Shown: positions 1 through 64,000 of the stretch, in pieces
Layout: each line of letters opens with the position of its first letter
Position numbering within the stretch: the first letter of the stretch is position 1
Assembly (NCBI GenBank): GCA_963735035.1
Contig: CAVTJJ010000004.1
Span: forward strand, 1,312,001-1,376,000
From: an uncultured candidate division Zixibacteria bacterium
GTDB taxonomy: Bacteria; Zixibacteria; MSB-5A5; GN15; FEB-12
Direction of reading: 5' to 3'
Length of the DNA stretch: 64,000 bases
Notes under the pieces: model-generated
What the model saw: the letters and a program-made list of their open reading frames with translations, nothing else
Database searches by the model: none
Told to the model about the DNA's origin: nothing
Position numbers and translations under genes: made by a program

Positions 1-2
1 AG

Positions 3-134
3 GTGAAGATGGAAATATCGGGCCCCCTGGCGAGTCGCCGCGATCTGGTCAAGCGGTTCAATCTTGAGGATGATTTCTACGGCACGCTCAAACGGGCCGA
101 CAAAATGGTTAAGCTTTTGAGAGGTTCTGTATGA
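3..134 (+). CDS. 3' end of a hypothetical protein running in from the window edge
   Basis: Open frame VKMEISGPL...LLRGSV* whose TGA overlaps the next ATG (ATGA at 131-134). Confidence 0.55.
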   Translation: MKMEISGPLASRRDLVKRFNLEDDFYGTLKRADKMVKLLRGSV

Positions 135-493
135 AAGCCACTATTGTAACTACCGCGCTACTTATTGCCGGGCTCGCCGATCGGGTCGATGCGGCCAACC
201 TGGCGGTCATTGCCAGCCCGCCGGCGTTCCTGAATTTGATCGTGCTCGGCCTGGCGGTTGGGGCCATCGTAATCGGCTTGCCGATGCTTCGGACGATCAA
301 AGGCGGATATCTGAGCCGTCCCTGGCAGTTGTTCCTCGCCGGTTTCGCATTGATGGCTCTGGCGCAACTTCTGGGACTCATCCGGACGTTGGAAATAGCG
401 GACATCCCGATGTGGATATCTCCTGCTCTTACGGCTGTCTGTGTGGGGGCGTTTTTCTACGCCGTATTTGAGACGAAAAAGGTGCTGGGATAA
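131..493 (+). CDS. Small multi-pass membrane protein, function unknown
   Basis: 120 aa with 3-4 hydrophobic segments; GAGG upstream. Confidence 0.7.
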   Translation: MKATIVTTALLIAGLADRVDAANLAVIASPPAFLNLIVLGLAVGAIVIGLPMLRTIKGGYLSRPWQLFLAGFALMALAQLLGLIRTLEIADIPMWISPALTAVCVGAFFYAVFETKKVLG

Positions 494-504
494 GCTGATT
501 TGTG

Positions 505-533
505 TTGACATAACCGCTTGGGAGATATATAAA
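505..533 (+). promoter_or_regulatory. sigma70-type promoter for the mgl/roadblock operon
   Basis: TTGACA-N17-TATAAA. Confidence 0.6.
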
Positions 534-598
534 TAACGTTACGTGAAATAGTCTCCCGGGTAACCGATTGCAAATGTTGTACTTGTGAGCAAATACCG

Positions 599-1447
599 AT
601 GACGGTCAATGTCGAAATAGACAGCCGCATATTGAAGTGCCAGAAGATCTTGGAGATGGATCCCAACTCCCAGATCTTTGCGGCGCTGGCTGAGGCCTAT
701 CGGAAGAAGGGCGAGCTTGAAAAAGCATTTCAGGTTTGCCACAGCGGACTCCGCATTCATCCGAATTACGGCGCCGCGCATCTGGTAATGGCCAAAGTCA
801 ATCTCGATCGCGGTCTGTACGATTGGGCTGCGACCGAAGTGGAGAAAGCTCGTGAGGCCGGGGGCGACCTTCGCACAATCGAGTTGCTTTTGGCCGAGAT
901 CAATATCTACAAGGGCGAATTTCAAGCGGCGATCAAATCCCTCAAGCGACTGTCAACCTCCGATCCGGGCAACATGCACGTGAAGCGGCTTTTGGAAATT
1001 GCGACCCGGATACCGGAAGAGCAACAGGAGCAGACCGGCGAGCCGGCGGAAACGAAATCTCCCGACCCGGCCGTGATTCCTCAAGCGGAATCACCGAACC
1101 GCATCATACCGGCGGATCTGTTGGCGGAAGCGCTTCGCATTCGCGGTGTCGAAGGCGCTCTGTTTATCAACGCCGAAGGTCTCGTGATCGAATCCCGGTG
1201 GGAAGCCGGTGTCGACCAGACCACTTGTGGCGCGGTGATGGCGGAAGTGAATACGTTCGTCGAACAGGAATTGATGAAGATATCTTTCGGACGGGTGACG
1301 ACGGTTCTAATTGAAACTTCCACCCTGGTGTTTTATATCATGATCGTTCCGGGTGGGATGTTTTTGATAGCAGGCGGAAGCGGGATCAATCTGGGTTCGT
1401 TGCGGATGAAAATGGCCACGCTGTTGGATAGGGTTCAGACCAGCTAG
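599..1447 (+). CDS. TPR protein with C-terminal Roadblock/LC7 (MglB-like) domain
   Basis: N-terminal TPR-like helices (FAALAEAYRKKGELEKA; HPNYGAAHLVMAKV), Pro-rich linker, then roadblock signature GVEGALFINAEGLVI. Confidence 0.8.
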   Translation: MTVNVEIDSRILKCQKILEMDPNSQIFAALAEAYRKKGELEKAFQVCHSGLRIHPNYGAAHLVMAKVNLDRGLYDWAATEVEKAREAGGDLRTIELLLAEINIYKGEFQAAIKSLKRLSTSDPGNMHVKRLLEIATRIPEEQQEQTGEPAETKSPDPAVIPQAESPNRIIPADLLAEALRIRGVEGALFINAEGLVIESRWEAGVDQTTCGAVMAEVNTFVEQELMKISFGRVTTVLIETSTLVFYIMIVPGGMFLIAGGSGINLGSLRMKMATLLDRVQTS

Positions 1448-1458
1448 GTAGGGCGCAT

Positions 1459-2463
1459 ATGGAACTGACCGGTCAAATCAATCGTCGGATCATTATCTTC
1501 TCACTGGCGGCGATCATTCTGCCACTCGTGGCGTTTCCCGCCCGGCTGGGGACTGATCTGGCCAGGGCGGCGTTCATCAACGCCCTGTACGAAGTGGTCT
1601 TTTACGGGGCCGTACTCTTTGTCTTTCACCGCCGCACCACGCTGCTAAAGCTGGTTCAGGGAGCGGGCGTTTGTCTCGTTTACCGCCTGGCTCAGGGAGC
1701 CGCCTTCGGTCTCTTGATTGCTGCGATTCATTCCATGCAATTGAAAGCCTCGTTGTCTCTGGGGATGTCCGCCTATCTGCCGGCGATCTTCTTCCAAATC
1801 ATCCTCGCGCCGTTTGCTTTGAAGCCGGCGCTCGATCAGTTGTATGAAGAAAGCACTCCCCGGCAGCGCGCTTTGAACGCGCCGGCCATGAATGACCGCG
1901 CCGACATGAGGCGGACGTCACTGGCCGTATCGAGAGACAGGTCACACCAATCTGACGAAGATTCCGTTCCTCGTGCGTTCCGACCCATGCCGCGTCCGGA
2001 CAGTGCGAACTCGTCGCGGTCCATGGAATCGTCGACCGGTCACCTTCGAATCGATCAAAATGGGTTTGATCGCGCCGTGAGATACATCGGCGAACACGCC
2101 TCGGTTCATCTGGCGGTCGTGCTCGACAACGAAGGCTTGGTGTTGGGCCATTACCGGCGGGGAAACATCGAGCCGGAAGAATGGGCGCCGCTGGCCCTGC
2201 TTCTGGTGGATGGCGGTGATCGTGTCCTGGCGCGCGGTCATCTGAACGGGCTCGAAAAGATGGATCTGGTTCTGAAAGATAAACGTCTGATCGTGGCTCG
2301 TCCCGATGGTTGTCATTTGATGGTGCTGTCCGAGAGACATGAGGATGAGCTCCTGAATATTCGTATCAATCAGTCGCTCGACATGATTAACAAGTTTGTC
2401 GCCGAGCGTTACGGCGCGAAGTTGAACCCGAACGCGGAGAGAGTACATGTACCAAGTGCTTAG
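1459..2463 (+). CDS. Membrane protein with C-terminal Roadblock/LC7 domain
   Basis: About 4 N-terminal TM segments, Arg/Ser-rich linker, then VHLAVVLDNEGLVLG...LNIRINQ. Confidence 0.75.
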   Translation: MELTGQINRRIIIFSLAAIILPLVAFPARLGTDLARAAFINALYEVVFYGAVLFVFHRRTTLLKLVQGAGVCLVYRLAQGAAFGLLIAAIHSMQLKASLSLGMSAYLPAIFFQIILAPFALKPALDQLYEESTPRQRALNAPAMNDRADMRRTSLAVSRDRSHQSDEDSVPRAFRPMPRPDSANSSRSMESSTGHLRIDQNGFDRAVRYIGEHASVHLAVVLDNEGLVLGHYRRGNIEPEEWAPLALLLVDGGDRVLARGHLNGLEKMDLVLKDKRLIVARPDGCHLMVLSERHEDELLNIRINQSLDMINKFVAERYGAKLNPNAERVHVPSA

Positions 2464-2773
2464 CAATCTTAACAAGACTCCCGGGGTCACCGGATCGATG
2501 GTAGTCGGTAACGACGGCATCGTGATTGCCGCCGACATGGCTTCCGGTTTCGAGGGAGAAACGGTCGGGGCCCTGGCCGCTTCGATCACTTCCAACATCC
2601 AGAAATCGCTGGATCGGCTGGAGGCTACTCCCTGGGCTCAGGTGACAATCGAAGCCGACAGCGCCAAGTTGTTCTTTACCGATGCCGGTCTCGGTATACT
2701 GGTGGTCACTACCGAGAAAGTGGTGAACATCGGTTTGATCCGTCTGGAGATAAGAATGCGATCGACAAAATAA
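2447..2773 (+). CDS. Stand-alone Roadblock/LC7 protein; last residues probably frameshifted
   Basis: TPGVTGSMVVGNDGIVIA...VNIGLIRLEI; an alternate frame near 2753 continues NAIDKIK. Confidence 0.85.
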   Translation: MYQVLSNLNKTPGVTGSMVVGNDGIVIAADMASGFEGETVGALAASITSNIQKSLDRLEATPWAQVTIEADSAKLFFTDAGLGILVVTTEKVVNIGLIRLEIRMRSTK

Positions 2774-2815
2774 AACTGCCGTCCTAAACGGAGAGAGGAA
2801 TAGGACCGCTCAACT

Positions 2816-3895
2816 ATGGTATCAATCAACTACTCGGCCCGCGAGGTCTGCTGCAAGATCGTCTATTACGGTCCGGGACTGTCCGGCAAGACGACCAATC
2901 TGCAGTACGTCCATTCCCGGGTGCCGCAGAACACGCGAGGCAAGCTGATCTCGCTGGCGACCGAGGCCGACCGGACGCTGTACTTTGATTTCCTGCCGAT
3001 CAACATCGGCACGATCAACGACTTCCAGGCGAAGTTCCAGTTGTACACCGTCCCCGGCCAGGTCTACTACAACGCCACCCGCAAGCTGGTCTTGCGCGGC
3101 GTCGACGGTCTCGTCTTTGTGGCCGACAGTCAGCCCGACAAGATGGACGAGAACATCGAATCATTGGCCAACCTCGAAGATAACCTTCGGGAATACGGCT
3201 ACGACATGGCCCTGTTGCCGCTGGTGATACAGTACAACAAGCGCGATTTGCCCGGTGTCCTGAGTCTCGATGAACTCAACGCGCGGCTCAATCCGAGAGG
3301 GGTGCCGTTCTTCGAGGCGTCCGCTCCACAGGGCAAGGGCGTGTTCGATACTCTTAAGTTGATCATCAAACTCGTGCTCGACAAAGCCAAGGCGACCGGG
3401 GCTTCGGCGATGCCTCGTCGCACTGAAGCTGTCGCGGCGCCACCCGCCGCCGAGGCGCCGTATCCGTCGGTCGAACGAGTTCCGATCATGGCCCATGTCG
3501 AATCGGCTCCGGTGCAGATTCCGAAGCCGACACCACAACCGGTGGCCGCTTCGGCCAACTGGGAAGCGACCGCACAGGCGACTCCGACGGCCTGGGCCGG
3601 CGAGCATGAGGCTCATCCGCATGATCCGACCGCTTCCGAAGAGATGGGGGTTCGGCCGTATCCAGGCACGGATCGTGGCCACACCGGTGAGCTGCGTCGT
3701 ACCGGCCGTATAGGGCTGGGTGCGGTTACAAAGGAACTTCCCGCTGATTCGATAGGAAAGAATGTTAACTCCGAGGGTGCCGACCAGGTCCCGGGGATGT
3801 CATCGATGAACACACCGCAGATGGCTCCCTCTCTCAGGCGTCGCGGTCTGGCCAAGAAGCGCGGCTTCTTCAGACGCCTGTTCGGAATGAAATAG
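2816..3895 (+). CDS. mglA: MglA-family small GTPase with ~170-aa C-terminal extension
   Basis: KIVYYGPGLSGKTTNL, ADRTLYFDF, YTVPGQVYY, QYNKRD, EASA. Confidence 0.93.
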   Translation: MVSINYSAREVCCKIVYYGPGLSGKTTNLQYVHSRVPQNTRGKLISLATEADRTLYFDFLPINIGTINDFQAKFQLYTVPGQVYYNATRKLVLRGVDGLVFVADSQPDKMDENIESLANLEDNLREYGYDMALLPLVIQYNKRDLPGVLSLDELNARLNPRGVPFFEASAPQGKGVFDTLKLIIKLVLDKAKATGASAMPRRTEAVAAPPAAEAPYPSVERVPIMAHVESAPVQIPKPTPQPVAASANWEATAQATPTAWAGEHEAHPHDPTASEEMGVRPYPGTDRGHTGELRRTGRIGLGAVTKELPADSIGKNVNSEGADQVPGMSSMNTPQMAPSLRRRGLAKKRGFFRRLFGMK

Positions 3896-3913
3896 ATAGG
3901 TTTGGAGGACGTT

Positions 3914-4399
3914 ATGTCTGATGACGGTTTGATCATTTACGAAGAAGAAATCGCAACCATTGACACGCTTCTCAAGAAGATGTTGAAGGGGGCCGAGGCC
4001 AAGTGCGCGCTCCTCGTGGACAAGGATGGCCATCTGATTACGCGCCAGGGCTTCACCCATTCGCTCGACACCACGGCGCTTGCGGCGCTTCTGGCCGGGT
4101 CGTTCGCCTCGACGAAAGAGATCGCGCGTCTGGTCGGTGAGCCGGAATTCTCCGTGTTGTTTCACCAGGGCAAGAAAGACCACATCCACATGTCGATTGT
4201 GGGCGAACGGTCCATTCTGGTGGTGATCTTCGACGATCGCACCACGATCGGTATGGTGCGTCTGTATGCCAAGGAGACGTCGGAAGAATTGTCCCGGGTG
4301 TTTCGCACCCATACTGAGCGCAAACAGCCGAACGAGGCCCTGAGCGACGATTTCTCGGACAAGACGCAGGAAAGGCTCAACGACATTTTTCAGGACTGA
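3914..4399 (+). CDS. mglB: MglB GTPase-activating protein (Myxococcus-type, acidic C-terminal helix)
   Basis: IIYEEE..LLVDKDGHLI..DTTALAALLAG..GEPEFSVLFHQG..VIFDDRTTIGMVRL; GGAGGA RBS. Confidence 0.9.
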   Translation: MSDDGLIIYEEEIATIDTLLKKMLKGAEAKCALLVDKDGHLITRQGFTHSLDTTALAALLAGSFASTKEIARLVGEPEFSVLFHQGKKDHIHMSIVGERSILVVIFDDRTTIGMVRLYAKETSEELSRVFRTHTERKQPNEALSDDFSDKTQERLNDIFQD

Positions 4400-4480
4400 G
4401 TGACGCTTGTGTCCGTCCATTGCGGGTGCGTGGCTTCACGTGCAAACCGGTTACCGCTTGAATAAATGTAAAGATCACCT

Positions 4481-6185
4481 ATGTCTGTCGAACTCAGCGC
4501 CATTCTCGTAAAGGCAGGGAAGATTTCTCAGGAACAGGCCAATGCGGCGCTGGAACGTTCCAAGATATCCAAAGAGCAATTCTCTAAAGTCCTGGTCGAT
4601 ATGGGGGCGGTCACCTCGGAAGAAGAGGTCACCAGTTTTGTCGGCAAGCATCTCAAGATCGGCGCCCTGAGGCTGAGCGACGTCGAACTTAATCCCGAAA
4701 TCGTCAAGCTGATTCCGCTTGATATCGCCCGTAAATTCAAAGTCATCGCGATCAGCAAGATCGGCAAGACTCTACTCGTGGCGATCAGCGATCCGAACAA
4801 TATCTACGTCCTCGACGCCATCAAGTTCATAACCGGCTGCAATGTCCAGCCGGCCATCGCGCCCGAAAAAGCAATCGAAAAGGCGATCGAGCAGTATTAC
4901 ACCGATGCTGGCGCTCTCTCGGAAATCGTCAAGGGGATGGAAGACGATCCCGATCTCGAAGTCGTATCCGTGGAGGACGGGCCGTCGGAAACCGACCTGA
5001 TGTCGCAGATCCAGGACAAACCGCTGGTCAAGCTGGTCGATTCGATCATCGGCGATGCCATCCGGATGGGTGCTTCCGATATTCACTTCGAGATGTACGA
5101 AAAGCGGATACGTGTTCGGTATCGTATCGACGGTGAACTTCGGGAGATGGCCCCGCTGCCGTTCAAGTATCGGGCGGCGATTGTCTCGCGTATCAAGATC
5201 ATGGCCGAACTCGACATCTCGGAACGCCGCCTGCCGCAGGACGGACGCATCAAGATCAAGATCACCGGCCGCACGGTCGATCTTCGCGTCTCGGTCCTGC
5301 CGACAATTTTCGGCGAAAAAGTCGTGATGCGAATTCTCGATCCGAAGGCGCTGAAGATCGACATGACCCAACTCGGTTTCCGCCAGGAAGATCTCGACAA
5401 ATTTGCGGACAAGATTCACTCGCCCGTACGGGATCATTCTCGTGACCGGGCCGACCGGTTCGGGTAAAACGACGACGCTGTATTCGGCGCTTCAGCAGTT
5501 GAACACGATCGACGTGAATATCATGACCGCCGAGGACCCGGTGGAGTTCAACTTCGAGGGCATCAACCAGGTGGCGGTGAAATCGGAAATCGGCCTGACC
5601 TTTGCCGCGGCGCTTCAGGTCTTTCTTGCGACAGGACCCGGATATCATCATGGTCGGTGAAATTCGTGACTCCGAAACGGCCGAGATTGCCATCAAGGCC
5701 GCCCTTACCGGACACCTCGTGTTTTCGACCCTGCACACCAACGACGCTCCGTCGTCGGTCACGCGTCTTATCGATATGGGCGTGCCGAACTATCTCGTGG
5801 CCTCGGCAACCCAGTTGATCATGGCTCAGCGTATGTGCAAGAAGATCTGCCAGAAGTGCAAGGAAGAGGTCAACCTGACCGTCCGGAGCAGGTCGAGACG
5901 CCTGAAGATGCCCCCGGACATGCTCAAAGGTATCCGGGCATTTCAAGGGAAAGGGATGCAGCGCGTGCAACGATACCGGAAAGTCGGGACGAACCGGTAT
6001 CTACGAAGTTATGCCTATCACCTCGGCCCTTGAGGAATTGATCCTACAGGAAAGCCTCTGACACCGAGATACGCAGACTCGCCATGGAGGAGGGGATGTT
6101 TTCACTTCGTATGGCGGCAGTCGATAAAATGAAGCAGGGCATGATCAGTATCGAAGAAGTTTTTGCGGTCACTGGGACCAACTAA
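4481..6185 (+). CDS. pilB: Type IV pilus extension ATPase PilB, split by several frameshifts (probably sequencing errors)
   Basis: [60 protein letters not shown] in successive frames; TAA at 6183-6185. Confidence 0.9.
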
Positions 6186-6263
6186 GTCCGGCCACTTCTT
6201 GGTTTTCCGGCAGAATCCGCTGCCCATCAATCACTTATCATTGACAAGTAGGCTCTTTTCCGG

Positions 6264-6291
6264 TCAAGATTCGGCGATTTCTAGCCGATAT
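6264..6291 (+). promoter_or_regulatory. Putative sigma28/FliA-type promoter upstream of pilT
   Basis: TCAAGAT-N13-GCCGATAT; identical boxes and spacing recur at 26829-26856. Confidence 0.6.
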
Positions 6292-6350
6292 ACTGACAGT
6301 GGACCTTTATAGGTGTGAAGACTGTCCTTTTTCGGAATAGGAGATTGTCA

Positions 6351-7433
6351 ATGGTTTCGTTGCGCGAGCTTGCTGGATCAAATGGTTACGTATGGGGGCA
6401 TCCGACTTGCACTTGACCGTCGGGTCGCCGCCGGTCGTGCGTGTCGATGGCAAGCTTCAGAGAATGACCAGTACGACGTGCTCACCGGTGAAGAAACCAA
6501 GAAGCTCGCTTACTCCATGTTGAACGAGAAGCAGAAGCTCAAATTCGAACAGAATTGGGAACTGGATTTCTCGTTCGGTATCGAACAGTATGAGCCGTTT
6601 TCGCTGCAACATCTTCATGCAGCGCGGTAACGTGGCGGTCGTGCTGCGGCAGATTCCGTATAAGATGCAAGACCTTCGATCGAACTCGGCCTGCCCAAAG
6701 TGATCGCCGAATTCTCCAAGCTGCCGCGCGGTCTGGTGCTGGTAACCGGTCCGACCGGCTCGGGCAAGTCCACCACCCTGGCGGCGATTATCGACAAGAT
6801 CAACAAAGAGCGCCCGGTTCATATCATTACGGTGGAAGACCCGATTGAGTATTTGCACCGCCATCAGTTGGCGTTGATCAATCAGCGTGAAGTGTACTCC
6901 GACACCCCGTCGTTTGCGTCGGCGCTGAAGTACGCTCTCCGCGAGGATCCGGACGTAGTGCTGGTCGGTGAAATGCGCGATCTGGAAACGATCGAAGCGG
7001 CCCTTTCGATTTCGGAGACGGGTCACCTGGCGTTCGCCACGCTGCATACCAACTCCTGCGCCGAGACGATCAACCGTATCGTCGACGTATTCCCGACCAA
7101 CCAGCAGGAGCAGATTCGGGTGACGCTGTCGTTCACGCTACAGGCGGTGGTCTCACAGGTGTTGATCCCCAAGATCGGGGGCGGGCGAGTTCTGGCCATG
7201 GAGATCATGGTCGCCACGCCGGCGATGCGGGCGATCATTCGCGACGACAAGATCCACCAGTTGTACTCGATGATTCAGTCCGGACAGAAATACGGCATGA
7301 AGACGATGAACCAGTCGTTGTCGGAACTATACCAGGGTGGCAAGATTTCGCTGAACGATGCCATGGGCACAGTCACAACCCGCAGGAACTGGGCGAGATG
7401 CTTTCGCGTCAGAAAGCGCCGGCCTACACTTGA
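6351..7433 (+). CDS. pilT: Type IV pilus retraction ATPase PilT, frameshifted near both ends
   Basis: GASDLHLTVGSPPVVRVDG, GPTGSGKSTT, ITVEDPIE, ALREDPDVVLVGEMRD, AMRAIIRD (AIRNLIRE-like); AGGAG RBS. Confidence 0.9.
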
Positions 7434-7472
7434 TGCGGCGACGTGAGATAGGAACGAGAAAGGAATAGAGAT

Positions 7473-8672
7473 ATGCCAGTTTTCGAGTACAAAGGCAAGA
7501 CGCTGGCCGGGGCGGCCGTCCAGGGGATGATGAAAGCGAATACCCGCGCCGACCTTGAGCGGGTCCTCCGTCAGAACCGCGTCCTCGTATCTTCGATCAG
7601 CAAGCAGGCTCCCGAGATCAACATCAAGTTCGGCACCGGTATCAAGCGGGTCGAAATCTCCCGGTTTACGCGTCAGTTCGCGACCATGATCGGCGCCGGG
7701 TTGCCGATGGTGCAGTGTCTGGAGATTCTCGGGTCCCAGACCGAGAACAAGGAATTGTCCAAGATCGTAAACCAGGTTCGCGACGGCGTCCAGGGCGGTG
7801 CCACGCTTTCCGACGCCATGAAACGTCACCCCAAAATTTTCGATGAGTTGTACACGAACATGGTCGAAGCGGGTGAAGTCGGCGGTGCCCTCGATTCGAT
7901 TCTGGTCCGACTGGCCGTCTATCGCGAGAAATCGGATCAGCTCATCCGCAAAGTAAAAGGCGCTATGGTTTATCCGACCGTGGTTATGGCCGTCGCCGGA
8001 CTGGTGACCTTCGCCATGCTCACGTTTGTCGTGCCTACATTCGCCAAGATGTTCTCCGGCCTCGGCGCCGACCTTCCGGAACCGACCAAGATAGTGCTGG
8101 GGATATCGAATTTCCTGAAGGCCAATATTCTGTACATCTTTCTCGGTGTCGCCGGATTGTTCGTGGCCTTCATCTACTGGAAGAAAACGCCCACGGGCGG
8201 TATGGCCGTCGACAAGGGTATGTTGAAAGTCCCGGTTCTCGGCAACCTGATTCGCAAGTCGGCCGTCGCCCGCTTCACCCGTACGCTGGCGACCCTGCTG
8301 GCTTCAGGTGTCTCGATTCTGGAAGCGCTCGATATCACCGCCAAGACGGCCGGTAACCGGGTCGTGGCGAGAGCTATCAATCGCTCGGTGCTGGCCATTG
8401 CCGAAGGCGATACCATCACCGGTCCGTTGAAGGCGTCCGGCGTGTTCCCTCCGATGGTGACTCAGATGATCGGCGTTGGTGAAAAGACCGGCGGATTGGA
8501 CGACATGCTGAACAAGATCGCCGATTTCTACGACGAAGAAGTGGACGAGGCTGTCAGCGCTCTGACGTCGGTTATTGAGCCGATTATTATCTGTTTCCTG
8601 GGTGTAGTGATCGGTGGCATCATGATTGCCATGTATCTGCCGATGTTCGACATCATCGGGAAATTCAATTGA
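7473..8672 (+). CDS. pilC: Type IV pilus platform protein PilC
   Basis: FTRQFATMIGAGLP, MVEAGEVGGALD, GEKTGGLD, AMYLPMF. Confidence 0.95.
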   Translation: MPVFEYKGKTLAGAAVQGMMKANTRADLERVLRQNRVLVSSISKQAPEINIKFGTGIKRVEISRFTRQFATMIGAGLPMVQCLEILGSQTENKELSKIVNQVRDGVQGGATLSDAMKRHPKIFDELYTNMVEAGEVGGALDSILVRLAVYREKSDQLIRKVKGAMVYPTVVMAVAGLVTFAMLTFVVPTFAKMFSGLGADLPEPTKIVLGISNFLKANILYIFLGVAGLFVAFIYWKKTPTGGMAVDKGMLKVPVLGNLIRKSAVARFTRTLATLLASGVSILEALDITAKTAGNRVVARAINRSVLAIAEGDTITGPLKASGVFPPMVTQMIGVGEKTGGLDDMLNKIADFYDEEVDEAVSALTSVIEPIIICFLGVVIGGIMIAMYLPMFDIIGKFN

Positions 8673-8711
8673 CCGCCGGAAGACCGCTGCGATCTTAAGA
8701 GATAAAGGAAG

Positions 8712-8741
8712 AGCGGCCCGCCGGTGCGGGCCGCTTTGCTT
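8712..8741 (+). terminator. Hairpin between pilC and pilS (terminator or stabiliser)
   Basis: AGCGGCCCGC-CGGT-GCGGGCCGCT followed by TTGCTT. Confidence 0.5.
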
Positions 8742-8743
8742 AA

Positions 8744-10456
8744 ATGGACAAAACGCGCGTCCCGAACCAGCTCGGACTTTTTCTCCCGCTCCGATTGGCG
8801 ACGTACATGGTGCTTATTGCCATTGCGGTCGCCTGGATGCACGATCCGAAATATCTGCATTTTCCGGTTATCATCTATTCGCTCGTGACCCTGGCCTTTG
8901 CGGTCGGACTTGCCCTGGAACGGAAACTAGGCCTGAAGGGTGTTACGCGAGTCTTGACCGCCTTACAGTTCCTGATCGAAATCACGTTGGAATCCGGCAT
9001 CATCTACGTTACCGGCAACATCCACTCGCCATTTTCGGCGCTCTTCGTACTGACAATTGTTTCGGCAGCTCTGGTGTATCGGCTGGTGGGAACATTGGTG
9101 GTGGCGTCGATTGTCTCAGTCGCCTATGCTTTTGTCATCTGGCTCGGTCTTACCCAGGGCGCGGGTGACCTGAGCGTCCAGGCACTGAAGACGATATTCT
9201 CTTCGAATGACCTGGCCTTCTACGGCATACTGCTGCACATCCTGATATTCTATCTGACCGCCTTCGTCTCTGGATACCTGGCCGAACGACTGAGCAGCAA
9301 CGTGCGACAACTGCAGGACGCGTCCAGCGCTTTGAAACGAGCTCAGTTGGAGACGGACGACATCCTTCGCCATCTGAATTCAGGTCTGCTTACGGTGGAT
9401 GCTTCAGGTCATGTCATCTACTTCAACCGGGCTGCGGAAAAGATCCTCGGTTATCACGAAGAAAATGTGAGAGGAATGCCCTGTGTCGACGTCTTCTCCG
9501 AGCGAATGCCTGAATTGGCGGCCTGCCTGATGGACGGTGTCAGGTCACGCATGGGGTATCCTCGTCGTGAGCTAGAGATTAGGAATCAGGCCGCGAAGCA
9601 GGTGCCGCTGGGGTTGTCCACTTCGATTCTGACCGAGGACTCAGGCGAACTTCGGGGCGTCATAGCCATATTTTCGGATCTGACCGAAGCAAAGGAACTG
9701 GAAGCCAAGGTTCGCAAGAGCGACCGTCTGGCGGCGGTAGGCGAGCTGTCGGCATCGATTGCGCATGAAATCCGCAATCCGTTGGCCGCGATCTCGGGAT
9801 CGGTCGAGTTGCTCTCGCGCGAACTGGCCCTGGACGGGGAGAACCAGCGGTTGATGGCTCTCATTATGAAAGAATCCCAGCGTCTCAATCGCATTCTGAC
9901 CGATTTCCTGACCTACGCACGAATGGAGCGTCCAGCCTACAACAAGGTTGAGTTGTGTCATATCGTCGCCGATATCCGCGAGCTTCTCAAACGCCACGAA
10001 GCGGTGCCGGACAATGTGACCCTGCGCTTTGACACCGACGAGTCGTTTGCGTATGTGGTTGGGGACGAAGGGCTCGTGCGACAATTGGTTATGAATCTCG
10101 CCCTCAATGCCTGCGAGTCGTTCGACGGAAAATCCGGGGAAGTGGTCTTCCGTTTGGGGAGGATGGCCGGTAGCGGGACGGTCTGGCTGAGCGTCCGTGA
10201 CAACGGCCCCGGGATTGATCCGAAAATAGTCGATAAGATCTTCCAACCCTTCTTTTCCACCAAGAAAACCGGCACTGGTCTGGGGCTGGCGATTGTCCAT
10301 CGCATCTGCAACGCCCTGGGATTGAGGCTTCATCTCCACACCCGGCCCGGCCAGGGGACGACTTTCACGGTCGCTTTCACCAGCTACGCTCCTGGGAGCC
10401 CTGTCGCCGAAGGTCAGGTTCCTGATCCAGACTTCACCGAAATCGGGGTCCACTAG
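8744..10456 (+). CDS. pilS: PilS-like sensor histidine kinase (multi-TM, PAS, HisKA, HATPase)
   Basis: VTGNIHSPF TM motif, AHEIRNPL, NLALNA, DNGPGI, FFSTK, GTGLGL; follows pilC. Confidence 0.8.
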   Translation: MDKTRVPNQLGLFLPLRLATYMVLIAIAVAWMHDPKYLHFPVIIYSLVTLAFAVGLALERKLGLKGVTRVLTALQFLIEITLESGIIYVTGNIHSPFSALFVLTIVSAALVYRLVGTLVVASIVSVAYAFVIWLGLTQGAGDLSVQALKTIFSSNDLAFYGILLHILIFYLTAFVSGYLAERLSSNVRQLQDASSALKRAQLETDDILRHLNSGLLTVDASGHVIYFNRAAEKILGYHEENVRGMPCVDVFSERMPELAACLMDGVRSRMGYPRRELEIRNQAAKQVPLGLSTSILTEDSGELRGVIAIFSDLTEAKELEAKVRKSDRLAAVGELSASIAHEIRNPLAAISGSVELLSRELALDGENQRLMALIMKESQRLNRILTDFLTYARMERPAYNKVELCHIVADIRELLKRHEAVPDNVTLRFDTDESFAYVVGDEGLVRQLVMNLALNACESFDGKSGEVVFRLGRMAGSGTVWLSVRDNGPGIDPKIVDKIFQPFFSTKKTGTGLGLAIVHRICNALGLRLHLHTRPGQGTTFTVAFTSYAPGSPVAEGQVPDPDFTEIGVH

Positions 10457-10529
10457 TCTCGTTTGGCCTTGATTTTGTCTCCAGGTTGTATAAGTTGCGT
10501 GTTCGTTCTCGTTTTGGATGGAGTAAAGA

Positions 10530-12329
10530 ATGCGCATTTCGAATCGATTAGTCTTCTGCTTCCTGGCCTGTGCTGTGATCTTGGTAACCTGTGGGGGGCC
10601 GCCCAAAGTACAATGGGAGACCCTCGACCGCTACAATTTCGACGTGGCAGAGGCTTCGCCCAATTTTCGTATGCCGGCCAAGCATCTGTATGAGTTGATG
10701 TATTTCTCCAGAGTTGCGGCGGCCGGAGGACCGGTGACTGATTCGATGATCCGTGCTTTCCGCGACAGTGTGCTCGTCGATTCCTTCATGGTGATGTCGG
10801 TCGATAAGTACGATTTGCACTCCAACTGGTACCAGTACCGCGACTACCGAGATCGATCCAACGCCACCTTGAGACAGGCCTTTTGGGATGACAGGGTCGG
10901 CTCCAAGATTGTTGTCGATACCCAGGAAGTAATCAAATATTACAAAGACCATCCCGATGAGTTTTCGTATCCAGAGCAGGCTGACATTTATCACATACTA
11001 AGCAGTCCGCTGGGATTCCGTCAGGGGCCCGATTCGGTCCTGGTTGACCGTTGGACCCGTGAGGACCTGTCCCGATTCTCGGAAGTTTACGCCTGGCGTC
11101 TGTACCAGCTTCTGCTGTACGGCGAGGCTTTTGAAAACGTCGCCCATAATTACTCTCATGACCTTCAGTCGCGTGATCGAGGCGGTCATCTCGGCTGGGT
11201 GAAGCGGGGAGTCTACGTCGACCCCTTCGATTCTATCGCTTTTTCATTGAAAGACGGTGATTTCTCCAAGCCTTACAAGGACGATGACGGCTGGCACATA
11301 ATCCTTCGTGCTCGCTATAATCCCGCCGGCCCGCTTCCTTTGGATACTCCTTCGGTCTACGTGAAGGCCCGCAACGCCGTCTTCAGCGTCAAAGGAACGG
11401 CTATGGCCGCTCAAATAATGGACAGTCTACACAAGGCCGCAACTGTCACGATCAATCCAATTGTTCTGACCGATACTGTCATCTACCTGATCGATGACTC
11501 GGTGTGGGCAGCCGTGATCAACGGTACCGATACGATAGATGCCCTTCGACTGAAAGGTTTCGAAGAGGATTATCGGCGCAGCTACGGGGTCGGCAACACG
11601 CCTCCGGATATTCGCCGGCTGATGGTACTTCACGCCACCGGCCCGGTTCTGGTAGAAGAAGCGGCGCGTCGTCTGGGATTGGACACGTTGCCCGCGCAGG
11701 TCGAAGCTGATCGTCAGGTGTGGAAAGAAACAGTCAAAGCGCTCATGGTCGCCAATCTATATACCAATGACAAGTGGGCCCCGACCGACTCCGCCATCGA
11801 GCAGTATTATCAGGACCATTTCGACGAATACAACCCGGACCCTCATTTCAAGGCCGAGCAACTGGTAGTACAGGACCGCGAATTGGCCGAGTTCCTCCGG
11901 GAGCAGGTCAATTCGGGATTCACACTGAAGTACTTATATGACTACTACGCTAAGGGCGAAGGGTACGACATCAAGTACGAGGAACTAGGCACCGTCAATA
12001 AGGGTACCGTGGATTCGGCTCTTTACGAGGCCATGCGGCGTACCCACGAGTATCGTTTCACCAAGGTAGTCAAGACGCCCCGCGGATATCATATTGCCCG
12101 GATTCTGGAGCGGAATTACGCCCAGCCGTTGGAAGTCGTTCGGGCGAATATCCGAACCATATTGGTCGACGTACACCGCCACCAATACTGGAACGAATAC
12201 AGGGATAGTATCTTCCAGGCCTGGGATGTCAAATTCCCCGGTACTTTGCCGCCTTTTGAATTGCCCAGGCTTTCTCTGAGGAACCATAAACGGACGTTGC
12301 CCAGATTACCCGTTGCTGACTTCGAGTGA
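10530..12329 (+). CDS. Exported parvulin-type peptidyl-prolyl isomerase, probable lipoprotein
   Basis: HIL, FENVAHNYSHD..RGGHLGW, GWHII; second domain TPRGYHI; N-terminal ILVTC. Confidence 0.8.
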   Translation: MRISNRLVFCFLACAVILVTCGGPPKVQWETLDRYNFDVAEASPNFRMPAKHLYELMYFSRVAAAGGPVTDSMIRAFRDSVLVDSFMVMSVDKYDLHSNWYQYRDYRDRSNATLRQAFWDDRVGSKIVVDTQEVIKYYKDHPDEFSYPEQADIYHILSSPLGFRQGPDSVLVDRWTREDLSRFSEVYAWRLYQLLLYGEAFENVAHNYSHDLQSRDRGGHLGWVKRGVYVDPFDSIAFSLKDGDFSKPYKDDDGWHIILRARYNPAGPLPLDTPSVYVKARNAVFSVKGTAMAAQIMDSLHKAATVTINPIVLTDTVIYLIDDSVWAAVINGTDTIDALRLKGFEEDYRRSYGVGNTPPDIRRLMVLHATGPVLVEEAARRLGLDTLPAQVEADRQVWKETVKALMVANLYTNDKWAPTDSAIEQYYQDHFDEYNPDPHFKAEQLVVQDRELAEFLREQVNSGFTLKYLYDYYAKGEGYDIKYEELGTVNKGTVDSALYEAMRRTHEYRFTKVVKTPRGYHIARILERNYAQPLEVVRANIRTILVDVHRHQYWNEYRDSIFQAWDVKFPGTLPPFELPRLSLRNHKRTLPRLPVADFE

Positions 12330-12966
12330 AATAAAGCCCGCCGAGCAGATCCCGTTTTCGCAGGAGCTGTGGCGCAAAGCTACTCACATGGGCGCCCTCG
12401 TAATTCCGGGCGGCTATTACGTGCTGGGCCTGTCACGCCCTGAAATGATAGCGATCATGGCGCCAATCGCGCTAGCGATGTTCATGATCGATGTTTCCCG
12501 ACTCCGTCAGTGGGCTTTCTGGTGTAACTTCGCCGAGCGTATCGGCGGCAAAATGGTTCGGGACCACGAGAAATCAGGCGATTTTACCGGTGCTACTTAT
12601 ATCTTGATCTCGGTCTGTCTGACCGTCGCCCTCTACTCCAAACCGATCGCGATTGCCGCTCTGGCGTTTATTATTGTCGGCGACACGTTTGCGGCCCTGA
12701 TCGGACGCAAGTTCGGCCGTCATCGGTTCGGCCGCAAATCGGTAGAAGGCTCGCTGGCTTGTCTTGTGGGTACCGGGATCGTGGCTTTTCTAGCTCCTGA
12801 CCTGACCATACCTGTGGCCCTGACCGGGGCGGTGGTTGCAACCTTCACCGAGGCGGTTTCCTTGACCATCGACGACAACATCACCGTGCCCCTGATGTCA
12901 GGCTTGATAATGACCCTCGTTCAGCGGGTTCTAGAAGTGAGTCAAGGCACAGCTTCGCTCGTTTAA
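12313..12966 (+). CDS. SEC59/DGK1/VTE5-family (phytol/dolichol kinase-like) membrane protein
   Basis: ELWRKATH, GDTFAALIG, KSVEGSLA, DDNITVP. Confidence 0.85.
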   Translation: MLTSSEIKPAEQIPFSQELWRKATHMGALVIPGGYYVLGLSRPEMIAIMAPIALAMFMIDVSRLRQWAFWCNFAERIGGKMVRDHEKSGDFTGATYILISVCLTVALYSKPIAIAALAFIIVGDTFAALIGRKFGRHRFGRKSVEGSLACLVGTGIVAFLAPDLTIPVALTGAVVATFTEAVSLTIDDNITVPLMSGLIMTLVQRVLEVSQGTASLV

Positions 12967-13170
12967 TCACTTGTCCTGCAATAAATTGCAATCAAATCGC
13001 TGGCCGGAGGGAAAAGATTTCTGGGGTTGGGGCCGGGTGGTCGTTTCTGAAACAAATTGGAGCGGGACATATCAATTAATTTGTTGGCTCAAATGCTGCC
13101 AGTTGGTATAATAATCATGGAGCAAGAAGCTCAGTCGAGAAACCTCACGCACGGTACAGGAGGTGTACTT

Positions 13171-13377
13171 GTGTCTAAGGGTCAAGTGAAGTATTTCAAC
13201 GAACACAAGGGTTGGGGATTGATCGCTGATCGGGATTTAGATCGGGACATCTATGTCCATCACAGCGCCATCAAGATGGATGGCTACAAGACTTTAAGAG
13301 AGGGACAATTGGTGTCATTCGAGATCGCCCATACGGAGCTTGGGCCGCAGGCATGTAATGTGACACCGCAGGCCTGA
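13171..13377 (+). CDS. Cold-shock domain protein
   Basis: KGQVKYFNEHKGWGLI..DIYVHHSAI..GYKTLREGQ; GGAGGT RBS before GTG. Confidence 0.9.
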   Translation: MSKGQVKYFNEHKGWGLIADRDLDRDIYVHHSAIKMDGYKTLREGQLVSFEIAHTELGPQACNVTPQA

Positions 13378-13397
13378 TCAGCCTTTACAATTCCGCG

Positions 13398-13437
13398 AAG
13401 CCTCCCGGGCAGTGTGCCCCGGGAGGCTTTGTATTTT
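13398..13437 (+). terminator. Rho-independent terminator
   Basis: AAGCCTCCCGGG...CCCGGGAGGCTT followed by a T-rich tail. Confidence 0.7.
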
Positions 13438-13509
13438 GTGTCCGCCTGCTCCCTAAAGTCAGATCATTAGCGCTTAACAAGTGCATTCGCACGCCTTATA
13501 TTGTCACCC

Positions 13510-14542
13510 ATGAAAAACATAGATCTACGCTCCGATACCGTCACGCGGCCGTCGGCCGCCATGCGTGATGCCATCGCCCGGGCCGAAGTAGGCGACGATG
13601 TCTTTGGTGATGATCCGACCGTCAACGAACTCGAAAAGTACGTGGCCGCGCTATTTGAGCGTGAGGCTTCGATGTTTGTACCTTCGGGGACAATGGCCAA
13701 CCAGATCTGCCTCAATGTCCAAAGCCTGCCGGGCTGGGAACTTCTCTGTGACCGCGAATGCCATGTGGTCAACTATGAGGCCGCTGCTCCAGTGCTGCAC
13801 TCGCAACTGTTGATCAATCTGGTAACGACCGAACGTGGCATGCTCACGGCTGATACGGTCCGCAAATTGATTCGCCCGAAGAACCTCCATCACCCTGAGA
13901 CCAAGATGGTGGCGCTCGAAAACACCCACAATCACCAGGGTGGGACCATTCTGCCTCAGGATGAAATCGTCAAGCTTCGCAAAGTCTGTGACGAATTCGG
14001 TCTGGTGTACCATCTCGACGGTGCGCGCATCTGGAACGTGCACGTCGCCACCGGCATGTCTCTTCCGGAATTGACCCGTCCCTTTGATTCCATTTCGTGC
14101 TGTCTCTCCAAGGGGCTGGGCGCTCCGGTCGGCTCAATGGTGGTCGGTTCGGCTGAGTTGATTCTCAAAGGCCGTCGCCGTCGCAAAATACTTGGCGGCG
14201 GTATGCGCCAGTCCGGGATTCTGGCGGCCGCCGGACTATACGCGGTGAAGAACAACATTCCTCGCCTGGCCGAGGATCATGCCAACGCCGCGTACATGGC
14301 GGCGCAGTTGAACCAACTACCGTCATTTAAGGTCGATTTGTCGCGCGTGCAGACAAACATCATTCTGGCCAACATTGTTACGGGGCAGACCGGCGAGCAG
14401 GTGCTGGCCCGTCTCAAGCAGGTCGGTGTGCTGGCCGTGCAATTCGGCCCGGCCACCCTTACGCTTTGTGACCCATCTCGACGTCTCCCGCGCCGATTGT
14501 GAAGAAGCCCTGGGACGCATAGCTGACGCGATGAAGGGATGA
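13510..14542 (+). CDS. ltaE: Low-specificity L-threonine aldolase; one extra base near 14460
   Basis: DLRSDTVT, PSGTMANQ, LENTHN, HLDGAR, CLSKGLGAPVGS; shifted frame gives RFVTHLDVS...MKG* overlapping the next ATG. Confidence 0.9.
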
Positions 14543-15313
14543 AACGGAATTCGTTTACGGTACTCGGTTCCTCGTCGGGGCTGCCGCAGGCCGACCGCGC
14601 CTGTTCCGGGTACGTGCTGGAAACAGGGGAGAGTCTAAGCTTGATAGATTGCGGGGGTGGGGTGGCCTCGTCGTTTCTTCGATTCGGTTTCGATCCTATG
14701 AAGCTGGACCGGGTCTTTATTACCCACACCCATACCGATCATTGTTGCGAATTGACGCTCGTTATCCAGATGCTGCACGTGTTGAGATCGACACGCAGTC
14801 TGGAAATTTACGTACCGGACGAGTTCGTTCGGCCATTTCTGGCATACCTGAACGCCGTGTATCTCTTTCCTCAGCACATTACTCCCGACTTGCATATACA
14901 CGGATATGCCGACGGATTTCGGTATCAGGGCCCCGGCTTCGAGTTGACGGCGATAGCCAATCAGCACATGGCTAAGTCGGCTGACATTATCGAGCAGTAT
15001 GACATCCCCAATCAGATGCAATGCCACTCCTTCCGGGTTGAGACTGAGGAGACGGCGTTGCTGTACTCGGGTGATTTGGCTGATTTTCAGGAACTTGTCC
15101 CGTATTTGGACGACGTGAGCGATTGCCGTCGTCGAAGCCACTCATATAGATCTGAACCAGCTGTTCGAGCACGCTCGTACGTCGGAAGTGCGAGACTACG
15201 TTCTGACTCATCTGGGGAGCCGGGAAGAAGTAGCCGCTTTGGAGGTAAATATTAAGAGGTCGGGTAGTACGAAAATCAGGACGGCTTCAGATGGACTACG
15301 AATTCCTCTTTAG
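14539..15313 (+). CDS. MBL-fold metallo-hydrolase (RNase Z-like); frameshift near 15120
   Basis: VLGSS, IDCGGG, THTHTDH, YSGD; shifted frame supplies VVEATH and VLTHL. Confidence 0.8.
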
Positions 15314-15492
15314 CCCACAACGAGTTAGTGAGATTGGACCCTTTGTTTACCTAAGGTGTAAAAAGAGAGTTGAAAAGGATCGGTGAAGATTGTATTTGGA
15401 ACGGGACCGGGACCGAATGATATTCCCGGCCAATAAACTATGGACTGGGCTTGTCGTAGGCAGGCCGAAATGGAAACTTCAGGAGGTATTCG

Positions 15493-16015
15493 ATGAAACT
15501 TCGTTGGTCACACGTTTTGATCACGATGGCAATGGTTTTGGCCTTTACCTGCGCTTTGATGGCTCAGGAAGCTGCCAAGACTGAGGCTCCCAAGCATCAG
15601 TTCGTTGGCGAGAAGGGCTGCAAGATGTGCCACAAGAAGGACGGAATTGACAGCAGCTGGGCAGCCACCATCCACGCCACAGCCTATCGACAAATTGGCT
15701 GAAGCCGACAAGAAGAACGAGGCTCTGATTCCGTTCTACACCACCGGAACGACCGCTGAAGGCGAACTGCTCACCGGTGTACAGTGCGAAGCCTGTCACG
15801 GCGCTGGATCAGACTACAAGAAGATGACCGTGATGAAGGACAAAGCGGCCGCGATTGCTGCCGGTCTGGTGATGCCGGACGCCAAGGTTTGCGCGAAGTG
15901 CCACAATGACAAGGCCCCGGGCAAGCTCGGTGCCACGGCCAAGGACTTCGATTTCGCCAAGGCGAAAGTAGCGGGCGTGCATGCCAAGGCTATCAAGGCG
16001 ACCACGACTCCGTAG
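15493..16015 (+). CDS. Exported triheme c-type cytochrome (c554/c552-like); frameshift near 15688
   Basis: Signal peptide; CKMCH, CEACH, CAKCH across two frames; AGGAGG RBS. Confidence 0.85.
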
Positions 16016-16049
16016 TTGGCCGTCTGCAGACTTTGCTTTGACAGTGACT

Positions 16050-16082
16050 AAAGCGCCCCCATTTCGGGGGCGCTTTTCTTTA
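16050..16082. terminator. Probably bidirectional terminator
   Basis: AAAGCGCCCCC-ATTTC-GGGGGCGCTTT between the convergent cytochrome and tRNA genes. Confidence 0.75.
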
Positions 16083-16150
16083 TGGCCAATCGCTACCAAT
16101 GCCTGGGGACGAATCAGAATCCGGATAATTGGAAGGGGAAAAGGGTATAA

Positions 16151-16224
16151 TCGGGGTGAGAGGATTTGAACCTCCGACACCATGCTCCCAAAGCATGTGC
16201 GCTACCAGACTGCGCCACACCCCG
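16151..16224 (-). tRNA. tRNA-Pro(TGG), CCA not encoded
   Basis: Reverse complement folds as CGGGGTG..CATGC-TTTGGGA-GCATG..GGTTCAAATCC..CACCCCG-A. Confidence 0.95.
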
Positions 16225-16313
16225 AGTAGGCTGCCATGATACCGCTATCGACATAAGTCTGTCAAGGGACGAACATTGTTGCTTGCCAATCGGTTCCGGG
16301 CGCGTAGATTATT

Positions 16314-17348
16314 ATGATGTCCAGATCGAATTTGCTCGGCTATACCCTCCAACAAATGGAGGACCTGCTGGTTCAGTTGGGTGAACGACCCTTCCGGGGA
16401 AAACAACTGTTCAAATGGCTGTATAACAACAGGCAATACGATTTTCAGGCTATGACCGATTTCACGAAAGAGCTTCGGGCCAACATTGAGGCGAATTACG
16501 AGTTTCGCCCGCCCACTTTGCAGGTGAAGTCGGAATCACAGGACGGCACGATAAAATTCCTGTTTCAACTGGACGATGGATCTCCGGTGGAAACGGTTCT
16601 GATTCCGGACGACGAACGTCAGACCTTGTGCGTGTCTTCTCAGTCAGGTTGTGCTCTAAAATGTCGTTTTTGCGCCACCGGGACGATGGGGCTAAAGCGC
16701 AACCTGTCGGTGGGTGAGATGGTTGGGCAGTTGATCCACGTGCGAGACAATTACGGTAACGAGGCTTTCTCGAACGTCGTCTTTATGGGTATGGGTGAAC
16801 CGTTCAACAACTACGATAACTTGATCGCCGCCTTACGCATTATGAGCGACTCACTTGGTCTGGGTATCGCCGCCAAGAAAGTGACCGTATCTACTTCCGG
16901 CATCACACCGATCATTCGCAAATATGCCGATTCCGGATCGAAAGCCAATCTGGCGTTGTCGCTTCACGCCGCCACGCAGGAAAAACGCGTAGCAATTATG
17001 CCGGTTGCCCGGACTTACGATCTGGATAATTTGATGGCGGCCATCCGGTACTATACCGAGAAGACCGGACGACGCGTTACATTCGAGTACATTCTTTTCG
17101 ACGGGTTTAACGATACGATGGAAGACGTCCTGGCGCTGACCAGACTGGTGCAGGGGATCCCTTGCAAGATTAATGTACTGGCGTATAATCCGGTGCCGGG
17201 GCTCGATTTTGCCCGTCCGACCGACGAGAAAGTTGACTGGTTCGCAAAAATGCTCTATCCTCGGACGCCGGCTGTTACCGTCCGCAAGAGCCGGGGACAG
17301 GATATCGACGCCGCCTGCGGCCAGTTGGCTGCCCGGTATGACCAATAG
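16314..17348 (+). CDS. rlmN: Dual-specificity RNA methyltransferase RlmN
   Basis: CVSSQSGCALKCRFC, MGMGEP, SLHA, DIDAACGQL. Confidence 0.95.
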   Translation: MMSRSNLLGYTLQQMEDLLVQLGERPFRGKQLFKWLYNNRQYDFQAMTDFTKELRANIEANYEFRPPTLQVKSESQDGTIKFLFQLDDGSPVETVLIPDDERQTLCVSSQSGCALKCRFCATGTMGLKRNLSVGEMVGQLIHVRDNYGNEAFSNVVFMGMGEPFNNYDNLIAALRIMSDSLGLGIAAKKVTVSTSGITPIIRKYADSGSKANLALSLHAATQEKRVAIMPVARTYDLDNLMAAIRYYTEKTGRRVTFEYILFDGFNDTMEDVLALTRLVQGIPCKINVLAYNPVPGLDFARPTDEKVDWFAKMLYPRTPAVTVRKSRGQDIDAACGQLAARYDQ

Positions 17349-17357
17349 GAGGTTTGC

Positions 17358-18761
17358 ATGTTCGACCGAAGAATAAGACTGGCTCTCGCGCTTCTCTGTC
17401 TGGGGTTCGTTTCTGGAGCCCTGGCCGCCGAGCCGGAAGTGATCGTCGGAGACATCGGTTTTCCCAAGAATTCATGGGGGGAGCAGATTCTGCCTTTCGA
17501 CGTAACCAACAAGACCGAATGGTTGAAGTTTATAGTCGTAGAGACAGACGTCCGGTTCGAAGGTTCATACGTCAACCCGCACCGCGTAACACGCACCAAT
17601 TTCATTCTGGAACCAGGCGCCAGGACTAAGATAGAGCCTCGGCTGGACATACCGCCGAATTTTGGACAGATGATATTCGTGGTCAAACTCTACGATGTGG
17701 TCGACACCCTCGATGATCTCGCCATGGGCGTTCAGGTCTACGAGCAACCCTTCCGAATCAAGTTCCCAATGCCCTCGGCGGTAGTCCCTTATTTTCAGGA
17801 GCGGATAACCCTGCCACCCTTGGTCGGTCAACATGGCTTGTTCGACAACGAGTTGGTCCGTCTCATGATGGTAATGATCTCGGAAGGGAAGAAGATTTCC
17901 GAGATCGCGGCTATCTGTGACGCCGACTCGACCTTTGTGGATGGTGTCGCTATCGATCTTGATGCGGAGCGTTATATAAAGAAGTCCGGCGATACTTGTT
18001 GGACGCACGTGCCCGTAATTACTACGGCTGAAGCCAAGGTCGGTAAAGAACTTTCAGACAAGATATCAGCCCGATTGGTCGAAATCCTGACGAAGAATCT
18101 CAATCGTCGCCAGCCGGTTATTGACTCCATGAAAGCTACCGGGAAATTCAGCGGTGACCCGACCAACTTTGTCGAAGGAGGAACGGTTCTGTTCAATCCA
18201 TACCCGCTGATCGGCGGACTGTATCTCTGGCAAGTGTTGGGTCAGAAGTTTATCGTAGGCAGCAGAAACATGGAGATTTTCCCGTACGGCAACTATTGCG
18301 ACCCCAAGATAGGCGCCTACATGTATCTGGCTATTGGCGGCGACTATCTGAACGGGCACCATTTCTTTTCCAGCACGGCGATGAGCAGTGGCTATCATTC
18401 CCAATTCGGGGATACGATTCCTGTAATCAACTGCAAGACCGGTTTCGAGAGGAAATTCCAGTTGGCTGAGAATATTGACTGGAACTACCCGCCCGGTTTA
18501 ACTCCGGAGACATTTCCGTACGACAGCACTTTTGTCAATCCGGTCCTCCGTGCCCTTGATGAGGGAGTCCAGCCGATTCTGCTGGATGCTATCAGCGAGT
18601 TGAGGAACATCGACAAACAGTATCGTTCGAGCGATCTGCCCATGGGTGTTCTTTACTGGTTTTGGAACCTGACAGCGTCACGAACCCTGGATGATCTGGC
18701 CAGTTCCGGAACGATCAAGCGCTCGGGCAACGGTCAGTACAAATATACGGAGAACAAGTAG
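17358..18761 (+). CDS. Exported hypothetical protein
   Basis: 467 aa, signal peptide ending ALA; AGGAGG RBS. Confidence 0.75.
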   Translation: MFDRRIRLALALLCLGFVSGALAAEPEVIVGDIGFPKNSWGEQILPFDVTNKTEWLKFIVVETDVRFEGSYVNPHRVTRTNFILEPGARTKIEPRLDIPPNFGQMIFVVKLYDVVDTLDDLAMGVQVYEQPFRIKFPMPSAVVPYFQERITLPPLVGQHGLFDNELVRLMMVMISEGKKISEIAAICDADSTFVDGVAIDLDAERYIKKSGDTCWTHVPVITTAEAKVGKELSDKISARLVEILTKNLNRRQPVIDSMKATGKFSGDPTNFVEGGTVLFNPYPLIGGLYLWQVLGQKFIVGSRNMEIFPYGNYCDPKIGAYMYLAIGGDYLNGHHFFSSTAMSSGYHSQFGDTIPVINCKTGFERKFQLAENIDWNYPPGLTPETFPYDSTFVNPVLRALDEGVQPILLDAISELRNIDKQYRSSDLPMGVLYWFWNLTASRTLDDLASSGTIKRSGNGQYKYTENK

Positions 18762-19186
18762 TGCGAACAGGTTGGGCGTTACTATCTGTGGTTGCGCTGG
18801 TGACCTGGGGATGCAGCGGAGACGATCTGCCTTCGAGGAATCAAATCCCGGTCATCCGTCAGCGGGTCTTTGCTCTCGAAGAGGGGATACGCGCTCGCAA
18901 TCGGGCAGGGATCGATTCACTCCTCTCGGTGGACATACTCGACGCCAAAGAGAATACCGATTCGCTGCTTCGATTCGTGTACGGTAGTGACGACCGCTTT
19001 CCTTTCAAGAAGCTGGGCGATTACACGATTTTCTTCAGCAAGGAGATCGGGGTGGTGGATTGCTTTATAATGGACAGCACTCAAAACCACGATCGCCCAC
19101 TGCGCCTAAAATACAAACTCAGCCACAAGCTCTGGCTGCTTACCGAGTTCGCCGCCGGAAATCCTGACTCGACTCTGCTCAAGTGA
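18761..19186 (+). CDS. Hypothetical lipoprotein (possibly NTF2-like)
   Basis: Lipobox-like TWGC; start overlaps the upstream stop. Confidence 0.65.
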   Translation: MRTGWALLSVVALVTWGCSGDDLPSRNQIPVIRQRVFALEEGIRARNRAGIDSLLSVDILDAKENTDSLLRFVYGSDDRFPFKKLGDYTIFFSKEIGVVDCFIMDSTQNHDRPLRLKYKLSHKLWLLTEFAAGNPDSTLLK

Positions 19187-19205
19187 GATAGCCCAACGGG
19201 ACACA

Positions 19206-19241
19206 AACAAAAGAGCGCTCGCCTTGAAGGCGAGCGCTCTT
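19206..19241. terminator. Terminator between convergent genes
   Basis: 15-bp perfect inverted repeat AAGAGCGCTCGCCTT-G-AAGGCGAGCGCTCTT with an A-rich left flank. Confidence 0.75.
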
Positions 19242-19273
19242 CGTATATCCGGTATTAATCGCCAGACCGATCT

Positions 19274-21073
19274 CTACAGCTCGGCCTTCTTCTTGCCGTC
19301 GGTGATCAACTTCGAGTACTCGCCCGGCTGAGTCAGGATTTCTTTCGCCTTCAGCACGGTCTTGTCGGATTGGAAGAGGATGTCCTCATAGACACCACGC
19401 TCGCCAAAGACGGACGAGATAACTTCGCGCTTGATCGCGCGTCTGATGTAGTCCTGAGAGCGACCGAAATCGGCGTCCTTTTCGGACTGAACCAGGGCAT
19501 CCATATCCTTGAGCGACTTGTCGAACTCCGGTTCCTTGTCCTCTTCAGTGACCGTGGTTTTTAGGTCTTCTAGGGCTATCTGAAGGGCCGATTTATAGGT
19601 AAAGTCCTTGCTCTTGATATACTGGCGGAACTGCTCGACGATTTCGTCCGTAACCTGGAAATCCGGTCTTATATCAGGGTGGGCGGCCACGTATTCGACC
19701 GCGAAATTGAAGAACATGGAGCGGCGTTCCAGGTTAATTTCGATCGGTTTCCAGAGTTCGCGATCCACGTCAACATCCGGGGCGATACCGCCACCGCCGT
19801 ACACGACTCTCCCGCCGTTGGTGTAGAAGACTTCCTTATCTGAAACCACAAGGGAGTCAGTCTTGGCGCTGTCGACCTGCATGTCGTTCGGATGTTTCGA
19901 TTGGCGTTCCGGCTTTTGGATGCAGCGGCCCGATGGCACATAGTACTTGGCCGTGGTCAGCTTCAGAGATTCCTGACCGTCAGCCGAGATCGGGAAGATC
20001 TGCTGCACAAGGCCTTTTCCATAAGTGGTGCTGCCGATAAGCAATCCACGATCCCAGTCCTGGATGGCGCCGGCGACGATTTCGGAAGCCGAGGCGGTGC
20101 CTTCATCCACGAGCACGACCAGCGGCTTGTCTTCGGGATAAAGGGGCGGTCGTTCTGATTTATAATGGCGTTCGGAACTCTCATCCCGTCCCTTGGTGTA
20201 TACGATCTCACGACCCTGGGTGAGAAACAACTCGGCGGTTTCCTTGGCCTGGTCGAGCAGCCCGCCGCCGTTTGATCTCAAATCGAATATCAACGATTCG
20301 ACATTTTGATCGTTGAGCGCCGAGACGGCTTCACGGAGTTCTCGGCTGGTTTCCTCGGCAAAGCGCGATAGCCGCACGTAGCCGATCTTGGTGCCGGGCA
20401 GGACGCCGTAGTAATTGACCGACTTGAGTTCTATGACAGCCCGTTCGACTTCGAACTCGAGATTTTCGTTTATGCCCATGCGCTTAATGTCGAGCTTGAT
20501 CGAAGTCCCGGCGGTGCCGCGCATGAGACTTACCGCCTTGGTCGACGTCATCCCTTCCGTGTCCTGGCCGTCAATGGCCATAATCACGTCGCCCGCATGC
20601 AACCCTTTCTTGTAAGCCGGGGTGCCTTCAATCGGCGAGATGATCATGATGCGACTGTCACGCTCGTCGATCTGCATTCCCAGACCTTCGTACTTGCCGT
20701 GGGTGCTTTCCATCAGAGAACTGTAAGCATCCGGCTCCATCAGGACGGAGTAGCGGTCGAGGTCGGCCAGCATGCCGTCGATACCGGCCTGCACGATCTT
20801 GTCTATGTCAACATCTTCCATGTAGTGATTGCGAATGGAAAACGCGGTCTGCGTCAGCTTGCGGACACTCTTAAGAAACGTATCGGGGCTCTGCGGAGGC
20901 GCCACTTCGACTGTAGCATTCGGTTTCTCCAGGTTGATCTGCACAGTATCAGCCCATAGCACCGGCTCCGGTCTTTTGGCCGACATCTGGCTGGCGTCGC
21001 CGGGATCGGCGAACCAGATAAGGGCGAGAGCAAAGAGCGTAATTCCGAATAGTTGGACCGTGAAACGGTACAT
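19274..21073 (-). CDS. S41 carboxyl-terminal processing protease (CtpA/Prc family)
   Basis: PDZ GLGMQI..PIEGTPA, DLRSNGGGLL, TASASEIVAG, TYGKGLVQ, LTTAKYY. Confidence 0.92.
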   Translation of the reverse strand: MYRFTVQLFGITLFALALIWFADPGDASQMSAKRPEPVLWADTVQINLEKPNATVEVAPPQSPDTFLKSVRKLTQTAFSIRNHYMEDVDIDKIVQAGIDGMLADLDRYSVLMEPDAYSSLMESTHGKYEGLGMQIDERDSRIMIISPIEGTPAYKKGLHAGDVIMAIDGQDTEGMTSTKAVSLMRGTAGTSIKLDIKRMGINENLEFEVERAVIELKSVNYYGVLPGTKIGYVRLSRFAEETSRELREAVSALNDQNVESLIFDLRSNGGGLLDQAKETAELFLTQGREIVYTKGRDESSERHYKSERPPLYPEDKPLVVLVDEGTASASEIVAGAIQDWDRGLLIGSTTYGKGLVQQIFPISADGQESLKLTTAKYYVPSGRCIQKPERQSKHPNDMQVDSAKTDSLVVSDKEVFYTNGGRVVYGGGGIAPDVDVDRELWKPIEINLERRSMFFNFAVEYVAAHPDIRPDFQVTDEIVEQFRQYIKSKDFTYKSALQIALEDLKTTVTEEDKEPEFDKSLKDMDALVQSEKDADFGRSQDYIRRAIKREVISSVFGERGVYEDILFQSDKTVLKAKEILTQPGEYSKLITDGKKKAEL

Positions 21074-21419
21074 GGCAAACCTCTATGTTTATGAGCCTCA
21101 AGCCAATGTATGCGGTAAAGTCCCGATGTCAAGCAAGGATGGTACCGGGGCCGCGACGTATCTCATTGCTAATATATACACTTATGTTGATCCGAACGTT
21201 TCCGTTTACCTGTCTGCAGCCGATTGCAATTTCTATTGTACTGTCACACAACTGCTTAGCCATCGACTATGTCATGTGATCGCAACATTCCGGGCATCCG
21301 AATCGTCCAATGGAGCAAGGCATAGTCTCGAACCTGATAAGTAATATCGGCTTACCATCTATATGCTGGACGGAAGCCGAACCAAATTGTTTGTTTTTGG
21401 CACAGTGGGTACATCACTC

Positions 21420-22199
21420 TTGAAACGCATTATCAACCACCCCGGTTTCGCCGTTCTCCTAAGTCTTTTGATGCCCGGTCTGGGGCATCTGTTCTGGCGA
21501 GAATACCTCTTTGGAGTGTTCGTCTTTCTCGTAATGATCATTGCCTCGGTGCTCGTCTTCTTCTCGTATCTGGTCGAATTACCACTGTTCTTGAAATGGG
21601 TGCTTTTCGGTCTTCCCGTCTTGTTCTACCTGTTCACCTTCTTAGACCTCAAACGGTCAATAAGTCGAAAGACGGCGGCTTCTACGAGAAGCCCTGAAAT
21701 TGCGATAGTCTTCCTTCTCGCGGCAGTCGCGGTCAATCTTTGTCTGCCTCTGTCGCCGACAAACTTCATCCTCCGCAATCACCCGACTCTGAGCACGATT
21801 CGTGCCGAAACTTTCAAACCGCTTTTCAATAAAGGCGACTTTTGTTGGATTGGCAGCACGGCCTATCGGGTCAATCTGTTCTTCCTGGACAAACCGATAA
21901 TCTTTCGCCAGCCCGACCGCTGGGATCTGATTTCTTTCAGGGATGAGGGGGAAATCGACCAACTGGGGCTTGTGATCGGGTATGGGGGAGAAGAAATATC
22001 CTACACCGGGGGAGTTCTTGTTATTGACAGCCTGCCGAACAATGACCAATCCTGGATTCCGGCCCCGGAAGGGGAGATTCCGTTGACTCGGGTGGAGGCT
22101 GGAAGTATCTTGGTCGCCACCCTTGAGAAGGGCACACTGGCCGGAACCAGGCAGATTTCCGACCGCAATATTATTGGCAAGGTGCACCGACTCTTTTGA
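21420..22199 (+). CDS. Membrane protein with a degenerate signal peptidase I (S26)-like domain; start uncertain
   Basis: LLSLLMPGLGH TM region; S26-like boxes IRAETFKPLFNKGD, PDRWDLISF, GLVIGYGGEEI. Confidence 0.65.
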   Translation: MKRIINHPGFAVLLSLLMPGLGHLFWREYLFGVFVFLVMIIASVLVFFSYLVELPLFLKWVLFGLPVLFYLFTFLDLKRSISRKTAASTRSPEIAIVFLLAAVAVNLCLPLSPTNFILRNHPTLSTIRAETFKPLFNKGDFCWIGSTAYRVNLFFLDKPIIFRQPDRWDLISFRDEGEIDQLGLVIGYGGEEISYTGGVLVIDSLPNNDQSWIPAPEGEIPLTRVEAGSILVATLEKGTLAGTRQISDRNIIGKVHRLF

Positions 22200-22846
22200 A
22201 AGCTATTCACAACCTGGTCTTTGATCTCGACGGTACTCTGATTGATTCCTCGGAAGGAGTCGTGGACGCCGTCAATTATTCGCTACGCATGATGGACTGT
22301 CCGGAGCAGCGGCCGGAGCGGATCAAGCGTTATATCGGTTTTCCCCTTTCGCAGATGTATCCCGACTTTACCGATGCCCCGGTCGATCAGTTATATCATC
22401 ACTTTCAAAAGCGGGCGAGCGACACCGTGGTGTCATCGACCGTGCCGCTCGACGGTGTAGCCGAAGCCCTAAAGACTCTTCACGCCCAGGGCTTTCACAT
22501 GGCCATAGCCTCGACCAAGATTCGAAAACATGTTGAGGGAATTGTCGCCAAGCTGGGGTGGAGCCATTACTTTGAAGCGCTGGTGGGAGGCGACGACGTT
22601 GCCGAAGTCAAACCGGCGCCTGACGCTTTCCGGGTCGCTCTGGAAAGACTCGCCGCAGCATCCGACCAAACCCTGGTTGTCGGGGATACGATCAATGATA
22701 TTCAGGCGGCGAGGGCCGTGCCTATGCGGGTGATTGCGGTAGAATCCCCCTATCGCGAGCGAAGCGAGTTGGTGGGCGCTCGGCCCGATTATCTTATCGA
22801 GTCTTTGAGGAGACTGCCTTCGCTTTTGAAGCAGATCAATCGCTAA
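22196..22846 (+). CDS. HAD-family phosphatase (Gph/PpaX-like)
   Basis: FDLDGTLIDS, KPAP, VGDTINDI. Confidence 0.9.
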   Translation: MKAIHNLVFDLDGTLIDSSEGVVDAVNYSLRMMDCPEQRPERIKRYIGFPLSQMYPDFTDAPVDQLYHHFQKRASDTVVSSTVPLDGVAEALKTLHAQGFHMAIASTKIRKHVEGIVAKLGWSHYFEALVGGDDVAEVKPAPDAFRVALERLAAASDQTLVVGDTINDIQAARAVPMRVIAVESPYRERSELVGARPDYLIESLRRLPSLLKQINR

Positions 22847-22888
22847 GTTGTCTGGTTATATCGCTACGCGCACATGAGGAGAAAGAAT

Positions 22889-23989
22889 ATGGATCCGCGG
22901 GTTCAAAAACTGGCTCGACTACTTATCAACTACTCGTTGGAATTGAAGAAGAAACAACTCGTCAAGATTCAGGGCGAAATAGTGACGATGCCTCTGCTTC
23001 AGGCCGCCTATGAGGAGGCCCTCGCCGTGGGAGCTTATCCGTACATCGAAGTGACCTGCCCCGATGCCAACGAAGCCATCCTGAAACATGGCAGCGCCGA
23101 TCAGCTCTCATTCATTTCGCCCATGAGAAAGCTGGAGGTCAATAGGATCGATGCCCTGCTCGTAGTCTGGGGTACCCACAACACCAACTATTTGTCCGGG
23201 GTCGATCCCAAGAAGCAGTCTTTGCAGCGTAAGGCTCGCACCGCGCTTCAGAAGACGCTCTTCAAGCGGATCGCCGATAAATCGATGACCTGGGTCGGGA
23301 CGGCGTTTCCAACTCAAGCCGACGCTCAAAAGGCTCAGATGTCGCTTTCAGATTACGAAGACTTTGTCTATAGCGCCGGCAATCTACAGCAGACCGATCC
23401 GGTCAAGCATTGGCGGAAAATAGCCGGCGAGCAAATGCGCCTGGTAAAGATTCTCAATCGTTTTAACCGTCTGCACGTGCGCGGCTCCAATGTCGATCTG
23501 AAGCTGCAGGTAAAGGGACGCAAGTGGATCAGTTGCCACGGGACCGAGAACTTCCCGGACGGCGAGATATTCACGAGTCCGATCGAGAATACCGTCGAGG
23601 GATTTATCAACTTCACCTATCCGGCTGAATACGACGGACGCTCGGTGAATGACGTCCGGCTTGAGTTCAAATCAGGGCGCGTGGTAGCTGAGAGTGCTTC
23701 GAGCAATCTCGACTTCTTGCAGGCGATGCTGAACACCGACAAGGGGGCGCGTTCGGTCGGTGAGTTCGCTATCGGCACCAATTACGAGATCCAGCAGGCA
23801 ACCGGCAACACCCTGTTCGATGAAAAGATCGGTGGCACTTGTCACATGGCCGTAGGGGCGTCGATTCTCGAATCGGGCGGCAAGAACCATAGCGCCATCC
23901 ATTGGGATATGGTCTGCAATCTCAAGAAGGACGGCGAAATCATAGCCGACGGTAAAGTGATTTACCGAAAGGGCAGATTCACCATCTAA
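22889..23989 (+). CDS. M29 aminopeptidase (AmpS/PepS family)
   Basis: NFPDGEIFTSP, GEFAIG, LFDEKIGGTCHMAVG, SAIHWD. Confidence 0.92.
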   Translation: MDPRVQKLARLLINYSLELKKKQLVKIQGEIVTMPLLQAAYEEALAVGAYPYIEVTCPDANEAILKHGSADQLSFISPMRKLEVNRIDALLVVWGTHNTNYLSGVDPKKQSLQRKARTALQKTLFKRIADKSMTWVGTAFPTQADAQKAQMSLSDYEDFVYSAGNLQQTDPVKHWRKIAGEQMRLVKILNRFNRLHVRGSNVDLKLQVKGRKWISCHGTENFPDGEIFTSPIENTVEGFINFTYPAEYDGRSVNDVRLEFKSGRVVAESASSNLDFLQAMLNTDKGARSVGEFAIGTNYEIQQATGNTLFDEKIGGTCHMAVGASILESGGKNHSAIHWDMVCNLKKDGEIIADGKVIYRKGRFTI

Positions 23990-24014
23990 TCGATCCCAGA
24001 CTCCCTACAATAAT

Positions 24015-24054
24015 AAAGCCGGCGCTGCGCGATGCAGGCCGGCTTTTCAGTTTT
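24015..24054. terminator. Bidirectional terminator
   Basis: AAAGCCGGC...GCCGGCTTTT between convergent genes. Confidence 0.65.
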
Positions 24055-24065
24055 CGGAGAATAAC

Positions 24066-25841
24066 CTATGGGCAGTCGTTCAAGGGAACTCCGCTTATGA
24101 AAATGTGATCGATCAACATCGAGATATCACCAATAGTAATGTCGTTCTTCAGCGGAGCCGCTCCGCCAGAAAGATTAACATCGGCCTCACCCATACACGC
24201 CGGAGGAGTGCCGGACACGAACAGAAAGTCTATCAGTAGCATGACATCGCCTATGGTTGGTTCCTCGCCGCCAAGCCCGTTGACATTGCCGACCTTGCCG
24301 GTGCAACAGCCGGTGTTGATCCGAAGCGCTGAATCGACTCGGATGACTCCCCAGCCATAATTGTTGTCCGGACTGACGGCGTGATTACCTGACGCCTTTA
24401 GAGCCTCACGCACCTCGCGTGGGGTCCAGTCAGGACGGGCCTCAATCACCAGGCAGGCGGCTCCGGCCACCAGGGGGGTGGCAAAGGAAGTACCGCTGCC
24501 GGTCGTGTACATGTTAGTGACGGTTGGGCTTGGAAACGCCGTAGTGACGGACGTTCCGCGAGCACAGACTTCCGGTTTGATCCGGCCGTCAAAAGTCGGC
24601 CCTCGGCTTGAAGACGCCGCGATAGTCCCGTTGCCATCCACGTTTCCGACGGCGAGAATATCGAAGGCGTCGCCCGGAGCAGACATCGAACCGGCCGAAG
24701 GACCTTCGTTTCCGACCGACTTGCAAAGGACTATGCCGAGACCATCTGCCATACTTGCCGCAATCGAAGTGGTAGCGGTCGCGCCATTCATGTCGGCATA
24801 GGTGTAATTGCAGCCGCAACTGGCGTCGAAGATTCTGTAACCCAACGAAGTGGTCAAGACATCGGTACCGATTGAGTCGGCGAATTCCATCCCGGCGACC
24901 CAGTTGTCCTCTTCGATGGGCAGTTCGTAGCGGAGGCTCTCGGTCTTGCAGAGGATGAAATTGGCGCCATAGGCCGGACCATAAAGCTGCCCGGGAGCGT
25001 TTCCACCGGCTATCGACCAGACCTGTGTGCCGTGATTAGGTTGGCTCGCCATGGAATCGGTAGCTTCCGCATCGGTATTCCCATCATTGTGTACGAAATC
25101 CCACTCAGCCAGGAGGCGTCCCTCAGCTATGGCAGCGGCGAGGGCCTCGTGGTTCTTCCGAAATCCTGAATCGAGAATGGCCAGAGTCACGCCGGCGCCG
25201 GAGTAGCCCAGCGCATGCACGGCCGGTACACCGATCTGATTCAATTGGGCGTATGAAGCACCGTAATCCAGAACTTCTACCGATTGTGCCCCGCCGGGTG
25301 CAGGCTCTCGCGACTCCACGCCAATCGGTTCCTCCGGAGGTGTTCGGAATTGGGCCATCGGTTTGATCTCGGCCACAAAGGGCAGTTGGGCGATTTGGTC
25401 CACCCTGCTCGCTGCAACCTCGAACGTGGCTGCGTTCAGCCAGCGCGAGGACCGTCGATGGCGGGCGCCGATTTGCTCTATCGCATTGACGTAGCCCTGA
25501 GCCACCGGAAGATCGGCGAATACCACATGATTCAGGTCCACTTTGGCTCGACGATGAGCGGCGCGCTCGGTTAGAGTCACCGAAGTTGCTGCACTCTCGA
25601 AAGCGGCCTTGCTATTCACGCCTTTGTTGGTGAAGAACACCCATATTTTGACCGTATCTGTGCCATGAGATTGGAGACAGTCGGCAAAATCAGGAGTGAC
25701 TACTGAACTGAGGCGAGGCCGTTCGATGGCATCGCTCACAAGCGATGCTCTGAACTCAACCGGAGCGGCGGCCGTTCTTCCGGCGCCTCCGATCAGAACC
25801 GAACCAAGTATTAGAATCGACTTGAGTAAGTAATTAGTCAT
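24066..25841 (-). CDS. Exported S8 (subtilisin-like) serine peptidase with C-terminal dockerin-like domain
   Basis: Triad LDSG / HGTQV / GTSFATP; C-terminus GCCTGKVGNVNG..IGDVMLLIDFLF..EADVN..IGDISMLIDHIF. Confidence 0.9.
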   Translation of the reverse strand: MTNYLLKSILILGSVLIGGAGRTAAAPVEFRASLVSDAIERPRLSSVVTPDFADCLQSHGTDTVKIWVFFTNKGVNSKAAFESAATSVTLTERAAHRRAKVDLNHVVFADLPVAQGYVNAIEQIGARHRRSSRWLNAATFEVAASRVDQIAQLPFVAEIKPMAQFRTPPEEPIGVESREPAPGGAQSVEVLDYGASYAQLNQIGVPAVHALGYSGAGVTLAILDSGFRKNHEALAAAIAEGRLLAEWDFVHNDGNTDAEATDSMASQPNHGTQVWSIAGGNAPGQLYGPAYGANFILCKTESLRYELPIEEDNWVAGMEFADSIGTDVLTTSLGYRIFDASCGCNYTYADMNGATATTSIAASMADGLGIVLCKSVGNEGPSAGSMSAPGDAFDILAVGNVDGNGTIAASSSRGPTFDGRIKPEVCARGTSVTTAFPSPTVTNMYTTGSGTSFATPLVAGAACLVIEARPDWTPREVREALKASGNHAVSPDNNYGWGVIRVDSALRINTGCCTGKVGNVNGLGGEEPTIGDVMLLIDFLFVSGTPPACMGEADVNLSGGAAPLKNDITIGDISMLIDHIFISGVPLNDCP

Positions 25842-26092
25842 TTCGCCTCGTTTGGTCAGAACAATCCGGGCAGGCACAACAGATCGCTTTATCATAATCT
25901 AAGCCTGTTTTCCTGACCGTCAATCCGAATCTACCCAGAACCAATACCTGTGGGCGCGTTCCCACACTTTGTATAACGAACCGCGTATACCTTCTGTTCG
26001 GCGGTCAGTCGAGCGGTTGATCCTGCCGTTGTAACATGTTATCGGACATCGGGAACTAAAGTACACTCAGTTTCTCTTGCGTGGGGCAAGGG

Positions 26093-26108
26093 TGGCAAGC
26101 CTTATGCT
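26093..26108 (+). promoter_or_regulatory. Putative sigma54 -24/-12 promoter for the pilin-like gene
   Basis: TGGCAAGCCTTATGCT: GG-N10-GC, close to TGGCACG-N4-TTGCW. Confidence 0.55.
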
Positions 26109-26192
26109 CACCATGAGACGGCGACCCCGCTTAACGCTATTCCCCGACCTCGGCCGGGAAGGGGCGTCCGGGCGAAAGAAAGAGGTAAGTAT

Positions 26193-26720
26193 ATGGTCAT
26201 GAACCGGAAGAACGAAACACCGTCGATTCAGAATGGGTTTACCCTGATTGAACTGATGGTGGTCGTGCTCATTTTTGGCGTCTTGTCGGCTCTGGCCGCT
26301 CCAACGTTTCAGCGGTCGTATGACGGCTTTAAGTTTCACGAGGGCGAACGTTCCGTCACTTCCTCATTGAAGAAGGCCCGCTCTTTCTCCGTGAGCAGCA
26401 AGGCGCCGGTGGGGGTTCATTTCAATAGCGGCTCCCGCGTTGTTACGATATTCAAGAATACGACCAATCCGTCGCAGACCTCGTTTGAGGACACCGACTC
26501 CGTCTATTCGTCAGATACCCTCCCGTCCGATTTCTCCTATGTCTATGCCGACATGGGAAACAGCGCGGTTGTCTTTCAGCCCAACGGGTCTGCAACGTAC
26601 TCTGGATCGGGAATGGTATTTTTGTTAGGCGAAACCAACAAACTGACGGCTACTTTCACTATTAGCATCCTGGCTTCTACAGGTCGGGTCAGCTCGTACT
26701 CTCATTTCTACAACTGGTAG
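26193..26720 (+). CDS. Type IV pilin-like protein (FimT/GspH class)
   Basis: G/FTLIELMVVVLIFGVL; later LKKARSFSV, VVFQPNGS, STGRV. Confidence 0.85.
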   Translation: MVMNRKNETPSIQNGFTLIELMVVVLIFGVLSALAAPTFQRSYDGFKFHEGERSVTSSLKKARSFSVSSKAPVGVHFNSGSRVVTIFKNTTNPSQTSFEDTDSVYSSDTLPSDFSYVYADMGNSAVVFQPNGSATYSGSGMVFLLGETNKLTATFTISILASTGRVSSYSHFYNW

Positions 26721-26828
26721 TAGGAGCCTTCCGGCCCCAAAAAAGGCCAAAATATAGCGTTTGACCTCCCCGTCCCCCGGGGAGGTCGTTTCCGGCGGGT
26801 TCGATTCCTTAAAGACTTCAGATTTTCC

Positions 26829-26856
26829 TCAAGATACTGTAGGGGCGGGCCGATAT
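26829..26856 (+). promoter_or_regulatory. Putative sigma28/FliA-type promoter upstream of pilM
   Basis: TCAAGAT-N13-GCCGATAT. Confidence 0.6.
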
Positions 26857-27023
26857 GAAGACTATCGGCCCCGAACCATGGCTGGTGGTCTGTACTAAGG
26901 TTCACCAGGTCAGGAGCCGAGGCCCGTCGTTGAGCCCCGATATTTCAGGCACCGGCTCGACAAAGGCAAAGTCGGGATGGACATGATTTTGAAGAACAGG
27001 TACACACAAATAAAGAGAAACTC

Positions 27024-28076
27024 ATGATCTTCTCAGGCAGACGAAAAAGCGCAGTGGGGTTGGACGTCGGCTCCAATTCCGTCAAGCTGGTCAAGCTCGA
27101 GCATGGCAGGGATGGCTATACGGTCTCAGCGATAGGGATCCGCGAATTGCCGCCCGAGGCCATCGTCGGCGACGAGATAAGGGATCGCGAAGCCGTCATC
27201 TTCAACATCCAGTCGCTGATCGACCAGACCGATCCCAAGATTAAGGAAGTAGTGGTCTCGGTATCCGGTCACAGTGTCATCACCGACCGCTTCACGATCG
27301 ATAAGAAAACCGGTCCGGAAGCGGAGCAGGCGATCTTGTTCGAGACCGAACAACGCGCCCCGTTTGACGTTGACGACGTCAGTCTGGATTACCACATCAT
27401 AAAGACCGACGACGACATTAATAAGATGGACGTCCTCCTGGTCGCGGCTCGCAAGGAATACCTGCGGACATACCTGGACCTAATTGAAGATTGTGGGCTC
27501 CAGCCGGTGGTGGTCGACGACGACGCGTTTGCCGTGCTAAACGCTTACGAGGCCAACTACGATATCGACCCGACCAAGGTAACAGCACTGGTCAACATCG
27601 GTTACGATGTCACCAATATCACCTACCTCTCGGAAGGGCTGTTTGCGGCCACTCGCGACGTTTCGGCCGGTACGCGCGAAATATTCGAAGCGGTCAAGAA
27701 AGAGTTCCGTCTGAATCCGGAACTGACGGCTAAGGCGCTCAAGGGTGAAATGAGCGATTCGATCGATCAGGATATGTTCAAGGCGACCGTCATGTCGGCG
27801 GCCGACGAATTGATGTCCGGTATCGAGTTGGCGTTCTCATACTTCCGCTCCCAGACCAAGATTGAAAATATCGACTGGATCGTTCTGTCAGGTGGCGGGG
27901 CTTTGATCCCCTATCTGCCGGAATTCCTGCAGTCAAAGATAAATATCCCGCTGGAACTGGCTAACCCGCTTCGCAACCTCGACTACGATCCTGAGCTGTT
28001 CCAGTTTGTTCAGCCGGAAAAGATCGCGCCGTTGTTGACGGTTTCGGTCGGCCTGGCCATGCGAAAGAGTAAGTGA
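27024..28076 (+). CDS. pilM: Type IV pilus assembly protein PilM
   Basis: VGLDVGSNSVK, VLLVAA, LSGGGA, VGLAMR. Confidence 0.93.
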   Translation: MIFSGRRKSAVGLDVGSNSVKLVKLEHGRDGYTVSAIGIRELPPEAIVGDEIRDREAVIFNIQSLIDQTDPKIKEVVVSVSGHSVITDRFTIDKKTGPEAEQAILFETEQRAPFDVDDVSLDYHIIKTDDDINKMDVLLVAARKEYLRTYLDLIEDCGLQPVVVDDDAFAVLNAYEANYDIDPTKVTALVNIGYDVTNITYLSEGLFAATRDVSAGTREIFEAVKKEFRLNPELTAKALKGEMSDSIDQDMFKATVMSAADELMSGIELAFSYFRSQTKIENIDWIVLSGGGALIPYLPEFLQSKINIPLELANPLRNLDYDPELFQFVQPEKIAPLLTVSVGLAMRKSK

Positions 28077-28087
28077 GGCACGGCACC

Positions 28088-28837
28088 ATGATAGAAATAA
28101 ATCTACTGCCAAAAGATCATCGGAAGGGAACCGGCGCCCTTCAGTTCGGGAAGACCGGCATCTATGTCGCCTCGGCTGCAATCGGTGTCGTGCTCATGCT
28201 GGCGGCCATCACGTTCTATCAGATGAGCCAGTTGGGCAGTCTCAAATCCGACATCGAACGCGCCAACCAGCGGGCCGAAATGCTTCGCGACGATATCCGC
28301 GTGGTGGATGCCCTTACCGACGTCAAAGACAAGATCCATCGCCGCATCAGCGCTGTCGAAAAACTCGACCGCCATCGCTCCGCCTGGGTGAGAATCCTCG
28401 AAGAAGTCTCACGCAATATGCCGGAGTTCGTCTGGCTCGATCAGTTCCGGGAACAACCGCTCGACGCAAAAGAACCGGCCGAAAAGGGCAACAAAGGGAA
28501 GAATGAGAAGGCCGCCGACAAGAAGGACGAGAAGACCGCTGAAGTGAAAACAACCGAAACGTACGAACCGCCATCACAGCGGAACGTCGAGATCAAAGGT
28601 TTCGCCTTCACGCTCAACGCTCTTGCCGCCACCATGATTAAGATGATGCGCTCCGAGTATTTCGATAAAGTCGAGTTGATCGACTCCCGGGACACCCTGT
28701 ACGGCGGTGAAAAGGCTTATATGTTCTCGCTGTCGGCCAACGTGCAGTACCTCTCCGACGAGGAGCTGCGGGCCCGGGTCGCTCAGAATCAAGAAGTAGT
28801 CGATTCCACCGCCACCAGTCACGCGACTCTGAATTAG
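28088..28837 (+). CDS. pilN: Type IV pilus assembly protein PilN
   Basis: MIEINLLP motif, TM, coiled coil, MPEFVWL. Confidence 0.9.
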   Translation: MIEINLLPKDHRKGTGALQFGKTGIYVASAAIGVVLMLAAITFYQMSQLGSLKSDIERANQRAEMLRDDIRVVDALTDVKDKIHRRISAVEKLDRHRSAWVRILEEVSRNMPEFVWLDQFREQPLDAKEPAEKGNKGKNEKAADKKDEKTAEVKTTETYEPPSQRNVEIKGFAFTLNALAATMIKMMRSEYFDKVELIDSRDTLYGGEKAYMFSLSANVQYLSDEELRARVAQNQEVVDSTATSHATLN

Positions 28838-28850
28838 GGAAGGATGTCCT

Positions 28851-29483
28851 ATGGATTTGAAAGATTCAAAAACTCAGAAGATCGTGATCGCGGCGCTGGT
28901 GTTCTTCGTAATCGTCTATTTCTGGCACAGCCGGCTGTATTCCAACTACAACAGCCAGATCAATACCCAGCGCCAGGAATTTGAGACCATCACGACCGAT
29001 CTGCGCAATGTCGAGATGAAAGCCAAGTCGCTCGACGCGCTCAAGGTCGAGTATGCCGATCTGATCGATCGCTACCACGAGATCGAAGCGCTGCTTCCGG
29101 AAGTGAAGCAGGTACCGTCGATACTGGTGCAGCTCCACACGGCGTCGTCGATAACGGGCACCCGGATCACCAAAATCCACCCGCTGCCGATCGAGTCGCA
29201 GGAGTTTTACGATATTGCGGCCTTCGAAATCGAAATTACCGGCACCTATCACGATTTTGGCAAGTTCGCCAGCTACGTGGCCAATTTTCCGTTCATCGCC
29301 AACATGATGGATGTGCAACTGAAGGCCATGAAGCATCCCGGCGCGAAAGCGCGGAATGAAGCCGAGGAGCCGGTGGGCGAGGTGGTTGATGTCGGCCGCA
29401 AGGCTGCCAGTATAACCGCCACATTTACGCTTTCGACGTATTACGTCAAAGAGAATGAACGGCTCGCGGAACTGACGCTGTAG
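28851..29483 (+). CDS. pilO: Type IV pilus assembly protein PilO
   Basis: TM, coiled coil, LLPEVKQVP, GTYHDFGKF. Confidence 0.9.
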   Translation: MDLKDSKTQKIVIAALVFFVIVYFWHSRLYSNYNSQINTQRQEFETITTDLRNVEMKAKSLDALKVEYADLIDRYHEIEALLPEVKQVPSILVQLHTASSITGTRITKIHPLPIESQEFYDIAAFEIEITGTYHDFGKFASYVANFPFIANMMDVQLKAMKHPGAKARNEAEEPVGEVVDVGRKAASITATFTLSTYYVKENERLAELTL

Positions 29484-29497
29484 GAAACGGAGATGTC

Positions 29498-31219
29498 ATG
29501 AAGAGAATCGCTGTCATAGCAATCATCGGATGGCTCCTGCTCGCGGGCTTTACCTGGGCGTCCGAGGTGACCAATGTGGCCCTCAACTACCAGGACGGTA
29601 GCACGGTTGCGCGAATCGATATCAAGGGGCCGGTCCGCTTTGTTCATCAAACCGAGGTGCCCAAAGACGGCCGCCCGGATCGGGTGATTGTCGACGTCTT
29701 GTCGGCCACGCACGCCCTCGGTGCGAAAGCATTCCTCAATCTGCCGGCCTGTGTCGTCACCGGAATCCGCAGCAGCCAGTACGCCGTCAGCCCTGAGAAG
29801 ATCGTCCGCATCGTGTTCGATCTCGGCACGACGCCGTTATACCAGATCGATTCTGACGACCACAGCATAACCTTGAAGTTCAGCCACAAAGAGCCGAGCA
29901 GCTTCACCTCGTGGTCTTCCAATAGCGGTTCGGCCGGCGCCTCCCCCGCGACGGCTGATTTGCCGGTCATCGAAAAGCCGGCTGCGCTTTCTATTACACC
30001 TGCGACCGTTGCCGCCCGAAATGAAATCATCGAGAAAGACCGCGTAGAAAGTCTGTCCACCGCCGCGAGCCAAAAGCCGCGCGTCGAGACGCCGGCGTCA
30101 AAGGCCGATGAGGCGACTCCTCTTGAGGCTCCCATTGCAAAGAATCTTAGCGGCCTGGCTTTCTCTGAAGACTGGGGTTCGCCACAGGTTTGGAAACCGA
30201 AGGACTTTACTGCGTTTCCGTCGGCCATTCCCCAGGTAGAACCTCAAGCCGTAGCTCCGGCTCCGGCGCCGGTTCCGACGAGCGTCGTAGTAGCAGAATC
30301 AGAGCCGGTTGAACCGGATGTGACCGCTCCGACACCTGAAGAACAGAAGATTGTGGAGCAGCCAGAAGTTGTTCCTGAGGCCGAGCAGCACCAGGAAACC
30401 CTGGCAGTGGCGCAGCCTGAAGCTGTCTCTGCAGAACAGCCGGGTAATGAAGAACCGGACTTCCCGCCGATGGAGACGTTTGATTTCCCGGTACAGGATT
30501 TTCCGGCCACCAGCCCGATGACGGCTTCTGTCGACGACGAGCCGGTCGCTACCGCGACTCCGCAGCCTCAAGTTACTCAACCCGCTCCGACCAACGACAG
30601 CGCCGAGCCTACGCCGGAAGCTGTGTCGGTGAAGCCCGTTGAGACGCCTGTTCAGAATGATACGAATGAAGCTGGGCCGACTGCGGCTACCGGTGAAGAG
30701 AAAGCGAATATTCTCGACGAGGCTGATTTCAAACCGGCCGTCGAGTTGCCGGCTACGGTCAAGCCTGAAGACTTGAATAAGATAGCTGCGGTTGATGATT
30801 CAACGTTCAAGAGTGACGAGAACGCGCAGCGTACTACGTCCCGATTCCGTCGCGACGTGCAGTCTGACAAGATCCGCGGTACCATGGTCGCCGAATTCCC
30901 GCAGCGCCTGGTGATCCAGTATCAGGCCCAGGATCAGCGGGATCCGTTTGATCCGTTAATTGACGATAGCAAGAATTTCAACAGCCCGGTCGAAAACCGC
31001 ATTCCTAACGTCGAAGGCTTGAAGCTGGTTGGTATTCTCGAATCAGAATCAGGCAACAACCGAGCCCTGTTCGAAGACAAGGGCGGTTTCAGCTACATCC
31101 TGCAGAGCGGTGACAAGGTTCGTAATGGTTATGTCCTCCGGGTGGAACTCGATCAGGTCTATTTCCAAATATTCGAGTACGGTTGGTCGCGTACCGTCGC
31201 ACTTACGATGGAATACTAA
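29498..31219 (+). CDS. AMIN domain + long Pro/Glu-rich linker + PilP-like C-terminal domain
   Basis: PDRVIVDV..IRSSQY..VRIVFDL (AMIN); QRDPFDPL..LKLVGIL..ALFED..GDKV (PilP-like); lies between pilO and pilQ. Confidence 0.75.
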   Translation: MKRIAVIAIIGWLLLAGFTWASEVTNVALNYQDGSTVARIDIKGPVRFVHQTEVPKDGRPDRVIVDVLSATHALGAKAFLNLPACVVTGIRSSQYAVSPEKIVRIVFDLGTTPLYQIDSDDHSITLKFSHKEPSSFTSWSSNSGSAGASPATADLPVIEKPAALSITPATVAARNEIIEKDRVESLSTAASQKPRVETPASKADEATPLEAPIAKNLSGLAFSEDWGSPQVWKPKDFTAFPSAIPQVEPQAVAPAPAPVPTSVVVAESEPVEPDVTAPTPEEQKIVEQPEVVPEAEQHQETLAVAQPEAVSAEQPGNEEPDFPPMETFDFPVQDFPATSPMTASVDDEPVATATPQPQVTQPAPTNDSAEPTPEAVSVKPVETPVQNDTNEAGPTAATGEEKANILDEADFKPAVELPATVKPEDLNKIAAVDDSTFKSDENAQRTTSRFRRDVQSDKIRGTMVAEFPQRLVIQYQAQDQRDPFDPLIDDSKNFNSPVENRIPNVEGLKLVGILESESGNNRALFEDKGGFSYILQSGDKVRNGYVLRVELDQVYFQIFEYGWSRTVALTMEY

Positions 31220-31237
31220 TGAAAGGCTGGTAGGAAT

Positions 31238-32539
31238 ATGTGGTGGAGAGACCAATTTGCTTCGTGGAAACAAGCCGGCGTCATCCTGTCGGTTTTGTTG
31301 ATGCTGTCGCCGGTGATGGCGCAGAATCAGCCGAAAGATCCTTCGGTGCCGATCAAAAACGTCGAGTTCCAGGGCAGTGACATCCGTGCCGCCCTGACTT
31401 TCCTCGCCGACTATGGCAACGTCAACGTTGTGATTGCACCGGATGTAACGGGTACCGTTACGATCCGACTTCGCGACGTCAACTGGCGCGACGCCATGGA
31501 CATCATCGGCCGGACCTACGACCTGTCGATCGTCGATGACCAGGCGGGATATGTCCGCGTGCTAAAGTCGGCGACCTATCGTGAGGAACTGACCAAGAAG
31601 GCCGAACACGACGCCACCCAGCAGAAACTCGTGCCGCTGGAGACCAAGATCATCAAGATCAACAATTCCGTGGCGCAGGACATGCTCGAAACGGTGAAGA
31701 ACCTGCTTACGGAACGCGGTAGAGTGGTGGCCGATCTCCGTTCCAACTCTCTGGTGCTCCAGGAAGTGCCGGACAATATCCCGGCCGTGTTGGACTACAT
31801 TACGCGGCTGGATTCGCCGTCCAAGCAGATCAAGATTTCCGCCCAGCTTCTGGAGATCTCCTCCGACGGGTTGCAGGAGCTAGGTATTAACTGGATGGTC
31901 AACAGCAATTTCTCCTCTACCGGCGGCAATACCAACGGCGATCAGACGGGCCAGGTCATGGCCGATATCGGCTCCACCGACCCGATTGGTCGCTATACCG
32001 TTAAGGTGGCCGGTAGTGACTGGAATCTCAATGCGTTCGTAGAAGCCGTCGTAAAGAGCGGCAAGGGCAAGATTATCGCCCATCCGGAGATTACCACGGT
32101 CGAAAACAAAGAAGCCCGAATTCAGATGGGCTCGAAGGTGCCGGTCAAGCAGTTCGATGAATCAGGTAACGTCGTGATCAAGTTCGAGCAGGTCGGCACG
32201 ATTCTCACGGTTACTCCCCATATCACGGCCGAGAACCAGGTGCTGATGCACCTCAAACCGGAACGTTCGACTTTCGAATATGACGCCGCCGGCGTGATTA
32301 TCAATACCAATAACGCCGAAACCAACGTCATCGTGGCCAACGGCCAGACGGCTGTTATTGGCGGCCTGACTACTCAGGACGAATCCGACACCGAATACGG
32401 CGTGCCGGTTCTCAAGGATATTCCGCTCCTGGGCCAGCTGTTCAAGTTTTCCACCAAGAACTGGGAGAGCAAGGACCTGGTGATTTTTGTGACTCCGACC
32501 GTAGCCGAAGGTGACCTGGCGTCGAACCAGAACCCGTAA
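31238..32539 (+). CDS. pilQ: Secretin PilQ, short form without AMIN domains
   Basis: N0 FQGSDIR..VTIRLRDVNW, N domain DLRSNSLV, secretin GQTAVIGGL, GVPVLKDIPLLGQLF. Confidence 0.9.
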   Translation: MWWRDQFASWKQAGVILSVLLMLSPVMAQNQPKDPSVPIKNVEFQGSDIRAALTFLADYGNVNVVIAPDVTGTVTIRLRDVNWRDAMDIIGRTYDLSIVDDQAGYVRVLKSATYREELTKKAEHDATQQKLVPLETKIIKINNSVAQDMLETVKNLLTERGRVVADLRSNSLVLQEVPDNIPAVLDYITRLDSPSKQIKISAQLLEISSDGLQELGINWMVNSNFSSTGGNTNGDQTGQVMADIGSTDPIGRYTVKVAGSDWNLNAFVEAVVKSGKGKIIAHPEITTVENKEARIQMGSKVPVKQFDESGNVVIKFEQVGTILTVTPHITAENQVLMHLKPERSTFEYDAAGVIINTNNAETNVIVANGQTAVIGGLTTQDESDTEYGVPVLKDIPLLGQLFKFSTKNWESKDLVIFVTPTVAEGDLASNQNP

Positions 32540-32565
32540 TAGCCACGGCTGCAATAGGCAAATTG

Positions 32566-32600
32566 AGAGCCTCCACCATGTCATGGTGGAGGCTCTTTGT
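32566..32600 (+). terminator. Terminator of the pilMNOPQ operon
   Basis: 15-bp inverted repeat AGAGCCTCCACCATG-T-CATGGTGGAGGCTCT then TTGT. Confidence 0.75.
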
Positions 32601-32603
32601 CTC

Positions 32604-32632
32604 TAAACCCGCAGAGGAATTCTGCCGATTAA
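32604..32632 (+). promoter_or_regulatory. Putative sigma28-type promoter
   Basis: TAAA-N16-GCCGATTAA, same spacing as the pilT and pilM sites. Confidence 0.5.
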
Positions 32633-32704
32633 TACAGAGTGTCTATGGATGGAGCCAATATTAAGCAGGAAATCTATTAATCGTTGTCAGGAGATAAAAG
32701 GACC

Positions 32705-34807
32705 ATGCGCAAGGAAATCCGGATTACATGGCTGATGGTTGTGCTTGCCGCTGCAGCGCTGTTTGTTTTCGGTTGCAGTTCCAAGAACACCGTCGATACC
32801 AACCCTACGCCGACAGGCGCCTCGATTGACGTGGCTGCATCACCGACCTCGGTGGCGACCAGCGAGACTTCCGTGGTTGAAGCTACCCTGACGGTCGGCA
32901 GCGAAGCCGTAGTCGGGCAGCAAGTGCGCTTCACCGTAAGCCCGGCAGGGGCCGGCACCGTCACCCCGGAGTACGACACGACCGGATCTGATGGCGTAGC
33001 GGCTACCGTCTTCACGGCCGTCCAGGCCGGGGCGGTGGTTGTTCTGGCACAGGTTACCGGCAGTGACGTTTCGTCCAGTGTTGGACTTTCAGTTTCTGAA
33101 GGCCAGACCGGTGGCAGTGGTAACGTCAACGTGAGTGTGTCCCGCAACCTGCTCGTAGCGGATGGCAAAGATTCTTCGGTAGTCACGGTTGTCGTGCGCG
33201 ACGCGCTCGGCCAGGTAGCCCCCGCCGGTACCCTCGTGAAACTGGTGGCCGGGGAAAAATTCGTGGATAAAGACGCCAACGGCTACTGGTCGCAGAATAT
33301 TGACTCGCTGGTATTCGACGCCAACGGCAACGGTTTTTGGGACGGCATCGGCATGATCCCTTCGACCGTTACCGTGGCTGGTGCGGCCGGCGAAGCTACG
33401 GTGGATTTCGTCTCGGGCGATGCTGCGGGCACGGTCTACATCAAAGCTACGATTGACGACGGCGGCATTACCGGTTTCGGCGAGGTATCAATTCAGATTT
33501 CGCCTAACGCCGTAATGCATTCGATATTCCTCGCGTCCGATTCCATGACGCTTGCGGTCGAGGCAACCGGCGGCATGGAGACCGGGACGCTGCGCGCGAT
33601 TGGTTATGATACGCACGGCAATCCGGTGCCGCAGGGCATGCCGATTGTGTTTGTGATTCTGGACGGACCCGGCGGCGGCGAACATCTCGACACGCTGGGC
33701 GACGGTCCCGATACCGCGTACACGAACGGTCAGGGCGAAGCCACCACGACCATTTCCGCCGGCACGATTTCTGGAACGATCAGAATTAGGGCCTATTCCG
33801 GAATCGTTCTTTCAACGGCTACCCAGGTACTAATCTGTGCCGGTCCGCCCGAACACATAGTGGTAGGCGCAGAAGAGTGTAACGTTCCGTGGTTGGATAG
33901 AGTGGGAGACTCCGTGGCGATTGTCGCCATGGTAGCGGACGTCTATCTCAATCCCGTGAATGATTCAACTGTAGTCTATTTCAGATGTGACGAAGGAACC
34001 ATGAAGGCCGCTTGGAAGAGATTGATGACTGACAATGGCAAAGCCGTCACATATTGGTACTGCGGCAACAATGTCCCCACGGCCGACGGTATCGTCTGGA
34101 TATATGCAGAAACGGCCGGCGGCACGGTTCTGGATTCAAACTTCTTCTACAACAGTTGGGTACCGGCGACGCTTAATATCACGGGCTGGGCCACTTCCAT
34201 ATTGGCCGACGGTGAGTCTAATTTCTCAGGTTGGATTGATGCCAGAGACATAAATGGTAATTACGTCTACAGTGGGACTCAATACTCCGCAGAATCGAAT
34301 TACCTCACGGTGTATGGTGGTGCCTTTGAGAATGGTTGCTACTCCTCAATAGACCACTTTAATGTAATGTCAACTACGCTAAAGGTCGATGCTTCACTTA
34401 CCGGCGCCAATGATAATGGCATAGGTGCCGTAGACACCGTGACATATTGGTGTGGAAGTGGTGCGTCCGTGATACGCGTATGCTCCTTGTTGACGGGCAA
34501 CTCCTACAGTGGCTCTTCCACAATCAACGGTTCTTCAAGTGTTATACCAGGCGAAACAGTAAGCTTGTCGGCCAAGATTGGAGATCGGTGGGGTAACCCG
34601 CTGGGTGATCACACCCTCAACATGACCGCTTCCGGCGGAGTTGTTACGGGTGGGACCCAGGAAACCGACGGGTACGGTGAAGCCAATGGCTTCATTTGGA
34701 CTGCACCGGTGACAGAAGGTGATTACAACATCAGGGTTACCGACACGGATCCACGTGGGGGTGGCATGGGGCTGACGCTGAAGATCACCGTCAAAGCTGC
34801 CGCATAA
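32705..34807 (+). CDS. Large lipoprotein with tandem Ig-like (invasin/Big_1-like) domains
   Basis: Lipobox VFGC; repeats such as ADGKDSSVVTVVVRD, DTHGNPVP, TNGQGEA, DRWGNPL, TDGYGEA. Confidence 0.8.
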   Translation: MRKEIRITWLMVVLAAAALFVFGCSSKNTVDTNPTPTGASIDVAASPTSVATSETSVVEATLTVGSEAVVGQQVRFTVSPAGAGTVTPEYDTTGSDGVAATVFTAVQAGAVVVLAQVTGSDVSSSVGLSVSEGQTGGSGNVNVSVSRNLLVADGKDSSVVTVVVRDALGQVAPAGTLVKLVAGEKFVDKDANGYWSQNIDSLVFDANGNGFWDGIGMIPSTVTVAGAAGEATVDFVSGDAAGTVYIKATIDDGGITGFGEVSIQISPNAVMHSIFLASDSMTLAVEATGGMETGTLRAIGYDTHGNPVPQGMPIVFVILDGPGGGEHLDTLGDGPDTAYTNGQGEATTTISAGTISGTIRIRAYSGIVLSTATQVLICAGPPEHIVVGAEECNVPWLDRVGDSVAIVAMVADVYLNPVNDSTVVYFRCDEGTMKAAWKRLMTDNGKAVTYWYCGNNVPTADGIVWIYAETAGGTVLDSNFFYNSWVPATLNITGWATSILADGESNFSGWIDARDINGNYVYSGTQYSAESNYLTVYGGAFENGCYSSIDHFNVMSTTLKVDASLTGANDNGIGAVDTVTYWCGSGASVIRVCSLLTGNSYSGSSTINGSSSVIPGETVSLSAKIGDRWGNPLGDHTLNMTASGGVVTGGTQETDGYGEANGFIWTAPVTEGDYNIRVTDTDPRGGGMGLTLKITVKAAA

Positions 34808-34839
34808 GACTTCGTCTCCTAGAGACGCGTTCATTAGGG

Positions 34840-34879
34840 ACGCCGGAGGGTCGCCAGACCCCTCCGGCGTTCTTTTTTT
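34840..34879 (+). terminator. Rho-independent terminator
   Basis: ACGCCGGAGGG...CCCTCCGGCGT followed by TCTTTTTTT. Confidence 0.85.
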
Positions 34880-34917
34880 GCGCTATCGAACCTCCGCGAA
34901 TAACGTTATTATAGGCT

Positions 34918-36588
34918 ATGATACCCGCTGGAACCGAAACCGGCGCCGCGCCGGAATCAGTCTACGAGGCCTTTGCTCGAGCCGCCTCCAGATTCCCCGA
35001 TAAGCCCGCCTTACGGGGCAGTGGCGACAAAGGACTCACCCTCACCTACGCCCAGGCGCTCGACCAGATACAGCGTCTGGCGGCCGGGCTTCAAGCTCCC
35101 GCCTTTTCGGAAGTGAGCGAGATCGGCCTCCTCAGTGAGAACCGTCCGGAATGGGTACTGGTTTATCTGGCCGTGCTAGCTTCGGGCAAGATTGTCGTTC
35201 CGCTCGACGCCACTCTTAAACCCAATGAAGTAGAAGCTCTCATTCAACACGCCGGCCTAAAGATGATGTTTGTGTCCGGCCGGTGGGAGAAGATAGTAGC
35301 GGAGTCTGTTCCCGGCGTCAGATTACTGTCTTTGGAGTCTGGTTCACCCAACCATTGGCAAAGCATGGCCGACAGCCCGGTTGACTTCACTCCGGTCGGG
35401 TCAAGGGACGCCACGGCTGTCCTGATCTATACTTCCGGGACAACCGGCTCCCCGAAGGCCGTCGTCCTGACCCACGGCAACCTCCTGGCCAATGTCGAGG
35501 CGATTGTCGAGGCGATTCTGATCGACGAGAGCGACGCCTTTCTTTCGGTGCTACCCCTGCACCATACTTTTGAGGCGACCTGCGGCTGTCTTAGTCCGCT
35601 GACGCAGGGCGGGTCGATGGTATTTGCTTCGTCGCTCAAATCCAAAGAACTCCTCGAAGTGATCTCCGCGAACGGCGTCACCAAGATGTGCGGTGTGCCG
35701 CTGCTCTATGAGAAGATGTATCAGGCCATCCACCGAAGACTTGAGACCACTTCATTTCCGCAGAAGATATTGATCAAATTTCTATTTGCCTTGTCAGGCA
35801 TGGGCTGGCGATTTGGATGGCGATGGGGGAAGGGGTTGTTTAGAAGTCTCCGGAACCGGGCCGGGATGGGTAGCCTGAAGATATTTGTTTCGGGGGCAGC
35901 CGCGTTACCGCCGTACATCCATAAGTATTTCGTGCTTCTGGGTTTCGATTTCATTCAGGGGTACGGGATGACAGAGGCCTCACCGGTCATTTCTGTGCAG
36001 CGACCGAACGATATCCGTTTCGGTTCGGTTGGACCGCCCCTCAGCGGGGTAGAGGTCAGGATTGACGCCGCCGATAACTTCGGTGTCGGGGAAATAGTCG
36101 TGCGAGGTCCCAACTGTACGCCCGGCTATCGCGACAACCCTGAAATGACCGCCGAGTTATGGCGTGACGGTTGGCTGCACACAGGTGACCTCGGCCGAAT
36201 TGAGCACGGCCATCTCTTGATCACCGGGCGGGCCAAGAACCTGATCATATCGGCGGGAGGGAAGAATATCTATCCCGAGGAGATCGAGGAGAAGCTCATA
36301 GCTTCTGACCATATCCTCGAAGCGGTTGTTATCGGGCGGCCGAAACAGGGGCGGCAAGGTGAAGAAGTGTGGGCTCTTATTGTGCCCAACCTGGATCACA
36401 TCGTCGCCGAACTCGGACTGGATCAGTCGCACCCCGACGAGAACATGGTTCGGGAAGTCATAGATCGGGTTGTGACCGCTATCAATTCTCAGATGGCCGA
36501 ATACAAACGAATTGTCGGATTCGATATGCAGTTCCAGGAGCTGGAGAAAACCTCTACCAGGAAAGTCAAACGGTACGTATACCGTTGA
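34918..36588 (+). CDS. Long-chain fatty acid-CoA ligase (AMP-binding)
   Basis: YTSGTTGSPK, QGYGMTE, LHTGDLG, GKNIYPEEIE. Confidence 0.9.
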   Translation: MIPAGTETGAAPESVYEAFARAASRFPDKPALRGSGDKGLTLTYAQALDQIQRLAAGLQAPAFSEVSEIGLLSENRPEWVLVYLAVLASGKIVVPLDATLKPNEVEALIQHAGLKMMFVSGRWEKIVAESVPGVRLLSLESGSPNHWQSMADSPVDFTPVGSRDATAVLIYTSGTTGSPKAVVLTHGNLLANVEAIVEAILIDESDAFLSVLPLHHTFEATCGCLSPLTQGGSMVFASSLKSKELLEVISANGVTKMCGVPLLYEKMYQAIHRRLETTSFPQKILIKFLFALSGMGWRFGWRWGKGLFRSLRNRAGMGSLKIFVSGAAALPPYIHKYFVLLGFDFIQGYGMTEASPVISVQRPNDIRFGSVGPPLSGVEVRIDAADNFGVGEIVVRGPNCTPGYRDNPEMTAELWRDGWLHTGDLGRIEHGHLLITGRAKNLIISAGGKNIYPEEIEEKLIASDHILEAVVIGRPKQGRQGEEVWALIVPNLDHIVAELGLDQSHPDENMVREVIDRVVTAINSQMAEYKRIVGFDMQFQELEKTSTRKVKRYVYR

Positions 36589-36610
36589 ACCCTAAAGGAG
36601 GCGAAACGCT

Positions 36611-37030
36611 ATGGTGGAAACGCACGTCGTCAAGTTCAAGACCAAGGGTGTCGGGGCGATTGTCGACCTGACGCTCGAGATGAAAGAGGCGGTGGCGAAT
36701 TCGGCGGCCGTCTCCGGGACAATTACGGCCTTCGTGCCCGGTTCTACCGGTGGCATTACGAGCATGGAGTACGAGCCGGGGCTGCTGAAAGACGTACCTG
36801 CCATGATGGAGCGATTGATTCCATCGCAACCGGACTACGAGCACGACAAGACCTGGCACGACGGCAACGGCTACGCGCACCTTCGAAGTACGCTGATCGG
36901 GCCTGACATTACCGTTCCGTTCACTCAGAAGAGCCTGTACCTGGGCACCTGGCAGCAGGTTGTCTTTTTGGAGTTCGATAATCGGGCGCGTGATCGCGAG
37001 GTCATTCTTCAGATAATAGGCGAGGCCTGA
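36611..37030 (+). CDS. yjbQ: YjbQ/UPF0047 family protein
   Basis: DGNGYAHLRS, LGTWQQVVFLEFD. Confidence 0.9.
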   Translation: MVETHVVKFKTKGVGAIVDLTLEMKEAVANSAAVSGTITAFVPGSTGGITSMEYEPGLLKDVPAMMERLIPSQPDYEHDKTWHDGNGYAHLRSTLIGPDITVPFTQKSLYLGTWQQVVFLEFDNRARDREVILQIIGEA

Positions 37031-38034
37031 TGCAGGTTAGGGCGGTTGAACGAGTCGGTGACCGACTTCGCATAATTGACCAAACCAGGCTTCCCGGTGA
37101 ACTGGTCTATCGCGACCTTGATGACTATCGCGAAATCATCGGGGCAATCCAGCGCTTGGAAGTCCGTGGTGCCCCCGCGATTGGGATTGCCGCCGCTTAC
37201 GCTGTGGCAGTAGGCGCCGCCCAGACTGATCAGTTGGATTTTGACAAGCTATCATTAGTCGCGGCGGAAATCCGGGCGGCCCGGCCCACCGCGGTTAACC
37301 TGGCCTGGGCGGTTGACCGTGCTATGGCTTGTTTCAGCACCGAGCGACCGCATGATCGCGAGTCGATGTTAAGACTGCTCTGGAGTGAGGCGGAGGCGAT
37401 CCACGAAGAAGACCGTATCATGTGCGCCCGGATCGGCGAAAACGGGGCCGCTTTAATCAACGACGGCGATACGGTCCTGACCCACTGCAATGCCGGGGCT
37501 CTCGCCACCGGAGGGATCGGCACCGCTCTTGGGGTCATCTATACCTGTCGCGACCAGGGGAAGAGGCTCCATGTCTATGCTGACGAGACCCGCCCGCTCC
37601 TCCAGGGGGCCCGCCTGACTGCCTGGGAGCTGCTAAGGGAAGGGATCGACACCACTCTCATCTGTGACTCTGCCGCCGCCGTGCTGATGGCTCATGGGAA
37701 GATCAACCATGTTATAGTCGGCGCCGACCGGATCGCTCGAAACAGGGACACCGCCAACAAGATTGGCACCTACGGGCTGGCGGTTCAGGCGAAAGCCCAC
37801 GGCGTGCCGTTCTACGTAGCGGCGCCGGCATCGACTTTCGACGACCGAATCGCCGATGGCCTGAGTATCCCGATTGAAGAGCGCGACGGGAGCGAAATTA
37901 CCGAAGGGTTCGGGCGGCGGACCGCCCCGGTAGGTATCAAGACTTACTCGCCGGCCTTTGACGTCACCCCGGTGGAACTGATTACTTACTTCATTACCGA
38001 TACCGGTCTTCGTCGCGGCGGGCGTTCGATTTGA
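37030..38034 (+). CDS. mtnA: Methylthioribose-1-phosphate isomerase
   Basis: VRGAPAIG, RPTAVNL, THCNAGALAT, ETRPLLQGARLTAWEL, ANKIGTY. Confidence 0.93.
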   Translation: MQVRAVERVGDRLRIIDQTRLPGELVYRDLDDYREIIGAIQRLEVRGAPAIGIAAAYAVAVGAAQTDQLDFDKLSLVAAEIRAARPTAVNLAWAVDRAMACFSTERPHDRESMLRLLWSEAEAIHEEDRIMCARIGENGAALINDGDTVLTHCNAGALATGGIGTALGVIYTCRDQGKRLHVYADETRPLLQGARLTAWELLREGIDTTLICDSAAAVLMAHGKINHVIVGADRIARNRDTANKIGTYGLAVQAKAHGVPFYVAAPASTFDDRIADGLSIPIEERDGSEITEGFGRRTAPVGIKTYSPAFDVTPVELITYFITDTGLRRGGRSI

Positions 38035-38120
38035 GAACAGGCGAGCGCGTTCGCCATTTTACCATTGCTCCGAAGCGTCCGATATCTTACTATATGCTAT
38101 CTGATCTATTGGCAGTTGTA

Positions 38121-38762
38121 ATGAGCAAGAGTATCAAGCGACACCTGAGAGGTCCGTCTTCACTTAGTCTCGATTTGTTCCAATCGGACTCTATGCAGGT
38201 ACCCGCGCCGGCGACCCTGTACACCAAGATCAGCCAGCAGGCCGCCCCAACCAGAGAGACAGCAGCACTATTGGATAAGCAAATTGCCCCCGCCAAACCG
38301 GGGTTGCCCGAATTGGAAGAGCTCGAGCGGATGTTCGACCATTACAACTGGCTCTATTTCCGCGGGCGTCTCCGTAAGCCGAAAATCGAATATTCAACTC
38401 GGATGACAACCGCCGGGGCGTTCTTCCCGAAATTACGCCTGATCCGGATGAGTCGCCGCTACCACGAGATCTTCCCAGAAGAAATCGCCGATACGCTCAA
38501 GCATGAGATGATTCATCTGGTGCACCTGAAACATGACGCGAAATTCCAGGCCGAGGCGGCCCGGATTGGTGCCTCGGTAAAGGCCCAGACTCATCCGCTT
38601 CTGGGACGCCCCCCCAGGTTATTGTATGAGTGCCCCAAATGCGGGACGGATTTTCCCCGTCAGAAGAAGCTGGTTATGGCGTCGTGCGGGTACTGCTCCA
38701 AGGGTGGGCGCTACGACGAGCGGTTCAAGCTGGTATTGAAGCGATCATTCCGGAAGAAGTAG
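38121..38762 (+). CDS. SprT-like metalloprotease with C-terminal zinc ribbon
   Basis: RMTTAG, LKHEMIH, HDAKF, CPKC, CGYC. Confidence 0.85.
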   Translation: MSKSIKRHLRGPSSLSLDLFQSDSMQVPAPATLYTKISQQAAPTRETAALLDKQIAPAKPGLPELEELERMFDHYNWLYFRGRLRKPKIEYSTRMTTAGAFFPKLRLIRMSRRYHEIFPEEIADTLKHEMIHLVHLKHDAKFQAEAARIGASVKAQTHPLLGRPPRLLYECPKCGTDFPRQKKLVMASCGYCSKGGRYDERFKLVLKRSFRKK

Positions 38763-38764
38763 AG

Positions 38765-39037
38765 CTACTCGCCCACTTTTTCCATTTCGGCCGAAATTTC
38801 CGTGAGGCGTTGAATGAGGGGGCCACAGGCGTCCAGGGCGGCCATGTTGCCGTCTTCGGTGAATGACCGGATCAGTCTAAGCAACACAACCATGGGGTTT
38901 CCGGCGCAGGCTACAATATGACCTTCACGGGAGACCGTCAGCCCGGCTTTCTTGGCCTGAGCATGGGCAGTGGCCTCGCCGACTACTTCGGCCTGCTTCG
39001 CCACGACGCCTTCGAACAAGACCAGATAGTTTTCCAC
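38765..39037 (-). CDS. Small hypothetical protein
   Basis: 90 aa, GTG start with GGAGGA upstream, ends 2 nt from the convergent sprT stop. Confidence 0.65.
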   Translation of the reverse strand: MENYLVLFEGVVAKQAEVVGEATAHAQAKKAGLTVSREGHIVACAGNPMVVLLRLIRSFTEDGNMAALDACGPLIQRLTEISAEMEKVGE

Positions 39038-39305
39038 GGTTGCCGTTTCCTCCGGTTAAGGCCTACGAATGCTGGTACTTATTATAGAATCGGCTGTTTG
39101 GGCCGGGTTCTGAACGGGGGGAGAGAGCGGCTCCGCAGCCAATCGCGGCACCGTCGAAGTAATTTTTTCTGGAGACAAAATCGATCCGACAGCACGTATA
39201 TTAGTCGGCGCATAACCGTAAGCGCTTGGACTGCATATTGTTAACGTTGCGACTGTCCGCCGATTAGCAATGTCGGCCGTGAACAAGCATTTTTGGGGTC
39301 TTTGC

Positions 39306-39333
39306 TTGACAATTGAATCAAAGGGCGTATATT
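39306..39333 (+). promoter_or_regulatory. sigma70-type promoter of the rplM operon
   Basis: TTGACA-N16-TATATT. Confidence 0.65.
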
Positions 39334-39377
39334 CTTGGGCTTTTGAAAAATGGAGTATTACCGGACTTGATGACGCT

Positions 39378-39812
39378 ATGAAGACTTTTGTGCCTAAAAT
39401 CGAATCCATGGACCGCAAGTGGTTCCTCGTTGATCTCGAGGGAGTAACTATGGGTCGGGCTGCCGTTCAGGTGGCCAATATCCTGCGAGGCAAGACCAAG
39501 CCGATCTTTTCACCGCACATTGATTGTGGTGACAACGTAATCGCTATCAATGCCTCCGGTATGCAATTTTCGGGGAATAAAATATCCCAGAAGACCTACT
39601 ACCACTATTCGGGATATCCGGGTGGTCTGAAGAAACTGGTCCTGGGCAAGGCGATGTCGACGCGGCCCGATCGTGTCTTCACGACGGCGGTGAAGCACAT
39701 GCTGACCCAGAATCGCCTCGGTCGAAAACAAATTAAGAAGTTGCACGTCTACGCGGACGACAAGCATCCTCACACGGCTCAGAAGCCGGTGAAAATGAAA
39801 TTGACCTTTTGA
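39378..39812 (+). CDS. rplM: 50S ribosomal protein L13
   Basis: LRGKTKPIFSPHIDCGD, HYSGYPGGLK. Confidence 0.97.
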   Translation: MKTFVPKIESMDRKWFLVDLEGVTMGRAAVQVANILRGKTKPIFSPHIDCGDNVIAINASGMQFSGNKISQKTYYHYSGYPGGLKKLVLGKAMSTRPDRVFTTAVKHMLTQNRLGRKQIKKLHVYADDKHPHTAQKPVKMKLTF

Positions 39813-39828
39813 TGGTTGGTAGAACTTG

Positions 39829-40221
39829 ATGGAGCAAAACTTTATTTCAGCCACCGGTCGACGCAAGTCGGCAGTCGCTCATGCCGTGCTCACGCCGGGC
39901 AAGGGCGGATTCACTATTAACGGACGTCCGGTTCTCAGCTATTTGACCCGTGAGACGTTGGTCAACCATGCCGTGGAGCCGCTCAGAATCACGCAGAACG
40001 ACGGAACGTTGGATATCGTCTGTTCGACTCGTGGTGGCGGTCTTTCCGGCCAGGCCGGTGCAGTACGGCTGGCGGTCAGCCGTGCTCTCTGTCTTATGAA
40101 TCCCGATCTGCGGCCGTCGCTTCGCCAGGGCGGTTTCCTGATCCGCGATGCCCGCGAGGTGGAACGTAAGAAGTACGGTCGTCCGAAAGCCCGTAAACGC
40201 TTCCAGTATTCGAAGCGATAA
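39829..40221 (+). CDS. rpsI: 30S ribosomal protein S9
   Basis: TGRRK, GGGLSGQAGA, ERKKYG..QYSKR. Confidence 0.97.
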   Translation: MEQNFISATGRRKSAVAHAVLTPGKGGFTINGRPVLSYLTRETLVNHAVEPLRITQNDGTLDIVCSTRGGGLSGQAGAVRLAVSRALCLMNPDLRPSLRQGGFLIRDAREVERKKYGRPKARKRFQYSKR

Positions 40222-40237
40222 GAGATTTGAATTTTTA

Positions 40238-40345
40238 TCCCCGCCTTCGGGCGGGGAAATAAGCAGTCCCGATTGACCCGCCGTCGGTCCCAACACGCCT
40301 CGGGTGGCGGCCGGGGATGAGATCGGGATGAAGTTTAACCAAAAA
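40238..40345 (+). promoter_or_regulatory. Structured rpsB leader
   Basis: CCCCGCC-TTCG-GGCGGGG hairpin, then TCCCGAT...ATCGGGA enclosing further stems; position typical of S2 leaders. Confidence 0.4.
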
Positions 40346-40358
40346 CTCAAGGATTCCG

Positions 40359-41157
40359 ATGTTCACTCCCAAGATTCGCGAACTGCTTGAAGCCGGGGTA
40401 CATTTTGGTCATCAGACCAGCCGCTGGAACCCCAAAATGAAGCCGTTCATTTTCGCGGCGCGCAACGGCATCTACATTATCGATCTGCAGAAGACGGTCA
40501 ATTCCCTCGAACAGGCCAAGAAGAAAGTGCGTGAAGTTGTTCGCGGCGGTCGTTCGATTCTGTTCGTCGGCACCAAGAAACAGGCCCGCGAAGTGATCCT
40601 CGAGGAAGCTCCGAAGTGCGGCGGTTTCTATGTGATCGAACGCTGGCTGGGCGGCATGCTCACCAATTTCAACACCATCAAGAGCGTCGATCAAGAAGCT
40701 CAAAGACATCGAAAAGATGCGCGAGTCCGGCGAACTGGAGAAGTTCACGAAGAAAGAACGCTCCCAGTTCGAAAGCCAGGCGGCCAAGCTGCAGAAGACT
40801 CTCGGCGGCATCAAGGATATGAACTACCTTCCCGGCCTGATGATCGTAGTCGACGCCCAGAAGGAAAAGATCGCCGTGGCCGAAGCTCACAAGCTGGGCA
40901 TTCCGATCATCGGCATCATCGATACCAACGCCGACCCCGACCAGATTGATTTCCCGATCGCCGCCAACGACGACGCCATCAAATCGATTCGCATCCTGCT
41001 GCGCGACCTGGTTGACGCCGCGACGGAAACTCAGGGAGCCGTGACAGTGGCCGAGATCGAGGCTGCGGTCGATGCCGAGCGCGAAAAGCCGCTCGAGACC
41101 TTTACAATGGAGTCGGAAGACAACGGCCCGCTTGACGCTTTTGAGCCAGAAGGATAA
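40359..41157 (+). CDS. rpsB: 30S ribosomal protein S2; one extra base near 40685
   Basis: [25 protein letters not shown], then shifted frame [22 protein letters not shown]. Confidence 0.95.
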
Positions 41158-41163
41158 AGGACA

Positions 41164-41757
41164 ATGGAGATATCAGCTGCTCTAGTTAAACAGCTTCGGG
41201 AACAGACCGGAGCCGGAATGATGGACTGCAAAAAGGCCCTCGGCGATTCCCAGGGTAATTTCGAGGAAGCGGCCAAACTGCTTCGCGAGCGGGGCATTGC
41301 CAAAGCTGCCACCAAGTCCGGACGCGAGACGTCCGAGGGACTCATCGCTTCATACATTCACCCCGGTGACAAGCTGGGTGTGCTGGTCGAGATCAAGTGC
41401 GAAACCGACTTCGTGGCCCGCACCGACAAGTTCCGTCAGTTCGCGCACGATGTGGCCATGCAGATTGCGGCGTCGTCGCCGGTCTGCGTACGCCGTGAGG
41501 ATATCGATTCCAAGTTGATCGAGCAGGAACGCGCCATCTACCGGACCCAGGCCCAGAACGAAGGCAAGCCGGAAAAGATTCTCGATAAGATCGTCGACGG
41601 TAAAGTCGAAAAATACTACGCCGAAATAGTCCTGATGGAACAGCCGTTTGTAAAAGACAACGACAAGACCATTGGCGACTATGTGAAGGAAACGATCGGT
41701 ACTCTCGGAGAGAACATCCAGATCAAGCGGTTTACCCGTTTCCGACTGGGCGAATAA
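41164..41757 (+). CDS. tsf: Elongation factor Ts (short form)
   Basis: [24 protein letters not shown]. Confidence 0.97.
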
Positions 41758-41758
41758 T

Positions 41759-42484
41759 ATGGATTCCGAGCCTTCAAAGCCTGTCTATAGCAAGATCCTG
41801 TTGAAAATTTCCGGTGAGGCCCTTATGGGTGACGGGAAATACGGGATCAGTACTCAGGCTTTGGAGGCCATCGCACGCCAGATCAAGCAGGTCAAAGAGC
41901 TCGGGGTTCAGATTGCCCTGGTAATCGGCGGCGGGAATATCTTCCGCGGCCTTCATGCTTCGGAAAGAGGCATGGACCGGGTAACGGCCGACAACATGGG
42001 AATGCTGGCGACGGTTATCAATTCGCTGGCCATGATGGATCATCTGGAAAAACAGGGGCTCTATACCCGTCTGATGTCGGCGGTGCGCATGGAGGCGTTT
42101 GCCGAACCGTATATACGCCGCCGAGCCGTCCGTCACATGGAAAAGGGACGCCTTGTGATTCTGGCGGCCGGAACCGGGAATCCGTTTTTCAGTACCGACA
42201 CGGCGGCGTCACTTCGCGCCATGGAACTGGGCGTTGATATAATGATCAAGGCCACCAGGGTCGACGGTGTCTATTCGGCTGATCCGGAGAAAGACCCCAA
42301 TGCCGAGTTTTATCCCCGGCTGACTTACATGGACTTGCTCACACGGGAGCTGCGGGTGATGGACGCCACGGCGATCTCGCTACTTAAGGAAAATAATATC
42401 CCGGTGTTGGTTGTCAATCTGAACAAACCGGGACATCTGGTCGGCGCCATCTGCGGTCAGCAGATCGGCACGATGATTACCTGA
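41759..42484 (+). CDS. pyrH: UMP kinase
   Basis: [27 protein letters not shown]. Confidence 0.97.
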
Positions 42485-42526
42485 TTATGACACGGGACGT
42501 TTAATCATAATTCGAGGACGGTTGTC

Positions 42527-43084
42527 ATGATGAACGAAATTATCAAAGACGCCAGGAATCGGATGATCAAGACGGTCGAGGCGGTCAACAAGGAACTAAG
42601 CGCGGTACGCACCGGAAAAGCGTCACCGCACCTGCTCGACTCAGTCAAGGTCGATGCCTATGGCACTACGATGCCACTCAGCCAACTGGCGACCGTTTCG
42701 GCCCCGGAAGCCCGGTTGCTGGTTGTCCAGGCTTTTGACAAAGGGACTATCGGAGACATCGTCAAAGGGATTCATAAGGCCGACCTGGGCCTGAATCCCA
42801 ACGTTGACGGTCCGGTTATCCGTCTGGCTGTGCCGGCGCTGAACGAAGAGCGTCGCAAAGAACTGGTAAAGCACTGCAAGCATCTGGCGGAAGAAGGGCG
42901 AGTTGCCGTGCGCAACATTCGCCGCGATGCCAATGAGCACATCAAGAAGGGCGAGAAAGACAAGAAGATCTCCGAGGACGACGGCAAGAAGGGACTCGAC
43001 GAGACCCAGAAGCTGACCAACGAGTTCATCGCCAAGATCGACGATATCGTTGAGCGCAAAGAAGCCGAGGTAATGGAGGTCTGA
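42527..43084 (+). CDS. frr: Ribosome recycling factor
   Basis: RTGKASP, LNEERRKEL, RNIRRD. Confidence 0.97.
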   Translation: MMNEIIKDARNRMIKTVEAVNKELSAVRTGKASPHLLDSVKVDAYGTTMPLSQLATVSAPEARLLVVQAFDKGTIGDIVKGIHKADLGLNPNVDGPVIRLAVPALNEERRKELVKHCKHLAEEGRVAVRNIRRDANEHIKKGEKDKKISEDDGKKGLDETQKLTNEFIAKIDDIVERKEAEVMEV

Positions 43085-43158
43085 CCCTCCGCCACTAAAT
43101 TTGTCCGAATTAGGCCGTGGCCGTCCGTCAGGACGACCACGGCTTCTATTTGTGGTGT

Positions 43159-43599
43159 CTATCCGGGATATTGATCGTTGATATACTGCCGCAGGTACCG
43201 ATTTTCGGTCTGAATGTGCTTCAATTGTGATTTTACGATATCGCCGACCGACAGCAGGCCCACCAGTCGTCGGCCCTCGACAATGGGAATGTGACGGATA
43301 CGGTTATTGGTAATGATGCCGGCGATGTAGTCCAGGTCATCGTCGGCCACACCCACGATCAGATCGGCGGTCATCAGATCGCCTACCGCCATAGTGTTGA
43401 ATCCGCCCGGATTCTTGAAAGCCGCCCGGAAGATATCTTTGTCGCTGATAATTCCGACCAGATAGTCGCCTTCGCCGAGAACCGGCAGGCAACTGATCCG
43501 ATTGTCGAGCAGCATGGCCATCGCCTGCTGGATCGAGGTCTGTGCACTGGCCGTCAAAACACGGCGGGGGTTTCGTTCCAGATACTCCCTAACGTTCAT
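43159..43599 (-). CDS. CBS-pair protein
   Basis: LVGIISDKDI, IRHIPIV..LVGLLSVGDIVK; GGAGGA RBS. Confidence 0.9.
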   Translation of the reverse strand: MNVREYLERNPRRVLTASAQTSIQQAMAMLLDNRISCLPVLGEGDYLVGIISDKDIFRAAFKNPGGFNTMAVGDLMTADLIVGVADDDLDYIAGIITNNRIRHIPIVEGRRLVGLLSVGDIVKSQLKHIQTENRYLRQYINDQYPG

Positions 43600-43741
43600 C
43601 GGCTGTCCTCCGGACTTCTCCGGGCCGCGACCTCGACGACGGCGTATAAACTCTTGAGGCCATCGGGCCGGACGATTATCTTGGTTCGTCGGCTGGGGCG
43701 CTGTCGCCACTCGTAAAACACACTATGGACCTGTTTTGTTT

Positions 43742-44419
43742 ATGTCAAGTTTGATTCCCCGGCTCGCGCTTGTTGTCGGGTTGCTACTGCCGGCGTCTTT
43801 GGTGTTGGCTATCGAAGACGAGACCGATCCTGTTATTCAATACTACTGGGGACATGCCCGCACTGCCGCGCCGAAATTCGATCCCAACGTCCCTGGAGTG
43901 AGCTACTGCTTCAAGGCCAGGACCTATCGCCACACCGTGACGTCGGATGGAATAATCCGCAAGACCGATTCGGTCGAGCAGGTATTCTACTATCGTGACG
44001 GCAAGCTGGATTCGGTTCAGCGTGTTCGAGGTGATGCGGACCGATTCAAGAAGCTCGATCTGACTCACCCGACTGTGTTCGAGAATCGGTACCATTTGAA
44101 TTTCTATCCCAACGACGCGGGCGGGCCGAAGCTGGCGATCGGTATGAATTCGGATTCAACGCTTCAGGATCAGCCGGACGGTCTGGTGTTGATCGATCGC
44201 AACCGATACTTCCTGCGCTCACTCTACCTGTTCTATCCGAACAAATCAGGTTACCGGCGGTTTTCCCGCTCGTTCCGATTCACCCTGGTCGACGATCTGG
44301 TGTTCCCGGATTCGGTTTGGGAGGTCGCTACTCAAATCGGAATATTCTTCACGGAAAGCTATCGCCTCGAAACGGGCATCTCTGATATTCGGGTGGAACG
44401 GACCGGGCCGCCACGATAA
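43742..44419 (+). CDS. Exported hypothetical protein, beta-rich
   Basis: Signal peptide ending VLA; 225 aa. Confidence 0.7.
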   Translation: MSSLIPRLALVVGLLLPASLVLAIEDETDPVIQYYWGHARTAAPKFDPNVPGVSYCFKARTYRHTVTSDGIIRKTDSVEQVFYYRDGKLDSVQRVRGDADRFKKLDLTHPTVFENRYHLNFYPNDAGGPKLAIGMNSDSTLQDQPDGLVLIDRNRYFLRSLYLFYPNKSGYRRFSRSFRFTLVDDLVFPDSVWEVATQIGIFFTESYRLETGISDIRVERTGPPR

Positions 44420-44482
44420 CGTCGCCGACCTTGCTTCTAATCAGACTTGCCAACCGGCCAATTCCCAAGTTAGCTTGCTATT

Positions 44483-45250
44483 ATGTCTGAAGAATTACAG
44501 CAGCTCGAATCGGAAATACGCGCCAAGCCTGACCGCATTCCGCGCCATGTGGCGATTATCATGGACGGCAACGGGCGCTGGGCGGCGCAGCGCCACAAGC
44601 CGCGTACTTTTGGTCACGAGGCCGGAGTTCGCGCGGTCAAGGAAGTGGTTCGGGCCTGCTCTGATTTCGGCATCAAATACCTGACCCTGTACACATTTTC
44701 GATAGAAAATTGGAAACGCCCCAAGCTCGAAGTCAGTGCTTTGATGTCTCTTCTGACGCGTACGACCGTCAGCGAACTGGACGAACTTAATAAGAACAAC
44801 GTCAAGCTGATCGTCACGGGTCGGGTAACCGGGCTACCCAGGGAACGTCGGGCGATTATCATGAGCGCGGTCGAGAAGACCCGTCAGAACAGCGGGCTGG
44901 TGCTCAATCTGGCGCTTAACTATGGCGGCCGTACAGAGATTCTGGATGCGGTCAAAGCAATCTCGGAGGCGGTCAAAGGCGGGATGATCGAGGTGTCCGA
45001 CATCGATGAGGAACTGTTTTCCAGCTTTCTCTATACTGCGGCTATACCTGACCCTGACCTGCTGATTCGCACGTCGGGGGAGTGGCGCATTTCCAACTTC
45101 CTGCTGTGGCAGACCAGTTATACCGAGCTTCACATTATCGACACGCTCTGGCCTGATTTCGGTCGCAAGGAACTCTACGAGGCGATCATCGACTATCAAC
45201 AGCGTGAACGTCGGTTCGGCAAGGTTTCGGGAGGAGATGATGAGTCGTAA
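44483..45250 (+). CDS. uppS: Undecaprenyl diphosphate synthase
   Basis: IIMDGNGRWA, FSIENWKRP, RTSGE.RISNFLLWQ. Confidence 0.96.
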   Translation: MSEELQQLESEIRAKPDRIPRHVAIIMDGNGRWAAQRHKPRTFGHEAGVRAVKEVVRACSDFGIKYLTLYTFSIENWKRPKLEVSALMSLLTRTTVSELDELNKNNVKLIVTGRVTGLPRERRAIIMSAVEKTRQNSGLVLNLALNYGGRTEILDAVKAISEAVKGGMIEVSDIDEELFSSFLYTAAIPDPDLLIRTSGEWRISNFLLWQTSYTELHIIDTLWPDFGRKELYEAIIDYQQRERRFGKVSGGDDES

Positions 45251-46109
45251 TCTGGCTGCCCGTCTGGCCGTAGCGGCTGTCGCCATACCATCGATACTCT
45301 GGATTTCATACCGGGGCGGAATCTGGCTGTTTGGCATGATCTCGTTATTTGCGCTGCTGGGGATGGTGGAATATCTCTGGGCCGAAGGTTGGCGTCCGCG
45401 CGATGTTCTGTTCTGGTTTTCGCTGGCCACCGTGGCGGCGGTGTTGATTTTCGTTTTTCAAGGTGGTGCGATAAACGAAGGCCTCGACCCGACCGGCTGG
45501 TATACGTCGGTAGTTGGTCTCTTCGTTCCCTTCTTCTTCGCGGTAAGTGCTCTCTATGTAGCGGCCGGTCGACAAGAGGCGAAGGAGATGTTCGCGTCGC
45601 ATTCACGCCTCGTCTGGGGGGTGGGCTATATCGCCTTTCTCTACCCGCTCGTGTACCTGGTAGGGGAGATTGGCCCGGGACCGGGGACCGACCTGCCGTC
45701 GGGTGGCGATAGCCTCCTGTTCTTGTTCGCGGTGCTCTGGGTTGGCGATACCGCCGCGATGTGGGTCGGTTCGGCTTTCGGCAAACACAAATTAGCTCCT
45801 ACTGTATCACCAAATAAGACGATCGAAGGGTTTGTCGGCGGCTTGCTGGGTGCGCTGGCGATCGGGCTGATTATGCTCTTCTGGAAGTTCTCGGGTGTGC
45901 CCTGGTACCATGTGATGATACTGGCGTTCGGTTGTTCGTTCTGCGGGCAGATCGGCGACCTGGCGGAATCGGTATGGAAGCGTTCCCTGGGTATCAAAGA
46001 TTCATCGGCGCTTATTCCCGGCCACGGCGGAGTGCTCGACCGGTTCGATTCACTTCTGTTCGCGGCTCCGTTCATGTACTGTTACTTTCGGGTAATCGGA
46101 CTAACGTGA
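45240..46109 (+). CDS. cdsA: Phosphatidate cytidylyltransferase
   Basis: SPNKTIEG, GDLAESVWKR..IKDSS..PGHGGVLDRFDS. Confidence 0.95.
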   Translation: MSRNLAARLAVAAVAIPSILWISYRGGIWLFGMISLFALLGMVEYLWAEGWRPRDVLFWFSLATVAAVLIFVFQGGAINEGLDPTGWYTSVVGLFVPFFFAVSALYVAAGRQEAKEMFASHSRLVWGVGYIAFLYPLVYLVGEIGPGPGTDLPSGGDSLLFLFAVLWVGDTAAMWVGSAFGKHKLAPTVSPNKTIEGFVGGLLGALAIGLIMLFWKFSGVPWYHVMILAFGCSFCGQIGDLAESVWKRSLGIKDSSALIPGHGGVLDRFDSLLFAAPFMYCYFRVIGLT

Positions 46110-47017
46110 AAGCTCTGGACTATTTCTTTGCGGCAAGGCCGCTTCTACAACTGCCTATCTGGACGGTCTATCTAGTTTCGCTTCATTTCCATGCTGAGTT
46201 GTCGGGGGACAGGTTCGGTTGGATCGATCTGGCGATCATGGCCTGTATCAGCTTGATCTTCACGGGGGCGGTTTATCTGAATCAGGTTTTCGATTTCGAA
46301 ACCGACCGGATTAATCAAAAGGTCGGCTTTCTACAGCGAGGTTTTCTGGGTCAAGCCTCGCTGTTGCGATGGTGTATGATACTCATAGTGCTGTCATTGG
46401 TCGTATCGTTCTTCATATCGAGGCTGACACTCTTTGTCTGCGCCCAATTGGCAGTGTTGGCCATTGCCTACTCGGCCTCGCCGCTTCGTCTGAAAGATCG
46501 CCCGATCGGCGGCCTGCTCGCCAACGGCTGGGGTCACGGGTTCCTGGTGTCATTCGCGATAATGCCGGATATGACCCTGAACAACACCGGGCTTCTGGGC
46601 TGGGATAACCCCATCTATTTCTTCTTGGCCGTGGGAGGGACCTATGTCTTGACGACGATCCCTGATCGCTCCGGTGACGCCGAGGCCGGTAAGCGTACCC
46701 TTGCGGTAGCTCTGGGACGTAACGGTGCCCTGGCCATCGCGGCGATCTTGTTCGGCCTGGCCGACCTGACCGCGTGGCATTCGGGATACCTGTTGCTGTC
46801 GACTCTGGCGGTTGTGGCGGTATTGTTTGTGTTGGCGGCGCTGATTCTCAAGAATGACGCCTCGGTCCGCTTTGCTACCAAGATGCCTTTGCTGATGCTG
46901 ACGCTTCTGGCCGGATACTGGTACCCGGCATATCTGGTGTTTGTTGTTGCTCTGCTTATTCTGACGCGGGCATATTACGGGCGCAGGTTTGGTCTCGTTT
47001 ATCCGGAGTTGGCGTGA
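46106..47017 (+). CDS. UbiA-family prenyltransferase
   Basis: NQVFDFETDRIN, YSASPLRLK, PDRSGDAEAGKRT. Confidence 0.85.
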   Translation: MKALDYFFAARPLLQLPIWTVYLVSLHFHAELSGDRFGWIDLAIMACISLIFTGAVYLNQVFDFETDRINQKVGFLQRGFLGQASLLRWCMILIVLSLVVSFFISRLTLFVCAQLAVLAIAYSASPLRLKDRPIGGLLANGWGHGFLVSFAIMPDMTLNNTGLLGWDNPIYFFLAVGGTYVLTTIPDRSGDAEAGKRTLAVALGRNGALAIAAILFGLADLTAWHSGYLLLSTLAVVAVLFVLAALILKNDASVRFATKMPLLMLTLLAGYWYPAYLVFVVALLILTRAYYGRRFGLVYPELA

Positions 47018-47547
47018 AGATCGGTCGATTCATAGTAGTGTTGTCGGTGATGCTCACAAGCATCGGTTGTGTGCCCTATCCGCGCTACAACCCGGAAGCG
47101 GAGTTCACTCCCCGCGAGCAACGCGCGACCGATCAGTACATGACCACCCATGAGTATATCCAACTGGGGATGATCCTTCAGCGTCAGTTGGGCAAACCGT
47201 ACGCCGGACGCTCCAAATGGGAAGAGGGGATCGATTGTTCGCAGTACATTCGCGATGCCTTCCGCGAGTTCAACGGCCTGCAGCTTCCGCGCACGGTCGC
47301 AGAGCAGTTCGCGCAGGGGACCGACGTCGCCCGTAGCCGTCTCCGTTTCGGCGATCTGATCTTCTTTCGCACCAATCGTGAACGCGTCTCTCACGTAGGT
47401 GTCTACATCGGATTCAATGAATTCATCCACGTTTCATCTTCCAACGGTGTGACTATCAACAATCTGAGCGAGAAATACTGGGCGAGCGCCTTTGCCGGTG
47501 CCCGGCGAATACTTGTTCCCCAGGCGGAGCGAACTGCCGCTCCCTGA
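47014..47547 (+). CDS. NlpC/P60 lipoprotein
   Basis: Lipobox SIGC; GIDCS, GDLIFF, SHVGVY, FIH. Confidence 0.9.
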   Translation: MKIGRFIVVLSVMLTSIGCVPYPRYNPEAEFTPREQRATDQYMTTHEYIQLGMILQRQLGKPYAGRSKWEEGIDCSQYIRDAFREFNGLQLPRTVAEQFAQGTDVARSRLRFGDLIFFRTNRERVSHVGVYIGFNEFIHVSSSNGVTINNLSEKYWASAFAGARRILVPQAERTAAP

Positions 47548-47563
47548 AATCGTTCCAGACATT

Positions 47564-49402
47564 ATGACTAAGCGCAGCCCGGAACTCGCCCTGAAGCTGC
47601 AGAACCTGCCCACCCACCCAGGGGTGTACATGTTTCTGAACGCCAAGGGGAAGCCGCTCTATATCGGCAAGGCTAAGAACCTTCGCAACCGGGTGCGGAC
47701 TTATTTTCAGGCCTCCGGCCCGGTGATGGAGCGTACGCGGCGGATGGTGGCGCAAGTCGTGGATCTCAATTTGATCGTCACCGAAAATGAAATTGAGTCC
47801 CTGATTCTCGAAGCCAATCTCGTTCACGAACACAAACCCCGCTACAACGTCTCGCTCAAAGACGACAAACACTTTCCGTACATCAAGATCACACATGAGC
47901 CATTCCCGCGCGTGCTCGTTGTCCGACACTTCGAAAAAGACAAGGCAACCTATTTCGGTCCGTACACATCGGCGAAAGGGATGCGCCGCACGCTCTCGAT
48001 GCTAAACCATCTCTTCAAGATACGAACCTGCAACTTCCAGATTCCGCCGCCGGAAGGGAAGAAGCTGAAAGTGTGTCTCGACTATCGCATCAACCGATGT
48101 ATGGGACCGTGCGAGGGTCTGCAGTCGCAGGAGGATTACGCCGAATCGATCAAAGCGGTTAAGACGGTTCTCTCCGGCCACAGCCGGCGCCTTATCGACG
48201 AGTTGACCGAGAAGATGCATGCGGCATCCAAAGAGACGCGATTCGAGGAAGCCAAGACCTTTCGCGATCAAATCGAGGCGCTGCAGAGCATCATGATCAA
48301 GCAGAATGTCGACATCGGCGAGATGGTCGATCGCGACATCGTCGCCGTGGCGCGCGAACGCAGCGACGGGGTAGCGGTGGTGATGCAGATTCGCGACGGG
48401 GTCCTTATCGGCCGCCAGGATTTCCGCCTTCAGGCTGACGTTGACAACGATGACGCCGTGGTCGTGGAGACATTCTTCGAGCAGTATTATAATCATCAAC
48501 CTAACCTGCCTGAGGAAATCTGCCTGCCGGTGGAGATACCGGAGACCGGACTTCTCGAGGAATGGCTGACACAGTCCAGAGGATCGAAAGTGCGGATAGT
48601 GACGCCCCGTGCGGGACAGAAAGTCCGACTGATCGATCTGGCCGCCCGCAACGCCCAGCTATTGCTCGACGAGCTCCTGCTGCAGAAGCGCCAGGTGAAG
48701 GACCGAACGTCCAAGATGGTCACGGCGCTCAAGGACGAACTCAAGCTCTCCCGCGCGCCGCGCCGCATGGCCTGTTTTGATATTTCCAATACCGGCGAGG
48801 CGGATTTTGTCGGCTCGTGCGCTTTTTTCGAAAACGGCAAGCCGCTCAAGAATCAGTACCGGCATTTCAAGATCAAGGGGGTGACAGGACAGGACGATTT
48901 CGCCATGATGCGCGAAGTCATCGGGCGGTACTTTCACAATTTCCGCGAGGAAAAGAGCAAGGCCCCCGATCTGGTCGTGGTCGACGGCGGCAAGGGGCAG
49001 TTGTCTTCGGCGCTGGCCGAACTGAATTCACTCGGCTTTGCCGAACAACCGATTATCTCGCTCGCCAAGCGTCTTGAAGAAGTGTATCTGCCGGGTTTCT
49101 CCGGTCCGATCACAATTCCGCGCGGTTCGCCGGCACTGATGCTTCTGAAACGTATTCGTGATGAGGCGCATCGCTTCGCGGTCAATTACAACCGCAAGGT
49201 GCGCCAGAAGCGGACGATTACGTCGCAACTGGACGACATCGCCGGTATTGGCCCGACTCGGCGTGACGCTTTGCTGACACATTTCGGTTCGGTGACGCGC
49301 ATCAAGGAAGCGACGGTCGAGGAGATTGCGGCGGTGAAGGGGATCACGGCCAAACAGGCCGAGGCGGTCAAGGCAGCGCTGGGGCAAGCGTCTATCGCTT
49401 GA
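47564..49402 (+). CDS. uvrC: Excinuclease ABC subunit C
   Basis: PGVY..YIGKAKNLR, CFDISN, DGGKGQL, RDEAHRFA, HhH. Confidence 0.96.
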   Translation: MTKRSPELALKLQNLPTHPGVYMFLNAKGKPLYIGKAKNLRNRVRTYFQASGPVMERTRRMVAQVVDLNLIVTENEIESLILEANLVHEHKPRYNVSLKDDKHFPYIKITHEPFPRVLVVRHFEKDKATYFGPYTSAKGMRRTLSMLNHLFKIRTCNFQIPPPEGKKLKVCLDYRINRCMGPCEGLQSQEDYAESIKAVKTVLSGHSRRLIDELTEKMHAASKETRFEEAKTFRDQIEALQSIMIKQNVDIGEMVDRDIVAVARERSDGVAVVMQIRDGVLIGRQDFRLQADVDNDDAVVVETFFEQYYNHQPNLPEEICLPVEIPETGLLEEWLTQSRGSKVRIVTPRAGQKVRLIDLAARNAQLLLDELLLQKRQVKDRTSKMVTALKDELKLSRAPRRMACFDISNTGEADFVGSCAFFENGKPLKNQYRHFKIKGVTGQDDFAMMREVIGRYFHNFREEKSKAPDLVVVDGGKGQLSSALAELNSLGFAEQPIISLAKRLEEVYLPGFSGPITIPRGSPALMLLKRIRDEAHRFAVNYNRKVRQKRTITSQLDDIAGIGPTRRDALLTHFGSVTRIKEATVEEIAAVKGITAKQAEAVKAALGQASIA

Positions 49403-49426
49403 CAATTCCGGCGAAACAAGTATCTT
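49399..49426 (+). promoter_or_regulatory. Putative sigma70 promoter
   Basis: TTGACA-N16-TATCTT. Confidence 0.5.
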
Positions 49427-49481
49427 TAATCCATAATCGATTTATCTGACCGGCAAACTTCAAGCTGAATGGAGTATCGCC

Positions 49482-50891
49482 ATGAACTCCCCTTTGAACC
49501 GCGCCGCGTGGGTTTTGCTATTAGTAATTCCTGTGTGCAGTCTACAAGCTCAGTCGATTGATACCCTCTGGACCAAAACGTACTGGTGTGGCAATTATGA
49601 TTCGGTGGGTAACGTGCAGGAGACTTCCGACCACGGCTTCATTATGACCACCGTGTCCGCCCTTCCCGGCCGTACCGATTTCGATATGACCCTCACGAAA
49701 ACTGATTCTATCGGAGTGGTTGAGTGGACTAAGTATCACGGCAGTACTTTGGGTGAAGGCGGATTTCACGTGTTTCAGACTTTCGACGGCGGTTATCTGG
49801 TCAGCGCCCAGAGCAAGCTAACCGGCAGCTCAGGCGGCGCGGGCGGAATCTGGGTTGTCAAGACCGATGCGGCCGGCGACACGGTGTGGACTTTCCCGTA
49901 CTGTCCCGATAATCGCGTTGGCTACGCCCTCCATGCGATCCAGCTCCCCGACAGCAGCTACGCTATCACCGGGTTTATCAACCGATCCGCCACTTTTGGC
50001 GATGCCTTTATCCTTCGTTTGGACAAGGACGGCAATTTCCTCGATTACGATGACTACGGCGACGGCTATACTCAGGAGGGGAAATATATCGCGCTCATGC
50101 CCGACAGCGGCTTCATTCTGGCCGGGACTTTCCGACATACCTATACGACCGAAGAAGACTGGTGGGTGGTCAGGACCGACAAGTATCTGAATACGCTCTG
50201 GGACTCGACCTACGTGCTGACTTCAGGGAACGATGAACTGGGCGGCGCCTGCATGACCGACGATGGTTTGGTGATGGTGGGCTGGACCATCACGATTGGT
50301 CACGTGCTCAAGATCGATTTCGACGGTCATACGATGTGGTCAAAAGAGTTTGCCAAGGGCCGTAATGAGGAGAAATACAACTCGATTGCTCGGACCAGCG
50401 ACGGTGGTTTCATAGTGGGCGGTCTGGCCAACGAACCAGGGTATCGCAGAGACTATATTTTCGTGAAATTTGATCCTGAAGGCGATACGCTCTGGACTTT
50501 CATGGTCGGAGGCGGGGATGACGACCACGGGCGGAGCGTGATCCAGACCTACGACGGCAACTTCGTCATGGCCGGAAAGAGCTCCTCGTGGGTCAACGGC
50601 ACCCTGACCTGGCTGGTCAAGATCGGCGCGCCGGACTGCTGTGTGGGAACAGTCGGCGACTCAAACGGCGACGGTAATCCTGTGCCGACCCTGGGTGACG
50701 CCGTCAGATTGGTTGATGCCGTGTTTATTAGTCTGAACGCTGACGAGTTGCTCTGTCTGACCGAGGCCGATGTCAACCAATCGGGGGGAGCACAGCCTGC
50801 GACGAACGACATTTCGCTGGGCGACATAATGGTTCTAGTTGACTATCTCTTTGTAACCGGCCCGACATTGATATTGAATGATTGTATGTAG
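49482..50891 (+). CDS. Exported repeat (beta-propeller-like) protein with C-terminal dockerin-like domain
   Basis: Repeats QTxDGGY/F..KTDxxGDTxW; C-terminus DCCVGTVGDSNG..LGDAVRLVD..EADVNQSGG..LGDIMVLVDYLF. Confidence 0.8.
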   Translation: MNSPLNRAAWVLLLVIPVCSLQAQSIDTLWTKTYWCGNYDSVGNVQETSDHGFIMTTVSALPGRTDFDMTLTKTDSIGVVEWTKYHGSTLGEGGFHVFQTFDGGYLVSAQSKLTGSSGGAGGIWVVKTDAAGDTVWTFPYCPDNRVGYALHAIQLPDSSYAITGFINRSATFGDAFILRLDKDGNFLDYDDYGDGYTQEGKYIALMPDSGFILAGTFRHTYTTEEDWWVVRTDKYLNTLWDSTYVLTSGNDELGGACMTDDGLVMVGWTITIGHVLKIDFDGHTMWSKEFAKGRNEEKYNSIARTSDGGFIVGGLANEPGYRRDYIFVKFDPEGDTLWTFMVGGGDDDHGRSVIQTYDGNFVMAGKSSSWVNGTLTWLVKIGAPDCCVGTVGDSNGDGNPVPTLGDAVRLVDAVFISLNADELLCLTEADVNQSGGAQPATNDISLGDIMVLVDYLFVTGPTLILNDCM

Positions 50892-51014
50892 AGTTGAGAT
50901 GTTCGAGTAGACCCTCGCTCTATCTTGCGCGCTACCGTGAGCCACTGGGCACGTTGGTCCCTAAAGGCACTCGGAACCCTAATATATTCGTCAGATGCCC
51001 TAAACCACCTATAC

Positions 51015-51055
51015 GTCACCCTGAGCCCTGAGCTTGTCGAAGGGTCGAAGGGTGA
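51015..51055 (+). repeat. Nested short palindromic element
   Basis: GTCACCCTGAG[CCCTGAGCTTGTCGAAGGG]TCGAAGGGTGA. Confidence 0.7.
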
Positions 51056-51129
51056 GGTAAGCTTCGGCAATGTCCTCGCCCCTCACAAAATGATTGCTCC
51101 GGTCTGAAAACAGCCCCTATCTTTCGCCC

Positions 51130-52341
51130 ATGCCCGAGCAGCCAAAAGCCTATACCGTAACCGCCCTTACGCGGATGATCAAAGCCTCCCTCGAAGAGCA
51201 ATTTCAAGGTGTTTGGGTTGAGGGAGAAATCTCGAACTACCACCTGCACTCGTCGGGTCACCGCTATATCACACTCAAGGACGAGAACGCCGTCATCAAA
51301 GTAGTAATGTGGCGCTCGGTGGGAGCCACGCTCAAGTTCGAACCCGAAGACGGCCAAAAAGTGCTCGTCTATGGTGACGTCACGGTGTACGAAAAAGGGG
51401 GACAGTACCAGCTTCAGTGTCGCAAAATGATCCCGTCCGGCATCGGCGCGCTCGAACTCGCTTTCCGGCAGCTACACGAGAAGCTCTCCGCCGAGGGCTT
51501 ATTCGACCCTGACCGAAAAGTGCCGCTGCCGCAGTATCCGACTCGAATCGGGATTGTCACATCGCCCACCGGTGCCGCTATTCGCGATATCATTCAGATT
51601 GCCCGCCGCAGGAATCCGTCGGTACAGTTGATAATCTACCCGGCCTCGGTACAGGGCGACACCGCCGCGCAGGAAATAGCCGCCGGTATAGCTTATTTCA
51701 ACACGCGCGAAGACATCGACGTTATCATCACCGGCCGGGGAGGTGGTTCGCTCGAAGACCTCTGGCCGTTTAACACCGAAATAGTAGTGCGGGCGGTGGC
51801 AGCATCGCAAATTCCGATCGTCTCGGCAGTTGGGCACGAAATCGACGTCACCCTCTCCGACTTGGCCGCCGATCTTCGCGCCCCGACTCCGTCGGCTGCC
51901 GCCGAATTGACCGTATGGTCCCGGCGGGAGTATCTGGATCAGGTGAATTCACTCGTTCGAGCGCAGGCGGCTCAACTCGCGACTTTGGTTGAATATGCCC
52001 GGCAGCAGCTTCGTAGTATCATAGGACGGCCAATTTTTCGCCGACCGGAAAATCTGGTCAACCAGCGCCGGCAGGAATTGGACAGTCTTGTCAGGTTCGC
52101 CGGAGTCGCCGGAAAAAACCTCTTTGAGAGGTTCCGAAACGGGCTATCTTTAGGGTTGTCCCGTTTGGACGGTTTGTCGCCGCTCAAGATACTAGCGCGC
52201 GGTTATTCGGTCAGTCGGCGCGAAAACGATCAAGGGCTGGTGCGGTCGTTTGAGGATATCGGCGAAGGTGACCGGTTGGAGACCATTTTGGTGGACGGTC
52301 GACTGGTTTCGGTGATCGAATCCACCCGTAAGGGACAATAG
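51130..52341 (+). CDS. xseA: Exodeoxyribonuclease VII large subunit
   Basis: VEGEISN..SGHRY, TSPTGAAIRD, GRGGGSLEDL, GHEID, APTPSAAAE. Confidence 0.96.
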   Translation: MPEQPKAYTVTALTRMIKASLEEQFQGVWVEGEISNYHLHSSGHRYITLKDENAVIKVVMWRSVGATLKFEPEDGQKVLVYGDVTVYEKGGQYQLQCRKMIPSGIGALELAFRQLHEKLSAEGLFDPDRKVPLPQYPTRIGIVTSPTGAAIRDIIQIARRRNPSVQLIIYPASVQGDTAAQEIAAGIAYFNTREDIDVIITGRGGGSLEDLWPFNTEIVVRAVAASQIPIVSAVGHEIDVTLSDLAADLRAPTPSAAAELTVWSRREYLDQVNSLVRAQAAQLATLVEYARQQLRSIIGRPIFRRPENLVNQRRQELDSLVRFAGVAGKNLFERFRNGLSLGLSRLDGLSPLKILARGYSVSRRENDQGLVRSFEDIGEGDRLETILVDGRLVSVIESTRKGQ

Positions 52342-52349
52342 GTGCAACT

Positions 52350-52589
52350 ATGACTACCCCGAAGAAATATAAAGACTATGAATCGGCCATGTCGCGGCTG
52401 GAAGAAATCACCGAGCAGCTCGAATCCGGGGCACCCAAACTCGAAGATGCCATCAAGCTGTACACCGAGGGACTTGAGATCGCCCGGTTCTGCAACGAGA
52501 AGTTAAATGAAGCCGACGCCAAGATCAAAGTCATCGCCGAACAGAGCGGGCGACTTGAGGAAGAAGAATTCGACGAAGGAGAGCAGTAG
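52350..52589 (+). CDS. xseB: Exodeoxyribonuclease VII small subunit
   Basis: YESAMSRLEEI..LESG..LEDAIKLYTEG. Confidence 0.93.
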   Translation: MTTPKKYKDYESAMSRLEEITEQLESGAPKLEDAIKLYTEGLEIARFCNEKLNEADAKIKVIAEQSGRLEEEEFDEGEQ

Positions 52590-52591
52590 CT

Positions 52592-53479
52592 TTGCCGCCC
52601 ATGACCCGCGTTGACGGTCGCAAGTACACCACGGAGGTCAAAGACCTCACCGACCAGCTTCTGGAACGATATCTCCCCTCGGAAGAGATCGAGCCCAGGA
52701 CGCTTCATAAGGCGATGCGGTATTCGGTGATGGCCGGCGGTAAACGTCTCAGACCGATTCTGACTCTGTCGGCCTACGAATATTGTGGTGGCGCCCCCGA
52801 TCGCGCCGAGGCTACGGTATACAAGGCGATGGCGGCGCTCGAAATGGTGCACACTTACTCGCTCATCCATGACGATCTGCCGTGCATGGACGATGATGAT
52901 CTTCGGCGCGGTCGCCCAACCTGCCACAAGATGTTCGGCGAGGCGGTTGCTACTCTGGCCGGTGATGCCCTTCATGTAGTGGCGTTCGAGTTGCTCGCTG
53001 AGACAGGCTCTGTCGACGTCGTCAAGGAGCTGGCTCTTGCCGGTGGGACCGCCGGCATGCTGGGCGGGCAGATGGCCGACATGGAAGCGGAAAACCGGCG
53101 GATTACTCAGCCGGAGATTGAAAATATCCATCGTCTCAAGACCGCCGCGCTCATTCGCGGCTCGGTTCGAATCGGGGCGATGCTGGCTCAGGCCGACCCT
53201 GACCTTCTTAGGCGACTGAGTGTTTACGGCGAGAAGATCGGACTCGCCTTTCAGATCATCGATGATATCCTTGATATCGAAGGCGACCCGGAGATCCTGG
53301 GAAAGAAAGTCGGCTCCGACACCCGCAACAAGAAAGCCACTTACCCCGGTGTGGTCGGTCTTGAAGTCGCCCGCAAAGACGCCACGCGTTTGATCGATGA
53401 GGCCCTGGCCTGTTTCGGTGCGGACGAAGACAACATTCTTATGTGGCTGGCTCGTTATATCGGCCAGCGGGACAACTGA
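52592..53479 (+). CDS. ispA: Farnesyl/geranylgeranyl diphosphate synthase
   Basis: GGKRLRP, LIHDDLPCMD..RRG, FQIIDDILD. Confidence 0.9.
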   Translation: MPPMTRVDGRKYTTEVKDLTDQLLERYLPSEEIEPRTLHKAMRYSVMAGGKRLRPILTLSAYEYCGGAPDRAEATVYKAMAALEMVHTYSLIHDDLPCMDDDDLRRGRPTCHKMFGEAVATLAGDALHVVAFELLAETGSVDVVKELALAGGTAGMLGGQMADMEAENRRITQPEIENIHRLKTAALIRGSVRIGAMLAQADPDLLRRLSVYGEKIGLAFQIIDDILDIEGDPEILGKKVGSDTRNKKATYPGVVGLEVARKDATRLIDEALACFGADEDNILMWLARYIGQRDN

Positions 53480-53492
53480 TTCAGGATAAGCC

Positions 53493-55480
53493 GTGAAACA
53501 CCTCGGACGCATAAACAGTCCCCGCGACGTCAAGAGCCTTTCTCAGGCCGAGCTCATCGAGCTCGCCGAGGAAGTGCGCCAGACGATCGTGAGCGCGGTC
53601 TCGGAGACCGGCGGGCATCTCGCGTCCAACCTGGGCGCGGTCGAACTGACGATTGCGCTTCATTACGTGTTCGACACCCCGAACGACAAGATTGTCTGGG
53701 ATGTTAGTCATCAAACGTACGGTCACAAGATTCTGACCGGACGACGCGATCAGATAAGTACGCTACGTCAGTACGGCGGCCTGTCCGGTTTCCTGCGCCG
53801 CGACGAATCGGAGTACGACGTCTTTGGCGCGGGTCACGCATCGACTTCGATTTCCGCCGCTCTTGGCTTTGCCGTGGCCCGCGATCTGAGAGGGGAGAAG
53901 CACAAGGTGGTCGCTGTCATCGGCGACGGCGCCATGACCGGCGGGCTGGCTTTCGAGGGTCTGAACAACGCCGGTTCGCTCAAGAAGGACTTGCTCGTTA
54001 TTCTGAACGACAACACCTGGTCGATTTCGAAAAATGTCGGCGCCATCTCGAAGTATCTGACCAGCATCATGGCCGACGAAAAATTCAACAAACTTCGCAA
54101 CGAAATCTGGGAGCTGACCGGACGGTTCAAACGCCGCGATGTATCCGCGAGACGATCCACCGGATCGAAAACTCGATCAAGGGCTTTCTCGTGCCGGGGA
54201 TGCTGTTCGAGAAACTCGGCTTTCAGATATTTCGGACCGATCGATGGCCACGACCTGTCCGCTCTTGATCAAGACGCTCAAGAGATCAGCAGTTATCACG
54301 GGCCCGATCATGCTTCACGTGGCCACCGTGAAAGGGAAAGGGTATGCCCGGCCGAGGACGACGCGTTGAGATATCACGGCGTCGGCAAGTTCGACAAGAC
54401 CACCGGGAAGCGACTCCAAAGGGACTGCGCGGCCTGCCAGCCTACACCGAATGTTTTCGGCCACACCATGGTCGAGTTGGCCGAAAAGAACGACCGGGTG
54501 ATCGCCATCACCGCGGCCATGTGCCCGGAACCGGTCTGGTGAATTCGCGGAGAAGTATCCCGATCGGTTTTTTGATGTCGGCATCGCCGAAGGACATGCC
54601 GGGACGTTTGCGGCGGGACTGGCCGCCGAGGGCATCAACCGTATTCTGGCGATCTATTCGACCTTCCTGCAACGAGCCTACGATCAGATCATTCACGATA
54701 TCGCGCTTCAGAACCTGCCGGTTGTGATGTGCCTGGATCGGGCCGGTCTGGTCGGCAACGACGGGCCCACTCATCATGGCGTGTTTCGACCTGGCCTATT
54801 CTGTCGTCCGTGCCGAATCTCACGTGTGGCTGCGCCCGAAAGACGGCAACGAACTCCGTGCGATGATGCACTACTCTTCCGATCATCCCGTGAATGGCGT
54901 GGTAGCCATCCGTTATCCGAGAGACACAGTATCTTCACCCATGACCAAACCTGTGCAATCAATCGAATGGGGTACCTGGGAGTGGCTGACCGAGCCGGGC
55001 GAAATAGTTGTACTGGCGGTCGGAACGATGGTTGCCGAAGCCCTGAAGGCGGCCGAGACGCTCAAAGCCAAGGGCATGCACGTGGCGGTCATCAACGCCC
55101 GATTTGTGAAGCCGCTCGACGAAATCACGCTCGGACGAGTTTTGCGCGAGGCTCGCCTTGTATTGACCGCCGAAGAGGGAACGATACGCGGTGGCTTCGG
55201 ACAGGCTATCGCCGAGTATCTCTTGTCCAGACACTATGAAGGCAAATTCGGTGTGATCGGTCTGCCCGACCGGTTCATCACTCACGGTACGCGCAAAGAG
55301 CTGCTTAAAGAAATCGCGCTAGAAGCTGACAGTATCGCATCCGCCATAGAGCAGCTTCGATCTCTGCCCGAGAAACCGGCAGATGGAATCGTGAAGAGTT
55401 TTGTTCTCCGTCGCAACGGCGAGACTAAGACCGAGATTGAAAATAGTCGGGTCAGCATGACCGGCACCGACAAGGAGTAA
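53493..55480 (+). CDS. dxs: 1-deoxy-D-xylulose-5-phosphate synthase, multiple frameshifts
   Basis: [66 protein letters not shown] in successive frames. Confidence 0.92.
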
Positions 55481-55488
55481 TCCCCGCG

Positions 55489-56349
55489 ATGCGGTTCGGC
55501 TTGATGGCAAATCTTCACCGTCCGGGTGCCGTGGACGCAATCAGCGCGTTTGTCCAATGGGCGCACGACAACGGTCACGATCTGCTTCTGGCCGATAACC
55601 TTCGCGAGATTGTCCCCCAGCATGGGGAATCCGTACTGATAGACTTGCTGGCCGAGAGGGTAGAGGTGCTGGTTTCGATGGGCGGTGACGGCACCCTGCT
55701 GTCGGCGGCTCGGGCCGTAGGGCCTCACAGTACGCCCATACTCGGTATAAATCTGGGTTCGCTGGGTTTTCTCACTCAACAGACGCCGCGTGAACTGGTC
55801 CCGGCCCTTAATGCTATTGTTGCCGGCCAATACAAAATCGAAGAGCGGATTCTGCTGAAGGCTACTATAGAGGGACGGCCTCCGCTGCCGATGCCTTACG
55901 CATTGAATGAGATTGTCCTCGATCACGGTGGCACCACGCGTGTTTTGAAGATCAATCTCAAGATCAACGACGAAGCCGTCGTAACTTACATGGCGGACGG
56001 TTTGATCATCGCCACCCCGACCGGCTCGACTGCTTACAATCTGGCGGTGGGCGGACCGATTGTTTGTCCCGACATGGATGCCATGATAGCGTCGCCGATT
56101 GCGGCCTTCTCGCTGACGACCCGCCCGATGATTATCAACGGTCGCGACAAACTCGAACTCTCGATAGGTACCGAAGGCCGCCAGGCGCAGTTGACGCTCG
56201 ACGGACAGGTAGAAATACAGGTCAACGAATCCGAGCGGGTGCTGGTCCAGAAGGCGGATTTCACGGCCCGCTTCATTATATTCCCCGAGAATTCGTTTTA
56301 CAAACTTCTCCGCACGAAACTCCACTGGGGCGTCTCCCCCTACGCATAG
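55489..56349 (+). CDS. nadK: NAD kinase
   Basis: GGDGT, GSLGFL, LNE, DGLIIATPTGSTAY. Confidence 0.95.
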   Translation: MRFGLMANLHRPGAVDAISAFVQWAHDNGHDLLLADNLREIVPQHGESVLIDLLAERVEVLVSMGGDGTLLSAARAVGPHSTPILGINLGSLGFLTQQTPRELVPALNAIVAGQYKIEERILLKATIEGRPPLPMPYALNEIVLDHGGTTRVLKINLKINDEAVVTYMADGLIIATPTGSTAYNLAVGGPIVCPDMDAMIASPIAAFSLTTRPMIINGRDKLELSIGTEGRQAQLTLDGQVEIQVNESERVLVQKADFTARFIIFPENSFYKLLRTKLHWGVSPYA

Positions 56350-56366
56350 GGGGAATGTCGAGTCAA

Positions 56367-56810
56367 TCACGTGCCCGGTCCGCCACGGCGGATCCACATC
56401 TGCCGACTCGTACAATTTCCTCGAACATCAGGGTGGCCCACCCGCTTGTCGGGTGGGGGGAATGTTGTTTGATCGCCTCAAACTCGGTTGCGTCAGGTCC
56501 TGCCGACTCGCCTCGGGCGAGGCGGTGTGACCTGACGCCGACAGTGAGACCCATTCTGTTCACGTGCCCGGCAGATGTCCGCATCTGCCGACTGACAAAA
56601 CAAACGTCTTGCCCCGGTTAAGCCGGAGCACCCAGGGGTGAACATGTTTACCCAAAAACCGCTTGCCCGTCACGCGTTGTAGCGGTAATCTTGTAGACTT
56701 GTAGGTCGAAACCAGGCCGCTTCGGACGCCTGCCCGCCGTGGCGGGGTTTCGACACTAGTAGGTCGGGTTCACGAGACGTGAGCGTAGCGAGCGTCGAGC
56801 AACCCGACAC
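56367..56810. repeat. Cluster of REP-like palindromes
   Basis: Direct-repeat pair at 56367-56408 and 56560-56593; inverted repeat 56490-56538; two GTAG-headed hairpins at 56701-56756 and 56759-56810. Confidence 0.7.
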
Positions 56811-56820
56811 TGTCTGACAA

Positions 56821-56896
56821 GCGGGAGTAACTCAGTTGGTAGAGTCACAGCCTTCCAAGCTGTTGGTCGCGAGTTCGAGCCTCGTCTCCCGCTCCA
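56821..56896 (+). tRNA. tRNA-Gly(TCC)
   Basis: GCGGGAG..ACAGC-CTTCCAA-GCTGT..GTTCGAG..CTCCCGC-T-CCA. Confidence 0.97.
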
Positions 56897-56948
56897 TATC
56901 TTAGAATAGTGAAGTCTAGTTAGGGGGGGTCCGCTTCGAACCCGCCAA

Positions 56949-57875
56949 TCAGTCTTGCTGTGATCGCAAATCGTCCATATAAGCGAACCACTTCTGTTGT
57001 AGCTCAGCGGAAGTCCACCCAGTTTCCTTTTCGATAGCCTCCTCGACAGTCATCTTGCCGAGCAATGCACATATGTTAGTCAGAGCGTCCGGTCGTCCGG
57101 ATGACTTCACAAGCTGCACGAGCGCCCGACATTCTTCTATGCCGCCGAACGATAAGACGTTGGCTGTGACTGTATCCATTTGATCCAACGCGATGTATTT
57201 CCCGTCGGGAAAGGACTTCTGGAGATCCAGCGACAGGGGATCCCGAGTAAGTTCTTCCTCCTCCGCAATAGCCTCGCAAAAAATATATAGGGACTTCAAA
57301 TGAGTACTCAGCTTCTCGTCGGTGCGCGGGTCGATTTCTCCGCTCACCAGCCAAAGGATAAGGTGACACAACTCGTGCGTGAATACCACAGAAGAGGCCG
57401 CCGAATCCGGCGAAAAACGCCCTGCGTCGATGAAGATGTGATTTGGATAGCGCAGGCTGGGACCTACCATTATGCCACCGCTGTTGCCTTTGACAAACGA
57501 CTGGTACTGGTAGTGATTTAGATAGTATATGATGGGCCGATACCTGGTCATTTCAAATCCGAAGTCTTTGGACGTACGTTCGTAGCCGTCCTCAGCCCAC
57601 TGAACCACCTTTGACTGTGATGAATCGAGCTCATTACTAATTGTCAGATCGCAGTGTTCGGTTGCAATCTGAGTGACGTTCAGGACGTCGGTGTCAAGGT
57701 CCTTGATCTGCTGCTCAAGCACCCGGTAGTGGTAAGTGCGACCGCCGGCTGTGAATTGACGTTGGGTTCCACCTTGACCAGAACAGCTCAGGTGTAAAGC
57801 TGCAACCAACGTCGCGAGCACGACCGCCGCCATTAGTAGTTCACGCCCGAGGCCATTTGATCGGTGGCCGGTCAA
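56949..57875 (-). CDS. Putative lipoprotein with gluzincin-like motif
   Basis: Hydrophobic leader + LSC; HELCH followed by EAIAE. Confidence 0.65.
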   Translation of the reverse strand: MTGHRSNGLGRELLMAAVVLATLVAALHLSCSGQGGTQRQFTAGGRTYHYRVLEQQIKDLDTDVLNVTQIATEHCDLTISNELDSSQSKVVQWAEDGYERTSKDFGFEMTRYRPIIYYLNHYQYQSFVKGNSGGIMVGPSLRYPNHIFIDAGRFSPDSAASSVVFTHELCHLILWLVSGEIDPRTDEKLSTHLKSLYIFCEAIAEEEELTRDPLSLDLQKSFPDGKYIALDQMDTVTANVLSFGGIEECRALVQLVKSSGRPDALTNICALLGKMTVEEAIEKETGWTSAELQQKWFAYMDDLRSQQD

Positions 57876-59032
57876 TGCGTACCCGCTTTACCAGGGCTTT
57901 GTACGGTGGGCGCCATCTTAGCAATGTACTCGGTGGATTGCTGATTCACCCTGCTGAGGACCGCGAACGGCGGTTCGCCGTACAAGTTAACAAATAGGCG
58001 GCGGAAATCGTCCGCCGTGTGGGACCCCTTGTATAGAGTGGCAAATCGATTCGCGGAATCGCATCGGATCATGTCACTTACCAACGCAGCGGCTGTGGTC
58101 TGTTCCATCCGGCCAAGACTATAACGCAGGGGAGAATCGCTCTTGTCCAGATTCAAGAGAAGATCGAGCGTGTCAGGTGTCAGGCGGGACAGGTACTTCG
58201 AGTAATTGGCATATAAGCTCAAGGTCGCTCGCGTGGTTCCTTCCAGCAGTATACGATTCGTCTCGCCGTACCCGCACAAACCCAGCCGGAGGAATTCAAT
58301 CGGGTCGGATTGTTTCAACAAAATCGTGTAGGCTACTTCGGAAAAATCATTGGATCGTGTCGTGATAACACATGATCCGATTTGGCTTCGAAACGCGTTC
58401 TTGCTACCCGAGAGAAGGCTCACGACCCCGGTGTCGGGGCAGAGGTAGTAATCGATCGGCTGCGTCAAGTCGAGGTCGGTCAGTCGTAGCAGATGCGCCA
58501 TAAATTGCTCGTAAGGCAGCGTATCCAAGAGAGCATTTTGGCTGCCTTCAACGGCGAACAAATCGTCCACGGCTGGTGAGACGTGAAACGTGAAATGGGC
58601 GGACTTGAGGATCGGCCAGTCGGAAGCAAACAGGAGAAACGGATATTGGAAGAGATACTTGTCATGCTGCTTGACCAGGTAGTAGAAACGAGCCTCCTGC
58701 ACGCCGCGTGATTCAACTAAGACCTGCAGCCTTGTGTACTCTTGAAACTGGTTGGCCTTGATCAGGCGGCAAGTCGTGCTCTTGAGCGAAAGCGAGTCTT
58801 TCGCCAGAAGCTCGAGAAACGGCGCAGATTCGGCCGTCCACAGTGCCCTGGCAGCCGCCTCGTCGCCCGACTTAGCTGCTGTAACATAGGCGTCCCAAAC
58901 GGCTTGCACATCGCTTGGAATGCCATCATGTGAGCAAGCGCATAGCCCCAGAGCTATCGCTAATGCTACACCAGCCAGAATTTGGCCCAGTTTGGGGAAC
59001 GGGCGATCAGACCCCGAGTTCTTAGAACGCAT
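57872..59032 (-). CDS. Hypothetical lipoprotein
   Basis: Leader ending LCAC; ATGA overlap with the next gene. Confidence 0.65.
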   Translation of the reverse strand: MRSKNSGSDRPFPKLGQILAGVALAIALGLCACSHDGIPSDVQAVWDAYVTAAKSGDEAAARALWTAESAPFLELLAKDSLSLKSTTCRLIKANQFQEYTRLQVLVESRGVQEARFYYLVKQHDKYLFQYPFLLFASDWPILKSAHFTFHVSPAVDDLFAVEGSQNALLDTLPYEQFMAHLLRLTDLDLTQPIDYYLCPDTGVVSLLSGSKNAFRSQIGSCVITTRSNDFSEVAYTILLKQSDPIEFLRLGLCGYGETNRILLEGTTRATLSLYANYSKYLSRLTPDTLDLLLNLDKSDSPLRYSLGRMEQTTAAALVSDMIRCDSANRFATLYKGSHTADDFRRLFVNLYGEPPFAVLSRVNQQSTEYIAKMAPTVQSPGKAGTH

Positions 59033-59231
59033 AGGTTTAGGATACTTCCTGTAGTTGATCGTTGTCAAGAGAAGACCGAATTTATTCCGCAAAACGTTGT
59101 GCAATGGCGGGTTCGCCCGCCCCGGCTGGGGAACCGCCCCTACTAAACTAGGCCCCAAACCACCCCAAACACCCCGCCTAACTTCCGTTCGGGCAAACCC
59201 TTAGAAAGCTCAATTCAACCCTAAAAAGGCC

Positions 59232-59259
59232 TTGACAGCCGAATCCACGTCTCTATATT
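59232..59259 (+). promoter_or_regulatory. sigma70 promoter of the tRNA-Thr/tuf operon
   Basis: TTGACA-N16-TATATT. Confidence 0.65.
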
Positions 59260-59337
59260 TGGGGTTCCCCGCCGGACGGGTACGCCTGTCTGTATGGGTT
59301 TTATTGGGTCGCACCAAGAATGCAGACTTTTTGAGCA

Positions 59338-59410
59338 GCCCAGATAGCTCAGTTGGTAGAGCACATCCTTGGTAAGGATGAGGTCACCAGTTCGATCCTG
59401 GTTCTGGGCT
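59338..59410 (+). tRNA. tRNA-Thr(GGT), CCA not encoded
   Basis: GCCCAGA..CATCC-TTGGTAA-GGATG..GTTCGATC..TCTGGGC-T. Confidence 0.97.
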
Positions 59411-59456
59411 TTTGTGTGGATAAGAAATGTCGGTGTGATAAAGGAGAGCCTCTGGT

Positions 59457-60662
59457 ATGGCTAAGGAGAAATTTGATCGTACAAAGCCGCACGTGAACGT
59501 TGGCACAATCGGTCACGTGGATCATGGTAAGACGACGTTGACGGCGGCGATCACGATGTGCATGGCGAAGAAGAACAAGACCGCGATCCGGACGTTCGAT
59601 TCGATCGACAACGCGCCGGAAGAGCGGGAACGCGGTATTACGATCGCCACCGCGCACGTCGAGTACGAGACGGACAAGCGCCACTATGCGCACGTTGACT
59701 GTCCCGGTCACGCCGACTATGTGAAGAACATGATCACGGGCGCCGCCCAGATGGACGGTGCGATCGTGGTGGTGTCGGCGGCAGACGGCCCGATGCCTCA
59801 GACGCGGGAGCACATTCTTTTGGCGCGTCAGGTGGGTGTGCCGTTCATCATCGTGTTCATGAACAAAGTTGATATGGTTGATGATCCGGAATTGTTGGAT
59901 CTGGTGGAGCTCGAAGTAAGAGACCTGCTGAACCAGTACAAGTTCCCGGGTGATGATATACCGGTTATCCGTGGTTCGGCGCTTCAGGCGTTGACGGCGG
60001 GCACGGCGGACAAGCCGATTGATGACCCGGCGTTCAAGTGCATTCTGGAGCTTCTGGAAGCCTGCGACAATTACATCCCGCTGCCGAAACGTGAGAAGGA
60101 CAAGCCGTTCCTGATGCCGATCGAAGACGTGTTTTCGATTACGGGTCGTGGAACCGTAGGCACGGGTCGTGTGGAGCGCGGCATCATCAAGCAGGGCGCT
60201 GAAGTTGAGATCGTGGGTATTCGTGACACGCGCAAGACGGTGGTGACCGGTATCGAAATGTTCCGGAAACTACTGGACGACGCGGAAGCGGGCGACAATG
60301 TCGGGCTTCTGCTGCGCGGTATCGATAAGGAAGACCTGGAACGCGGGATGGTGCTCGCGGCTCCGGGTTCGGTGAAGCCGCACAAGAATTTCAAGGCGGA
60401 AGTGTACGTTTTGAAGAAGGAAGAGGGTGGACGTCACACGCCGTTCTTCACGGGCTATCGTCCGCAGTTTTATTTCCGGACGACGGACGTGACGGGATCG
60501 GCGCATCTGCCCGAGGGTATCGAGATGGTGATGCCGGGCGACAACGTGACGATGACGGTGGAGTTGTTGACGCCGATCGCGATGGAGAAAGAGTTGCGGT
60601 TTGCGATACGAGAAGGCGGTCGCACCATTGGCGCAGGTGTCATCGCGGAAATTTTGGAATAG
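59457..60662 (+). CDS. tuf: Elongation factor Tu
   Basis: [21 protein letters not shown]. Confidence 0.99.
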
Positions 60663-60695
60663 TACGGAATCCTTCGGAAAGTGAAGGTTGGATAA

Positions 60696-60845
60696 GTGAG
60701 AGATAGAATTACTCTGGCGTGCAACGACTGCAAGCAGCGCAATTACGACACGATGAAAAATAAGCGGCTGCATCCGGAACGGGTGGAGCACAAGAAGTAT
60801 TGCCCGTTCTGCAACAAACATACGCTGCACAAGGAGACCAGGTAG
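60696..60845 (+). CDS. rpmG: 50S ribosomal protein L33 (Zn-binding form); absent from the ORF track
   Basis: Manual translation [34 protein letters not shown]. Confidence 0.95.
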
Positions 60846-60856
60846 CTTTGGACTAC

Positions 60857-60933
60857 AGGCCAGTAGCTCCAACGGTTAGAGCGCCGGTCTCCAAAACCGG
60901 ATGCTGGGGGTTCGAATCCCTCCTGGCCTGCCA
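60857..60933 (+). tRNA. tRNA-Trp(CCA)
   Basis: AGGCCAG..CCGGT-CTCCAAA-ACCGG..GTTCGAATCC..CTGGCCT-G-CCA. Confidence 0.97.
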
Positions 60934-60955
60934 ATAGACTGGTTGGATAACTGAT

Positions 60956-61153
60956 ATGGAAAAACTACAAAGATACCTCAAAGAAACCTCGGCCGAGCTT
61001 CGCAAGATGACCTGGCCGACCAAGGATGAGTTGATCGGTTCCACGGTCGTGACGTGTGTGGTCTCCTTCGTGGTGGCCATCTTCATCGGTATTGTGGACC
61101 GAATTCTCACATACGGTATCCATGCCATCTTTGGCGGCGGAGTTGGGGGATAA
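60956..61153 (+). CDS. secE: Preprotein translocase SecE
   Basis: ELRKMTWPT plus one TM segment. Confidence 0.95.
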   Translation: MEKLQRYLKETSAELRKMTWPTKDELIGSTVVTCVVSFVVAIFIGIVDRILTYGIHAIFGGGVGG

Positions 61154-61696
61154 ATGGCTCTGAAATGGTATGTTGTACATACCTATGCCGGTCACGAACA
61201 GAAGGCCAAGAAGTATCTCGAATCGGCGATTGAAAACGCCGGTTTGACCGACAAATTCGGCCAGATTCTGGTTCCGACCGAGCAGGTCACCGAGATGCGG
61301 CAAGGTAAGCGGTCGACCTCGACCAAAAAATTCCTGCCGTCGTATATTCTCGTTGAGATGGATCTCGACAAGGTGACGCAGAACCTGGTGATCCAGACTT
61401 CGGGCATCACAAATTTTGTTGGAGCCGGCGGTCGCCCGACGCCTCTGAAGGAAGACGAAGTCAGACGCATTTCGGGACAGATCGACAGCAGCCGTGAAGA
61501 AGAGGCCAGCGAGATTCCGTTCCAGGCCGGCGATCCGGTGAAAGTGAACGATGGGCCGTTTGCCGATTTCTCCGGCACGGTGAGCGAAGTGAATCTTGAG
61601 CGCAGGAAATTGAAAGTTATGGTGTCAATATTTGGCCGCCCGACCCCGGTCGAGTTGGATTTCCTCCAGGTGGAGTTGATCAAGGCCAAGGCTTAA
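61154..61696 (+). CDS. nusG: Transcription factor NusG
   Basis: [27 protein letters not shown]. Confidence 0.97.
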
Positions 61697-61733
61697 GTTG
61701 CAAAATAGGACGCAAACGGAAAGATAAAGAGTC

Positions 61734-62159
61734 GTGGCAAAGAAGATAGCAGCGTACGTGAAGTTACAGATTCCGGCCGGTCAGGCCAATCCGGCGCCGC
61801 CGGTGGGTCCCGCCCTGGGTCAGCGCGGTATCAATATCATGGAGTTCTGCAAGGCGTTCAACGCCCAGACCCAGTCGGGCCAAGGCGTACTGACGCCGGT
61901 CATCATTACCGTCTTCGAAGACAAATCGTTTACATTCATTACGAAGACGCCGCCGGCCTCGACGCTTCTCCGGATGGCGGCCAAGATCAAAAAAGGGTCC
62001 GGCGTCCCGAACAAAGACAAAGTCGGCGCAGTGACCTCCAAGCAGGTGCGCGATATCGCCGAACAGAAGATGGCCGATCTGAACGCCGCCTCGCTGGAAA
62101 CCGCGATCAAGATGGTGGAAGGTACCGCCCGTTCGATGGGTATTGAGATTCAAGGCTAA
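61734..62159 (+). CDS. rplK: 50S ribosomal protein L11
   Basis: [18 protein letters not shown]. Confidence 0.98.
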
Positions 62160-62245
62160 GCAAGACGAAAATAACAAACTAAGAATAATGTGATATTCGT
62201 TTGTACCTCGGTTGCCTCAGGTGACCGGGAGGGAGAATAAGCACA

Positions 62246-62950
62246 ATGAAACATTCCAAGAGATATCGCGCCCTGCGCGAGAAAGTCGACCGCAAGAAAC
62301 GGTACATGTTGCCGGATGCGGTCAAGATTCTGAAATCCGGAACTCCCGCGAAGTTCGACGAGTCGGTGGAGATAGCGGTTCGTTTGGGTGTCGATCCCAA
62401 GCAGGCCGACCAGATGGTCCGCGCGACGGTGTCATTGCCGCACGGCAGCGGGAAGACCGTTCGCGTGGCGGTGTTCGCTCAGGGCGACAAGGCCACCGAA
62501 GCCAAAGAAGCCGGGGCCGAATTTGTCGGCGCCGACGATCTGGCTGAAAAAATCCAGGGCGGCTGGACCGATTTTGATATCGCCATTGCCACCCCGGACA
62601 TGATGAAAGTGTGCGGTAAGCTGGGTAAAGTCCTTGGCCCGCGCGGGTTGATGCCGAACCCGAAAACCGGCACCGTCACCATGGATATCACTCGCACGGT
62701 CCGCGAAGTCAAGGGCGGCCGTATCGAGTTCCGTGTCGATCGTCAGTCCAACGTGGCGGTAGCGGTCGGCAAGTTGTCCTTCGACGAACAAAAGATAGTC
62801 GAGAATGCTCAGGCTTTTCTGGATGCGTTGATGCGCGCCAAACCGGCGGCGGCCAAAGGCTCGTACGTGCTGGCGGCGTCCATCAGCTCCACCATGGGCC
62901 CTGGGATCAAGCTCGATCACGCCGTACTTCTGGCGGATCTGAAGCGATAA
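62246..62950 (+). CDS. rplA: 50S ribosomal protein L1
   Basis: [20 protein letters not shown]. Confidence 0.98.
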
Positions 62951-62966
62951 AGAGGAGTCGGTAAAG

Positions 62967-63494
62967 ATGCTTAGACAAGAAAAACTCGATCAAGTCGCCG
63001 AGATCAAAGCGTTGTTCGAAAACGCCGGCGCGTATTTCGTCACCGACTACCAGGGTTTGAATGTCCCGGACATGACCAAGTTGCGGAAGAATCTCCGCAT
63101 CAACAAAGTGAAGTTCGTAGTGGCGAAGAATACCCTGCTCTCGAAGGCGGCTCACGAAGCCGGCCAGACCGGGCTGGATGACTATTTCAAGGGTCCGACC
63201 GCGGTGGCGTTTGCCGCCGATGACCCGTCGGTAGCGGCCAAGATTCTCTACGACTCTTACAAAGAGAAAGAGAAGCCGCGCTTCAAAGTATTCGTGGTCG
63301 AAGGTCAGATTCATCACGCGGATGAAATCAAGATGCTGGCCGAACTGCCGCCGAGAACCGTCCTGTTGTCGCAGGTGGTGGCCGCCGTCGAGTCGCCGCT
63401 CACCAGCCTGGTGGGTTCTTTGGAAGGATTCTTCCGGCCGTTGATTGGTTCAATCGACGCCCTGGCGGAAAAACGAAAGGGCGAAGCGGCCTGA
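62967..63494 (+). CDS. rplJ: 50S ribosomal protein L10
   Basis: DYQGLNV, VAKNTL, GPTAVAF. Confidence 0.96.
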   Translation: MLRQEKLDQVAEIKALFENAGAYFVTDYQGLNVPDMTKLRKNLRINKVKFVVAKNTLLSKAAHEAGQTGLDDYFKGPTAVAFAADDPSVAAKILYDSYKEKEKPRFKVFVVEGQIHHADEIKMLAELPPRTVLLSQVVAAVESPLTSLVGSLEGFFRPLIGSIDALAEKRKGEAA

Positions 63495-63652
63495 TTTATC
63501 AGGGCCGGTGTGGCGTTGTAATTAAGGCTTTTATAGGGTCGGACCACCCCAAGCTTCTAGGCGGCGAGCCTTGCCGTCTGGGGAATCGGCCGCTCCTGAT
63601 AGAAGAAGTAGCAAAGACAAGAAACAATATTTGATGTTAAGAGGTTAGTACT

Positions 63653-64000
63653 GTGGCTACCGAAGCAATCAATGAAATCGTAGAAAAGATCTCCGGCCTG
63701 ACCGCTATGGAGTTGGCCGATCTTTCGAAAGCTATTCAGGAAAAGTTTGGCGTAACCGCTGCGGCGCCAGTGAGTTATGCTGGCCCGGCGGCTGCTGCTG
63801 GTCCGGCCGCGGCTGAAAAGACCGAGTTCAAGGTCATGCTCAACAGCGCCGGCGACAAGAAGATTCAGGTCATCAAGGTGGTCCGTGAACTGACCAACCT
63901 TGGGCTCAAAGAAGCCAAGGACCTGGTCGAAAGCGCTCCGGCTGCTATTTTGGAAAACGCTGCCAAGGCTGATGCCGAGGCTGCCAAGGCCAAGCTGGAA
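63653..64000 (+). CDS. rplL: 50S ribosomal protein L7/L12, truncated by the window end
   Basis: GTG start; [38 protein letters not shown]. Confidence 0.96.

Follow-up and report, generated by a model that had tools for sequence, protein, structure and literature searches.

In the polarity module of Myxococcus xanthus, the small GTPase MglA works with MglB, MglC, RomR/RomX, and RomY, while SgmX, FrzS, and SopA act on PilB. RomY confines the GAP activity to one pole of the cell. The available text of the sources places pili under the control of MglA in Myxococcus, Bdellovibrio, and Thermus. In model bacteria MglA gets to the pole via partner proteins, and its action on PilB is described as still open in the accessible parts of PMC7519303 and PMC11580455. 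MglA and MglB of Thermus thermophilus are reported to affect the unipolar localization of pili and to be dispensable for pilus formation, a theme that the locus described here may share. In the Group 1 systems treated in the accessible parts of PMC4316618 and PMC4719450, as in this locus, MglA is coupled to MglB and an MglC-type paralogue (seven cases) and has PATAN neighbors; what these parts describe is at most two Roadblocks per MglA in variable neighborhoods, with no mention of pil linkage or a membrane tail. Among the matches listed in a search of mainly open-access literature, none treats this operon or a membrane tail of MglA. Judging from sequences and predicted structures, the locus may be an undescribed rewiring of the known pilus-control system in Zixibacteria. 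The reading that we prefer, at slightly better than even chances, is that it encodes an MglA/MglB switch, tethered to the membrane, which sets the site of pilus extension (most likely one or the other cell pole) and does so without RomR; the polarity role would follow by analogy with Myxococcus and Thermus.

The window is the whole stretch of 64,000 nucleotides analyzed. An ORF and Pfam check found all genes between positions 599 and 10,456 where they had been placed before, on the plus strand, which is the strand of every feature given below. The block consists of genes for a TPR-Roadblock fusion of 282 amino acids (599..1447; Pfam TPR and Robl_LC7, with alignments), a 334-amino acid TM-Roadblock, in which about four hydrophobic segments are joined by a variable linker to a Roadblock at the C-terminus (1459..2463), a stand-alone Roadblock (2447..2773; Robl_LC7 52.8 bits) whose gene overlaps the preceding one by 17 nt, MglA (2816..3895), and canonical MglB (3914..4399; 55.1 bits). 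The start of mglB was taken at 3914, as indicated by alignment, instead of the 3902 of the ORF scan. The extension ATPase gene pilB (4481..6185) begins 81 nt after the mglB stop and is followed by the retraction ATPase gene pilT (6351..7433), the platform protein gene pilC (7473..8672), and the gene for a PilS-like sensor kinase with 6TM_PilS, PAS, HisKA, and HATPase domains (8744..10456), all assigned by Pfam. The earlier note was right in describing a tightly packed module in front of pilB-pilT-pilC-pilS, though pilB and pilT are frameshifted here, and in doubting a myxobacterial host, since the lineage is Zixibacteria. Pfam searches at the locus found no pilR after pilS, the next gene being that of a PPIase; a PPIase and a CTP-transferase-like gene lie downstream in many loci. 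A pilin-like gene and a pilM-pilN-pilO-(573-amino acid protein)-secretin cluster (26193..32539) complete the pilus machine, with pilMNOPQ forming a separate cluster about 16 kb downstream.

Of the 151 Zixibacteria genomes searched, 149 have the module. In 144 of these 149, pilB follows it at a distance of 1.8–2.5 kb, so that the linkage is not due to chance; its conservation in relatives, which had been left to a neighborhood check, extends over the phylum. Four of the remaining genomes that lack the link have pilB on another contig. In 51 loci the gap between mglB and pilB ranges from 15 to 204 nt, and the gaps of 15–18 nt found in three of them suggest a single transcript. These data bear on the possibility that the module is a general switch for signaling or for an envelope site (growth pole, division, secretion) that inherited its place before pilB and does not act directly on the motor. 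Such a switch would agree with a gene order conserved far beyond the pili (murJ and comEC upstream, the PPIase and CTP-transferase-like genes downstream in many loci) and with related blocks in Planctomycetota and Gemmatimonadota that do not adjoin pilB. The Gemmatimonadota block (PATAN, TPR-Roadblock, Roadblock, MglB, and MglA) lies in a neighborhood of chemosensory genes, with pilB 2.6 Mb away, and, therefore, has no fixed tie to pili. However, the short gaps speak against a merely inherited position, as does the survival of the pilB link across 18 families, even in two loci where pilT-pilC-pilS moved away (L082 and L173) and where the downstream PPIase is lost. We consider a general switch improbable.

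The block begins 5′ of position 599. Its first gene here encodes a PATAN (DUF4388) protein, begins 1.1 kb outside the window on the 5′ side, and ends at 134 (1..134; 412 amino acids, 108 bits); this gene occurs in 62 of the 63 Zixibacteria loci. PATAN domains of Synechocystis bind PilB1 and PilC, and the domain is a candidate link to PilB/PilC here as in the cyanobacterial PatA-type regulators PixE and PixG; unlike these, the Zixibacteria protein showed only DUF4388 and no receiver domain in Pfam searches. The PATAN stop is overlapped by 4 nt by the start of a gene for a 120-amino acid membrane protein with three hydrophobic segments and no Pfam family (131..493), which was identified as an ORF and which a profile search recovered in all of 13 further loci. 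A sigma-70-like promoter, as read from the sequence (505..533; TTGACA, 17 nt, TATAAA), stands in front of the TPR-Roadblock gene, and in 35 of 38 loci TTGAC occurs at most 110 nt past the stop of the preceding gene. A scan with a promoter consensus gave no excess over shuffled sequences (8 vs. 7.4); it requires a final T and, therefore, misses the promoter at 505..533.

The PATAN gene is preceded by murJ and comEC. The comEC gene, the sole match in this genome, is directly upstream of PATAN, within 3.5 kb, in 51 of the 55 loci with enough sequence, which points to DNA uptake. The main rival to the preferred reading is, then, that the switch gates or positions DNA-uptake or adhesion pili and not directed movement, with assembly at the ComEC site and no front-rear reversal. 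RomR, part of the reversal circuit of Myxococcus, was not found, the near-universal module contrasts with CheA, which only 61 of 101 genomes have, and a Thermus study ties MglA/MglB to natural competence in its title, all of which would suit such pili. Nevertheless, the conserved promoter splits comEC-PATAN from the Roadblock genes, the murJ-comEC arrangement may be mere synteny, and the genomes keep a RomY-like protein, whose Myxococcus counterpart restricts GAP activity to one pole. A role in DNA uptake or adhesion appears rather unlikely on balance.

Group 1 MglA proteins are defined in the accessible part of PMC4316618 by a P-loop, an intrinsic Arg finger beside the G2 Thr, TVPGQ in G3, and NKxD in G4. 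In MglA, where the GTPase comprises residues 1–195 and is followed by a low-complexity linker, G24-K25-T26, R53-T54, T78-Q82, and N141-K142-D144 are the same in all 36 aligned sequences, and by these motifs it is an intact Group 1 GTPase. The signature of Group 2 (Actinobacterial conservon, Cvn), namely no G2 Arg and GTPGQ in G3, was not found, as the G2 Arg and TVPGQ are present. The G domain is about 61% identical to that of Myxococcus. Unlike the Myxococcus protein, however, Zixibacteria MglA has a C-terminal extension of 120–285 residues that ends in an amphipathic tail (3854..3892 in the window). A MinD-like tail, i.e., a C-terminal basic amphipathic helix with Phe or Trp as defined by sequence, is found in 60 of 61 distinct Zixibacteria MglAs compared with 100 of 2435 background ORF ends; a strict version of the motif is found in 41 of 61 compared with 1 of 2435, the one being MglA itself. 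The best hydrophobic moment of the tail has a mean of 0.57 (0.59 in the window). MglA seems to carry its own predicted membrane anchor. MinD is a dimerizing ATPase. Both are P-loop NTPases that end in a short, basic, Phe-rich amphipathic helix, and the MinD tag in PMC5471200 closely matches the MglA tail; unlike in MinD, the tail is attached to a Ras-like GTPase and stands behind a long linker.

Zixibacteria have three Roadblocks more than Myxococcus, of which one is an integral membrane protein and another is fused to TPRs. That all four proteins have Roadblock folds, as proposed earlier, was borne out by Pfam for three of them, including the TPR-Roadblock (Robl_LC7 27 bits, cut-off 23), and by profiles and fold for the TM-Roadblock. 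The latter falls under the Pfam cut-off, with no match at E 0.01 and 14.2 bits for the isolated domain. In profile comparisons it matched the stand-alone Roadblock (97.9%) and a solved Roadblock (E 7e-9). Its predicted model (pLDDT 90) matched 9jue (Z 18.7, rmsd 1.6, 117 aligned) and MglB 6hjm (Z 17.2, rmsd 1.9, 120 aligned) in a fold search whose best matches included Asgard Roadblocks and LAMTOR2. On the strength of the model, it is a genuine Roadblock despite the Pfam miss. An orthologue is present in 149 of 151 Zixibacteria genomes; the TM anchor is absent in 10 of the 149 (families f9 and f14, open frame of at most 179 amino acids) and is, therefore, not essential. The TM domain belongs to no Pfam family, and its Atlas matches, all below 0.9, include a few ECF S-component-like clusters, which are a lead only. 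The three Roadblocks other than MglB are separate old lineages in a tree whose deep relationships, with 117 columns and long branches, are not resolved.

In pairing a small GTPase with a membrane anchor and several different Roadblocks, the locus resembles the Ragulator-Rag and Asgard Roadblock-small-GTPase sets without being a member of them: MglA stands in the place of Rag, and a Roadblock itself carries the anchor, which is a transmembrane one. The four Roadblocks might form one hetero-oligomeric, Ragulator-like membrane scaffold that, with the GTPase, places the pili by a Min-like self-organizing pattern and no polar landmark. The maintenance of four Roadblock lineages side by side is compatible with such a scaffold, and so are the membrane-integral Roadblock with its 17-nt gene overlap, the MinD-like tail, the missing RomR, and the comparison of the MglB system to Ragulator in the Discussion of PMC13408092, as far as its text was available. 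On the other hand, the characterized bacterial MglB and MglC are homodimers in the accessible reports, ten genomes are without the TM part, and a common fold does not prove a common mechanism, so that we regard this scaffold as unlikely. It is likewise doubtful, if conceivable, that Zixibacteria independently built a eukaryote-like small-GTPase platform, in which four or five different Roadblock domains, joined in a hetero-oligomer anchored to the membrane, would steer a membrane-tailed Ras-like GTPase and self-organize to place the pilus motor without a RomR-type polar landmark.

MglB groups with the MglB proteins of Myxococcus and Geobacter (branch support 99/98), and its C-terminal segment aligns with the acidic C-terminal helix of the Myxococcus protein. 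With its gene adjoining mglA, it combines the distance (at most four genes), clade, and helix that characterize coupled MglBs; Thermus MglB, in contrast, is described without the C-terminal helix in the available text of PMC13408092. The MglC-facing surface of MglB consists of K14/R115/K120, and MglC contributes F25/D26/I28 and K104/R106/R110; R115, D26, and I28 are modeled contacts in the accessible part of PMC10329633. In Zixibacteria MglB, R115 is kept in 35 of 35 sequences, of which 23 have K or R at position 14; K120 is lost, with E or D at this position and K or R at the residue before in 35 of 35. Among the MglC positions, D26, I28, and R106 are retained by the stand-alone Roadblock in 35 of 35 sequences, with K or R at position 110 in as many; F25 and K104 are not conserved. 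It lies outside the MglB clade in the tree, which, with 117 columns and long branches, does not settle its affinity to MglC. MglC scored best on its profile among the four, at only 13.5 bits, making it the most MglC-like.

Another contig of this genome encodes a protein in which a RomY-like and a Roadblock-like domain are fused, an arrangement unlike that of Myxococcus, and the protein is found in 148 of 151 genomes. A single-sequence search had suggested that RomY was absent, a result overturned when its five weak matches led to this protein. It matches RomY at 95.2% and 94.0% in profile comparisons, and reciprocally its profile has RomY as the sole match in a Geobacter genome (E 2.8e-8); Myxococcus RomY was not matched at E 0.001. 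By these profiles, the protein has the N-terminal RomY domain that marks the Myxococcus polarity module. Roadblocks came on top in a fold search, with Z of at most 7.4 (rmsd 4.7, 103 aligned), the range of common arrangements, and the Roadblock assignment rests, therefore, more on profiles. The TPR domain had also been considered as RomY, which was dropped because the domain of Myxococcus RomY is of another kind and not a TPR.

The C-terminal 60 residues of RomR were found in 0 of 101 genomes (3 of 5 controls), a query that a diverged form could escape, and RomR gave no match in this genome. SgmX, a TPR effector of about 1060 amino acids, has no orthologue in this genome, where matches were short and at the TPR level (best E 6e-5). 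None of the 22 matches to the TPR profile in a Myxococcus-type genome was at sgmX, and the idea that the TPR domain is an SgmX fragment is unsupported. The accessory parts thus differ from those of Myxococcus, as the earlier note had held; a TPR protein, an MglC-like Roadblock, and a RomY-like domain are features that occur on both sides. Its further contrast, that mglBA of Myxococcus is not part of the pil cluster, is weaker than stated, since mglC, located after pilQ in a Myxococcus-type genome, and sgmX, four genes further, are themselves pil-linked. What does differ is that in Zixibacteria mglA precedes mglB and both are directly 5′ of pilB. The switch cannot be called self-contained, because the PATAN gene is outside the range first considered, the RomY-like fusion is on another contig, and pilMNOPQ is about 16 kb away.

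Under the preferred reading of a membrane-tethered polarity switch, MglA would bind the inner membrane via the amphipathic tail at the end of its long, flexible tether, and MglB would switch it off, aided by the RomY-like protein encoded elsewhere. The stand-alone Roadblock may hold MglB as MglC does, and the TM-Roadblock may seat this inhibitory group at the membrane, replacing RomR. Where MglA-GTP persists, the PATAN protein, the TPR domain, or both could relay the signal to PilB/PilC. Of these proposed steps, tail binding and the off-switch are the better supported, and the Roadblock seat and the relay are the weakest. A predicted complex of the MglA G domain and the TPR domain, with GTP and Mg included, scored 0.08 against a mark of 0.32, evidence for neither side. 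One genome, G111, has neither the module nor a RomY-like gene but keeps pilB, a joint absence that was counted in favor of the switch; its retention of pilB-pilT-pilC-pilS was counted against it, together with the loss of the TM anchor in 10 of 149 genomes, the upstream comEC, the distance of the Gemmatimonadota block from pilB, the loss of F25 and K104 of MglC and K120 of MglB, the lack of a clear MglC affinity in the tree, and the RomY profile that did not match Myxococcus RomY.

Since the switch, candidate adaptors, and motor are encoded side by side in nearly the whole phylum, they narrow the candidates for reconstitution to a few small proteins and give a concrete lead on movement or DNA uptake in Zixibacteria. 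The tailed MglA and membrane-integral Roadblock would, if confirmed, parallel in bacteria the small GTPases that eukaryotes hold at membranes with Roadblock scaffolds. Through the RomY-Roadblock fusion, the range of RomY now reaches past the lineages with RomR where it was found, which suggests that RomY works without RomR.

Comparison with a genome of the same genus revealed six frame-breaking indels in pilB and about seven in pilT, as well as a one-base loss near 2755 that shortens the end of the stand-alone Roadblock. True decay of pilB and pilT is less likely because there are no nonsense substitutions, the excess of silent changes (102 vs. 28 replacements in the 3′ part of pilB and 140 vs. 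26 in pilT) equals that of intact parts, and the genes of relatives are intact (pilB in most of them, with 562–582 amino acids). The frameshifts in both genes are probably assembly errors.

Open reading frames and Pfam bore out the genes and gene order that the earlier note had read from the sequence alone. They comprise TPR-Roadblock (TPR fused to Roadblock, window 599-1447), TM-Roadblock (a membrane protein with a C-terminal Roadblock, 1459-2463), a stand-alone Roadblock (2447-2773), mglA (2816-3895) and mglB (3914-4399), all on the forward strand, with pilB from 4481. The C-terminal tail of MglA, the genes upstream of the module (PATAN, a 120-aa membrane protein and comEC) and a RomY-like protein encoded outside it had been overlooked.

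Conservation of the module next to pilB, which the note had named as a point to check, held in relatives. A TM-Roadblock orthologue was found in 149 of 151 genomes sampled across the phylum Zixibacteria, and in 144 of these 149 pilB follows it on the same strand at a distance of 1.8-2.5 kb; in the five exceptions pilB is on a separate contig (four) or has no match (one). The order TM-Roadblock, Roadblock, mglA, mglB, pilB was intact in 50/50 loci (some duplicates), with 15-204 nt between mglB and pilB. TPR-Roadblock headed the block in 49 of these loci, the remaining one being interrupted by a contig end. Since pilT-pilC-pilS was relocated away from the module in two loci (L082 and L173), the module is bound more firmly to pilB than to these genes. 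One genome (G111) has pilB-pilT-pilC-pilS and no Roadblocks, and another (G006) is missing both the module and the pilB orthologue; retention of the RomY-like gene in G006 suggests an assembly gap. A further 50 MglA loci, of which many had only short flanking sequence, showed no adjacent pilB orthologue; a different secretion-type ATPase was close by in one, and in another a pilC-like gene lay 8 kb off on the opposite strand. A switch that has no relation to the pilus motor appears very improbable.

In the window, about 13 small indels break pilB and pilT in a dense patch with clean flanks (5423-7370), and one indel disrupts the stand-alone Roadblock. These look like assembly errors because the damaged pilB and pilT have no nonsense substitutions and a normal excess of silent changes, and both genes are intact in most relatives. 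The patch is likely an unpolished stretch of the assembly. Further apparently split genes were seen around 13500-15300 and 53500-55200.

The claim of four Roadblocks was upheld. Three exceeded the Pfam cut-off, the only ones to do so in a six-frame search of the genome. TM-Roadblock fell below that cut-off and was identified by its profile match to the neighbouring Roadblock (97.9%), by matches to Roadblocks of known structure (E as low as 7e-9) and by a structure model (pLDDT 90), which superposes on Roadblock 9jue with Z 18.7 (rmsd 1.6 over 117 aligned residues) and on MglB with Z 17.2. The window protein begins with four hydrophobic segments, and 27 of 32 aligned rows show three or four; 10 genomes carry a shorter version that lacks the membrane part. 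MglB falls among canonical MglBs, and the remaining three Roadblock types form separate old groups. Of the modelled MglB-MglC contact in Myxococcus described in PMC10329633, MglB R115 is kept in the module MglB and MglC D26 and I28 in the stand-alone Roadblock; other residues of both surfaces are not conserved in these two proteins.

MglA is a Group 1 enzyme (as defined in PMC4316618, section 15) with every catalytic motif invariant in the alignment. While the MglAs of Myxococcus, Geobacter and most Gemmatimonadota stop at about 195 residues, those of Zixibacteria continue beyond residue 195 through a low-complexity linker to a basic, Phe/Trp-rich end, for a total length of 314-480. The basic tail was present in 60/61 distinct Zixibacteria MglAs versus 100/2435 ORF ends of the own genome, and a strict tail motif in 41/61 versus 1/2435, the one being MglA itself. 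The tail closely resembles the membrane tag of E. coli MinD as quoted in PMC5471200. A self-organising scaffold of Ragulator and Min type is a rather improbable reading. Long MglAs with a basic amphipathic end also occur in Deferrisomatales and Chitinivibrionales records (L112:5799-6908, L122:1360-2745). Two Planctomycetota loci encode an MglA with a hydrophobic, tail-anchor-like C-terminus, and mglB comes after it (L091:9869-11017, L105:10001-11272); in L091 a PATAN-beta-propeller gene lies upstream.

Upstream of the module, a PATAN (DUF4388) gene ending at window 134 overlaps the gene for the 120-aa membrane protein. PATAN is present in 62/63 loci. Where enough upstream sequence was available, comEC was located ahead of it in 51/55. 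Gating of DNA-uptake pili by the switch is unlikely, if less so than the scaffold. A TTGAC element conserved 3' of the 120-aa gene (35/38 loci) suggests that the Roadblock genes are driven by their own promoter. A TTGACA hexamer lies at window 6241-6246, within the pilB-pilT gap, and pilT-pilC-pilS may have a separate promoter.

Partners were also sought elsewhere. The RomR C-terminus had no match in 101 genomes (control 3/5), and SgmX gave only TPR-level matches in the own genome. A RomY query returned five weak matches, all proteins of 204-227 aa with a RomY-like N-terminal and a Roadblock-like C-terminal domain. The own-genome copy (contig C3:215574-216257, reverse strand; also L191:7575-8258) is unlinked to the module and is preceded by a gene that, from its sequence, we take to encode ribonucleotide reductase. 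Profiles of the fusion matched RomY (94-95%) and the Roadblock of TPR-Roadblock (95%), and the family profile matched a solved Roadblock (E 4e-5). In Geobacter its sole match was RomY; Myxococcus RomY was not matched. The family occurs in 148/151 genomes, G111 lacking both it and the module. Directly 3' of the RomY-like gene, several families encode a protein of 245-255 aa whose N-terminal part resembles a Roadblock (L192:8329-9081, L193:7003-7743, L194:3752-4492, L195:5829-6584), found in 13/30 loci, with more among loci ending inside it; the own genome has none at this position. This protein is possibly a sixth Roadblock type.

The reading that we favour by a modest measure is a membrane-tethered MglA/MglB switch with Roadblocks, a RomY-like protein and a relay to PilB/PilC. 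MglA would be tethered to the membrane and switched by MglB, for which GAP and exchange functions that depend on the C-terminal helix are described (PMC6785124; PMC13408092), together with the RomY-like protein. The MglC-like Roadblock and TM-Roadblock would fix the inhibitory group to one place on the membrane, replacing RomR. The PATAN or TPR domain would carry the signal on to PilB/PilC, a role that PATAN domains have in Synechocystis (bioRxiv 2021.06.11.447907). Each module component is from a known family, and an MglA accompanied by two Roadblocks, with PATAN genes nearby, has been published (PMC4316618, sections 14, 15 and 18; PMC4719450). In the literature searched, we found no four-Roadblock set, membrane-integral Roadblock, tailed MglA, direct pilB linkage or RomY fusion; further articles on the topic are PMC9481161, PMC7519303, PMC11580455 and PMC12024867.

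Related blocks occur in other lineages. In Gemmatimonadota (L130:2121-15761, also L125, L133, L094), remote from pilB, the order is cheA, cheC, a 900-aa TPR gene, PATAN, TPR-Roadblock, Roadblock, mglB, mglA, a DnaA-type ATPase domain, PATAN, cheR, cheD, cheB; such genomes can carry an additional mglBA-type MglB. In Geobacter, an MglC-like gene downstream of pilMNOPQ-aroCKB is immediately preceded by a gene encoding a homologue of TPR-Roadblock's TPR domain (L151:7462-8801), and TPR-Roadblock may have arisen by fusion of two genes of this kind. A Myxococcus-type genome has pilQ followed by mglC, efp, accB, accC and sgmX, with mglBA on a different contig. The module core therefore predates Zixibacteria and is joined to different neighbours in different lineages.

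The own genome also encodes a second PATAN-like protein (C3:799008-799961), two additional PilB/PilC/secretin-type systems (C4:1615555-1617312; C2:132566-137225), a second PilT-like ATPase (C4:571725-572936) and CheA (C4:1493836). At window 8744-12966, the PilS-like kinase has no neighbouring pilR; in many relatives the next genes encode a PPIase of 599 aa and a membrane protein of CTP-transferase type. A 573-aa protein (window 29498-31216) had no Pfam match at E 1e-5; its gene lies between pilO and the secretin gene, the slot expected for pilP and the PilQ N-terminus.
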